A DNA stretch of 53,739 nucleotides, counting the filler, from Dirinaria sp. TL-2023a (taxonomy: Eukaryota), in assembly GCA_051941275.1 (NCBI GenBank). It is 4 parts of 4 records of this genome, joined end to end, with 100 filler letters (N's around TTAATTAATTAA, not from the genome) between each part and the next. Parts side by side here need not be neighbours in the genome. Positions count along the whole stretch, not along the records: positions 26,925 to 40,282 come from JAVEBF010000696.1; 3 more parts are not named here. One strand, written 5' to 3'. The position numbers were made by a program, and so were the translations under genes. The notes under the pieces were generated by a model. That model was not told the origin of the DNA. It worked only from the letters and a program-made list of their open reading frames with translations, and ran no database searches. This document shows, piece after piece, positions 1-53,739 of this stretch (its first letter is position 1; every line of letters begins with the position of its first letter).

Positions 1-986
1 AGAGAGGGTCGTCGATAGGTAGGGTAGAGCTATAGAAGAATTGAGCTCTGACTTTTGGAGGGTCATCGGAGACGGCGGATGCCCTGCGAGTGAAAAGATT
101 GGACTCGGGCTCTAAGATGCACTTGGGCCCATAGGAATGGACTGAAGAAGCCATAGCGGAGTTGAGTACTATCTGGAACTTCTAGGGAATGCATACAGGT
201 GATGTGGAACGGGAAATATTGCCAGGCAGCGAGTTTCGAAAGTGTGTCATTAGCAGAAAGTCCTGCCAGCCGGTGGATCGAGGGCGCTCTTGATGAAGCT
301 GCTGCTGCTCTATCGCTACTTCCGAGGGGACATGAAAATCGTTCAGCCATGAGTGGTGGTCGTGCATACCTAAAGATCTGGACCTGCTCGGCTAGACTGG
401 TGAAAGGGAGGAGGAGGTACCTGGAGGCTTGAGGCTTGAGGCTAGAGGTAGGTAGAGATACTTTGAATACGTGGGGTTAGTGGCTGGTGACGTAGCAGGT
501 CTTCGAAAATACGCTATTCCCAATAGGTAAAGTCTTGGCAGTCCAGTCCGAGCACAGTAGGAGGAGATATATCGAAGTCAGGTAAAGTATTTGAAAGTCA
601 ACTGCTCAAATCGCTATCTATGCTTCGTGAATGGTATGACAGGATCAGATACAGACCCAAAGCGTTGGTCCTTCAAGGCAAAGCAAGTATCGTGAAGGTC
701 GAAGAGAATGCTCAGTGCACACGAAACCTGGTACAAGTCAACCCGAAAGGCCGCTCTCGCCGCTCCTCCCCCATGATCTCCGAATGTATTAAGTACTGTA
801 GTGATGCGAGGCAATAGCCATTCGATCTGGAATCGAGAAAGGAAAACAGGTATGAAGAATGCGGCTCGCGATAATGAAATAAAAAAAAAAAAGCTTTTCG
901 ATCATGGGAGCACGCTCCATAAAGCAAGCGATCAAAATGCTGCAGAACAAGGCAGAAAGCTTCTACGTGTGCGAAAGAAGGAGCTA

Positions 987-2651
987 CTATCCGAACGGAT
1001 TGAATTCCTCTCCATCATGCTTAGGACTCCATCCGCCGGGCGGCTCCCATTGCATCTCGACACCAAACGTCCTCGATTCCTGCTCTTTCTTCAGCAGCTG
1101 TCGCTCATGTATTTTCCTCAAAGCATCGATCTGGATCTCCTGAAAAGCCAAGAACGTTACCACGGGTGCGCCAAGCATCTCCAAGACCCGGTAGCAGTCG
1201 TGCAGGTTCTTCTTGACCATGCTGTCCGGCGAGCAGAAAGTCCGGATGTTCATCTCTTTGGCGAGGTTCTTCCAAGCGAGCAGCATCGAATGCATCGCCA
1301 CCGCGCTCTCTGCGCTCGGCCCGTAGAACCGGAATGTCTTGACGTTGTACTCGACGAGATCGCGCTGTGTGGCTTGATCGAAGCGGAACTCGATCACTTG
1401 CGGGCGGTTCTTCGTCGCCCAGAAATACATGACTCTCTCGACAGAGTCGAGGGACATGCGCCCTGCCTCCTTCTCGATCATCAGGAACTGATTTGCCGTC
1501 GCGCAGATCATCAGTTCCATCTCGGAGTACAGCTTTGACTGCTCGGGGGGCTCAAGGGAGACTGGGTACTTGGTATCGCGTATTTTGGGTGGTTTCGACG
1601 GAGAAGTATATGTATTGAAGGCCGCAGGTATTATTTTGGACAAGTCCTCTGTCTAAACATCTTTCAGCATTCTCCGTGTCTTGAAATACACGATGGAGGT
1701 GGTTCACCTTCTCTAGCATCCTCTGCTTGAGCTTCCCTCCCCAAACCTTGAGTCCCCTCTTGCGATATTCCTCGCTTGGGAGTTCTTTCATGCTTGTGCT
1801 CCTTCCTAGCCATCCTTTTTCCCCAAACAACTGTTTTACAGGGGAACGGGATCGTTTCGGCGGGACATGTGGCGAGTTGGGAGATTCTTCCTTGATGTCT
1901 TCTAACTGCTTAGTCGGAGACGGTGTTCGGGTAAAGGCGCGGCCTCGAGGAGAGGGAGGGATCAGCGGTGGGTCATTCTCGTCAGCAAAGCGAAGGTAAG
2001 GGTATTTTTCCGCAGGTTTTGCATTCTCAGATCGCTGGCTATAACCATTGAATTGTCCGTTCTGATAACGCATGCTGTTATCGGAAACAGAATGTGACAT
2101 CCCGTGAGGCTTCCGACGCGGCTTGGTCGCAGCACCCTCGTTTATATTGTGCGCGGCTCTGACGGACCCTTCTTGGCCTTGAGCACCGTACATATCTTGC
2201 AATTGAGTGTATCGCTCGTGATCCCGGAAAGGGTTCAGGCCCTCGAAGGAAGAAGTCCTGCGGGATATCAGTGTCTCTTAACATTGAGGACCAAGTGATC
2301 CGCAACTTACGAATCAAACATATTAGCACTATCCTTACTACTACTCTCCGAACGACTTGTCTTAACCGGATCCACACAATTATACGCCTCCCGCTCCTGG
2401 AAGGAGAGCGTAGGAGTAGGAGGGACGACAAGATCCTGCGTCAGCCGCGCAAAGGTGTGTTTATCCACAAACGGCGTCGACCAGGTCGTGCAGTCCAGTA
2501 GCCGGCTGTTCATGGAATCGACGAAAGAAGAGCTGATGGTCTCTGCTGCTGCGCCAGAAGAAGAAGACGTTGGCGGTGAGATACAGGCCGAGGGCAGCGG
2601 TGGCAACGCTCGGTCCAGATCAAGCGATTGAGATCTCTTATAGTGAGGCAT
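987..2651 (-). CDS. Hypothetical protein of unknown function, 3 exons (2651-2311, 2257-1708, 1652-987)
   Basis: ORF-track pieces 2307..2774, 1552..2202 and 987..1643 join in frame through GT-AG introns (GTAAGT...CTGAT..CAG; GTGAAC...TTTAG), giving MPHYKRSQS...MFDS|TSSFEGLNPF...MLEK|TEDLSKIIP...EFNPFG*. No function recognised. Confidence 0.75.
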
Positions 2652-3262
2652 ATTATTAATAATAACACGAGATCGGTGGAATTTTTCGGGCAACAATAGG
2701 AAAAGGAGGACAATAGGAATGAATGAATTGCCTTCCCCCCTTCCCCCCCCCGGCGGGTACGTAATTTCGGACAATAGGAATTTTAGATTAGACAGTTAGG
2801 AGAGCTTTATTATTGTGCCATACCTTCACTACTGGCTGCTTCGAGTAAGTAAGCTTCTGAACGGGGATGTCAGAAGTAAGGTAAGGTAAGGTAGAGAAGG
2901 ACGAAATTCATTGGTTGGATCAATCAAGATTCTTTCATCTTTGGCGCGTACTATACCCCGAAGCCTGAAGTAGTTTTGTTTACTTGCTCGTCTCAAAAAA
3001 AAAGGGGATCAAATATCAACAACACTTTAAAAGGAAAAGGCCGCGCTAGCGAGTAAATATCAAAACCCCGTTACTCTCTCGTTGTTTGCCCCCTTTTTCT
3101 CATATGAGTTGTGGCTTTGTACTCTTGGGGCCTCACGTTGTGGAAATGATGGTAAACATTTCATCTTTCCCATCAAATTATCCATGCCTTGACTTAGGTC
3201 CAAAGCTTTTTTTGAGCTCAGATGTTCCTCCATACCTACCTTTGATCACGGTAATTTTCATT

Positions 3263-5139
3263 CTAGTGTGATCGAGGCCGCAGCGTCACACGGAGCCCTT
3301 CTTGCTTGACGAACCACCTAGCGGAAAATCAGTCAACTGTATTGTCATGCAGCTCTCTCTCACTCGACGTACCAGCAGGTTTCTCGCCATTCGGCTTTGG
3401 GATCCGTGAGCTCGATGTCAAAGTTGAGGAAGAGCGTTGGAATTAGCTTTGACATTTCCACCCAGGCCAGATCTAAAAAGCCAGTCAGAGCCGAATCTCG
3501 AAATTTTTGGGAATGGGATTAGATTGGCAGACATACTTCTTCCAAGGCACACTCTGGCACCGGATCCGAAGGCGAAGAAAAACCTCTCTGGAAATTATCG
3601 TGTCAGCAGTTTGAAACTATATGTGGGAAGGGGCAGAGGGGTCCAAGGCAGAGCTAGTTACCCATATCACCCGTATCGGTATTGAGCCAGCGATCTGGGC
3701 GGAATACTTCGACGTCTTCGCCAAAGACCGACTTATCTCGATGGACAACCCACGGGTTAACGCCGACAATAGTCCCTTCCGGAATATATCGACCGGCGAT
3801 CTCGATTCCACCAGCGGGCGTGACGCGTGGCAAACTCATTCCCACAGCTGGGTGGCAACGCAGACCCTCCCACATGCATGCTTGTAGATAGGGCATTTCC
3901 TTGGCCTGCTCGAGGGTTATAGGCTCGGAGATCTTCCCTTCTTTCTTTCGAGTATCGATTTCGTCTACGAGCCTCCGTTTGTACTCTGGGTTCTTGAGGA
4001 GATAATAAATAATAGATCTGGTTGAGATGGCAGTGGTATCCGAGCCAGCGGCCACGTTGCTCGAGGCCATTGAGAGAACGTTGTTATCGTTCATCTCTTT
4101 TGGACGCTCCTTCTGCACCGCCAAAAGCTTCTCAAGCATGTCTTGGTGGTCACTTCCTCGTCCTTTGCGGCGTTCGATCTCTTGCGATGCGAAGTCCCTC
4201 AACCGGCCGTGGCGAGCGTTAAGAGCGAAGTTGAACCAATTACCCATGATGGGAGACAAGAAATCCCGGAGCCAGAACAATTGCGGGACTTGTCCAACCC
4301 TGTTGATTCACAAGATGAGCATGAATATGGAGAATGATATTGGATTAAAGCTGTACTTACCAGGCAGCTGAGCGAAGGACTCTTTCGATTGAAGCGAAAA
4401 AGCCATTGTCCGTACCAGCATCCATGAAGCCGAACCTCTTCGAAAAAGTGACCTCACCAACAACATCTGACTACGTAAGCCGTTCGTTGCTTCTTGATCA
4501 CCGCTGCCATGGCCCAGAGCCGACTCACCAAAGGCAAAGAGCTGTACGAACAGGCCCATATTGATATCTTGACCTACCCGGGCCTTCATCTTATCCAAAA
4601 AGTGCTGGACGGCGTCGTCAATGTACACTTCAAGGTCCTTGAGTGCATCCATGGAATATATCCTGCTCACTAACCGACGCTGTGGCCCGTGCACTCGCTC
4701 ATCCCGCTCCGCGAAAAGATCGAATTGTCGATGACCTTGCCACACTACGAGAACGTCAGTGAGAGTTGGTGACATTTTGCCGGGGGGAAAGCGTGCCGCT
4801 GTACCAATCGCTCTTCCTGAATTTTGTGCCAGCGCCGTATATCGTTTTGATGGCAGAGAGATCCGACACGCTTACTTCGTTCGGGCCTGTTCGAACTAGC
4901 TTGCCGTACCGTTGATGAAGATTGATCATGGTACGATGCATATTGCCTTGTTGTGAGCGCCTTATCATCCATAGTCTCGACCAGCGAGCAGCAAACGGGC
5001 CGGGGATCGTCCGGAGGGGATCACGTATGAAAGATGCCAGAAGCCACACAAGGAGGATGGAGCCCGAAACAAGCGCCGTCATCTGCCAGCTCTGCCCAAG
5101 CCGGTTGCTCGACAGGAGAGGAAAATCAATGCTGGACAT
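3263..5139 (-). CDS. Cytochrome P450 monooxygenase (pisatin demethylase/benzoate hydroxylase-like), multi-exon
   Basis: N-terminal TM anchor and PGP hinge (IPGPFAARWS), I-helix AAGSDTT, K-helix ExxR (WEGLR), PDRW, heme motif FAFGSGARVCLG read at 3541-3588, last exon WFVKQEGLRVTLRPRSH* ending 3263. First intron 4796-4745 is GC-AG. Confidence 0.93.
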
Positions 5140-6366
5140 GATTGTGGAATGGTTGAGTAGCAGGAGGACAAGCCTTGGCTGTCTACTACTTAAGGAAAAT
5201 ACTTTAGGGTAGGGTAAGCAAAATAGTGAGATGGTATATCGATTTTAATCGAGCAAAGTTGGCCAAGGAGACGATGGAGAAGATGGCAGTGATCAAGATA
5301 ATAAGCAATGTAAAGCAATCTTACAACTTGGAAGCCGGACGTAAGTGTGTTATATAAAGTAGGTAAGGTATCAATCGATATCCTTGTCACCGGTGCAGAT
5401 TCTTGAGCGGCAAAACTTCCACCCCCGCTTTGCTATCTTGTCCCTCGGTCACGGTGTCACATCCCCCGAGCCCCCCTGGATTCATGATTATCGCAACACA
5501 CACCTACTACACTGTACTGTACTGTACTCCGCCTTTCCCGATTGACTGGGCAGTGCCTTAATTGGGCCAAGAGTTCCAAGAGGATTGGAGCCTCGTCAAT
5601 AAGTAACACTTCATACGCGCACACACATCTCTGTATATCCGAGCCGTGCTTCGGCTTTTCTTCCTTTCCACCTCACCAAGTACAATCTGCTACGACGATG
5701 AACGAGTGAGGTTCGCAGAAGAAAAATGATGAGAATGAACGGAGATTTATGATTTAGGTGCAAATTGAATTTACAAGTAAGGTAAGCTCCGGAAGTACCT
5801 TAGGCTTTGCCTCCGTTACTCTTTACTAAGCACAAACCGTCCTAGCTGACGGGAACGAGCTTTGCCGATCGAGTGTCCCGATGGTGGCCGCCGCCAACCG
5901 TCACATCAAGTCCAGGATTCAGGATTCCCCCCCAAACGTCTTTTGCGACATTGCCCCGCACAATAATAAGGGTAAAGTATCATCACCATTATGATTGGCA
6001 CTGGAAACCCTGAATTGCTGGATCAAGCTACCTCGTCTCTTCTGCGCGTGGCACTTAGGTTGGCTAACTAATAATAATAATGTTGTAATCTTAGCATGTG
6101 TACCTTAGCTGGCTGGCTCATGCTTAATCTTACGGCCGCGCGTGTGGAATATGAAGCTCCATCCCATCAACAAACATCGTTGGAGCTTTCTACTTACTTT
6201 ATCTTCTCTACTATATATGTATATTCTTTCTTTTTCGAATAGCTAGCTATTCAACGCTTATTTCCTTCTCACCGAATCTAGATCCAGCCTCTAGCTTCTG
6301 CCACTCTCTCTCCCGTTCACGGCTGTTGAACTGACCTAGACCCGTAATCTTCTCTAATTCTGCACT

Positions 6367-8362
6367 ATGGCGGAAGGTAAGTACGATATTGCCATCATTG
6401 GCGCCGGGCCAGTAGGTCTTCTACTTGCTGTTTGCCTTGCCAGATGGGGCTACACGATTAAGCTGGTGGACAACAGAGACGTGCCAACAATCACTGGCCG
6501 TGCCGATGGCGTTCAGCCTCGATCACTCCACTTGCTGCGCAACATGGACCTGAAGCGCGCAATCATGGCTCATGCGCCAGCGAAGGTGTACGAGGTAGCC
6601 TTTTGGGACCCCCAACCCGCTGGTAAAGGCATACACAGGACTGGCAACTGGGCAAGCTGTCCAAAGTTCATCGATGCGAGGTACCCATTTACAACGCTCC
6701 TGCATCAAGGCCTGATAGAGAGAGTGTTCATCGACGACCTAGGTAAGCATAATGTCGCGGTCCAGAGGCCATGGACAATTACGGACTTTAAGAATGATGG
6801 GAAAGACCCAACATATCCCATTGAAGTAAGTCTGAAGCATGTCGAGCACGACGAGCGAGAATATCTGAGAGCCAAATATCTGTTCAGTGGCGAAGGTGCA
6901 AGGAGCTTCATTAGGGATCAGCTCAAGATTAAGATCCACCATAAAGATCCAATTTCGTACATATGGGGTGTGATGGATGGCGTCGTGAGAACCGACTTTC
7001 CTGACATCAAGGTATGCCAATTAGACCGGACATGGTCTTTGAAGCTAATAGGGCCAGTTGAAATGTACCATCCATTCTGACCATGGCTCCATCATGGTCA
7101 TACCGAGGGAAGCCAACATGGTCCGTCTATACATTCAGATTGCGTCGTCTACAGACAAGGATTGGAATCCCAAAAGGCAGGCTACAGTCGAAGAGGTTCA
7201 AGCATCTGCGAAAAGAATACTTCAGCCTTACAAAATTGACTGGGATCGAGTCGAGTGGTATTCGGTATATCCCATTGGTCAGGGCATCGCCGAAAAGTAT
7301 ACTATAGACCATCGTATATTCTTGGGCGGAGACTGCTGCCACACACACAGTGTACACTGAGCCTAACCTGTTGTGGAGCTTCGTGCTAACGAGATCCAGC
7401 CCAAAGCAGGTCAAGGCATGAACACAGCATTCCACGACGCGTTGAACCTGGCATGGAAGCTTCATCACGTAGAAGGAGGCCTGGCGAAACGATCAGTGCT
7501 GTCGACCTACGAGTCAGAACGCAAGCACATTGCCGAGGAGCTGTTGGATTTCGACGCGAAGTATGCCGCGCTCTTCTCTCAGCGGCAGCCATCAGCTAGT
7601 GAGGTTGGGGCCGCATCTCAGCAGGAAGGCGATGGGGCTTCTGAGAGCGAGTTTGTAAAGGTATTTAAGGCAAGTACGGAGTTTACAACGGGGTATGCGA
7701 TCGCGTATAGTGCAAATGAATATAATTGGTCGTCCAGCCATTCGGCTCGCTCCAAGCTCTTCAATCCCCAAGGCTCCAAGCTCCTTACCGGTCGCATCAT
7801 GCCGACTGCAAACGTGACAAGGGTTGTTGACGCCAACGAAGTCCAGCTGGAACAAGAAGTTCCACTCAATGGCTCGTTCAGGATCTTCCTGTTTGCCGGT
7901 GTCCCGCACACCACCGGGCGCGCGGTAGTGGATTTCGCGAATCATCTCGAGAGGAAGAACAGCTTCTACTCTGCATTCCAGAGAGAAGACATCGCACAGG
8001 TTTCGTATCATGAGCGGCACAACCCTCATTCTCACTTCTTCACCATCTGCACCATATTTGCCGCTGCGCGAGACCAGCTTGAGATATCATCGATGCTACC
8101 GGATCTCCTGCGCCGGTACAGCCACCACGTATACGCAGATGATTTGGGGGATACCAGAGTCCCTCGTGCAAGCGCGGCCGCGCATGCGAAGATGGGCTTG
8201 GACGAACAGAGAGGTGGCGTTGTGGTTGTGAGACCGGATGGCCATGTGGGATGCGTGGTGGCGCTGGCGGAAGGGAGTGGAACTGTGGATGCATTGAACG
8301 ACTATTTTGCGGCTTTTGTGAGTAAGCCAATCGGCATGGCGGGGTCCCAACCGCAATTGTGA
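6367..8362 (+). CDS. FAD-dependent phenol 2-monooxygenase-family aromatic hydroxylase, exons 6367-7011, 7058-7351, 7400-8362
   Basis: GAGPVG Rossmann motif, GRADG, GEGARS (DG-motif variant), [16 protein letters not shown] across an intron, C-terminal thioredoxin-like domain with [10 protein letters not shown]. Confidence 0.92.
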
Positions 8363-9339
8363 GGTGGCGATTCCTAAAACCCGGGTCTGCACGTTTAAAC
8401 GGAAGGAGGGCGTTGGGCCCGTTGGCTGGATCTGGAACGCGTTTGAATGGTCACGGGAACCGCGTAGTCCTGACTTGGATACCTCACTTTATACCTTACC
8501 AGCTCTACAACTCTGCTTCAATGGGGACGTATGAGGGTATAGCTACAGTAGTATGATGATGCGATAGAGTCTTCTGGAGAGGGTATAGAAGCCTCAGATC
8601 AGCTTCAGTAGATGTCCATCAGCTTCCGTCATCTGTAGACGAAAGTGGTGAGATATTTAGTTGTCAGATGCCAAAACTAGAGTACCGTAATGTAGTTTGT
8701 GCATAGTCAGGTCGATTTGAATTTCAATCTACTATCTACATATTCTGTACTCGTACCTTAAGGGATCAGGGACGAGTACCGCAGGGACGAGTACCCCAGG
8801 GGCTGAGGGGCTTACCTAAAAGACCAACGAACGATGAGGCTCTTGACCATACCTTAGACCAACCCCCCCAGCTCCCCCACGCTCCCTCCGACTCTCCCCC
8901 GGTCGTCGATCTCATCTTGCGAGCATTAGCCTCTTGCCAAGCTGTGCTAGACCGCTTTCGTGGTCATCGTGTGCTTCGTACCTTGGCTGGGCTTGGCTGA
9001 CTCAAAAGTTACCTCAAAACCAAAAATGTTGTAAAGTGTTAAGTGACGGTTTTTCCCAATTCGATGATCCTGCCCGAACTGACGCGTTCGCCAACATGAG
9101 CAATTCTGGCGCGTCCTCCAAGCAAGGTGTTAAAGACCTAGCGACCTCCCGCCACCCCAATGTTTGTCAACAACAACCCACTTACCATCATCTGCGACTT
9201 CTCACCATCTACCTTCTCACCTTCGACAACCTTCTACATCGCTACTGCCTTCGCCTTCTGTATTCTCAAGCTCATCACCTACACTTCTGCACTTGATCGC
9301 ACCCTTCCACGTCGCCGTCTCGCTGTCGCGGCAGGCGCG

Positions 9340-12300
9340 ATGGCAGACGAAATGGATTGGCAGTCGGAAGACCAAATGGACTGGCAAGTTGATACACCTC
9401 CCAAGGTCTTCTTCCAAGTTCCCGTCCCCTGCCGTCAGTTTTCGCGAAGACGTACGCTCGACGAGTATGCAGAAGGTCGTCGCCTGGAATATAGCCGTAC
9501 TAGCAATCCAGAGCCTGCATTGCCAGATGCTGCTCTTTATCCTTTGGGTCACGATGCGGCTGCCACCACTCCGCTCGGAAACCCATACCTGCATCCCGAC
9601 CAAGCCTACGGGTACGGGTGGGACCAGGCTTCTTATCTTAAGGCTATTACGGATCCCATATCCTACAGCGAATGGATAGCAGGACGCCAGCATCTCTATG
9701 CCAATCGACCGAAGGCTTACCGCTACCTTCGTCAGACAATTGATACAATCAGTTACGGCATCGTCGCTGCTGCGCGCAGTGAGACCGTCAGGACATTCTG
9801 CTTTGCTGGCTATCATGCTGGACGATATCTGTTCACGGGCAACCCACGCATTACTCATACATATGTCGCTGTCGCTCAAGCCGCCAATGGCGCAAAGCGT
9901 CGTGTCATCGATATAACACGCAGCACTAAACCCCGCAACCCTTATGAAAACATCCTGTTCTCTCCGGAACAGCGAAGACAACTCAGGTACCGAGAACGAC
10001 TTCGAGGTTCCCGGAATGCCAAAGACAAAGATCGCTTCTGGGAGGCCTTCGCAGACCCGGTGGAAGGCATCGAGGCGACCGTGCCCAATCCTCTCCACTG
10101 TATGTCTGGCGCGCTCCCAGCTCCAGAGCCCGCTACACCAGTGAAGAATCCATTCTTCGTGCCCGGGGAATGGGTTCCAAGCCCCGAACAAGTTCCCCAG
10201 ACGCCTCGCTTGGTAGCGTTCTATGACCCCAACTCTACTGATGTGGTGATGAGCGAGTCAGACGACCTTTGCGAAGAACACTCTCAGGATACGAATACGT
10301 GGACCACTATTCTATCTCCTGCGCCACAGAATGGATACGGGTCCACAGACAATACTGCTACTCCAGCGGATCTCGGACACAACGCTGGCCCGAACATCGC
10401 CAAGGACCAGGTCACGGTAGCAAACGACCCGATAAATAGCCAGGCTCCTGCAGTTTCCACACTTGAGAGCAATAACCACGGTCAGAACAACATTGTTGGA
10501 TCTCCAGCAACGACGCCGCAGTCAGGCGTGCCCGCCTCCAAAGATGATTCGCCACCTGTTCAGAACCCTAATCGACCAGCGCCAGTCCAGACAACGTGCT
10601 CTCGCTCGGACACAGGCGACGTCGACTCAACATGCGTTGAACTCCAACGTACATATGAAAACGACCAGCGATTCAAAGCTGATCCGGAGGATAAAGGCCC
10701 CAAGGGTAGTCTCGTTTCCCAATCCCGAGAATCGTCGTCTCTCGACGCAGCCATCCGAGATGCTATAGATTCACAGGCCCCACCGAGTCGCCCGAAAGTT
10801 GATTCTAGCGTTAATGCTTCATCGGCGTCCTCTTACAAGGCAGATCCAGTTCCAGTGCTAGCTCCACCACCGACCTCATTTCCTCTTCCAATGACTCCTA
10901 AGGCAAAGTCGCCAAAGAAACGTGTTCAGTTCTATGTGAGTCCGACAACTGGTAAGCCGGTGGACCGTCTTAAGAAGTTCATCATTGGCGCTCGGATCGA
11001 TGAAACATACCGCTCTAGTCCCAGTACAGTGCCCAGGCTCTCGCCAGCTGGTTCCGGTCCTAAGCAGCTCACGTCCATTTTAAGCAGCCCGACCACCTCG
11101 AACCAGCACGACACGGGTCCGCTATTTAATAATCCAGCTTTGCGCGAGCGACTTCTAGCCATGTACAATATTGAGAGCTCATCTACCGACACAACTGAGA
11201 CTCTAGCGGATTCTTCCCCAGCTTCCTCAGAGGCAACAGAATCCCCATCTTCCTCAGAAGCAAAGGAATCCCCAACCTCCTCAGAAGGAACGGAATCTCC
11301 AGCTTCCTCAGAAACAGCAGAGTCTCCAGCGGCCTTGCAGCAGAGTTTGCCCGTCACTCCTTCGGATGACATCAAACACACTGAGTGCGGTAGAATCCCG
11401 AATCCTAACGACCAGCTGATCGGGGCCCAGCCTGAAGCCGTTTCATTTGAAGCACCACCATGGTACAAACGACCGCATTCCTTCCTTGCCAAGATCATAG
11501 GTGGTGGATTACGTCGTCTTGGTATTAACACCCTTCGCGTCACCGCCGAAGGAAGCCCCACACTCTTACAGTCATCCTCTGCAGCGACTTCTATTACCAC
11601 GACAATGAGCGGAAATAAGTCCAGAGCCGGAGAGGAGAGCAGCAGCCCGCTAGTTGACGAGAATTCTATCCAGGATGAGAGCACTCTATCGCCAACACAG
11701 ATCGACAATATTACGCAAGTTGCTTGCCCACTATCGACTGCAGAAACGCTGCCAAGAGAAGTGAGCTCCTCTTCAACTGAGGAGAGTGAGAACCTTCCCA
11801 TCACCGATGCGATTTCTACACAGAATTTAGACAATAAAAACGCGTCACATAGCCAGGTTAATATGTCAGTCGAACCGCCTTCCGTAACATCATTGAGCGT
11901 TGGAATCCTTGCCAGTGAAGGTAGCTCCTCTCCCAGCAAGGAGAGTAGCAGCTCCCTCATGCCAGCAGATGCGTCTTCTCCCAAGGGGCAAGACAGCATC
12001 GTGTCACCAGGTCAAGTTGAGGCCTTAGCTCAATCCTCGTCCGGATCGTCATCGATTGGAGCAACTCTGAGCGATGAAGGTAGTTCCTCTCCCACCAAGG
12101 AGAGTAGCAGCTCCTTCATGCCAGCAGATCCGTCTTCTCCCAAGGAGCAGGAAGGCACTGCGTCCCCAGATCAGGTTGATGCTTCAATTGATCCTCTCAC
12201 CCCAGATCGCGTCCTCGATGAGATGGGGAATCTTCACATTTCTGGCCGGAAGTTTACTCTGCGTTCGGATTCGAGGGTGGAGAGAGAAGTTCAGCTTCAA

Positions 12301-13200
12301 ATCGAAGAAGAAGAGCGACTCGCGGCGGAAAAGGTGCGAAAGGAGAAAGAAGCGGCCGAGGAAAAAGCGAGGAAGGCCAGAGAGGCGGAGGAAGAGATCA
12401 AGAAGAGTGGTACGCGACGGATACCCCTAGAGAGGCTCATACAGCCATTGTCAGCCGAGTGGGACCGCCGAGTCGATGAAGCCTTGGCAGAACCGATGAG
12501 CAAAGGCCTGACAAGCACCAGCACTGGCACGACCCTCACGCGTAGAGACATCGGCAAGATCCTGCCACAGGCTGGTGTTCCTGGCGAAGATCCGCGCGGC
12601 TGGCTCAACGATGATGCCGTGCTAGCATATCTTCAGGCAATTGTCGACCACGGACTGGTGCGCTCCGGCCATAAGCGCGGCCAGACGCCGTCCCTTCACG
12701 CATTCAACACATTCTTCTACAACAACCTGAAGAGCAAAGGCCCCGACAGTATCAAGCGGTGGGCCGGCAAGGCCAAGATCGGCGGCAAGGATCTGCTCAA
12801 GGTCGAACACGTTTTCATCCCGGTGAACCACGGAGGGATGCACTGGACGCTGCTGGTGGTCTCGCCCCGCTACAAGCGCATCGAGTATTTCGATTCTTTC
12901 CACGGCGAAGCCAGAGAGGTGCTTTCGAACGCGAAGAAGTGGCTGAAGCAGGAGCTCGGCGACGCCTTCACCGAGTCCGAGTGGAAGTCGGCCGGGAAAG
13001 CGGGCCCGCGACAGACGAACGGCTCCGACTGCGGCGTCTTCACCGCCACCACCGCCAAGATGATCATGTTGGGCGTCGACCCGATGGCGTACAGCGCGGC
13101 CGATATCCCACTGCAGCGGAGGAGGATGGTGGCGGAGTTGTTGAACCGCGGGTTCACGGGGGAGTTTGAGCCGAATGTGGTGTTTACGAGGGAGGAATAA
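9340..13200 (+). CDS. ULP1: Ulp1-family (peptidase C48) SUMO protease with long low-complexity N-terminus
   Basis: C-terminal WLNDD..., FNTFFY, HWTLLV, YFDS, QTNGSDCGVF (His-Asp-Cys triad and oxyanion Gln). Start placed at MADEMDW (9340); the ORF is open from 9160. Confidence 0.88.
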   Translation: MADEMDWQSEDQMDWQVDTPPKVFFQVPVPCRQFSRRRTLDEYAEGRRLEYSRTSNPEPALPDAALYPLGHDAAATTPLGNPYLHPDQAYGYGWDQASYLKAITDPISYSEWIAGRQHLYANRPKAYRYLRQTIDTISYGIVAAARSETVRTFCFAGYHAGRYLFTGNPRITHTYVAVAQAANGAKRRVIDITRSTKPRNPYENILFSPEQRRQLRYRERLRGSRNAKDKDRFWEAFADPVEGIEATVPNPLHCMSGALPAPEPATPVKNPFFVPGEWVPSPEQVPQTPRLVAFYDPNSTDVVMSESDDLCEEHSQDTNTWTTILSPAPQNGYGSTDNTATPADLGHNAGPNIAKDQVTVANDPINSQAPAVSTLESNNHGQNNIVGSPATTPQSGVPASKDDSPPVQNPNRPAPVQTTCSRSDTGDVDSTCVELQRTYENDQRFKADPEDKGPKGSLVSQSRESSSLDAAIRDAIDSQAPPSRPKVDSSVNASSASSYKADPVPVLAPPPTSFPLPMTPKAKSPKKRVQFYVSPTTGKPVDRLKKFIIGARIDETYRSSPSTVPRLSPAGSGPKQLTSILSSPTTSNQHDTGPLFNNPALRERLLAMYNIESSSTDTTETLADSSPASSEATESPSSSEAKESPTSSEGTESPASSETAESPAALQQSLPVTPSDDIKHTECGRIPNPNDQLIGAQPEAVSFEAPPWYKRPHSFLAKIIGGGLRRLGINTLRVTAEGSPTLLQSSSAATSITTTMSGNKSRAGEESSSPLVDENSIQDESTLSPTQIDNITQVACPLSTAETLPREVSSSSTEESENLPITDAISTQNLDNKNASHSQVNMSVEPPSVTSLSVGILASEGSSSPSKESSSSLMPADASSPKGQDSIVSPGQVEALAQSSSGSSSIGATLSDEGSSSPTKESSSSFMPADPSSPKEQEGTASPDQVDASIDPLTPDRVLDEMGNLHISGRKFTLRSDSRVEREVQLQIEEEERLAAEKVRKEKEAAEEKARKAREAEEEIKKSGTRRIPLERLIQPLSAEWDRRVDEALAEPMSKGLTSTSTGTTLTRRDIGKILPQAGVPGEDPRGWLNDDAVLAYLQAIVDHGLVRSGHKRGQTPSLHAFNTFFYNNLKSKGPDSIKRWAGKAKIGGKDLLKVEHVFIPVNHGGMHWTLLVVSPRYKRIEYFDSFHGEAREVLSNAKKWLKQELGDAFTESEWKSAGKAGPRQTNGSDCGVFTATTAKMIMLGVDPMAYSAADIPLQRRRMVAELLNRGFTGEFEPNVVFTREE
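11215..11330 (+). repeat. In-frame 27-nt tandem repeat (4 copies plus a partial, SPxSSExxE) inside ULP1
   Basis: tccccagcttcctcagaggcaacagaa / tccccatcttcctcagaagcaaaggaa / tccccaacctcctcagaaggaacggaa / tctccagcttcctcagaaacagcagag. Confidence 0.9.
11758..12190 (+). repeat. In-frame 159-nt (53 aa) tandem duplication, ~3 degenerate copies, inside ULP1
   Basis: EVSSSSTEES at 11758, EGSSSPSKESSSSLMPADASSPK at 11917, EGSSSPTKESSSSFMPADPSSPK at 12076; exact 159-nt period. Confidence 0.8.
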
Positions 13201-13363
13201 TGAGTGAGAGAAGGTCTACTTTTACCCACCCCCCTGCAGAGGGAGCGAGAGAAGGAAGTGGATGCGATTACGGGGCCAACTTTTTAATATTTCTTCTAAG
13301 ACTTCGCTTCTTGTATGTAGTTTACCCCCCCTTTGGCTTTGCTTTTTTTTTTTTTTTTTTTTC

Positions 13364-13463
13364 NNNNNNNNNNNNNNNNNNNNNNNNNNNNNNNNNNNNN
13401 NNNNNNNTTAATTAATTAANNNNNNNNNNNNNNNNNNNNNNNNNNNNNNNNNNNNNNNNNNNN
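13364..13463. other. Artificial contig-joining linker (N44-TTAATTAATTAA-N44)
   Basis: 100-bp spacer with a palindromic core that places stop codons in all six frames; identical to the other two linkers. Confidence 0.98.
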
Positions 13464-14393
13464 CAGTCGCACCCCCAAAGCCACAACCATACCCCGAGAA
13501 AAACCACAAACCCCAACCCCTTAACCGTCCTATAGGCCAAAAGAATCCTCCTCAAGCGGGTGAGAATACGGGCGTTGACACACGCACTTGGCGCGAACGC
13601 CGAGATGATTTTGTCAACTGGGATAAACATCTGGTGCGGCGGAGAGAGCTGTACGTTGCTTGCGCCTGAAATTTGTACCGCGTCTCTTCAATAAGGCGTT
13701 TCGGTCATTGACAAGCGTAACAGAGCACTGAAAGCCATCAAACCTTATTTCCGGGAATGGAGCGCCCTGAGTAGCTACAAGGGTAAAACCTTCTTTCCCC
13801 CTCGGGCGCTTTTCAGAGGGGAAAGGGCGCTTTATTTTCCGAATCTGAGGGGTTACACGCTTGCCAATCGATGGAAAGTGGACAAGGATACTACGGACGT
13901 TCTCCGAGGCAAGATTTCGCTCGTGGTGCTTTACAGTGGGAAGTGGGCGATCGATCAAACAGATTCCTTTGCTGGGAAGGAGCAGAATCCGGAACTGCAG
14001 AAATTAATGGCGGAGGGCGGTGGACTGCAGAGAGTGGATATAAATTTCGAGGAGCAGCGCCTGAGAGCAGCCATGTTGTGGATGTTTACCGGGGCCCTGA
14101 AGAAAACGAAGAAAGCAGAGGACTGGGATAAATACTTCGTGGTCCGTAAGGGCTTGGTGGATGATGTGAGGATGGACATCAGTTTCATAAACGTGAAGGT
14201 AGGGTATGTGTACCTGGTGGACTGGGACTGTAAGATCCGGTGGGCAGGAAGTGGAGATGCGGACGGAGAGGAAAGGGAAGGTCTGGTGACTTGTGCGAAG
14301 AGGTTGATAAACATTTGGAGGAAGGGAGAGGCGGCTAAACGACAGGAAGTCAATACTGCTAAGCAGGAAGCAATAGCTACTGCGGAAGCCTGA
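13464..14393 (+). CDS. ATP10: Mitochondrial ATPase assembly factor ATP10, 5'-truncated by the contig end; intron ~13651-13723
   Basis: PLNRPIG...ENTGVDTRTWRERRDDFVNWDKHL..R|...KPYFREW...KGKTF...ALYFPNL.G.TL and C-terminal VGYVYLVDWDCKIRWAGSG, characteristic of ATP10. Confidence 0.88.
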
Positions 14394-14495
14394 GTCTCGC
14401 TGTAAATAACTGATATTGGTAAAGATACCCAACTTACCAAAGATGCCACCTGTTGCTACATGCCCAGACGCCGCGCTGTACCTCCTTTGGAACTG

Positions 14496-15294
14496 TCACA
14501 TAAAATACAGTAGCATTAAGAAGCAAAATGCAATGAAGCTTCCTAGTATAATGCCATCTCTTCTCTTCTTCGTCCCTATGCGTCCAATCAATCCATTGAT
14601 GCCTGGCACCTGACTCGCGGCCCCTACAATCCTCCGGTTGATGTTGGCAAGAGTCTCTCTTTGTTGCCCAAACCTTTCGTTGATGGCGTAAGCTTGGCTT
14701 AATACTGTATCGGCAACGCTGTGGCTATCCTCTATTCGCTGCCGCTCGCCTAGCATATAGTCGGCTTCAGCTGCTTCTGGGTTGGAGGAGCGGTAAGCGG
14801 AGATGTCATTCCTGACATTAGAGAGGAGATTTGCTTTTGAGCGGGCTTCAGATATTGCCGAGCGGATCCTGGTGAGCTCTCGCTGGTGTTCTAGAAGGAT
14901 CTCGCGATGTCGGGAGAGATTGTTCTGTTTTAGAGCGGAAGCGGTGAGGACAGATTCGGAATCGAGGAGGCGAGACAGTTGAGCAATAAGGCTCCCACGC
15001 TTTAGTAAGTCAGTCCCTGGTTTATGAATCGAACCTTCAGGGCGGAGGGTGTACTCTTTCCAGGAGGTCTTGGATTTCCGACTCGCACTTCTGCTCCTCT
15101 TCTGAAGGGCTCGGTGGGAGGCTGGTCGTTCGGGAAAATTGTGAGTAGGTGTGGAACAAAACTTCTGTCTATTATACGTAATCATATTAGCCTTCCCTTG
15201 GGCAGCTCAAAGTTGTATATTCAATCACCTGAGATTCTAGGGACCTGGCTTGCTGCCGCAGCTGCGCCCATCCAGTGCCCGTCGATGCTGACAT
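14496..15294 (-). CDS. GOS1: Golgi SNARE GOS1/GOSR1, exons 15294-15229, 15168-15055, 14999-14496
   Basis: MSASTGTGWAQLRQQARSLESQ|TEVLFHTYSQF..., LSRHREIL, SNARE coiled coil, C-terminal KKRRDGIILGSFIAFCFLMLLYFM tail anchor. Confidence 0.92.
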
Positions 15295-15585
15295 TGATAT
15301 GCGTATGGAGATTGTGGCTCTGAATCTATGTGAGAGTTCCTAATTTCAGAGCCCATGCGAAGAATCATTCTGATCTGCTTCTGCGTACTAAAGAAGCGCG
15401 ACGAGGCGACATATTGCGTTTTGAAGATCGGGGCAGTCCCAGCTGACTAACATGGAACGGCCAATCTTCGCTTAAACCACGCTAGTGCAAGAAACCCTGG
15501 CGGCGCACACTGGACTCTTACGAGCCTCAGTAGTAGATTAGTAGAGCAAATTCCTTAATATCACCTACCACCAGCGACAACCACG

Positions 15586-16221
15586 ATGGTATGAGTCCAG
15601 ACACTGCAATAATATAGAATCTGCTAACAATTCGCTAAGTCTTCCTCCAAAGTCAAGCCGGCGCAGCTGCGGGGCAAAAACAAGGAAGACCTTCAGAAAC
15701 AGCTCGGCGAACTCAAGACTGAGCTTGGCCAACTACGGACCCAAAAGGTAGCAGGAGGAGCCGCTGCTAAGCTCACCAAAATGTATGCTCTTCCAGTATC
15801 TCCATTAATTTCAATGGCGCGATCCGGTCTTTTATTCGTACCACATCAGCGGCTAACCTACCTTTAGCCACGACCTCCGAAAATCAATAGCTCGTGTCCT
15901 CACCTACATCAACACGCAACAGCGTACCCAACTTCGCCTATTCTACAAGGGTAAAAAATACGTACCCCTGGATCTGCGGCCGAAGAAAACAAGGGCGATC
16001 AGGAGGCGATTGACAAAACACGAGGCGACCATAGTCACCGAAAAGCAGAAGAAGAGGCAAACGCATTTTCCGCAGAGAAAATATGCTGTCAAGGTACGTG
16101 AGCTCAACTTCTGAGCCACTATTGGAGCACAAGAATGGAAGAAAGGGGAGGGGGACAGGGGGGAAAATTGGCGTGGTACCGCTTCTAGATAAAGGCTGAC
16201 TTCTGGCAGGCGCAACCTTAG
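15586..16221 (+). CDS. RPL35: 60S ribosomal protein L35 (uL29), exons 15586-15588, 15640-15782, 15868-16093, 16210-16221
   Basis: Manually spliced: [101 protein letters not shown]...[13 protein letters not shown]. Not present in the ORF track. Confidence 0.95.
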
Positions 16222-16971
16222 GGTTCTTAGTGGAGAGGAGACGGCGGATGGATTGCGGACATGTATCTTGAGAAGGAGGGCAAGTCACGAAGATGCAATT
16301 TGCTCTCAGTAGGCATGGGATAGTGAACTCGATTATTTCTAAGATCCGAGAATACCGTTCTTGCTACTCACGTGACCTTCTTTCGAAGTACCTTACACTA
16401 TGCTTTACGGTGATTCGATTAATGCCTTACGTTCGAAAGCAGAAGCTGCGAACGATCTCTGACATAAAGAGTATTACCGCATTCCGTAGATGCAATGGCG
16501 CTGGCCAAAGCATGACATAGGTCTCAAGCAAAACACCATGTGTTCACGAAGGCAATGATCTGCTGCTCATCGGAGTCTTTTGCTTACATTGATTCTGACC
16601 ACCTACATACAGCCTGCTGCATGGATGATTGTCTAGACTATACTAGCGTTGATCGGGGGTGTGGGGAAGAAGGAACAACCGAGATGCGAGAAGTGGCGCG
16701 CATTTCGAGCTAAAAGAGGAAGTCTGGAAGTGATGGCAATAGAAAGCTTGCCATCATGGCCTGCAAGCACCTTTCATGACCTTTTACATATATCACAATC
16801 CAATATTACTCACTGTGGGATATCATTCTTCCAACGTCATTTGTTATTGAATAGGCAATTCATATCGTCAGGCGAGGACTTGACTAATTCTTTTGTCAAT
16901 GGACGACGCTTCTTCCGTTGAACTCCCATACCTTCGATCACGGGTCTGAGACCCAATTAGTATTAAAAATA

Positions 16972-17941
16972 ATGGTATTTCCATTTTTCCCCAGCTTCAT
17001 CAGAGGCCAGTAATATGTCGCAATTTACTGACGACGCTAAAACAGGGTTGCTCTCTGTCCACTCGCCGCAATAACGACCGCTCTTCCCCATACTCTGGAT
17101 CAAACACTCATGGCGAATCTTCTCGCGCTATAACTTCCGCTCCTTCGCATGGTCCTGATATCTCTAGCCCTCAAGTCTCATCGCACACTCCAGATACCCA
17201 GCAGCCTCGCTCAAGGCGGCGAATAGGCTTGAGGGAGCAATTCAATGCTCCATTACGGCGGCACCCTTGGAATTCCAAGAAGCAATGGACTCGAAGCCAG
17301 TTGGCCCGAGAGAGATACGAGTTCTTTGATACGAGGGTCACGGGCAGAGAAGAAATATGGGCCTCGCTCAAGGCTGTCGTTGACCTCCTAGTTGAAGGCG
17401 ACCTTCAAACTGCCCAGAGCATTCTGGACGCGGCAGGAATCACAGTACCCACGGGTGATCTCATCAACGGTGCCTACGACGAGGTCGGAAATCTCTATCA
17501 GATACCCGAGCACATTATTGATGACCCCGATAACGTCATTACTGATGCGCAGGATGCCGCGGCGAAAGACGAGGACAAGGGAGAGACCATCGATGAAGAT
17601 GAAATAGAGAGGAGGCGGGAAGAAAAAGGGAAGGGTGTGATCAAAAGCGAGGACATGCTCAACGTCAAAGCACGTCTCAGCGATCGTGGAGGCCCTGATA
17701 TTGTTATACCCGTGGGAAAGGACCAAAATGTGAGGGTCTTGGTTCGCAAGATTCAAGAGGAAGCAAGTGTAAAGTTTCCGTCCTCCTCTCCCTAGTCCCC
17801 AGTATACTGAAATTCCTCTAGATTCCAGGCAAAGTAAAGGTCAAGATAGCTTATCTTGGAAAATTATTGAAAGACGGAGAAACGTTGCAGGCGCAGGGTT
17901 GGCGTGAAGGACATGTGGTCAACGCTCTTGTATTCCAATAG
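16972..17941 (+). CDS. Ubiquitin domain-containing protein (DC-UbP/UBTD2-like), exons 16972-16974, 17046-17768, 17822-17941
   Basis: M|GCSLS N-terminus (myristoylation/palmitoylation-like), ERYEFFDTRVTGREEIW...GAYDEVGNLYQIPE domain, C-terminal Ubl (KIAYLGKLLKDGETLQAQGWREGHVVNALVFQ*). Confidence 0.85.
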
Positions 17942-19737
17942 GCCGCCGGTTTTGATACCCCACGAAGGAGCGACACAGGCTATATTATTGCGACAACATA
18001 TGCTTATCGGAGCTCGGAATTCCGAAGTACTCGATTGTTATGCATTCGGTGTTGCAGCTCTTGGTTCATGCTTTTGCAGCGACGTCATTGAGGATGTACA
18101 GTGGAAAAGGCATGCATGGACGCACTCCAAGAGGCAGGGACAGCGTCAAGGATCGACAGACAGGGTCCTCTAATTGTGCAAGGCCATTCGCATATGATTT
18201 ACGTAAGTACATACTGTGTAAAAGGAAGCGTCTTGTACATAGCGTCAAAGACGGAATGTCTCCGTCCATATAATGCTTCGTACAAAGAATTTATTCGAGG
18301 TGTCCCATGTGTATGAATCTTCTCTGCCCCTAGCTTGCAAACCTACCACATTGCGGAAGCCAAAGGAAGATGCTCGACAAGCGTCGCCTCTCTTGACCTT
18401 CTCGTGACTGTTATCGCTTTTGTGATCATCACCGGCATCTTCTTGTAATTACGAGCTGAGGTGCCGCAAAATTGCTCCCACTGCTCACTTGGGCGCCGTA
18501 CCTTACTACAGGTACCTCATATTGTTGTTGCATTAAATCTATGGATGCGGACTCCTTGTCTACTAGATTTATTGGTGTATTTCAGTCTTGGTCTTCCGCT
18601 TTCTGTGGAGAATAGGACAGTTTTTGATGAGCAATTGATGATTGGTTTTTATCTGCCAACAAAGTCCGCATTAGAGACGTCTCCGAAGAGATGTACATTA
18701 TTCAGGATGACCAGAGTGGAAATTCATCCGCTAAGCTATTGGCGTATTTACCAAGTTGAGAGAACTTTTAGGAGTTAGATTGTAATAAAACTTCTTGCAC
18801 TGCGCCTTCACGTGCCTTCGAATGTCATTGTAATGATGTCGACAAATATATTAGTTTTCCCTGATCCTCAATTGGATCTGGTCTAGTCAAGCGCCAATAT
18901 TACACTTGGGCCTTTCTGTAAAGACTGGAAACGGGAATCCCATGCTCTGGCCGTGTATTCGTTTCCGAGACCCTCTAACGAACTAGGAACTCATAAACTT
19001 ACTGCTGAGTGACTACGACTAGGCGTATCAACGAAATGCCGAAGGATCAATGCGCCATTGGAGAGCCATGGTAAAGTAGTCAAGATGTTGTATTTGTATA
19101 AGTGACACGATAAGGAGACCTACTTAAAGGAAAGAAAAGCATCAATCCACTCATAGGTAGTATAATGAACGAGTTTCTACTCTTGCTAGGGCGTGAGTTA
19201 GCAATGTCAAGTCACGAAGTCTCTTGCAATAATACACGCCGTATTGGCATGCTGGAGTGTCCTGGAGCAACCGAAGACAGGCCTGATAAGCCTGATATCT
19301 TGAGTGTTGCACGTGACCATCAAGACCTCAAGACCTCAAACTAGGCTGAAACAGGAGCGTGAACGCTAAAGAGGTGACAGGGGTGTCGCGAGCGGCGTGG
19401 AAACTGCAAGTTCAGGAACTTCCCGTGCTGAGTGAAATCGGACGAAAGTAGTAAGATACAACCAACGACGCCAGCACAAGTCTCCGGGTCCACCTCGATT
19501 TCCAACAGATCCTACTACAACTACATTATACATCAACTCCTCAGCATCGCTGTACCCCGGTACTCGCGCACCAAACGTCACGCATCGCCCTATCAATCTT
19601 GAAACTCGCAGTTGTCAGCACCTTCCGTTTTGCGCCGTAGACGAGAAGGTCCGCGATAATGCTCGGTGGCGTTCATCCTTGAGATTGGCAGAATGGAGGT
19701 CGCGTTGGGCCACAGCACTCAATAAAACGGTCACAGG

Positions 19738-22700
19738 ATGTCGTCCTCACCTCGCCATCACCTGCGGCGGCAGTCAATACCTCTGCAAGACCTTTCGCGT
19801 CCGCCAGACACTCCAATTGAGGATGATGGTGGTGGTGGAGGCAATAGAAGCCGTTCTTTGGGAAGGAAAAGGTCTCTTCTGGGAAACAGGCAGGCATTTC
19901 GAGGGACAGTGAACACTTCTGGCAGATATGAGCGAGTCCTGGAAGGGTCTCCTGACAGGGCGAATGCTCATACACCACACGTCACTACGCCGAGGAATGT
20001 ACACCAGCCCATACCGTACGACGACGGCGAAGTGTCTCCCGTTAATCCTGGAGACTTTCAGGCGGCAGTGGGCTCTGTGGGCTTGAGCTTTGACTCCAGC
20101 GGCCCGTCAAGATCGCCAGCGCCATCTTCCCAAGCAAGCGGTCGAAGACGAAGTACCCTGAATGTGATAACAGAGGACCATCCGCCGTTTGGAGCATCAA
20201 TCACGAGGACGGACACAGAAGAGAATTACTTTTCGCCCACCGAAAACGATACAACTCCTTTGACGGATACTCGCTTCCTACAGCCTATGAGCGGAGTACC
20301 AGCGTCCGCCTCTTCCGGCCAAAGACACGATAGATCGATGTCACGACTAGGTGATGATTTACCCAATCTAGAGGCTGGGCTTAGACCTTCTTCGACGTAC
20401 AGTGCAAAGTCGTTGAGCAGATCGCTGTCCGTTTCGGGGTCGGCTTCGCCACTGTTACGAGCAGGGACTATCATGCGGAAAATGTCACAGCGTGTAGTCA
20501 ATCTCAGTAACGAGCCAGAGATCGTTGAACAGAGCATACGGCGGCAACCATCGCGGGATGCCAGGCTAGAAGCGCCACCCTCGTTCCCAGCCTATATCGA
20601 GTACGGCAATGATGAAGCCGAGAATGCATTCTCACCCCTCGAAAAGTCTCGGTCTAACGTCGTCGCTGTTGGCCAGGAGCCAGTCGCCTTCAAGCAACAA
20701 CCCAATCCTTTGAAAGGGAAAAGCTTGGGGATTTTTCCGCCGGACAATTGGATAAGGTTACGATTATGTGAAATGCTAGTACATCCTTTAACGGAGCCAA
20801 TTATTCTAATGCTTATATTTATACAAACTCTTCTTCTCGCCATTGATTCGGCACCAAAACTGGCACTAGGCAAGAGGCCGAAAGTATGGGGTCACTCGTG
20901 GATTGACTTTGCGTTGGTGGTTCTTTTCACTATTTACAGCCTGGAGATTATCGCACGCGTCATCGTCTCCGGGTTTATCAAGAATGCCGAGGAATACAGC
21001 ACGGTTGACTGGGACTTGGGCATCAAACAAGCCATAATTGACCGGTGCATGACTTTTTTTGTACCTCAGAGGCAACAGCAAATCTCTGGCAAGAAAGCTG
21101 TAACCTCAGCCGATCCTGCAGCATCAGTTTTGAAAACTTTTACCAGGACTCAGGAACAGATGGATCAACCGGGACACACCCGGCAACAACAGCGCGTAAG
21201 GCTCGCTCGGAGAGCTTTTCTACGTCACGGGTTCAATCGGCTTGATTTCGTGGCCGTTGTCTCTTTCTGGGTCTCATTCATTCTTGACTTATTACAGATC
21301 GAGTATCGCCACCACATTTACGTATTTCGCATGCTGAGCTGTCTTCGAATATTGAGGTTACTGGGTCTGACCAAGGGTACTTCGGTACACTTCCCACCTA
21401 GTTTATTGGCCTCCACTTTAAGATATGGGCCTGACGCTAACGTACAACCAGGTCATCCTACGAAGTCTCAAGCGAGCAGCTCCGCTACTTGTCAATGTGG
21501 CTTTTCTCATCGGGTTCTTCTGGCTATTGTTCGCTATAGTGGGCGTTCAGAGTTTTTATTCATCCTTCCGGCGATCCTGTGTTTGGTACGAGGACATCGC
21601 GAACGTGCGTACGAACCGGCTGCTGCAAAACAACTTCGCGCAAAACGTTGCGCCCAACAACTTCCAGCCGTGTGGTGGCTATCTAAATGCCACAACAGGA
21701 CGGCCATGGCCATGGCTCAAGGCTGACTTATCCAATGGAACTGACTCCCATAAGGGCTACCTATGCCCGAAGAATTCGCTTTGCGTGGAAGGGTCTAATC
21801 CCTATAACGGTACCGTTAGCTTTGATAATGTTCTGAACTCACTGCAGCTCGTTTTTGTCATAATGAGTTCCAATACCTTTTCCGATCTGCTCTATTACAC
21901 CATGGACAGCGACTTTCTGGCTTCAGCTCTATTCTTCGCTTTTGGAATAGTTATTATGAGTCTTTGGTTGATGAACTTACTCGTCGCAGTCATCACCTCC
22001 TCGTTTCAAGTCATTCGAGAAGAAAGTAAAACTAGTGCGTTTACTGCAGACGAGGAGCCAGTTCGGCTGCTGGACGAGCAAGAAGAACCCGAACAGACAA
22101 TGAAAGTCCCAACACTCAAACGCCTCTATAAAAAGACATACTGGTTGTGGATAATCATTATTGTCTTCGATCTTGTAGTGCAAGCTCTCCGAAGCGCAAA
22201 CATGAGCTCGAGCCGCAGAAAGTTCATCGACGAAACTGAGACTGCCGTTACACTTGTGCTGGTCGTGGAAATTTTACTTCGATTTCTTTGCGACTGGCGG
22301 AACTTCCATACAAGCCCACGTAACTGGATTGACCTGGGTCTAGCCGTAATCACAGCCATAATACAGCTCCCGTCGATACATGGATCTGGGCAACCCTACG
22401 CTTGGCTGACTTTCTTCCAAATTGTTCGGATATACCGTGTTGTACTCGCTGTGTCGCTCACACGCCGATTGATTGTTAGACCATTCTGACCGCTGAAGGA
22501 GAGCCTATTGCTAATCATTCTTATAGCTGACCGTCCTCGGCAACGTCACTGGTCTACTGAACCTAGTGGTGTTTGTATTCCTCATCACGTTCCTCACGGC
22601 AATTTTTGCTGTTCAGATATTCCGAGGTCAATTCCCACCGGAAGACAGTCAACAGGATACTATCAACGTAACTTTCTCGGATATTTTCAATTCATTCATA

Positions 22701-25700
22701 GGAATGTACCAGGTCTTGTCCAGCGAGAACTGGACGATTCTAATGTATAACGCGACATCTTACGAGTACGAGTGGCAGACGTCCTGGATTGGAGCGACTT
22801 TCTTCGTTCTTTGGTTCATCCTAGCTAATTTCATTGTGTTGAATATGTTCATTGCAGTCATTCAAGAAAACTTCGACGTTACTGAAGACGAGAAGCGCTT
22901 GGAGCAGGTAAAGGCTTTCCTACACCAGAAAGAGCTTAGTGGCTCTTCGCATGGCATTCTTTCACTATCGACTATCTTTCGACTTGGTCGTGACCGTGAG
23001 CGCCGTAGAGATCCTCTCGACTATGGGCCTGCGACAATGGATATGCTTACGAAAGACGCCGTTGTGCGGGATTTCTTGGACGAACAACTAGATCCGACAG
23101 ACGACTCTACAGCGGATAGTGTTACTAACAAAGGTGACACGATGAGCTCAGTTAAAACTGGAGTGCTGTCAGCTGCATGGGGCAAGCTTTGCGCCTTCGT
23201 GGGCAAACGGGAGCCAAACCCTTTCTACTCACGATTCAAATTCTCCCGTGCCAAAGATGAGCTAGATCCACGCACAATGGCCAGAGAAGTCGTGTCTGCA
23301 CAAGAGCAACGAAAACGTGCTCAGCGCCAGTACTTACTGAAGCATCCAACCTACAATGTATCCTTGTTCATGTTTCGTCCGGGTCATCCCTTGCGGAGAT
23401 TTTGCCAACGTATTGTCGGCCCTGGGCGAGGCAGTCAACGCATAGAAGGTGTAGATCCGCTTAAACCTGTTTGGTATTCGTTCTCGGCTGTCATCTACGC
23501 CACGATTGTCGCCATGGTTTTGCTAGCCTGCATATCAACACCACTTTATCAGAAGGAGTATTTCGAGGCCCATTCGCCGTCTAACAACCCAACACACAAT
23601 TGGCGCGTATACGCCGGTAATTGGTTCGTGTGGACCGATGCGGCCTTCGCGGTCGTATTTACGATTGAGGCCGTCATCAAGGTCATTGCCGATGGCTTCT
23701 TCTGGACTCCCAATGCCTACTTTAGAGGTTCTTGGGGCTTCATCGATGGCCTGGTCCTTGTCACCCTCTGGATCAATGTCGGAGCTTCTCTCTCCTCAGA
23801 TGGTAGCGTATCGCGTGCAGTGGGCGCTTTCAAAGCTTTGAGGGCTCTGAGACTCCTCAACGTTAGTGACAGCGCAAGGGATACATTTCATTCGGTCATT
23901 ATCTTGGGCGGTTGGAAAGTTGTCTCAGTAAGTTCGCCATCGCTTTCTTGTATTGATGACATACTGAATGAATCTAGGCGGCATTCGTCTCTCTAAGTCT
24001 ATTGATACCCTTCGCCATATACGGTCTCAATCTCTTCAATGGACAGATGCTTAATTGCAACGACGGCTCTATTAGCAACTTGACGGAGTGTGTAGGCGAA
24101 TACAACAGTTCCCCGTATGGTTGGGAGGTCCTCGCACCAAGGCAAGTTGCTAACCCGTATTACAATTTTGACGAGTTTGGGAGCTCGCTTTCCATCCTTT
24201 TCCAGATCGTGTCGCAGGAAGGCTGGACCGATGTCATGTTCAGCGCGATGTCCGCCGCCGGCGTCGGGAACAATCCTCAGCCATTTAGTTCTCAGGGCAA
24301 TGCTGTGTTCTTTATTATCTTCAATCTGCTTGGAGCAGTCTTCGTGCTCACGCTATTTGTCTCTGTGTTCATGCGGAACTATACAGAGCAGACTGGAGTT
24401 GCCTTCCTGACAGCTGAACAGCGGTCATGGCTCGAGTTACGCAAATTGCTGCGACAAATCTCACCTTCCAAACGTCCATCTCAGAAGACTGAGAGGGAAT
24501 GGCGGCTGTGGTGTTATAGGATCGCAGTCAAGAAACATGGCAAGTGGCAAAGATTCATGACCGGAATCTTGTTCCTCCATCTGGTTCTACTGCTGCTCGA
24601 GTTCTATCCGGAAAACCACACCTGGGAGCTCACAAGAGGCAAGTGTGTGTTGCATATGTTTTGATCATTGAACGCTAACATTTGTAGATTGGTTCTTCGT
24701 GGCTTTCACTCTTGTCTACATTGCCAACAATATGATTCGAATAGCCGGCTTAACATGGACAAGATTTAGGAGAAGCTCGTGGGACCTCTACTCCCTTTTT
24801 ACCGTCACCGGCACTGTGATCACCACCTTGCTCCATCTCGCTGCACCTCATGACAGCCTCTATAAGCAACTGCAAAAGTATTTCCTTGTCTCTATCGCTC
24901 TTTTAATAATTCCGCGCAACAACCAATTGGACCAGCTATTCAAGACCGCCGCAGCTAGTTTTACGGCCATCGCTAATTTGTTAGCAACTTGGTTTGTGCT
25001 CTTCCTGGTTTACGCCATTGCCTTGACCCAAACCTTCGGCTTGACAAGATTTGGAAGTAACGAGACTGGGAACAAGAACTTTCGCAACGTTCCCAAAGCA
25101 CTCATCCTGCTGTTTCGCATGAGTTGTGGCGAAGGATGGAATCAAATCATGGAAGATTTCGCAACGATAACCCCGCCTAATTGTGTCTTGGTTGATGGTA
25201 ACTTCTTTGGAAGTGACTGCGGCAGCGCAGCGTGGGCTCGAACCCTATTCATTTCATGGAACATACTAAGCATGTACATCTTTGTGAGCTTGTTTGTCTC
25301 GCTCATCTTCGAGAGCTTTTCGTACGTGTATCAAAGAAGCAGCGGCATGTTCGTGCTCAGTCGCGACGAGATCAGAAGGTTCAAGCAGGCGTGGGCGACT
25401 TACGATCCGGACGGCACCGGTTATATTTCCAAGGATGTCTTTCCTCGATTACTTGGAGTAAGTCAAAATCGCATTGAAATTTTCGTTAGCAGCTAAGCAT
25501 TTTAGGAACTCTCTGGTGTTTTCGAAATGCGTATCTATAAGGACGAACACACGGTGTACAGTATTCTCCATGACTGCGTTGTCGAGACAAGAGGCACCGA
25601 AACCCCACCACCTGGTGTCGTACATGGTGTCGATCTGGCACGCCTTAATGACCGTATAAGGACCATCGACGTTGCTGACATTCGCCGGCGAAAGAGGCGG

Positions 25701-26510
25701 TTAGAGCTCTTCTTTCAGGAAGTGATGGTTCATGCGCCTCAAGATCGAGGTGTTGATTTTAGTGCCTGCCTGATGATCTTGGCCCACCATAACATCATTT
25801 CCGACAGCAAAAGCTTGAGGCTTGAAGAGTTCCTTCGACGCCGTGCGCGCCTTCAACGTGTAGAAGAGGAAGTAAATCGCCGCATCGTCAGAGGCTTTTT
25901 CGACACAATGTTCTGGAGTCGCCAATTCCGGTCCAGACTCGATCTCCGACACTCAGCTCGGATGACTGCGGTCCCACAGTTCGCGGTGCCCGAAATATTT
26001 GTCGACGATCAGAATGTTGTATCCCCGCAAGACAGCGAATTCTCTCCTCAGGCGTTGACAAGACCCGGCTCCATGCCGACAGAGGAGAGCAGAGGCCGGC
26101 AATCTGTTCAAGATCCAGAGAGTGGTGGCTTGCGTCGGCGTAACGAGTCGCGAGGCCCATCACCGTCGCGTTCCGATAGAAGCTACAGCGTCAGTCCGCA
26201 ACATTCGCCGCAGCGGCCGTCACTTTCCGTTGGTAGACAGTCCCTATCCGTACACAGACCATCGCATTCCGGTAGGAGTAGCGCAGGCGGCAGCAGCGGC
26301 TTCCAGTGGACCTTGGATGACACCTCTGATCTAGGCAACGCACGCCCGGTAAACCGCAGCAGAGCAGCGAGCTCGGTCAGCAGGCAAGACGTGCTGCAAG
26401 TGTTTGATGAAAGTGCATGGGGAGAGAGTATCCGGAGAAGCTTCACGCTCGGGAGAAACGCAACGCGAAGGAGGCGCGGAGGGAGTTCGTCGGGGGGCGG
26501 CGGAATCTAA
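19738..26510 (+). CDS. CCH1: High-affinity Ca2+ channel subunit Cch1 (four-domain voltage-gated channel family); introns 21385-21451, 22475-22526, 23928-23977, 24639-24687 (GC-AG), 25458-25505
   Basis: Four 6TM repeats with S4-like RILRLL, RIYRVV, KALRALRLL; pore motifs MSSNTF, SSENW, SQEGW, CGEGW (N-E-E-E); C-terminal EF-hand-like YDPDGTGYIS. All exon joins are in frame. Confidence 0.95.
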
Positions 26511-26824
26511 TAACAACGGGCATCTACCTTATCGGAAAACTATGTCTCTGACGAAAATAATGAATGAACTGGCATGGGAAAACAATTGGGAGAGGAGGGA
26601 CGGGACCATTGGGATAAAAGGGGGGAGAAAAACAAAGGAGACTGGGGCGCAAACTACACAGTCTTTGGGTTTTCCCCGGCGCGCGCGTGTGTGCATTTTC
26701 ATCAGGTTGGGGGACTTACTGCATAGCGATGGGGTGGTTTTTTTTTTTTTTTCCGGGCTGGCTGGCTAGTCGGGCGTTGGGAAAGAAAAATGAGGGAAAT
26801 CGAAAGGGATTGAAGGGGGGAACG

Positions 26825-26924
26825 NNNNNNNNNNNNNNNNNNNNNNNNNNNNNNNNNNNNNNNNNNNNTTAATTAATTAANNNNNNNNNNNNNNNNNNNN
26901 NNNNNNNNNNNNNNNNNNNNNNNN
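26825..26924. other. Artificial contig-joining linker
   Basis: N44-TTAATTAATTAA-N44. Confidence 0.98.
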
Positions 26925-26981
26925 TGCCGGATGAAATTAGTGCTCATACCCAACCAGCTGAATCATGAAGCCAGCACTTAC

Positions 26982-27532
26982 TGTGCGAAGCCGATCACTC
27001 ATTGCGCCTCGGACTGTGTCGTAGATGTCACCTGAGATACGCTTGACACCGCCTCGACGCGCCAAGCGACTGATATAAGATGTCAGTTATAAGAAACCCT
27101 TCATTCCAAGATCTAGAGAAAGGATATACCGGATGTCTCCCTTCGCTGTAATAGATGAGAGATCAGCACTCAAGCTCTAGGTACGCAAGGAATCAGCGAC
27201 GCGACTCACTGATGCCTTGTATCGAGTCTCTGACAATCTTCCTGCAGCTGCACGTCAGTCTTGTTCCTTTCCATCTGATCCACGCTTGTTCTCCACTTTG
27301 AGGAGCGGTAGCGTAATTGATCTTCAGACCTTGATTTGCATCGGCTTTGCCAGGTGTGGATGGATGTCTTATCCATCCGCACTGCCTTGAGCCTTGCCTC
27401 AGTCTGATCAACTCACCGGTGACGCTTGAATCCACCTTTGCCTAACCCCTTTCCCCCACTCCCCACCTTCCCTGAACGTGAAGGTGCCGAGGATGTTGGC
27501 TGGGCATTCCAGCTCGGGAAGATCTTCTTCAT
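26982..27532 (-). CDS. Divergent histone H4 variant, 3'-truncated by the contig end; exons 27532-27417, 27241-27210, 27145-27130, 27069-26982
   Basis: Spliced product [84 protein letters not shown]|. It aligns by eye to H4 ([42 protein letters not shown]). All introns are GT-AG and phase-consistent. Confidence 0.9.
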
Positions 27533-27645
27533 TGTTGCGGAGTGGAGCCAAGAGGTCTGTTGATATTGAAGTGTTTACGAAGTGGGTTTAGGTTTGGCGG
27601 GCGAGAAGTGGTTTAGCTTCAGGTGGGGTGGGATGAGATGGGTCG

Positions 27646-27658
27646 ACGCGTGACGCGC
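27646..27658. promoter_or_regulatory. Tandem MCB-like boxes (ACGCGT, ACGCGC) ~115 bp upstream of the H4-variant start
   Basis: gtcgACGCGTgACGCGCag; ACGCGT is the fungal MBF (G1/S) element. Motif match only. Confidence 0.4.
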
Positions 27659-27964
27659 AGAGGGTGGTGGGGGTGTGGGGTTCACTCATGAGGAAAATGG
27701 ATGAATTCTAGCAACGAGATTCTGGAGAGCAAGACTTGGTCGTAATGTCCCTTTTTTGATTTGCGTGGAGGCTACATGATCTCTACACGCATGCTCCGTC
27801 AACAAGAATTTGCTTTTCCCTTACCCATCATCCCCTAATTGTGGTCGATCGAAGAAAGTCGACAGAAGAAATTCCTACATAAGAACGAACCATCACAGAA
27901 CAAATACGTGGCTTGCCCTAGGTCTTCCTGAGCCTAGATTGGAAGCTTGGTTTTCAGATCTAAC

Positions 27965-29474
27965 CTAGCGTCGGATATGAGGATGTCCAAGTTGTCGGAT
28001 GTGAGCCCGCCTTATCTTGGAGCTGCTACTGCACTTCCCAAAGGCTGACTGGCACCCAGTGCCGCAGTAGTCCTCCGAGGTGCCGCAATATCCATGCGAG
28101 GAACAGCACATGCCCGTTGCGCAGCTGAGCCCGCCGTTGCTTCCGCAAGTATCGACCGAGCCTCCGCTATTTCCAGAAGATGAGGATGGGGAGGAGGATT
28201 TGGGGGATGAATAGGCCATCGGGCTGGCTGCCGGAGCTGAAGCCATTGGCGCTGGAGAGGAGTCATCAGATGTTTTCCCGGACGAAGACGCCGTCACACC
28301 CGGGCTGCTGAGCATGGAAGGCTTGGCCGGCATGTAGCTTGCTGCGGACGGAGGGCCCTTGGCGCTACCTTTGCAGGAAGCTTGGACACTGTCGCAGTAA
28401 TCCTCCCAGTTGTGGCAATTTTTGCTGCCTGTGGGACCGGCAGAATCGTAACAAGTCTTCGCTTGCGCCCAGCAATTCGAAGACGCCTTCCAACACGCGT
28501 CGGCGTCGGAGTAGCTGGGCAGCGTCATACCGCACCAATTATCGTTTTCCATGATACAGCCAGCGGGCTTGAGGCCGATGGTCTGCTCAGCCGGGGAATC
28601 GCGAACATCGAGATCGCGCTTGGAGCTGCCGGTGTAGGTTGGAGGGCCAAATTGTGGGAAAGGCAACTTCATAGGCTGATTCCAGATATTGAAAGTCATA
28701 GCTGGGTCGGTCATATGGACATAGCCTGGAATGGAGACTGTGTCTTTGGGCGCCGCTGTGCCGGTCGACTTTAAGAAGATCTGAGCACAACCGACGTAGA
28801 ATTGCGGATCCGGTGGGCTCTTATCAGCTTGGTGCAAGGCGAGGAGCTCGGGGCGCACCAGGTAGTATCCCCCGGCAAGGTCTTTCGGTATGTTGACAGA
28901 TAGGTGACCATCGTTGGGAATCAGTTTCTCGGTACACCATTTACCAGCGGCGCTGTCATAATCCTCTTCGAAGATCTTGAACCATCCATCTCCGGTTGCG
29001 GTATCGGTGACGGCGTTGTCAACCTTCTTCATGTAGACCGAGCAAGGACCCTTATGGCTGGTGTCGATGGAGCCTGGCTGGCTTCCATCAGGCCAGTCAC
29101 GCCACTCAAACGTCAGCTGAGAGCCTGCATTAGCTGGGCAAACACGAGCAACGCCGCTTTGGCCATTGACGCCTGGTCGATATATTAGCGAGTTACCTCA
29201 TAGGATGTGGGGGCTTGAAACAAGCAAAACCGTTGGGCAACAGCTTTTGCATGCGGAGGGCAGCAGACGTACCACATGCCATGTCATTGCTGGTAACGGC
29301 TCCGATGGGTCGAATAGGAAATGTGGCTTGGTCAATGTTATCGCTCATGCGAACGCAGGTACCGTCGCCTTGAGGGACATTATCGACGAAAAAGTTAGTA
29401 AAAGCTGTGTGAGCGTTGACGGCCCCAGTAGCAGCAATGACTAGCAGCACGCTGCTAATACCAGGAAGGTACAT
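27965..29474 (-). CDS. Secreted AA9 lytic polysaccharide monooxygenase + Cys-rich module + Ser/Pro linker + CBM18 (hevein-like chitin-binding); intron 29272-29173
   Basis: Signal peptide MYLPGISSVLLVIAATGAVNA followed by His1 (HTAF), second His in SHKGP, ELLALH...PQFYVGCAQI motif; C-terminal CGSNGGLSCATGMCCSSHGYCGTSEDYCGTGCQSAFGKC has the CBM18 cysteine pattern. Confidence 0.9.
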
Positions 29475-30753
29475 GGTAGCTAATATCTCTGACAACGGAT
29501 TCGGTAGGGTTTGCTGAGAATCGCTCAATGCACGAGCTTGACGGTCTAGAAATGAGCGTGTGGCAAGTCAATGCCAGGCAAATGAATGTATGATCAGATC
29601 ACAGATCTTGTCGGTGGAAGAGTTCGTCGAACTCTGGAGCTCCCAGAAGTTTAGTTTTGTTTGGGGGACGCGAGTATTTGTGTTGATAGTAACAAATGGT
29701 AAACACAGGCGATTCTCCCAGTCAATGTTGAAGCAGGTGACAAATGAGTGTAAATATCCTTCAAGGATAGTAAAGCAAAGGAATGTAACAGAGCGAGAAT
29801 TCTTCACAGAGCACCTACGTTGTACAAAGCAAGGTACAAGAAGGAAAAAAAAGGAAGACGCTTCATTATTTTAGAGTACGGAGTAGGAGTACTTGAGATG
29901 CGGAGAAGCACGGGTTGCGTTTACCCCCTGGCCCACCCACTCTTAGCCAGCTCACACTGCGTCCAAAGGATCGTCCGGTAACCAGCCTGTTCCTGAACCT
30001 GCATCCTGGTTTTGAGGCCTTACCTTAGTGCAAGGTTTCTTGGGGCATGCTTTTTAGCTGCGCAAGCCGATCAGATTCGCTCGCTTCCGAATGCTCTCTG
30101 GAGGAGAAGAGATGAAAGGACGCAGTCGGTTGGATGGGAGGGGCGAAGCTTAGCACCATTTGATCCAGATAGAACACACGCCAATCAAGTAGCGATGTCG
30201 ATGGTCTGCTTGTTGCTCTCCGGCACCACCGGGGCGGCGTTTCGAAACGTTCTAAAGGGCGCCAAATTGTAAGGAGTCGCGAGTCCATCGAGTGGTTTCC
30301 GGACCCCTGCTTCTCGCTTTACTTGCCTACCCGGGAATCCGAAATTCCGTCTAATGCACTTACTGTACTCGTATGTACATAAGGTAGGTGAAGGACTTAA
30401 GTAAGGTATGTACGAGGGTACCGATGTACGCAGCCCTTACTTTTACCTTGAACCATCTCAAAGGTCCGTGTCCTTTTGCATCATGAAGATGCACGGAAAC
30501 TACTGTACTGTAGACTCTACAAGAGCTGCAATGCCACGTACGAGGTGGGATTTTCATGACTAATAGCTATGAGAGTTCTGAAGATTCGCGGGATGGTTGA
30601 GCTACTTGTTTGCAGGGCTCCTGATATTCGTCAGATGGTGAGGGATCAGCTACTTAAGTGCCAACGATGACGAGAAGTATTCTCAGTATTCGTTCTCACA
30701 ACGAGCTTTTCATGTTTCATACTACCTACCTACATATACAGTTTCAGGATCCC

Positions 30754-32355
30754 CTACGTGCTTCCAGGTCCACCAAGCAATGCAAATCTTCTTACGATAC
30801 CTATTCACAATCAGCATTTGCTCCCAGTAGTGCAGCCTGGGTGCAACATCATGATGGAAGCCCTGAAGGAATACTTACTCGGCCCGATCTCATCGTACTC
30901 TGCTTTTGTATGGCAGTAACTCCTGAATTCAGGGGTCTGCCCTAATAAACTGCCTCCGAACCACGGTCCATGTCGTTGTCTCTTATGACTAATAACTTGT
31001 ACCTCCAGACCTCCGCTTCTCGCGCCTCCACTTCGCGCTTCTGAAGCGCGGATACGGTCATCGACGAGGTGTTTTATATCTCTCTGTAATCGTCTCCCAA
31101 AGTCTCGGTATAGCGTTGAGCCGCCGGACAAAACAATGTTCTTGTAAAGACCTCTGCGAACGTCAATCGGACTCTGCTGAATCACTCCATCAACAACGGT
31201 AGGTAGAGGAGTCAGGAAGTCACTCGAGTAAATTTCTGGGTTAAAGAAAATCTCGGGCGCGAGAAAGCGCTCGTATCCAACGTCTACGCTTAAAGTCCGC
31301 CCGTTCGACTGCTTGATGGTATGCTTCATGAACCGATTGGGCTCTTTATCAAACTTCGCAAACTCCTTCACCATGTCTGGACACACGTAGCAATACTCCT
31401 CTTTCACCCGCTCTGCCGTCTTGAGCGAACTGTCCGGCTCGCCTCGATCCCTCAGCAAAGACTGAACGAAATACGTGATATCTCGCCCAGCGATAGGTAT
31501 CGATTTAATGCTGCTGCCTATAACGTACCCCTCAGCAACTGGAATGACATGCGTGACACCATCGCCACTGTCGATGACGGTGCCGGTGAGAGAGCGGTCA
31601 GAGACTTTGGAGGAGGTCCATGAAGCGGCGAGCGCGAGGACAGCTTGCACAGCAATGTACAAGCCAGCGCAGTTGAAGGATTCGAACATGATCTCAGCGG
31701 TATTTTCCCGGTTTTCCGGCGGGTTGAGTGGGGGCTCTGTAAGGAGAAAGTAGTGATCTTCGGGTTCGACGCGCAGGTACTTGAATATGCTATTGGACCA
31801 GAAACGCTCCATGTGGTCCTAGTGGTGTTAGTGCGTCCATCATTCAAAGATTTTAGCATTCCAATGTACCCAGTTCTCCACCTGGCCATGCCGTACAGGG
31901 TAGTGCAAGCCATAGCCTTGCCTCTGTCAGCATTTGAATCGCTCTGTCATTGAATTTGACCCGTCGTACCAGGACCTGCAGCAGCTGTCACTGCTTCATC
32001 TCCAATGAAAAAATCTAGATCCTCAGTCCCCCTCTTCGCTGATAGATTACTTCCACTTGCGCCTCCAGTGAGAAATGATGGCTTGTTCGCTACGGCAGGC
32101 CGCCCCGAACCAGAGCCTCCGGTGCCTCCGACTCCGCCTTTCGTAGCTATTGCGGTGGGGAAGACGAAGGAAGGAGAATCGTTGCCGGCGAATCCTTACA
32201 GCCATCAGTCAAGTCTCACTGCAAATGTTGCAAGGGGTGACCAAACGTACCTAGCTTAGAGAAGCCAGTTCCACTATTTACATGTTAGCTGGGCTGCATT
32301 GTTTTTGGGAAACTCCGTACTTGTCAATGACAACGGCTGGCGTCTGGTTTGCCAT
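30754..32355 (-). CDS. ARP3: Actin-related protein 3 (Arp2/3 complex), multi-exon
   Basis: [36 protein letters not shown]..., [41 protein letters not shown], last exon [14 protein letters not shown]. Confidence 0.96.
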
Positions 32356-32605
32356 GAGCGCATGAAAAGAAAGGAGAGCGCTCCGATGCAGTCACAATAT
32401 AAATCTTCCGTCTTCTAAGCCATGTCAGAAGTGGGGACTTTTTACAAAGTTGCCTGGAAGTGGTACGAGTACCATAGCCGCGCGGTGGACCCTCGGCAAA
32501 ACCTTGTTGCGGCGCAAACTTCATGAAAAATCAAAATCTTGAGGTTCTTATGCGTACTGCAACAACCAGCTGGCAAGCGTCATCAGTCCTTCGAGTGCAG
32601 CAGAG

Positions 32606-33076
32606 ATGAGTGTATTATGACTAGTAACTCATTATGCGGATTACAAACTAATAAGGTTCTAGTTCGTACCGCTGAATCCGCGGCCTATGCTACAGTCACT
32701 GTACTTCTATCCTCCCGAGTCATGGATATGTATGCTTACAGCCACTGCAGAGTCAATGACGAAGTCATAGTGCGACTGAAATGGGGTCAGACGGAATATA
32801 AGGGAAGATTGATCAGCGTGGACTCTTATATGAACATTCAATTGGCGAACACCGAGGAGTTCATTGACGGGAAGAGCACCGGGGCATTGGGCCAAGTGCT
32901 GATACGGTTTGTCATCTTCAATACCCTGTGCCATGCGCATTTGAAAGACGAAAATGGATATCCGAATTCTGAGAGATTCATGGCTGATGTTTGGGCTCGA
33001 AAACAGGTGTAACAATGTACTATGGATATCTGGCGCAAAAGGGGCGAAGCAGGAAGATGCAGATATGCAGGGATGA
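32606..33076 (+). CDS. SMF: Small nuclear ribonucleoprotein F (SmF), multi-exon, divergent from ARP3
   Basis: [89 protein letters not shown]; Sm1 and Sm2 motifs. Confidence 0.93.
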
Positions 33077-33689
33077 AAGTGATAACCAAAACACGTTTAC
33101 ACTGGGGCCTAAGAGTTTGCAAGAGAGTGACCATAGCATGGGGCTCCCTAAACTATTCTTGGCGAGCAACAACTCGAGCCGCCAATCTAATCTATCAGAA
33201 CTGTCCAGCTACGATTGTTAGACAGCATCCCGAAGAAAGCAGTGATAACTGGCTGGGCTACTGTGAACATAGTCCTAGGCTTGTAAATACCTTTTAAAGA
33301 CCCAAAATCAAGTCAAAAGCGAAATTTCATACCTGTTCTCACACATTGAAGACATGGGTCTTCAAGTAGTCCATAAAGGTGTGTTCTTTGGATCATATTA
33401 TTCGAAAGTTCTCCTGAATTTTCCTCGGGGCAAAAGTCACGTGCCAGCGCGTGGGTAAAATTGCGCTAAGAACACCCCCGCGCGTCTACTGCACGACAGT
33501 ATTTCGTCCCAGCCTCCCTGGCTCCCTTCATTCTCTTTCCCTTTCTACACACCACACTTTGCGCGCCTCTTCAGCAATTTTCGCTCAATGAACTTCAATG
33601 GGATATGTCATAATCAACTCTGACCCGACCAATAGCTGCAAACTAACTCGCCAACTTCCACAGCCCCCGAAGTCCAAATACTCGATGGC

Positions 33690-36121
33690 AGTGCATCTTC
33701 TTGACCCGGTTCCTCTCCCCTTCCGATCTCTCGCTCTTCAGGAGCACTACACAGAAAAAGCAGCGCACCTTCCCCACAGTCTCCCGAAGCTCATCTTCCG
33801 GCCTCGCGCAGGAATGTTTCAACGCCCCTCGCACACACCTGCGGCTCAATTCTAGGCGTCATTTCTCGAGCCTCATGGCACGGTCTCACATGAAATTTGG
33901 CAAGTCTAAATTGCGTACGCTGCGAATCGAAAGCTTCGTAAAGGGTAGTGCGAGGAGGATGAGTTTCGGAACTTAACCCTAAGTTTTCGTCGGTCTTCGT
34001 CTCGCGTTCATAGCTGTCAAGATCCTTATTAGCTTTTCCGTGTTCTCATCCTTCTACCTTAGCTCTAGATGGGGAGACGAGGAGGAGTGAAAGGGACCTC
34101 TGACGTCCAGAGTCTTTTAGACGGTGATTGAACGTTCTATGCGCCGGAATTGGTCAGACCTCCTTTGGAGGCGCGCGTCAGTCTGTTCTACTGGACATCA
34201 TGCTCTAGTCATTTATGGATTTTTTGTTGATGCAAAGCGTCGTGCAGCCAAATTGGAAGACAGCAGGTGGAATATGTCAGACACCTTTACATGAGGACCG
34301 TCTTTGGGAGCCCTGAAAAGCTGGTCATTGCAGGCGACTTTGTGGATCTTGTTGTGGATCTTCTTTTCTTTGCGAAGCCGATTATGATTCTTTTCTGCGT
34401 CGTCGAGCGCAGGCGGTTTCCGCCTTCCACCATTCCTCGCACTGCACTGCTAGTGTTTTCTCAAGAGCCCATTCTGTTATTTGGGCGTACCTAGGGCTAA
34501 GAGCATGTTGGAGTGCTCAGCACACTTGCCTACATACGGGCCGTTAGATTCTGTATGCTTCAGGCTTAGGCATAAGTCGTAGCCAAAGCGGAGATCCATT
34601 CGCCGGCACCTGTGTCTGCACAGACACCGCAATGTCTCTAATCCAGAATGCAAAGCGAGGTCTCTTAGCGCACAACAGAGGTTTACAAGGACTACGGCTG
34701 CTCCGCTTGTCTCTATTGTCACAGATAGGACAACGCAGAGTTCTTGGCACAGCATCACGCTCTTCGAGGCCCCAAGTCGCTTAGAAAGCAAATGAGCATT
34801 GAGGAAACGCGAAACAGCTGTCGTGGTCAACGGATGGCTTTATCGTCTGCATCAACACTCTTCGCTTCTCCAGAATGTGGATCGGCCGAGCAAGGGACTG
34901 GCTTTTAGCTATCAAGATAGACACTGTGGTCTGTTTGGCCAGCAAGCTGTCCCGTACCTATTCCCTACACATAGTGCCCATCGCTGGCAATGGAACCTGC
35001 TGTCCAATCCTCACTGGACCCTGCTCGCTCACCAAAACTGCATCACGGCACCCGCCACAGGTGCAGAAGGCTTGCCTTGTTCCGACTAGACGCGTTAGTC
35101 ACCTCCTTGTATGCACGTCATACAAGACGACTGGTGAGCGCCGACTTCTCATCCTGCTATCAGCCTCTGGGTTGGTGGCAGGATACACATACCTCCCGCG
35201 TGGAGATGGAAGCGGTTTTTGAGGATGTTTTTTGTCCGCTTACAATGCCTTCCGCTGCTTTTGCCGTTTTGGCGATATTGGTGGAAAGGAAACAAAGACT
35301 AGTCTCTGAGGGTACTGCACTACATTCAGAGAGGTTATCTTTCCCAACTGGGGTTTTGGGGGGAGAGACTTCAAGATGAAACGCTCGAGCTGAGGGCAAA
35401 TGTTTCGGAAGGTTGTGAGTGGTCAGGAGTTTCACTGGTGGAAGGACGGTCAGTAACTCTGAGGAACCATATGCAACTGAACAAGTTGATGGGGGGCGCT
35501 TGAGGCATTGCAAGTGTGGTGTCAACCTCTTGCACGAAAGCCCGCTGGCAATGCAACAGAGCTATAGTGCCAGCCTCCTCCTAGCTGACTCCGGAGCTAT
35601 TGCAGTCTTCCAGCTCTAAGGCATCCAGCCCCCAGAGTCTTCCTTTTCCCATCACTGCTTCCGGTCTCAGTTTGGCCCTCATCAATCGAAGTCACAGTGC
35701 CTTCTACTGCGTTTACCGGGTTGGGCCGAGCTGAGGCCTATCAGCCCCAGAGACAGGACCTCTCTCGAGTGAGGATCAAAGCTTAGTGCTTGTCTGCTCT
35801 CTCGGCTGCCCTCCGCGAAACCCTGCCCGGTGCTGCAGTCTCGGTCTCTGAGCCGGGTGACTGATGGGGCTGTTAGGCTGCGACCGGTGAGGAGCGGGTC
35901 AAAGGGATATTTGGCGGCAAGGACGATGCGTATAGAGTAAGATGGCTGGGACGATGCTAGGTGAGATTGGTATTGAATTGACGTTGCGTTGGGCCATAGG
36001 CGGGTGGACGTGGGAGGTGATGGTGTGATTGAGCTTGGGTGGGGAAGCAGCGGTGGAGGCGGTACAAGAGGGCCACTGTCCTTGCTTAATGAGGAGGATG
36101 GTGGCTCTACCAAATTTTTTT
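33690..36121 (+). ncRNA. TER: Putative telomerase RNA (TER), ~2.4 kb; 5' end approximate
   Basis: Template TAACCCTAA at 33974-33982 (1.5 TTAGGG repeats) preceded by hairpin gagtt-tcgg-aactt; nested 5'/3' pairings (33769-77:36039-47, 33787-93:36030-36, 33820-25:35986-91, 33846-52:35975-81); further long helices; 3' end AAATTTTTTT|ATAGGT...GCTAAC...CAG; no credible ORF over 2.4 kb. Confidence 0.8.
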
Positions 36122-36172
36122 ATAGGTGTTCCTTGTATACTTTGTTCCAAGAGATGGCTAACTACATACCAG
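36112..36172 (+). other. Putative TER 3'-processing signal: Sm-like U-tract (36112-36121), non-canonical 5' splice site ATAGGT (36122-36127), branch point GCTAAC (36157-36162), 3' splice site CAG (36170-36172)
   Basis: Read directly; 51-nt intron-sized spacing. An A-initiated 5' splice site is the known cleavage signal of Neurospora/Aspergillus TERs. Confidence 0.72.
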
Positions 36173-36811
36173 ATATGACTTGCTGATGAAGCCGAAAGGC
36201 ATGGTTGATTACAAAAGTATCTCGGGACGGTGGATGTCACCTGCTTGGATTGCGGCCTTCAAAAAGGTACAGCGATTGACGTAAAATCCTAGCTACCCTA
36301 CGCCTTCGAGTACTGTCTTGCAGATGTCGTCCAATTGAGACAGTACGTAATTACGTATGAGCTACCTTATTCCTATGCCTGATGTCAGCTGACCAGGTGC
36401 ACTCCGACTATCGGAGTCGTATGCAATAGCTAAATTACTAAGGTGAATTTTTCATTGGTGGCTTTGGAGCTGTTTATTCGATTGGTATCCGAGACTTCTA
36501 CGGACATGTGAAATCTGCAGTAGATCAAGATCGGTGGTGCCAGGCCGGATACCGCTGCTGTTTCCGGCCTAAGGTACCTTAGTAAAGGTAGTAGGCACTT
36601 CTTTGTTCTGGTGACTGGTGAGTCAGATTACCTTATCTAATCTCAAACCCCACCAAAATGCACACAGCGTAACCACCCAGACATCTACTTCACCTAAAGT
36701 TCTTTAGAGGCAAGGTGCCTTATTTCTTGGTTGAATCAAGGCTCTTTCACGAAAGATATCCCTGCAATCTTGGGTGCTCCGTTGAGAACAAGTTTCGTCG
36801 TCTCCTAAAAC

Positions 36812-39280
36812 ATGGCACCATTGAAAACCTCTCCTGAACGACCCAGTTCTCAGTCCGTGCGGAAAACACGCAGCCAAGGTTCCTTCTATTCAACCTCTCC
36901 CCTCGCTCAAGCTGCCGTAGCTCGGGACCTTGAGGCAGAAGCGAGTGGAGATGTCGAGAACGCTCTTCAGGACGAAGATGGAGAGGATTCCTCTGATTCA
37001 GACACCCTCCGCCGCATCGGGAGTGGACAATCGTATGGTTGCTCCATGGTAGGCTCGTACAGAAGACCTAGCTTTACGGCGGGAGGCACAAGAGCCACAG
37101 TTGGCACAGGCTTGCGAGGATCAAGTAGGCCAGCAACCAAGAGCGAAAGAATTGAAGCTCGAAGGGAGGAACGGAGCTTATTGAGAGATAACAATGTGAT
37201 ACCGCCAAAGCATCCACAGAAAGGTCAGGGCGCGCACTCCTTTACCCGTCGTATCGGCCAGATGTTGCCTGCAGTCGGAGTGCCAGGTGGAGACCGAATG
37301 GTCCAGTCAGGGGACCAGGAGATAATACAAGATCCATCTCGTGAGCCTGCAGAGACGGCACCTTTACTGGGGAACCCAGAACTGCCGTATGGTGGCCAAG
37401 ACTCTCCAGAGAACATTGACAAGAGATGGGAGGAAGCCGTGTTGGAGGGTAGAATAAAGACAACATGGCAGCGAGAGGCCAAGGTCCTCGGGCGGTACTC
37501 GGCCCCTCTCATCCTGACTTTCTTGTTGCAGTACTCCCTGATCGTGGTAAGTACCGTCTTTGTTGGCATTTCGTCTTTCGTCTTCCAGCTATATCTTGAG
37601 CCGCAAGAGATAGCCCTGGGGTCACACTCACAGTATACAAAGTGCAAAATGCGGATGCTGCTTCCAAAAATGACGCTGACGCTCAACTTTCAAGACCAGT
37701 GTTTTCGTTGTAGGTCATATAGGTAAAAGTGAGCTTGCGGCGGTGAGTCTAGCCGGCATGTCTGCAAATATCTTTGGTTATGCCATATATCAGGGGCTGG
37801 CAACCAGTCTTGATACGCTTTGTGCTCAAGCGTATGGATCGGGACACAAGAAACTCGTTGGCTTGCAAATGCAGCGGATGGTGTACTTCTTATGGGTTGT
37901 GACAATACCAATAATCATCATCTGGCTTAGTGCCGAGCGTATTCTGATGAGGATTGTGCCTGAAAAAGAAGTAGCGCGTAAGAGTCACATTTTGTCTCCT
38001 TGGTTATTACCGGTATTGATTTGCTCTCAGAACTTGCTGGTCGTTATCTAAAAATCATCACCATTGGCGCACCTGGCTATGCGTGCTTCGAATCTGGGAA
38101 GCGATTCCTGCAAGCCCAGGGCTTATTCTTCGCTTCTCTTTATGTCTTGTTAATTTGCGCTCCGCTAAATGCCTTGATGAATTGGCTGTTTGTCTGGGTA
38201 CATCTCCCTCCTTCGCTAGCATTTATTCCGACCTGTGCTTGGCTTACTCTTTCCGTCTAGCAATTCGGTTGGGGTTTTATCGGGGCGCCGATTGCTGTCA
38301 CAATTACTGAAATTCTGGTTCGTGTTCTGGTCATTCTCTTGTCTGCTTATCTCAAATGTACTTGTGAAACGCAATGGTGGAATGCTGATTTAGGAGAGCC
38401 TTTTCAATGTTCCGACCATTGAAAATCATATGCTGACCTGGAAGGACCAATGAAGTTACCTACCTTCCTTGCCCTCTATGTTCGATTCATCGCGGGTCGT
38501 GCTTGTTGGCCAGGGCTCAGCCGTCGCGCTTTGCAGAATTGGGGACCTATGATCAAACTCGCTCTACCGGGCTTCCTTATGGTCGAAGCTGAGTATTTCG
38601 CATTCGAGATACTGACCCTTGCGTCGAGCTACTTCGGTACCACGCACCTTGCAGCTCAAAGCGTACTGAGTACCATCCTCGGCATCACCTTCTGCTTTCC
38701 ATTCCCGGTAAGTATTGCTGGTAGCACACGGATCGCCAACCTCATTGGCGCAACGCTTTCCGATGCTGCGAAAACGAGCGCCAAAGTCACACTAGGAACA
38801 GCTGCCTGCGTTGGCGCATGCAATTGTATAATTATATCAAGTTTGCGGCTCCATCTTCCACAGCTCTTCACAAGCGATCCGGAGGTCATTGCTTTGGTCG
38901 GGAAGATCCTACCCATATGCGCAGCTTTCATGCTTTTCGATGCTTTGGCAGCGAATTGCAATGGTATTCTTCGTGGCTTAGGTAGGCAAGAGATTGGCGG
39001 CTGGGTTCAGCTGTTCTCCTATTATGCAGTAGCGATGCCGATAAGCATGGGAACAGCCTTTGGTCTGGGCTGGGAGTTGCAAGGTTTGTGGAGCGGTGTC
39101 GCGATTGCTCTGGCTCTGTGAGTCCCAAAGTTTCCTTCTCGCATATCCTATTGCTGCCTTGAGACCACTCCACTTATCTTCAACTCGATTAGGGTGGCTT
39201 TCATCGAAGCGACTTTCCTCTACCGTACGAGCTGGGAAAGATCCGTTGAGGAAGCCAAGGCAAGGAATGCGATTTCGTAG
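36812..39280 (+). CDS. MATE-family efflux transporter (Erc1-like), multi-exon
   Basis: [10 protein letters not shown]...[78 protein letters not shown]; last exon ends ...[10 protein letters not shown] at 39280. Confidence 0.93.
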
Positions 39281-39431
39281 ACTTTATTCGGAATGGCTGC
39301 CGAGCGTCTGCCATTTTCCTACAGGGGCATATATTCGAGCGCAAGAGATCTCTTTCGCTGTGCGTCGATATTTGCACGTCCGCATCTCTCATAACGCGTG
39401 AGCCAGGACCTTGACAGGATTTGGATTGCTC

Positions 39432-40052
39432 TCATCTTTGCGATTTGGCATTCGTAGCGAGAAACAGCACACAGGCAGCAACAATCGCAGTTGCCACGAT
39501 CGTAAAAACCTGCATCCCTAATTAGCCCTCTCCAATTCTTTCTCCTCGTCCGTCCCTTGTGGAGACACTACTTACAACCTGCGTCTTCCATCCGCTCTGC
39601 ACGAGCGCCTGTCGCCGGCTATACCTCGTCACGGTTTTGATGTAATTCGCAAGCCCGCTCACCAGACATGCCAGACTGAGAAGCCAGAAGACCAAACCAA
39701 ACGGCAGCGCGAATCTTCTCTCCATCGATGTAGGTTGAGACTTGAGGTGGAAAGAGATCATGATGGCAACGGACACAACGGCCATATAGATCGAAAGGCG
39801 CAACCAGGAAAGGAAGGTGCGTTCGTTCGCGCAGTGGTCCCGGGCGTCAGAAGTCTCATTGGGAAAGAGAAGCGGGGTGAAGAAGGGAGGACGGAGGAAG
39901 AGGTGGGAGGAAGCGGAGCTGGCAACGGTATCAGTACAACAGAGATGCGCAATCTAGAAGGGGGCAATCTGCACTTACTGATCTATGTGTACGGGTTCAG
40001 TGCGAAAAGGATTGATGATCCAGGATGACCTTGGATTTGCGGACCCCTCCAT
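39432..40052 (-). CDS. DUF202 membrane protein, 3 exons
   Basis: MEGSANPRSSWIINPFRTEPVHIDH|SASSHLFLRPPFFTPLLFPNETSDARDHCANERTFLSWLRLS... (ANERTFLSW signature), three hydrophobic segments, last exon VFTIVATAIVAACVLFLATNAKSQR*. Confidence 0.85.
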
Positions 40053-40282
40053 CGCAAGGTTTGTGAGTTGGGATCCAAGCACCGCGCTGGTGTCAGGAGG
40101 CGCACGCCGGGGTGAAAAGGATACCTCCAGGAATAAGTGAAAGATGTCGTCTTCTCTGATGGAATGGTGGTCTCAGGTCTAATAAGCCACAGTATCATAC
40201 ATTACTGTACCTTACTTAAGGTACCTTAGGTAAGGTACCTTCTATGTGCCTAGATAGTAGATTACCCTAAAAACGTGGGGCG

Positions 40283-40382
40283 NNNNNNNNNNNNNNNNNN
40301 NNNNNNNNNNNNNNNNNNNNNNNNNNTTAATTAATTAANNNNNNNNNNNNNNNNNNNNNNNNNNNNNNNNNNNNNNNNNNNN
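40283..40382. other. Artificial contig-joining linker
   Basis: N44-TTAATTAATTAA-N44. Confidence 0.98.
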
Positions 40383-43192
40383 GCGCCCGGCTGTCCAAGC
40401 ACCTTGCCACCACCCTCCTCGTCGTAACTGCTCGACTGGCCTATTTCACGATTTACCTCCGCTTTCGGTGTCGATGCGCCGAAGCTTTTCAATGTGACCG
40501 TGCTTGCATTCACGCCCTCGTCGCCTAGATTCTGGCCGAGTTTGAAGGGGAATGTTTTCAGGCCTGCGGTCGCGGGACGGTTGGTGTTGAGGAGGTGCAC
40601 GGGGGCGGGATTGTGGTGGCCATCAGGTGTATTTGCAGTGGCTGTAGGAGGGTTGCTGATCTCATCCTTGGGGTCGCGTGCTGCTCCGAGGGGATGACGG
40701 GAGGTGTGTTCTTCGTCGCGGCGGCGGAGGAGTTCGACTGCCGGGGTATTCTCATCGATGTCGTTGTCGTTATCATCTTCGGTTGTGGATTGGCCCGTAT
40801 CGCTGACGACCCTCCTCCTGGATCTCGAGCGCGAATGAGCTCCAACATGGGACTTCAACGCTTCTTCAGGCATCGCCCCCGTCGTGGTGGGCGTCGCGGC
40901 TGTGGTCGCAACCTCCTTGTCCGCCTTCTCTTCCCGCTCCATGGTGCTTTCGTCGTGCTTACTGCCCCACATGCCCCAGAGAGTCAGGCCCCAACTTCGC
41001 TTCTTCGCGCTCTCTTTCTCCATGCCCAGGCCCCTTCGCCCTGCCAATGCGCTTGGCGGCGGGACTTCGTCGTCGCCGAAGCCTTGATAGCCTTTCGCCA
41101 TTTCTTTGATGCGCTGTTTTTGCACGCGGCGCTTTTCCCGCGCGAATTTGCTGTCCCACTCTTGCTTCGCTGCAAGCCATTTCTTGACTGGCCCTGGCTT
41201 GATGACTCCGATTTCGTTGGGGGAGATATTGAGTGCGGCTATGTTGGAGGGGTGGTCAAGAGGGAAGATGTTGCCGTGGCGATCGACACGTTGGCGGATC
41301 ATATGGTTGCGGAATGGCGGGAGTGGAGCGCCTGCTTTTCCTACTGATCCCGTGGCCACCGTTCCTTTGCTCGAAGTGACACCGTTCGTCGGAATATGGT
41401 CGGTTTTAGCGGACACCGTTGTAGTTGAGGAGCCGGTATCTGAGCCTGAGGATATCATTGATACCTCATCATCGTCCATTATTTCGATATCCGTTTTTTG
41501 GGCTCGAGCGAGCGCCCATGCACCGAATTGGGCTATGGAGCGGAACATATACTTTGCAGGGCGTGTGAAGGAGAGCGTAGGCGCGACGTGGCAGAGGTCA
41601 TCCCAGACTTGAAGCTGTACGTCGGTGGGCTTGTACTTGGTTATTAACTCTTTAGCCTCGGGATGCTCATCAAGGTAGGCTTCACTTGGAGGATATCTGG
41701 AAGGGTTGGCAGCCTTGTGTGCAAGGTAGATTTGCTCGTCACGGAGGAGCTCACCGCCACCAGTAAGTATTAGGAGAGGAGGGAGGCCGCCGAGAGAGGG
41801 AGACAGGACCGGTGAGACAAGTGGATGCGATATCAATTGGTTCGTGGCGTACATCTGAATCTGGTCTTTGATATGGACCAATTTGCCGTCAATCATGATG
41901 GATAGGTCATGACCAGGTCCAGGTATTGTATTGCCAGGCCGCTCACCCGCGCCTTTGGAGCCGGCTGGGTTATTAGTATTTTGGACTGGATTAAGATGCT
42001 GTGGATCGTGTTCTTCGGAGAATCCTCGAACAGCATCTTGCTGAGCTTTATGGCGCTCGTGCTGGGATGATTTCCTGGGCATGCCATCTCCAACGACCTT
42101 CTCAATCGCGTGGAAGGCTATATTTTCAATGTCGTCCGCATTGGGAGGTGGCCAAGAGGGTGATGGACGCTGCATGAAACCATGAGCAGGTATATAGTCG
42201 TAGCGCCCATCACCGGCTAGAGAGGGAAAGGAGTGAGTGAGGTCCACCCAAGGAGAGATTAGGATTGCACCGGCTGGCAGAGGAAGTCCTTGATCACGGA
42301 GGGTCACTAGCATACTGCAAACAGTCAGTTCAACCCAAGAGCTGAGATGCCAGGAGTAAACTACCTCACAATCATGCCGCCTCCGGCCGAGTCGCCAGCT
42401 AATAGTATGGTTGACGGGTCTTGCTCTGTAAGCAGGTATAGATAGGTTGCTAAGCAATCGTGGAGGCCGCAGGGAAACGGGAATTGAGGAGCTAACTGAT
42501 AACGTGCTATACAGCGTCAATACTTGCCGAACCTCTCACTATTCCCCAATACTCACTGCAACCGATCAGCGTGGGCAGCACTCAGCTTTCCTGTCTAACT
42601 CACCGCGCTAATACCCTAGCCTCCAACTTTCTCGCGTGTCTTTGCAACTGATACCGATGCTCATCCACGCTCCCCAGGAAATAGGCTCCACCATGCACAT
42701 ACAGCATGACCCGTTTGCATTTCTCCCCATCGCGCTTCCTCTTCGCATGATGCGCTCTCATCTCGATCCATTCCGCTTTTAGTACACTGCCTTCTCTTCG
42801 CCATTGCCACCACTTCTCTCCTCCGACCTGATTTACACCCTTGTGACCCAACTGTGCGATCAACGTATCAGCAGACTTGCTTATGTACTTTTCCGGTATT
42901 ACAATTTCGTCGACCTTCACCCAGCGCGGGACTGGCACCCATTGGGAAGTGAAAGCTTGAACCTCTTCCACAGTGTGATAGGACGCGTAATGGAGGAATT
43001 GACGGATCAAAAGAAGACCTTCGTGGTACGATATGTGTGCCGTAGGTTTTTGGCGGAGAGGTTTGCGATTGAGGTACTGCTTGCTGTCAGCGCAGCGATA
43101 TGACTAGACATGTTTAAGTGTACATGGGAAAAGTAGGTTTCTATAACCACTGGGGCTACTGCAGCACAGACAGAGATGGTGTTGAGCACCAT
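40383..43192 (-). CDS. Alpha/beta hydrolase, hormone-sensitive-lipase family (lipase/esterase), multi-exon, C-terminus runs off the contig
   Basis: [23 protein letters not shown] start, LYVHGGAY oxyanion motif, AGDSAGGG read at ~42375-42400, [24 protein letters not shown]. Confidence 0.9.
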
Positions 43193-43565
43193 CACGTTTA
43201 CCACGTTAATTGATATTCTGTTCCATTCGTGGTGGTATTGATTGTCACGGAATGACGATGGAGATGCTGGCACAGCAGGTGGTCGTGCGTTGTCTTGTGC
43301 TGTTGGGAGCAAGCTGCGTCCAGGAGAATGTTTGCAGAAGCAGATTAGCTGTAGGAGTTGACGCCGAATTAATTATTTAAATGGTCACTCCCCTACGGAA
43401 CCTAACTTTGCCCAATATGTGAATGTGAATGGCCGCTGAGCTCTTGAATAGGTGTATCAGGTAAGTACGTTGTGGTATTTACAGAATTTTATCTCCGCAT
43501 TAACTCCATCCCTCTCAACTCTTTTTACCAGGAATTCTCTCGATTCATCCCACTGAGCAAACAGA

Positions 43566-44257
43566 ATGTCCAGCAAAGCCGCTCGAGCAGGCGCGCAACA
43601 AGACCCCGAACCTCAAGAAGGCGTCGCAATACCTCCGCCATCATCCGGTAATTAATCCTCCATCAAGCTACATTCCATCGATTCTGAAGATGTCTAGAAA
43701 AGACAGCGGCCAAGTTCGACCTGTCTATTGCACTTACCCTCTCCACCTGGTCCGCCCTCACGCTTGCGGTCCAAAACTCATGGGGCGGCCCTGATAGCGC
43801 TGAGAAACGCGACTGGTTTGCTGGCGTAATTTCCGATCTCTTCCAAAACACACCGGATGCGGACGTCGATTATCTTGAAGAGTTCTTGTTGCAGGTCATG
43901 AACGATGAATTTGAGATCAATGTCGATGATGATAGCGGCGCCGAGATCGCCGCGAAGATCGTAGGACTGAGGAAGATGACGTTGGAAGGCGATTTTCGGC
44001 TCGTGGATGCCATGTACAGCCAATGGGTGGAGAGGCAGAAGAAGGGCGGGGACAAGGTCAAGATGCAGCACATTATAAGCAACGATGAAGACTACGATAC
44101 AGAGTGGGACAGTGGTGATGGGGAGAGTGAAGATGGCGAAGAAGAAGATGTTGACATGGATGAAGCTCCTACTCTTGTCAAAGCCCCACGAGAAAAGATT
44201 CGACCCAAGGTGGATGATGAGGGTTTTACGGAGGTGATTGGGAAAAAGAGGAGGTGA
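43566..44257 (+). CDS. TSR2: Pre-rRNA-processing protein TSR2 (WGG domain); intron ~43648-43697
   Basis: ...WSALTLAVQNSWGGPDSAEKRDWFAG...LEEFLLQVMNDEFEINVDDDS, acidic tail and VDDEGFTEVIGKKRR*. Confidence 0.9.
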
Positions 44258-44555
44258 CGTTGAATGATGTGAGCACTCAGCTGATGAAATGGGAGGAAAG
44301 CAAAGCAAACTTGCGTCGGCTCTATGAGTAAGGGGTCTGTGAAGTCCTTGTTGTGTGATGCAGCCATGTCCGGGTCTGAGTATGATTGCTTCATTTGCTG
44401 GGAATTCATGAGTTGTCCCACAACACTCATCTCAATGACTCACCATCAAATAGACAAGAGTTTATAAAAGATCGGGGTTCTACGCCTCAGCAATCCCAAA
44501 CAAACTTCTTTAACTTTCCAGATCCAACCTGAAACTTCCTTTCCGGCATTTGCAA

Positions 44556-44780
44556 ATGGCTCCCCCTCACACCGCGCCCTCTTGGAGATGCTGTCAGTGT
44601 CATCATACGAACAATCACATGCGGGTCAAATGCACCTGTAATCATGGTGTCTGCAAGAACTGCATATACATCCGTGGATTGCGAAGCTCTTCCCTAACAT
44701 GGACTGATCTGCCGCCAAAATCTGCTGACGAGCATACAACTACGGGCAGCCAGTCCAGACAGGAAGACTCGCTGCCTTGA
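44556..44780 (+). CDS. Small Cys/His-rich putative zinc-ribbon protein (74 aa)
   Basis: WRCCQC-x8-KCTCNHGVCKNC pattern; TATAAAA at ~44463 and CAAATGG start context. Confidence 0.5.
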   Translation: MAPPHTAPSWRCCQCHHTNNHMRVKCTCNHGVCKNCIYIRGLRSSSLTWTDLPPKSADEHTTTGSQSRQEDSLP

Positions 44781-45876
44781 TCTTAGATTCGACTGCAGAG
44801 CGGGCAGCTGAGCGAATAGGCCGTTTCCTAGTTAAGTCTGGTTCCGCTGGGGATAACTCGGAGCCAACAAATGGGTCATTGCAAACACATTTTGTCAATT
44901 CTGATTAATCCATTCCCCTCGGACTATATCAAGCCGGCTATCCAATTGAAAGACCTAGATGGAGACATTGCACCTGTCATGATTCTAAAATACATACCTT
45001 GTGTGCATGTTATGTTGCCTAAACACTTTGCTTAAGGTATAAGGTGGTTGAGTTGGGATATGGAGTCTGCAGACATTTTACAAGATCCTATTTTAGACGA
45101 CGACAAGCATGATCCGATACATTTCCCCTTCCAGGCTATATTCAGACTTGCACGGCTCTTTTTCTGGAGGTATTTTAAGCGTGTTGGAGAACCTGCAAGT
45201 AGTTCGAGCCTCAAATCAAGTTAACAGTACCAAAACCATGACTTGAGGAATTGATACACATGTCCACATGAGGTTATGAAAAAACCCCCCGCCGTGCAAT
45301 TCTTCTTTTGTTGGGCACAAACCATTGCTGTGTCTTAGGCAATCTCTCCTCCCGGTAATTGTCGTCGACGACCTCACAACTTCAGTCTTGCCAGTATTGC
45401 AATTTCATGCAATTTCATAGATTCATTTCGAGTAAAGCTTCGTTTCTAGTTTTTGTACAGCACCATTTGCAAGCCAACCTAAAAATTCTTCTTTGCGAAC
45501 AAATTCTTCAATCCCATTTACTGGAACCGCATCTCAGGCTCCTGCCCTAGCAAATTTCTGGAAGTAGACTCATGGGTGTAGATACCCTTCAGAATAGGAA
45601 TTTAGATGAAATACTCCCTATGTACCACCTGCCCCTCGCATATAACCCTTGCTCTCAAGTAGTAAATAAGCAAGATATAAAGAAATGCAACCAAGATATC
45701 CCATTCGCGGTTCGCGAATACGTTTCATATGGTCATTGATCGTTCGGTCTATCATAAGCAATTAGTAGAAAGACATACTGCCCCAGAGAAAAAGAGGAGA
45801 AAACAAAGAAAGAAAAAAAAAGATAAGTTTCTGGGGATTCGAACCTCCGACCTTGTCAAGAACATTAGAACTTGCC

Positions 45877-45959
45877 AAAAAATGGTGCAGCCGTATCGGG
45901 TGAGGGTTAGACGATGGAATTCCAAGGCCTTTCGCGGAGTCTGGCCGCTACGCCATCAC
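45877..45959 (-). ncRNA. Putative Pol III-transcribed small structured RNA (~80 nt), possibly related to the Rfam Afu_182 type
   Basis: Minus strand: internal A box TGGCGTAGCGG (45955-45945), stem GTGATGG/CCATCGT, inner GGCC/GGCC hairpin, CTAACCCTCACCC, T6 terminator (45882-45877), perfect B box GGTTCGAATCC 30 nt downstream (45845-45835), TATA-rich tract ~40 nt upstream. The family name is from memory and unverified. Confidence 0.6.
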
Positions 45960-48900
45960 TGTACTACGTGGTAACCTTGAAAACCTTTGCTACAATTATA
46001 ATATATATTCTGTTTTTTTTTTTTTTTTTAGTTGAGGGTAAGATTATGTGTTCATGCCATTGATCTATAGCGTTTATCTAACAATGAATCTACATACTTT
46101 CGTTTCCATTTAGGATCTAATATACTAGCATCTTAAGGGGGAAAAAAAGAAACATGTGCCTAGAGGCAGGGAATCATGGCCGATGACAGAGCGACAACGG
46201 CTGGACTTTTGACTTTGGCGATCTCAAATCCCGCAATGATGTCTCACTTTCCGATAATCACGTTACCCAGGATTGGACCAGGGCGTGGAGTGAAGAGTGG
46301 TGGCCATTATCCAATCAGCAGTATACACATATCGCGCTTCTCGATCGCGATAAGTGTATTCGAAATACCATTGATAGAGGCTGCATGAAGTCTCATTTGG
46401 GGCGTTTTGCCCGGGCAAACGCCCGGGCGTAGCGTGCTCAGCAACTTGCAGTACTAGTGGCTTGCTAACATTGCGGCGCCAGCGTATCATGCACCACTCA
46501 GCATACTTTACTGCCAAGAGCTCAGGTTCATGTTACCCATCGTCCGGGCATAGACGCTATTTGCTCGATTGCCCGGTTGTTCGAGGAAGTATCGGCTCTC
46601 GACTCCGGCTACTGAGTAGCAAGCATTTCAAGAAAAGTAATACTCGGACTCATTCACTGGCAAGAGAGGCTGAGAGATCGTAAGCGATGGCTGTAGAAAT
46701 ATCAAGTATATTGACAGTATACCTGATTGGCATGCAGTGGTCAAATCAGGCCAAAAATTCAGCACACGACGACGATGGGCTCTGATTGCTTCGCATGAGA
46801 GGTTTTATCGAAATTGACCCAAAATTATGCCTAGTAAGATTTCCCGGATTTGGAGTGGAAGGCAAGAATGGCCGGAGGATATCAGTTGATCAATATTGAA
46901 GAAGATGATGAGGACAACGCCTGTGTAGAATGCCGTTATGCCTGGTTCGATAACATAGTGTACGGTGTGCGGACTATGTATTTTCCCCACTCAGAGGGTC
47001 AAAGGCGAATAGCTAATATCAGAATGACCTTTACAACTAATTGGACAGCACGCAAATCCTGATTTACAACAGGAGTCGGCTGGCAGAGGCAATTAGGCGT
47101 TAAAATACCAGCATATCAGTAGTAAATTGTACATACCTTAGGCATTGCATTTACCGCCTCCAATAACGGCCAAGTTCAAACGGTCTGCTATGGACGTGCA
47201 CAACATGTAAACTTCCCGCCCGCTTTACGTGACAATGCGCAAGATTCATTCGTATCGAGTAGATCCGTTGTGAATTTGTCCTTGATGTTTTCGGATAGAG
47301 AAAACTGAACCTCTATCTGGATGACGATGGACTGAAACCGATCGACCTTGAGGTTGGCAGCTAGGAGGGCACGACCTACCCGCTCGACCTCTTCAAGCTG
47401 TATCATAGCTGCACAAAAAGTCGAGAACGTGAATGTGCTGAGGAAGCTGCCTGAGTATCTCATTTTGATCTCTTCGTTGCTAGCTGCCTACTTGCTCAAA
47501 TTGCCCTCGCACTGCGGGTTCCTGTCCAGCATAAAAATCTGGGTAGCTCTGAGGAGCCTGGAAGACATGCCTTGTGATCGTTTTGCCATGAAGCATAATG
47601 TTATTCCCGAAAGTAGGGGTGGCGCTCAAGAGGACTAATGGCGGCTCGATGTCAGAGGAGGCGTACGTTTTTCCATGATATCGGCAAATTGACGGACTCC
47701 TGTTACATTCTTGAATTTCACATAGTTCTGCTCCACCAAATAGAGTATTTTCAAGGGATTTTGCTCCTCACTACCGATATTTGATCAGTCGTTGGCGATG
47801 CCTTCATCTCCTGATTTCTGGAATTGAAAAAATTTGATGCTTCCAGTCTTGGGTTGCGGATCGCTTGGTTGTCCCAATAGCACGAGTCAATATACTCTGA
47901 ATCCTGCCCTTCCCCGGATTTCTGGTCATGGTCCATTCAAATCGATCAGACGAACTGACTAATGTCCTTCTCTTTCCGAAAAGGCTCCAAATTCGGATCA
48001 TCCATCGAGATCATGAGCGCGCATTTGTTCTTCCGGCTGCTGGGTCTGTGTGGAGAGTCATGTGTGGGACCCTCGGTGGTAAAAGGCTCGAACGCATCGT
48101 CTGAATCTCATTGAATATGCATTTACTTCCTCAAGAGCTTCGTCGTCGTGATCCGTATGTGGAGAAGTACTCTTTTCATCTATCCGGATCTGGACATCTA
48201 AACGATCTAGGCCGGCTTAGCATGCTCAAGTAAAGGTACATTATTAATTTGGTGAATTTGGAAGCTGGGGTATGAATTCCCGGTGCAGTGAGGCTTAGCG
48301 TATCTTTGACCGGCTTTGTGCACGCTTTTGAAACAATACTACGGAGCGAATTTGTGTTCATTCAACCGCGTTGTGGACAGGAAAAATGTTTTGATGATTC
48401 TCCACACGAATTCTTATGGGAAAGTGTGTGTGTTTTTTTGTGTTTTTCCAATGCCAAGCCGCGACAACGATACTGAAAACACTAATTGCAGATCAGTCAG
48501 AATTTAATGGCCCACGGAAACTCACCGAGTCATCAAACGCAGCCCGTTCGTTCCGCTCTCACCCTCTCAGGCTACGGTGATTGCACATGTCGGCAAATGG
48601 CGACTGTGCGATCTTGCTCCGTTTATAAAAGGAGGCTGCCTCTCCCCTTTCATTTTCTTTCAAACATACTTATCCAGAAACCCTTCCGAACTTATGTTTC
48701 CACAAGGTGTGAGAGCTAAGGTTGTGCAAGAACTTCACTCATTCAATCACCAAGGCAGGTTCGATACATAACAGTCCCTCCCAGTTGAGGGCCGATAAGT
48801 AAGCACTCCTACTTTTCATAATCCAAGTTGAAAAGACCTTCCATCTTCCTCTCCTAATTATTGTCCTGCTTTTTCCCTTCGCTCTAGCCAAAGGGAAGGC

Positions 48901-49068
48901 AATCAGATTTCATTCCCCTGCTTATTCATCAGCCGACAATTGATTGGTCAAATGCTGCCTCATGTCAATGTTCTCAAGCTAACCCTAAAACGCTGTGAAG
49001 GCTTGAGCATGAGGAGGTCATGCCATGCTGCCAGCCTCGCCCTCGATCCATCGGCCTTTCATTATTCC

Positions 49069-49221
49069 TACTCGTACTCACCCACTTTCTTGGGAGGGTT
49101 AGGGTTATCCCACCAAGAGCCACGTAACCCTAAATAAGGTAGGGTTGAAAGAATTTTGGTGGGTGTAACCCTAACCCTCCCAAGAAAGTAGGTGACCCAA
49201 GAAAGTAGGTGAGTACGAGTA
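49069..49221. mobile_element. 153-bp foldback / MITE-like element with telomeric (TTAGGG) repeats in both arms, flanked by TA
   Basis: Left arm tactcgtactcacccactttcttgggagggttagggttatcccaccaa; right arm ttggtgggtgtaaccctaaccctcccaagaaagtaggtga(cccaagaaagtaggtga)gtacgagta is its near-perfect reverse complement with a 17-bp tandem duplication. Confidence 0.65.
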
Positions 49222-49986
49222 CCCTCCGACAGCTTTCCGTAGCAGAGCCTTCGGCGCTCTCTGCGTTGTTCTGCAGCACGACACCCCCATGACGCCCCAG
49301 TATGGCAACTTCGCCCTATCTAACCCGCTACGGCGTCCTTCGACTAGATTTCCCACGATCAGTCCCCAGAATACTACATACGCCTTGCCTTACTGCAAAG
49401 CGCCCACAATCGTTGGCTGGTTTTGCAGGACCATCCGAGGGTTTGGCTCGTTCGCGGCACTAAGCCGCCACAACATAACACAAGACTCATCTAGCCTAAT
49501 TGCCAATCCATGCCAAACCAGCAAGACCTCCGTGCGGCCCACGAGTCGTCGCGAGAAGCTGTCGTGCTCTCTGTAAACCCTCTGCAGGGACGTGGGAAAG
49601 GCCGACCGAGACTTGGAGCCTTACCTTGCCAAAGGCATCGCGGATAATGCTTCTGCTGTCGTACTGACTACTAGTCCAGAACGGTAGTCGCCAAAAGCTG
49701 GATAGCGACTAGAGTAAAAACGATTCGATCCTATGCTCTGAAGGCAACCGACTGGGATCATTAACGATGGCTGTCATAAATGAATTGCTGTCACTTACAA
49801 TTGGCCAGACACATGGTCCGTTCGATTCACACCAAAGCCGGACGGCTAGCCCGCCGCTGCATGCATGGCCAATTCGCCCTTGGCCACCAGATGAATAGGA
49901 CTGGAATCAGCCACGACGCTTACTCCAGCATATCTTATCGTTGTATACTCTAAGATTACCAGTTTCTCTTAAATACTTGAGCACTT

Positions 49987-50715
49987 TTGAAATTTCAAGA
50001 AAGCCAAATTCGTCAATTCAAAAGAATGGCATGGGACTACCCTCCCCATATCGACGAGCGCCGACTCTCAAGCATCGCGGCGTTAAACTCTTGCATTCCA
50101 AACACTGCAAATCGGGAGCAGGATTTTTCGATCAATACGGCGGCGAATGCGCTTTTACCCGGCCAAGCAGCTGAAGAGAGCTTTTGTTCAGGCACTTCCT
50201 GTCCTCCCTATAGCGGTGGTCACCATTGGACCCACGTGACTCCATGCTATCCAAGTCAAACTCATGATAGAGTCCCAGTCGAGCAGACTCGGCTGTCGCC
50301 TTCCTTCGCTGCAGCACCACCGTTCGGTAATCCCCTCACATATCTTCAAGGGGCCCAACCCTGTAATTCCAGTATCGACCAGGGAATCCCTACAAATGCG
50401 TTTCCGCAGCATGGACAGTATAACACAAACGGATATACAAATGGTGGCTACGCCGACTTTAGTAGCGGTCCGTTTCAGCCCACACTCCCTTTCAGCCGAC
50501 CTGGAACCGTTTCTAACCCAAGCGACACGTCTGTGAGGAACGCGAAACCATACTCTTGCACCTTCGCTTGTGGCAAATCCTTCGCGCGGAAGGGAGACAT
50601 GGAGCGCCATGCGAGAATTCATCTACCTCCAGGCCTTTGGTGCAAATGTGGCAAAGGCTTCACTCGTAAAGACAAGCTCATGGAGCACCAAAGGAGCCAT
50701 CAGGCACACCAATGA
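49987..50715 (+). CDS. C2H2 zinc-finger protein (putative transcription factor); true 5' end uncertain, probably has upstream exons
   Basis: C-terminal YSCTFACGKSFARKGDMERHARIH and LWCKCGKGFTRKDKLMEHQRSH; Pro/Gln/Ser-rich region upstream. Confidence 0.75.
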   Translation: MKFQESQIRQFKRMAWDYPPHIDERRLSSIAALNSCIPNTANREQDFSINTAANALLPGQAAEESFCSGTSCPPYSGGHHWTHVTPCYPSQTHDRVPVEQTRLSPSFAAAPPFGNPLTYLQGAQPCNSSIDQGIPTNAFPQHGQYNTNGYTNGGYADFSSGPFQPTLPFSRPGTVSNPSDTSVRNAKPYSCTFACGKSFARKGDMERHARIHLPPGLWCKCGKGFTRKDKLMEHQRSHQAHQ

Positions 50716-53700
50716 CTGCTCTTAGCATCATGAGCAGCCTAACTGTTACAGCTGGATTTTATCCTCCTGAATCAAAGACGGGCTACGAGAGGCGGCTCGC
50801 GAGGATAAGAGGAAGTCAAAGGAGATTCACATTTGCGGGTTACATCAAGCTCGGTATTGCCATCACTTTCGTGAAATTTTGTGGCATCATCCTGGATCAT
50901 GGACCTTGAGTCAATATTTGGCTTCATCCCAGCATTTCTGAACTCGCACTGTCGTCTTAAGTTGTCTTTACGAACTTCGTTTCCATATGTGCCGCGATGA
51001 CTAGAGTCCGCGTTTCGAACAGACGTAGCGCCAATAGTACTGAATTCTCGTCATGTCCATGATCATCATTGAGCGGTTCAGAACGCCATCAACAAGGCGT
51101 TTTTTGCCTGCAGGTGTTTTCACTACAGCGAAAAACTGGTTTCTCATAATCTCACCACTCTCGAACCACTCGAAATGATGCCAGTAGAAGAGCCGCATGC
51201 TTGACCGCATTGCCAGCGCACAACTTGAATTGGGACTTTTCGGGCAAAATAGCGCCACGCATGTCAGCAAGAAGTCCCGTACCCGAATTAATATCATTGG
51301 CTCACGGAGTCTTTACTACAGATGATTACGAAGCTACACGGCGAATCGGGTGGAGTTCTTGACCCTCGCTTAACAAGCACGCCCAATTGTCTCGAAAGAC
51401 ACCTTGGAATTAGAATATGCGTGATCAGCAAATATGGATGCTTGGCAGATACGCCATCCAACCTCAAAGAACAGACATACGAACTTTATCCGGATTGACA
51501 TTTTTACCCTGTACAGATCAAGTCGATAACCGCAACTACTCCATCAGTCGAAGTAGGACCGAGATCTTGCAGCTGAACGCGTCTGAAGCGCTGTTGCAAT
51601 TGATTACTCTCTCGGCTGGGAGACGCTGACCATACTTTTTCATCACTCCTTTCACTCCTTACGGGACATTTCCTTACTTCCTCTTTCCTTGAGTGCAACC
51701 ACGCAAAGCCTTGATAGACGACTCGGTGATTTTCGTAATCAGGGTATTGCAGTACAGGCCGCAAGCCACGATAATGAGTCTGTTTCAACGAGCAAGTCTG
51801 TCAAGGACATCAGATCCGTAGCCTAACGCAATGAATACCGCGATGAGTAAAGAATCGCTTATATTGGAAAGAAGCCTGTTCCCGAGCATGATATCGATCT
51901 CCTATAGATGTGTGAACATACCTGCACAATCCGTGGAGGGTATCTTATGTCTCTTCACTGCTAGTTAGACGAAGAGAGGTACCGCTGACCTGGTCTACGG
52001 CTGCTATTTTGTTTTACTTGGAACAATTGCTGTAATTACCAAAAGTAGCAGAGCTGGCATCTGCCGCCTCTGTAACCGGCGTTCAAGTTCAAAGGATCGT
52101 GCAGCTGCAGAACCATCTCTTCCGAACGTTCGGAAACATGATTTGCATTTTTTTTCTTCAACTGAACGACTTTATTGATAGATAAAAGTGGGAGCTCACA
52201 CGAAGCCGTGATTCCAATTGAAAGGTCTAATGATGCTCTACAACAATGAGGAGGAACATTTCACCAAGTAATTCTCGTTATGATCAAAATTGACGCGATT
52301 CGTTTCAGTCTTCTCGGACAGTCGGGCTTCTTCGGTATGCGAATCTACCATCAATCAATGAGCTTCATAGACACAGTCACGAAATTGATTTCCATGCTGA
52401 TCCTCTTTTTGATGCTGATACTCTCTTTGATGCTTTACATCGTCTGAGCTGTGATTACTCTGTATTGTCTGATTTGAGCTTCCGCAGATGCTCGGGCCTT
52501 ACGTTCTCCCTTAATACATGCCATTCAGAACGGTCATTCTTGAACACAGTATTTTAGCATCGAGAAAACAGCTCTCGAATCATCTATGCTGTGATTGCGT
52601 CATCGCTTCCCTGGGCGGGCTCTCGACAGTCTTAGACGAAGTGCCCCAACTCAGCGTCAGCAACTTCGAAGCTTTCTGAATCATCGCCAAGAGCCTTCCG
52701 CTCTATTTCACTGTACGAGGGGTATTGAATCAAGAAACTGTGTATGTAGGCCTAATAAATTGATATTGGATTGAGGACTACTCAACTCTCAGAAGAAGAT
52801 TTTTTTTTTTTGACGTCTTCTACCTCTTCTTCAATTTCCTTCGCATTGTGACACCAATCACGTTCTCGACGATGGATCTCCAGCATTTAGATACTATAAT
52901 ATTTTCCAAGAGCTAGAAAAAAAAAAAAAGAGGCAGATCATAAGACTAATCGTAAACCGATCTCGCATCGCATCATCTTCCAAGATATGAGTGCCAACAT
53001 TTCTCAACGAACTCATCTTGATCTGCTCATCCGATGCCTTTAGCGTGGGTTAAACACCTTAGACGAGTCGCCGAACTGACGATGATTTTTCCACTCATAG
53101 ATACATCCACCATCATACAGTTGCAAAAGGTTTCGTCCTGAGTTGCTGCTGCTGGTGTGCTTAGAAATAGTCACTCTGCCAGCGTATGGCACAGCGCAGC
53201 GAGTCTACATCGGGGGTGGGAGACTAAAAAAAAAAAAGTTATGTCCATAATTCCCTTCAACAAAGACACTTCATCCATGGAGCGCCCAAAACCCTACCTA
53301 TTAAGTAGTAACCTGCTGACTGAATCAAATCTCCATCAAAAATATCTTCATAAGCGATATACCAACCCCTCTCCCCTTCTCTATCCCAGATCGCACCCCA
53401 TCTCTTATCTCTGAAATACCCAAATATTCCCCCTTGCTCCTTTAACAACCGCGCCTTTTTTTCTCACAATACAAACCCCCCCTTTCTCGGGCCTAATGTC
53501 CACAATCCACATATCATAAAACCCAGCATTCAAAAGTTTTTCCCCTGCCCCCAACATAGGTATGTACTTATACAACCTACATCCAGCCAATAATAAGCAC
53601 ACCAATCAAATAAAATTCTTCAAAATTCTCGACTTCTAGATATAACATCCCCAAAAACCCTCCTCATCTTTCGTAACTCCTTAAAATGCGAGAGACGTAT

Positions 53701-53739
53701 ATTACCAGGTTGGCATAGTGTATTCCTGTAGGTAGGTAG

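Follow-up and report, generated by a model that had tools for sequence, protein, structure and literature searches.

A probable telomerase RNA gene in the interval between SmF-like and MatE genes of a Pezizomycotina fungus

What is encoded by a 2.4-kb stretch of fungal DNA that protein-based annotation leaves blank? The stretch occupies positions 33690-36121 of the plus strand in the window, i.e., the whole 53.7-kb piece of DNA analysed here. It is flanked by genes for an Arp3-like protein of the actin family, an SmF-like protein with an LSM domain and a MatE protein, which agrees with an earlier note that had placed it in an SmF-MATE interval. The same note had seen no credible ORF, and an ORF scan combined with a Pfam search found no coding signal in the interval: the longest ATG-initiated ORF is 129 aa, the longest stop-to-stop frame is 145 aa, and none of the seven longest frames had a Pfam match at E≤0.1 (0/7). 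Judging from the sequence and its comparison with homologous loci, the interval is very probably (probability about 0.93) the gene for a Pezizomycotina telomerase RNA (TER), with a predicted mature RNA of ~2.4 kb whose 3′ end would be defined by a 5′ splice site.

33690-36121 (+): probable telomerase RNA gene (Rfam, profile search, paired elements, 3′ module)

The TER reading, first put forward in the earlier note, is supported by an Rfam match above the gathering score, four colinear nhmmer profile matches, covarying boundary and core helices with compensatory changes, a pseudoknot, a three-way junction and a terminal intron that begins with A. Sequence and comparison place these elements on the plus strand in the order known for Pezizomycotina TERs.

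Homology searches

The Infernal search that the earlier note had proposed was carried out. In an Rfam scan of the whole window, RF02462 (Telomerase_Asco) was the sole family exceeding its gathering score, at 35147-35304 on the plus strand (47.4 bits versus a gathering score of 30). According to the structure lines of the model and the coordinates of the N. crassa fragment, this match is the pseudoknot. A second RF02462 piece at 35746-35791 (26.1 bits, E 2.3e-5) covers P6/P6.1. Matches to MIR5298, TB11Cs2H1 and IRES_Bip were dismissed, being far under their gathering scores. Restricted to the template part (33560-34460), the Rfam search gave two chance-level matches and none to TER, so homology in this part rests on nhmmer, blastn and our own pair tables.

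For comparison, 15 metagenome loci were retrieved with a 26-nt pseudoknot pattern. The pattern was specific, since all 15 retrieved loci match RF02462 (12 long matches of 450-1229 bits and 3 local ones). All seven loci that match the Rfam model over its full length went into an nhmmer profile, which found four colinear matches in the window, at 33765-33818 (E 0.063, under the inclusion threshold), 33954-34013 (E 3e-9), 35079-35333 (E 8e-19) and 35725-35804 (E 8e-8). The nearest relatives are two short contigs, L004 and L011, with 80-91% identity over three conserved blocks. The neighbours are not part of this likeness: tblastn of five protein fragments of the Arp3-like, SmF-like and MATE proteins against the 15 TER loci gave no match, L004 and L011 being too short to be informative, and the shared neighbourhood that the earlier note had suggested looking for was common to none of the fetched loci.

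Template, core and three-way junction

The elements of the template and pseudoknot regions were assigned as follows.

33760-33769 (+): core-enclosing helix 1, 5′ strand (GCAG, 3-nt loop CGC, ACC); pairs with 35311-35318
33770-33777 (+): conserved C-rich junction TTCCCCAC; unpaired in the Rfam model
33778-33799 (+): template-boundary element, 5′ strand (AGT, loop CTC, 16-nt stem strand)
33800-33953 (+): variable arm closed by the template-boundary helix (minimum-energy fold)
33954-33973 (+): template-boundary element, 3′ strand (16-nt stem strand, bulged A, ACT)
33974-33982 (+): template 5′-UAACCCUAA-3′, 1.5 repeats, specifying TTAGGG (profile match, context)
33989-33994 (+): core-enclosing helix 2, 5′ strand (GTCGGT); pairs with 35140-35145
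33995-35139 (+): variable insertion within helix 2, ~1.1 kb
35140-35145 (+): core-enclosing helix 2, 3′ strand (GCCGAC)
35147-35209 (+): two hairpins between helix 2 and the pseudoknot (Rfam model 1195-1281)
35210-35304 (+): pseudoknot (Rfam alignment, pair table)
35210-15 with 35236-41 (+): PK1
35216-23 (+): U-rich loop TTTTTGAG
35224-35 with 35292-304 (+): PK2
35248-53 with 35283-89 (+): PK2.1
35311-35318 (+): core-enclosing helix 1, 3′ strand (GGT, A, CTGC)

The 9-mer TAACCCTAA, which had been proposed as the template, is indeed present on the plus strand at 33974-33982. The window contains five copies of it versus 0.18 expected, the other four being clustered at 48980-49174, a region with no TER features. 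Taken alone, the 9-mer is thus weak evidence, and the interval might be viewed as an intergenic stretch or an overlooked protein-coding gene in which a telomere-like 9-mer arose by chance. Of the readings considered here this is the least probable, and it is already contradicted by the Rfam score above gathering, the four colinear profile matches and the covarying helices, the pseudoknot and three-way junction included; no ORF is above 145 aa and no Pfam match was obtained. Conservation of the template, to which the earlier note had pointed as a check on the TER reading, was observed: TAACCCTAA is single-copy and in the same context (TCGGAACT before, GT after) in 12 of the 15 TER loci, and of the three loci without the standard template two are 5′-truncated and one has a variant. 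The 19 nt TCGGAACTTAACCCTAAGT around the template are identical to the Rfam consensus.

The 3′ strand of the template-boundary element directly abuts the template. In the window the boundary stem consists of 16 pairs, two of them G-U. The AGT/ACT pairs are retained in 13/13 sequences, and 9-12 of the first 12 stem positions are paired across sequences (12/12 in the window, 9 in L012), the sequence of the stem varying between lineages while pairing persists. The folding energy of the boundary arm gave a weak signal (z -1.69).

Core-enclosing helix 1 has the geometry of the Rfam model, an outer helix, a 3x1 internal loop and a 3-bp inner helix. The helix with its 3x1 loop was found in 9/9 assessable sequences (of 13), with four different outer pair sets. 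The assignment of helix 2 is weaker, as it was the best match in a search that had no control for chance; the complement was found in 13/13 sequences. Template and pseudoknot are 1239 nt apart in the window versus 794-921 nt in the fetched relatives. In N. crassa TER, 826 nt at the equivalent place (463-1288) can be deleted with activity retained, according to excerpts of the published study (PMC3592445).

Pairing within the pseudoknot was observed in 98.4% of 187 cells from 11 distinct sequences, versus 43-55% in slid controls. All three PK1 pairs lying outside the search pattern (3/3) carry compensatory changes. The loop TTTTTGAG is invariant among the loci, yet it is itself part of the retrieval pattern. 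We infer base triples in the pseudoknot.

Downstream of the pseudoknot lies a second structured element.

35749-35800 (+): CR4/5-like three-way junction (Rfam piece, pair table)
35749-56 with 35794-800 (+): P5
35757-62 with 35771-77 (+): P6
35779-82 with 35788-91 (+): P6.1, loop UUAGU at 35783-87

A single A at 35778 separates P6 from P6.1, which reads AAGC-UUAGU-GCUU; its loop matches the NUNGN consensus given in excerpts of Qi et al. 2013 (PMC3592445). In nine distinct sequences 98.3% of 117 junction cells are paired, versus 27-47% in slid controls, and four pairs are changed on both sides. The folding energy of the junction was uninformative (z 0.04).

Ends of the RNA and antisense transcription

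The 3′ end of the gene was assigned from a composite module.

36115-36121 (+): U7 tract, predicted mature 3′ end, Sm/Lsm-like
36122-36172 (+): terminal 51-nt intron, predicted to undergo cleavage only
36122-27 (+): 5′ splice site AUAGGU
36157-63 (+): branch site GCUAACU
36170-72 (+): 3′ splice site CAG

The complete module occurs once in the 53.7-kb window, both strands included; at least one copy was found in 6 of 200 first-order Markov simulations. A 5′ splice site beginning with A, a branch site and YAG are present in 10 of the 12 assessable sequences, with introns of 45-51 nt. The 5′ splice site itself is a variant, AUAGGU in the window versus ATAAGT in all nine assessable module-bearing loci. 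The A-first sites reported for TERs are AUAAGU and AUACGU in the excerpts of PMC3603654 and PMC4299874. The earlier note had described an Sm-like U tract followed by an A-initiated donor. Both are present (36115-36127), while a canonical Sm site (AU5-6GR) is absent, the window reading A, U7, AUAGG; the U7 tract resembles the Aspergillus U7-12 tract, as excerpted from the literature, not the yeast Sm consensus. The module is 909 nt from the pseudoknot in the window versus 540-560 nt in RF02462 relatives.

By analogy with N. crassa, Aspergillus and S. pombe, the precursor would be made by RNA polymerase II. The spliceosome would then carry out the first step only, at AUAGGU, because an A at intron position 1 would block exon ligation; in A. 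niger, changing this A to G yields fully spliced RNA and lowers mature TER. Cleavage would release an RNA ending in the U tract, and Sm or Lsm proteins would protect this end. TERT would make two separate contacts, one with the template-pseudoknot core and one with P6/P6.1; the boundary helix would halt reverse transcription after the template, giving TTAGGG repeats, with the 3′ UAA of the template serving for realignment.

The 5′ end of the TER is at or upstream of 33760. When the window was compared with the starts of four full-length TERs, L005 alone gave a notable match: GCATCTTCTTGA at 33693-33704 is identical to positions 8-19 of that RNA, a score reached by 5 of 200 shuffles. This 12-nt identity is the sole hint of the 5′ end and is not taken as mapping it. 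The region upstream scored 19 against L004, versus 18.5 ± 2.6 for shuffled sequence (121 of 300 shuffles reach 19). The Aspergillus promoter motif CRCGDCGCG has two matches in the window (7433 and 41582) versus 1.65 expected, and none is near the gene.

Five strictly nested helices joining the two ends of the interval had also been proposed. The strings exist, four of the five exactly where they had been placed and CATCTTCTT one base off, at 33694-33702. Such pairing is, however, no better than in shuffled sequence: the colinear chain of exact complements amounts to 29 bp versus 20.5 ± 6.0 (72 of 1000 shuffles reach 29), and the gain from cofolding the ends is -44.9 versus -39.7 ± 5.9 kcal/mol (reached by 35 of 200 shuffles). 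Shuffles pair equally well, the 5′ part being rich in C and U and the 3′ part in G. Moreover, four of the five helices conflict with conserved boundary or core helices and were rejected. The second (33769-77) shares bases with the inner core-enclosing helix and with the conserved junction, the third (33787-93) sits within the conserved template-boundary stem, and the fourth and fifth, both located in the boundary-arm loop, would have to cross the boundary stem. The first (33694-702 with 36091-100) is the only one free to form.

RNA data were available as strandless contigs from one lichen sample, derived from a related fungus with 90-99% identity. These contigs cover 1594 of 1827 nt (87%) of 33607-35433, 0 of 736 nt of 35434-36169 and 100% of 36170-36260. 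One contig joins 35433 to 36170, and the junction fits a minus-strand GT-AG intron, given one mismatch at 35434.

35435-36169 (-): putative antisense non-coding intron (GTATGT ... TTACTGAC ... CAG; RNA contig junction)

Because the junction fits a minus-strand intron, the RNA cover at the locus may derive from an antisense non-coding RNA, and the contig start at 33607 therefore cannot place the TER 5′ end. The stretches 33293-33606 and 36261-36600 are free of contigs, and we read no transcript ends from these holes.

The putative 735-nt antisense intron would take out precisely the segment that faces the three-way junction and the TER 3′ arm. Its 5′ splice site (36169-36164, minus strand) abuts the 3′ splice site of the TER terminal intron.

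A spliced antisense non-coding RNA that overlaps the TER gene and begins near the MATE promoter is a tentative proposal, and we hold it to be rather unlikely. If true, transcription or splicing of one strand could set the amount or the processing of the precursor from the other, a regulatory layer undescribed for fungal telomerase RNA in the literature searched.

In a stronger version, the main product of the locus would be this antisense RNA, with a promoter shared with MATE and a silent plus strand. The contig that joins 35433 to 36170 and skips a stretch bearing GTATGT, TTACTGAC and CAG on the minus strand speaks for it, as does cover of 87% and 100% beside the intron and 0% inside. Yet the junction comes from a single contig with a depth of ~3 and 22 nt on one side, and the RNA, if poly(A)-selected, as we assume, would under-sample a mature TER. 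An antisense transcript is also compatible with the TER reading, the two not being exclusive, and it does not account for the fact that distant fungi conserve the template, pseudoknot, P6.1 and A-first intron on the plus strand specifically. We regard a silent plus strand as highly improbable.

The locus could also be a TER-derived copy, either a paralogue or a pseudogene, that has lost its role in telomerase, the working gene lying elsewhere. The RNA cover, which is that of a relative, strandless and fitting an antisense RNA, would suit such a relic, and the gene exceeds all fetched relatives in length, as measured by the template-to-pseudoknot spacing. Against this, all paired elements and the 3′ module are intact, even at positions that differ by compensatory changes only; in a decaying copy, one would expect some to be disrupted. 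This reading appears very unlikely, if somewhat less so than a silent plus strand.

Comparison with known telomerase RNAs

The analysis gives a functional label to the 2.4-kb stretch, and coordinates of every core TER element, in a fungus with a close relative in a lichen sample; a literature search yielded no telomerase RNA paper on lichen fungi or Lecanoromycetes among the matches listed. A standard Infernal run would have flagged the locus, because part of it already matches an Rfam model. The gene is an ordinary member of the TER family already known from filamentous fungi. Its predicted size is near the top of the known TER range and AUAGGU joins the A-first sites at TER 3′ ends; neither alters the present picture of fungal telomerase.

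The N. crassa TER, 2049 nt long, was compared through excerpts of its published description (Qi et al. 2013, PMC3592445). It has the same 9-nt template UAACCCUAA, as the earlier note had stated, and the same order of core-enclosing helices, boundary element, template, insertion, pseudoknot with PK2.1, and P6/P6.1 near the 3′ end. Its P6.1 is likewise a 4-bp stem with a 5-nt NUNGN loop, and its 3′ end is produced by spliceosomal cleavage (PMC3592445). Mutating the N. crassa template places mutant repeats at the chromosome ends. The RNA in the window would be larger, a 5′ end near 33690 giving ~2.4 kb, and the distance from P6.1 to the 3′ end is 330 nt versus ~185 nt in the 2049-nt N. crassa RNA, whose P6/6.1 spans nt 1826-1864.

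According to excerpts of Kuprys et al. 2013 (PMC3603654) and Kannan et al. 2015 (PMC4299874), Aspergillus TERs, like the window, have a long U tract abutting an A-first 5′ splice site, and their branch site GCUAACU is identical to that of the window. Their boundary element is a stable helix beside the template, as in yeasts, and the same is true of the window. In contrast, the splice site is AUAGGU in the window and AUAAGU or AUACGU in Aspergillus, and the window has neither the Aspergillus CGGC3-5 run before the U tract nor, near the gene, the proposed promoter motif.

Similar in length is the RACE-mapped TER of Mycosphaerella graminicola, 2425 nt according to an excerpted source that in 2012 called it the largest known TER, versus a predicted 2432 nt in the window if the 5′ end is near 33690. 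Infernal aligns just two domains of the RF02462 model in the window, and the 1239 nt from template to pseudoknot exceed the 794-830 nt of this group. RF02462 and the 12 metagenomic TERs with long matches to it share with the window the template context, the boundary helix, both core-enclosing helices, the pseudoknot, P6/P6.1 and the A-first intron.

Family assignment of the locus

The interval 33690-36121 (+) lies between an LSM-domain (SmF-like) gene on the left and a MatE gene on the right, and an actin-family (Arp3-like) gene is found beyond the LSM-domain gene. An earlier note had described it as devoid of credible ORFs. ATG-ORFs reach at most 129 aa and stop-to-stop frames at most 145 aa, and a Pfam search of the seven longest frames returned 0/7 matches at E<=0.1. 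The covariance-model search proposed in that note was positive: an Rfam scan of the whole window at gathering thresholds gave a single match, RF02462 (Ascomycota telomerase RNA). At permissive settings another piece of the same model was matched; three unrelated families in that scan all scored far under their thresholds.

RF02462 matches
35147-35304, +: pseudoknot, 47.4 bits vs gathering score 30
35746-35791: second piece, P6/P6.1, 26.1 bits, E 2.3e-5, permissive scan

The first match is assigned to the pseudoknot because the structure lines of RF02462, traced on a full-length relative, put the pseudoknot there, and because the N. crassa minimal-fragment coordinates given by Qi et al. 2013 (PMC3592445) agree (T-PK3, nt 225-1515 minus 256-433 and 463-1288; P6/6.1 fragment, nt 1826-1864). 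The same two lines of evidence ruled out a CR4/5 identity.

To find relatives, a 26-nt pattern taken from the core of the pseudoknot was run against a metagenome collection and yielded 15 loci. All 15 matched RF02462; for 12 of them the match was long (450-1229 bits), and for three it was local, like that of the window. Blastn of the window against these loci revealed three colinear blocks (33963-34013, 35202-35316 and 35751-35796), and a profile made with all 7 loci whose match extends over the full Rfam model gave four colinear matches in the window (E = 0.063, 3e-9, 8e-19 and 8e-8). The nearest relatives, L004 and L011 (80-91% identity within blastn blocks), are short contigs ending before the telomerase RNA (TER) 3' end. 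Given the RF02462 score, the colinear profile matches and the conserved pairing described below, we conclude, with a probability of about 0.93, that the locus is a TER gene of the known Pezizomycotina type, as had been proposed.

The Sm-family protein gene directly upstream (32527-33012, +) is on the same strand as TER, which itself has an Sm/Lsm-bound-looking 3' end. Since such a neighbour is absent from all 15 other TER loci, the adjacency is probably a coincidence. Elsewhere in the window, frame 27965-29197 (-) combines an AA9 (lytic polysaccharide monooxygenase) domain with a C-terminal chitin-recognition domain.

Pseudoknot and three-way junction

Pseudoknot elements
35210-35215 with 35236-35241: PK1
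35224-35235 with 35292-35304: PK2
35248-35289: PK2.1 hairpin, inside the downstream loop

The pseudoknot alignment comprised the window and 14 of the 15 loci (the contig of L002 ends within the search pattern). PK1 and PK2 were paired in 98.4% of 187 cells, with 11 distinct sequences, and in 43-55% when the 3' partner was slid by 1-3 columns; the search pattern had preset three PK1 pairs and most of the 5' strand of PK2, and these are uninformative. In every one of the remaining three free PK1 pairs both sides have changed. PK1 and PK2 are directly contiguous, with a U-rich loop upstream of PK2 and PK2.1 downstream, all of which matches the description of the N. crassa pseudoknot. We infer U-A-U base triples in the window pseudoknot.

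The junction's fold consists of P5 and P6, followed by a single A and P6.1. The latter, an AAGC/GCUU stem with a UUAGU loop, agrees with Qi et al. 2013 (PMC3592445), who give a 4-bp stem and a NUNGN loop for N. crassa and vertebrates, and the single A is the counterpart of an invariant adenosine cited in a review. As the loci had been picked by the pseudoknot, the junction provides a separate, independent test. In 12 of 13 available sequences (L009, omitted, has N and otherwise differs from L005 at one position of the aligned stretch), 98.3% of 117 cells were paired, with 9 distinct sequences and both-side changes in four pairs; slid controls gave 27-47%. The two unpaired cells are due to a P6 bulge offset by one position in the window and L004. 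In L004 and L011 the P6.1 loop is 4 nt, compared to 5 nt in NUNGN, and the stem has a G-U pair.

Template, boundary and enclosing helices

Template region and helices
33974-33982, +: template TAACCCTAA
33971-33973: ACT immediately 5' of the template, pairs with AGT 33778-33780
33784-33799 with 33954-33969: boundary stem, 16 bp including two G-U, adjoins the AGT/ACT pairing
33760-33769 with 35311-35318: core-enclosing helix 1, GCAG/CGC/ACC with GGT/A/CTGC
33989-33994 with 35140-35145: core-enclosing helix 2, GTCGGT with GCCGAC, at the model's position (best-match search without chance control)

The template was found on the + strand exactly where the first reading had placed it. TAACCCTAA occurs once per locus, in identical context, in 12 of the 15 loci; L010 and L015 are 5'-truncated and L014 carries AAACCCTAA. 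The L014 element (oriented position 551-560, ~916 nt upstream of its pseudoknot, context CTAAACCCTAAC) has one extra A and, judged from its sequence, would template a 7-nt TTTAGGG-type repeat, not TTAGGG.

The boundary stem is also the closing helix in the minimum-energy fold, and a boundary helix was found in 13/13 sequences, with differing stem sequences. Helix 1 has the geometry of RF02462 (outer helix, 3x1 internal loop, 3-bp inner helix) and is retained in all 9 sequences where both strands could be located, with four outer pair sets (CGCAC/GTGCG, CGCAT/ATGCG, AAAG/CTTT and GCAG/CTGC) and three inner ones.

The earlier note had also proposed five nested complementarities between the ends of the interval. 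All five string pairs exist, one a base off, but their chain and cofold energy are within shuffle range. Counted from outside, the second shares bases with both the inner enclosing helix and the conserved junction, the third occupies the 5' strand of the conserved boundary stem, and the fourth and fifth, within the boundary arm, would cross that stem. The outermost is possibly compatible with the conserved helices. The C/U-rich 5' part seems to pair with the 3' end, because GGAGGATG, present at 33954-33961, recurs at 36093-36100.

Four further TAACCCTAA copies are present at 48980-49221, two of them in arms of an inverted repeat carrying 1.5-2 telomere-like units. The Rfam scan gave no match there; an interstitial telomere-like element and the termini of a small mobile element are both conceivable explanations.

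Inverted repeat with telomere-like units
49078-49107 and 49166-49195: inverted-repeat arms, 97% complementary
49069-49094 and 49196-49221: outer inverted pair
49179-49212: 17-nt tandem duplication

Putative antisense RNA, predicted transcript ends and size

RNA contigs of a related fungus, assembled without strand information, come from one study with three runs of a single sample labelled lichen metagenome and share 90-99% identity with the window. They span 1594 of the 1827 nt in 33607-35433, all of 36170-36260 and 0/736 nt of 35434-36169. A single contig, at a depth of ~3 and with a shorter arm of 22 nt, bridges 35433 and 36170 and carries one additional letter; if this is a mismatch at 35434, the contig skips the following stretch.

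Skipped stretch
35435-36169, -: starts GTATGT, TTACTGAC 15 nt before the end, ends CAG

The spliced minus-strand RNA would have no ATG-ORF >92 aa. The simplest reading of the contigs is antisense non-coding RNA in the relative. The skipped stretch and its consensus motifs on the minus strand suggest that a spliced antisense non-coding RNA, possibly divergent from the MATE promoter, spans the TER gene. Its donor would sit immediately next to the 3' splice site of the TER terminal intron. The contigs are evidence of transcription of the locus; they neither show TER itself nor place its 5' end.

End of the interval
36115-36121: T7
36122-36127: ATAGGT
36157-36163: GCTAACT
36170-36172: CAG

The U-tract and A-initiated donor reported at this end were recovered, together with a branch site and CAG. 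This module occurs once in the whole window, both strands searched, and was seen in 6/200 first-order Markov simulations. Of the 12 sequences with sufficient length for assessment, 10 have a U-rich stretch, A-first donor, branch site and YAG, with introns of 45-51 nt; in the other two, L004 and L011, the module was not found. According to work on Aspergillus (PMC3603654, PMC4299874), A at intron position 1 is required to halt splicing after the first step. Filamentous fungal TERs are described as generally taking this route, using a distinct donor; the donor in the window reads AUAGGU, a variant absent from the consulted passages of the Aspergillus papers (PMC3603654, PMC4299874). The U tract does not fit a canonical Sm site. 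We predict that the mature RNA ends at 36121.

The 5' end can be no further downstream than 33760. The sole pointer to it, a hint from sequence identity, is a 12-nt match of 33693-33704 to the initial bases of a single full-length relative, reached by 5/200 shuffles. With a start near 33690 the predicted RNA would be 2432 nt, compared to 2049 nt in N. crassa and 2425 nt in M. graminicola; its extra length is located in the helix-2 insertion and the 3' arm.

Follow-up and report, generated by a model that had tools for sequence, protein, structure and literature searches.

How is the 3′ end of a fungal telomerase RNA (TER) made when the intron-like element at its end begins with an A instead of a G? 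The question is raised by a locus of Dirinaria sp. TL-2023a (assembly GCA_051941275.1) in a stretch of 53,739 nucleotides, filler included, which was analysed in its entirety and is called the window below; the part that carries the locus (positions 26,925 to 40,282) derives from JAVEBF010000696.1. The first-pass annotation had read positions 36112-36172 as a 3′ end generated by spliceosomal cleavage. This reading is supported, as layout and spacing are those of other fungal TER loci and of the published Aspergillus TERs. We put at about 80% the probability that a Pezizomycotina telomerase RNA gene has its 3′-end processing module at 36112-36172 (+ strand) and that this module acts through the first splicing step. 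The motifs are present, they are placed in a TER gene, and they follow a layout common to other TER loci. From this we infer cleavage, the exact end of the RNA and the binding of proteins.

The identity of the gene is the foundation. An Rfam scan of the whole window returned a single match above the gathering score, RF02462, the Ascomycota telomerase RNA, and this core element is the anchor of all that follows. The RF02462 model comprises 1858 positions and was matched only in parts; a more permissive Rfam scan yielded a second island, colinear with the core. For comparison, 15 TER loci were taken from metagenome contigs by a conserved core pattern, a pattern which gave 0 loci in prokaryote genome contigs, as expected for a fungal RNA. 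When the window was compared by blastn with these independent loci, exactly three colinear islands emerged: the template region, the core and the element at 35.75 kb. The first of them, 33963-34013, has its aligned counterpart in the template regions of those loci and contains the template TAACCCTAA. The partners of the last one, 35746-35791, are the colinear parts of five loci (L001, L004, L007, L008 and L010). In 12 of the 15 metagenome loci TAACCCTAA is located 794-921 nt upstream of the core, against 1239 nt in the window. Between ~33300 and 36800 the listed open reading frames of at least 80 aa are just short mechanical ones, and two minus-strand frames which run across the module site matched 0 Pfam families. 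Judged by its sequence, the region upstream of the module belongs to a telomerase RNA gene of the Pezizomycotina type, encoded on the + strand.

Two RNA runs from one lichen-metagenome sample hold 7% of words, and the contigs assembled from them originate from a relative which is ~95% identical. These RNA-library contigs cover 33607-35312 in pieces and resume from 36612 onward, which leaves 35313-36611, and with it the module, uncovered; contigs of this kind are not proof of transcription. The ascomycete may be lichen-associated, the only ground for this being the minor fraction of words shared with a single RNA study of a lichen metagenome. A placement by protein comparison reached no further than Ascomycota. 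One contig, 33607-33855, also from the ~95% identical relative, is positioned 120-370 nt upstream of the template; it may mark a TER 5′ end that far upstream or a run-on of the transcript of the neighbouring gene for Sm protein F. The Aspergillus promoter motif CRCGDCGCG occurred 46 times against 44 expected, and no + strand match was located upstream of the template. A scan for bacterial-type promoters and terminators stayed at chance level and is irrelevant to a eukaryote.

The gene for Sm protein F (SmF) is located at ~32606-33077 (+), about 0.9 kb upstream of the TER template and on the same strand. In its product Pfam recognises an LSM domain (E 6.7e-15), and the best solved relatives are annotated 'Sm protein F' (E 3.5e-24). 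In fission yeast, Sm proteins bind the RNA ends of the spliceosomal-cleavage type. The adjacency of SmF and TER is curious but probably coincidental, as the 15 metagenome TER loci do not have it (0 tblastn matches). The three SmF introns (32612-33010, +), delimited by eye against the expected protein, start with GTATTA, GTACTT and GTTTGT, i.e., two of three are devoid of a G at +5, which suggests a relaxed use of 5′ splice sites in this genome. Further away, a row of long same-strand open reading frames with Ion_trans matches (19726-26510, +) looks like one large multi-intron cation-channel gene; a Ulp1-type protease is encoded at 9142-13197, 27968-29197 (-) codes for an AA9 enzyme that carries a chitin-binding module, and an actin-family gene is located at 30814-31818 (-).

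The module itself shares its strand with the TER core, from which it is ~0.9 kb downstream (core+909); the template is ~2.15 kb before it. Re-reading of the sequence showed that the motif coordinates of the first-pass annotation were all exact to the base and that the putative A-first intron is 51 nt long. All features are collected in Table 1.

Table 1. Positions along the window of the elements of the telomerase RNA gene and of its putative 3′-end module.
Feature	Position	Strand	Remark
Template TAACCCTAA	33974..33982	+	Would direct TTAGGG repeats; in island 33963-34013
TER core element (RF02462 model positions 1195-1381)	35147..35304	+	47.4 bits (E 1.2e-10; gathering score 30); anchor
Second TER island (RF02462 model positions 1645-1690)	35746..35791	+	26.1 bits, E 2.9e-05; alone below the gathering score
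Terminal hairpin, 18 predicted pairs	36069..36108	+	From the predicted fold; just before the U-tract
U-tract AAATTTTTTT (A3U7)	36112-36121	+	Directly before ATAGGT; read from the sequence
AAAUUUUUUU, Sm/Lsm-like U-tract, where the cleaved RNA is predicted to end (3′)	36112..36121	+	Left unpaired by the fold prediction
Non-canonical 5′ splice site AUAGGU (ATAGGT), A at +1	36122..36127	+	Fits the AUANGU of known TER introns
51-nt AU...AG intron, first splicing step only (predicted)	36122..36172	+	Metagenome TER introns 47-53 nt; mechanism inferred from Kannan 2015
Branch site GCUAACU (GCTAAC 36157-36162), branch A 36161	36157..36163	+	Identical to the Aspergillus consensus
3′ splice site CAG	36170..36172	+	11 nt past the branch A

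AUAGGU has an A at +1 and otherwise follows the consensus (AUANGU); GCUAACU and CAG are set at the ordinary short spacing of a small intron. The AAAU7 stretch directly upstream of the 5′ site is a U-rich, Sm/Lsm-like element and is predicted to be single-stranded. Read in order, the module consists of the hairpin, the predicted single-stranded ACCAAAUUUUUUU, AUAGGU, GCUAACU and CAG. The predicted fold of 35960-36121 has -51.9 kcal/mol (z -2.61), and 2 of 200 shuffled sequences were equally stable. The pair of branch A and CAG, 36161/36172, is the sole one of its kind within 35900-36300, and the plausible 5′ sites in its range are only two, 36122 and its own +5 GU. The GT at 36126, whose use in splicing the first-pass annotation had named as an outcome that would refute it, is nothing else than positions +5/+6 of the hexamer ATAGGT itself.

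How typical is this arrangement? Four of the 15 metagenome loci have fewer than 600 nt downstream of the core and were set aside. Nine of the 11 usable ones possess exactly one A-first module, located at core+540 to +560 (6 distinct sequences). In these nine the layout is shared: a long hairpin, a U-containing stretch, ATAAGT, a pyrimidine-rich spacer, GCTAAC or GCTAAT, and CAG/TAG. Their introns are 47-53 nt long, compared to 51 nt in the window, and a hairpin of 12-13 bp precedes the 5′ splice site in 6/6 of the distinct modules. Position +4 is where the window departs: in the nine metagenome modules (G in 0/9) and in the Aspergillus sites described it is A or C, never G. The two usable loci without a module, L004 and L011, are on contigs which end at core+834 and core+838, respectively. 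Their second island, like that of the window, is at ~+555. The window's module follows 365 nt beyond this island; the two contigs probably stop before the expected position.

The six distinct 3′ modules of the metagenome loci served to build a covariance model, R1. Run over the whole window with default filters it missed the site and gave only one unrelated match (25150-25213, E 0.43); with the filters off and limited to 33000-37500 it listed the site (36056-36172) with 9.2 bits and E 0.087 as the third of 6 weak matches. R1 is too lineage-specific to decide for or against the site. An Rfam scan of 35780-36200 with E up to 10 produced a chance snoZ242 match only and no match to a TER 3′ end.

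If the module operates as proposed, the precursor would be transcribed through 36112-36172, and the spliceosome would recognise AUAGGU, GCUAACU and CAG and carry out the first transesterification at 36121/36122. The second step would be blocked because the intron begins with A while the 3′ site ends with G: the A at +1 would fail in the contact between first and last base with the G of CAG, as has been argued for Aspergillus. As a consequence of this block the 5′ exon would be released as telomerase RNA. It would end in the U7 tract which follows the 18-bp terminal hairpin, or be trimmed a few bases into it, and this U-rich end is predicted as a likely landing site for Sm and/or Lsm2-8. Kannan 2015 (PMC4299874) describes an experimental analogue. 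An A. niger sequence placed in an S. pombe TER1 context gave cleaved RNA which ended within the U-rich site after trimming, and a spliced product was barely detectable; upon an A1G exchange in this construct the cleaved form went down more than ten-fold and spliced RNA became dominant. The mature end in the window would be at ~36121 or, with equal probability, some bases upstream of it, given the trimmed ends seen with the A. niger construct.

That AUAGGU supports the first step is an assumption, and it is here that the most durable alternative enters. AUAGGU might fail in step 1, in which case the 3′ end would be formed by termination or polyadenylation followed by exonucleolytic trimming up to a protein-bound U-tract and the hairpin. 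What an A at +1 does varies with its surroundings: among S. pombe GUAUGU contexts, those tested showed a block of step 1 or of all splicing, according to the same paper (PMC4299874). Further, a G at +4 is without precedent in the loci and literature examined, and a hairpin plus a U-tract alone could halt an exonuclease. Yet this alternative leaves unexplained why a perfect GCUAACU and a CAG should be present at the usual spacing and in the usual place, forming a 51-nt unit like those of nine TER loci. Also, position +4 seems tolerant, as AUAAGU and AUACGU are each either functional or conserved. AUAGGU is but a small step away because +4 already varies, with AUACGU in A. nidulans and AUA(A/C)GU in the Aspergillus TERs described. 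We regard a failure of step 1 as unlikely.

The G at +4 has a second implication. It creates an exon-like AG/GU junction, and the GU at 36126-36127 might be used as a normal G-first 5′ site which pairs with the same branch site and CAG (36161/36172); a 47-nt intron would then be fully removed, and the mature end would not, or only partly, be made there. The sequence UAG/GUGUUC matches at -2A, -1G, +1G, +2U and +3G, matches which are absent from AUAAGU sites, and loose 5′ sites seem to be tolerated in this genome if the SmF introns, delimited by eye, are a guide. On the other hand, neither +5G nor +6U is present in GUGUUC, while AUAGGU agrees with a normal GUAGGU site at +2 to +6. A GU at +5/+6 is a property of every AUAAGU-type TER site, and the A. 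niger construct nevertheless gave hardly any spliced product (PMC4299874). Moreover, full splicing would leave a hairpin and a U7 tract at this site without a reason. Some full splicing from 36126 may occur, because the +4 G makes an AG/GU and the genome seems to use loose sites; as the explanation of the locus it is very unlikely.

One may go further and combine both sites. In this joint proposal the +4 G creates two overlapping sites which together set the output of TER, and the U7 tract, devoid of an Sm-type G, might also let the RNA bypass the Sm step, with direct loading of Lsm2-8. If true, the A-first site at 36122 would give the cleaved, functional RNA and the AG/GU site at 36126 a fully spliced, non-functional one. 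We consider this very improbable.

The probability of a fortuitous co-occurrence of the motifs was assessed with 200 first-order Markov simulations of the window as the null. A strict module was defined as ATA.GT, 15-60 nt, GCTAAC, 3-30 nt and YAG, a relaxed one as ATA.GT...CTRAY...YAG. On both strands of the window the strict module occurs twice, at 36122 and 42442, compared to a simulated mean of 0.30 and a maximum of 2. When at least 5 T directly upstream are demanded, 36122 is the only one left, and such a module appeared in 0/200 simulated windows. The relaxed module is at chance level (19 observed, 21.6 expected), and weight is therefore given to the strict motif, to the U-tract and above all to the position 3′ of the TER core; exactly one relaxed module is found within 2288 nt downstream of the core, the one at core+909. 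Module counts per hexamer, i.e., by intron position +4, were at chance level and uninformative, as was a heuristic joining of open reading frames for +4 statistics, whose 72 candidates left many 5′ sites to choose from for a given 3′ site. The second exact ATAGGT...GCTAAC...CAG, at 42442, is part of 42427-42520 (+), opposite to a long open reading frame with an alpha/beta-hydrolase match (40331-42535, -); by eye it is inside an ordinary-looking intron which starts with GTAAGC ~15 nt upstream, and hence borrows the branch and 3′ signals of this intron. That the element at 36122 is a mere coincidence, or an intron unrelated to TER in the 5′ leader of the gene that follows downstream (ATG 36812), is hardly credible: the chance frequency of the relaxed motif, the second exact copy and the start of this gene's RNA contigs near 36612 could be cited in its favor, but the simulations did not reproduce the strict motif with its U-tract, position and layout agree with other TER loci, an mRNA leader would not lose an A-first intron by splicing, and the second copy is accounted for by the normal intron around it.

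What, then, does the putative cleavage module at 36112-36172 add? Its mechanism, a U-tract without G and variation at +4 are all already published. New is an instance of TER from an ascomycete which is maybe lichen-associated, together with the G at +4. In the literature searched, 'AUAGGU' and 'telomerase' were not mentioned together; nor were 'telomerase RNA' and 'Lecanoromycetes'. From the module no new mechanism emerges, and no old question is opened by it. For a seemingly lichen-associated ascomycete it annotates the telomerase RNA gene and shows where the RNA probably ends (3′). The A-first 5′ sites which fungi use for half-splicing gain a further +4 variant, G, a data point for freedom of variation at this position of the cleavage site. 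Cloning work and telomerase studies in this group can make practical use of the RNA end so defined.

According to reviews, all known filamentous-fungal TERs are processed by spliceosomal cleavage (PMC4993307; PMC10003056); their source on Neurospora is Qi et al. 2015. The fission yeast TER1 (Box et al., 2008, as described in PMC4299874) uses a canonical GUAUGU, a strong branch site and a long distance from the branch to the 3′ site. The window does not resemble this type, as its first intron base is A and the distance from branch to 3′ site is 11 nt. Because of this 11-nt distance and the A-first site it is grouped with the Aspergillus/Neurospora type and not with S. pombe. Introns of the U12-type AT-AC class have a 5′ site AUAUCCUU and an AC terminus. 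The element here does not fit this class, as it reads AUAGGUGU and ends with CAG.

The Neurospora crassa type has an A-first site of the AUAAGU class, to which the site in the window is akin, and this class of 5′ site reportedly blocks the second splicing step. The six distinct ATAAGT modules from metagenomes look like the Neurospora type. They carry CUCUUUU(G/C)GRGG ahead of the 5′ site, whereas the window has a pure U7 tract.

The Aspergillus TERs are among the closest known matches. In 13 Aspergilli the 3′ end has a U-rich site, CGGC3-5U7-12, whose C3-5U7-12 tract is without a G; the yeast Sm consensus is quoted as AU5-6GR; the 5′ site is AUAAGU, with AUACGU for A. nidulans, and the branch site GCUAACU, as described by Kuprys 2013 (PMC3603654). 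AUA(A/C)GU is the corresponding notation for the Aspergillus 5′ sites in Kannan 2015 (PMC4299874). The lack of the terminal G in the U-tract, which the first-pass annotation had considered as possibly lineage-specific, is thus nothing special. There are differences: the window has G at +4 where Aspergillus has A (C in A. nidulans), its tract is AAAU7 after ACC instead of CGGC3-5U7-12, and it is known from sequence alone. Common to both are a G-less U-rich tract directly before an A-first AUANGU, an identical branch site GCUAACU, a short way from there to YAG, and the position of the whole module at the end of a TER of the 1.5-2.4-kb class with a TTAGGG-type template.
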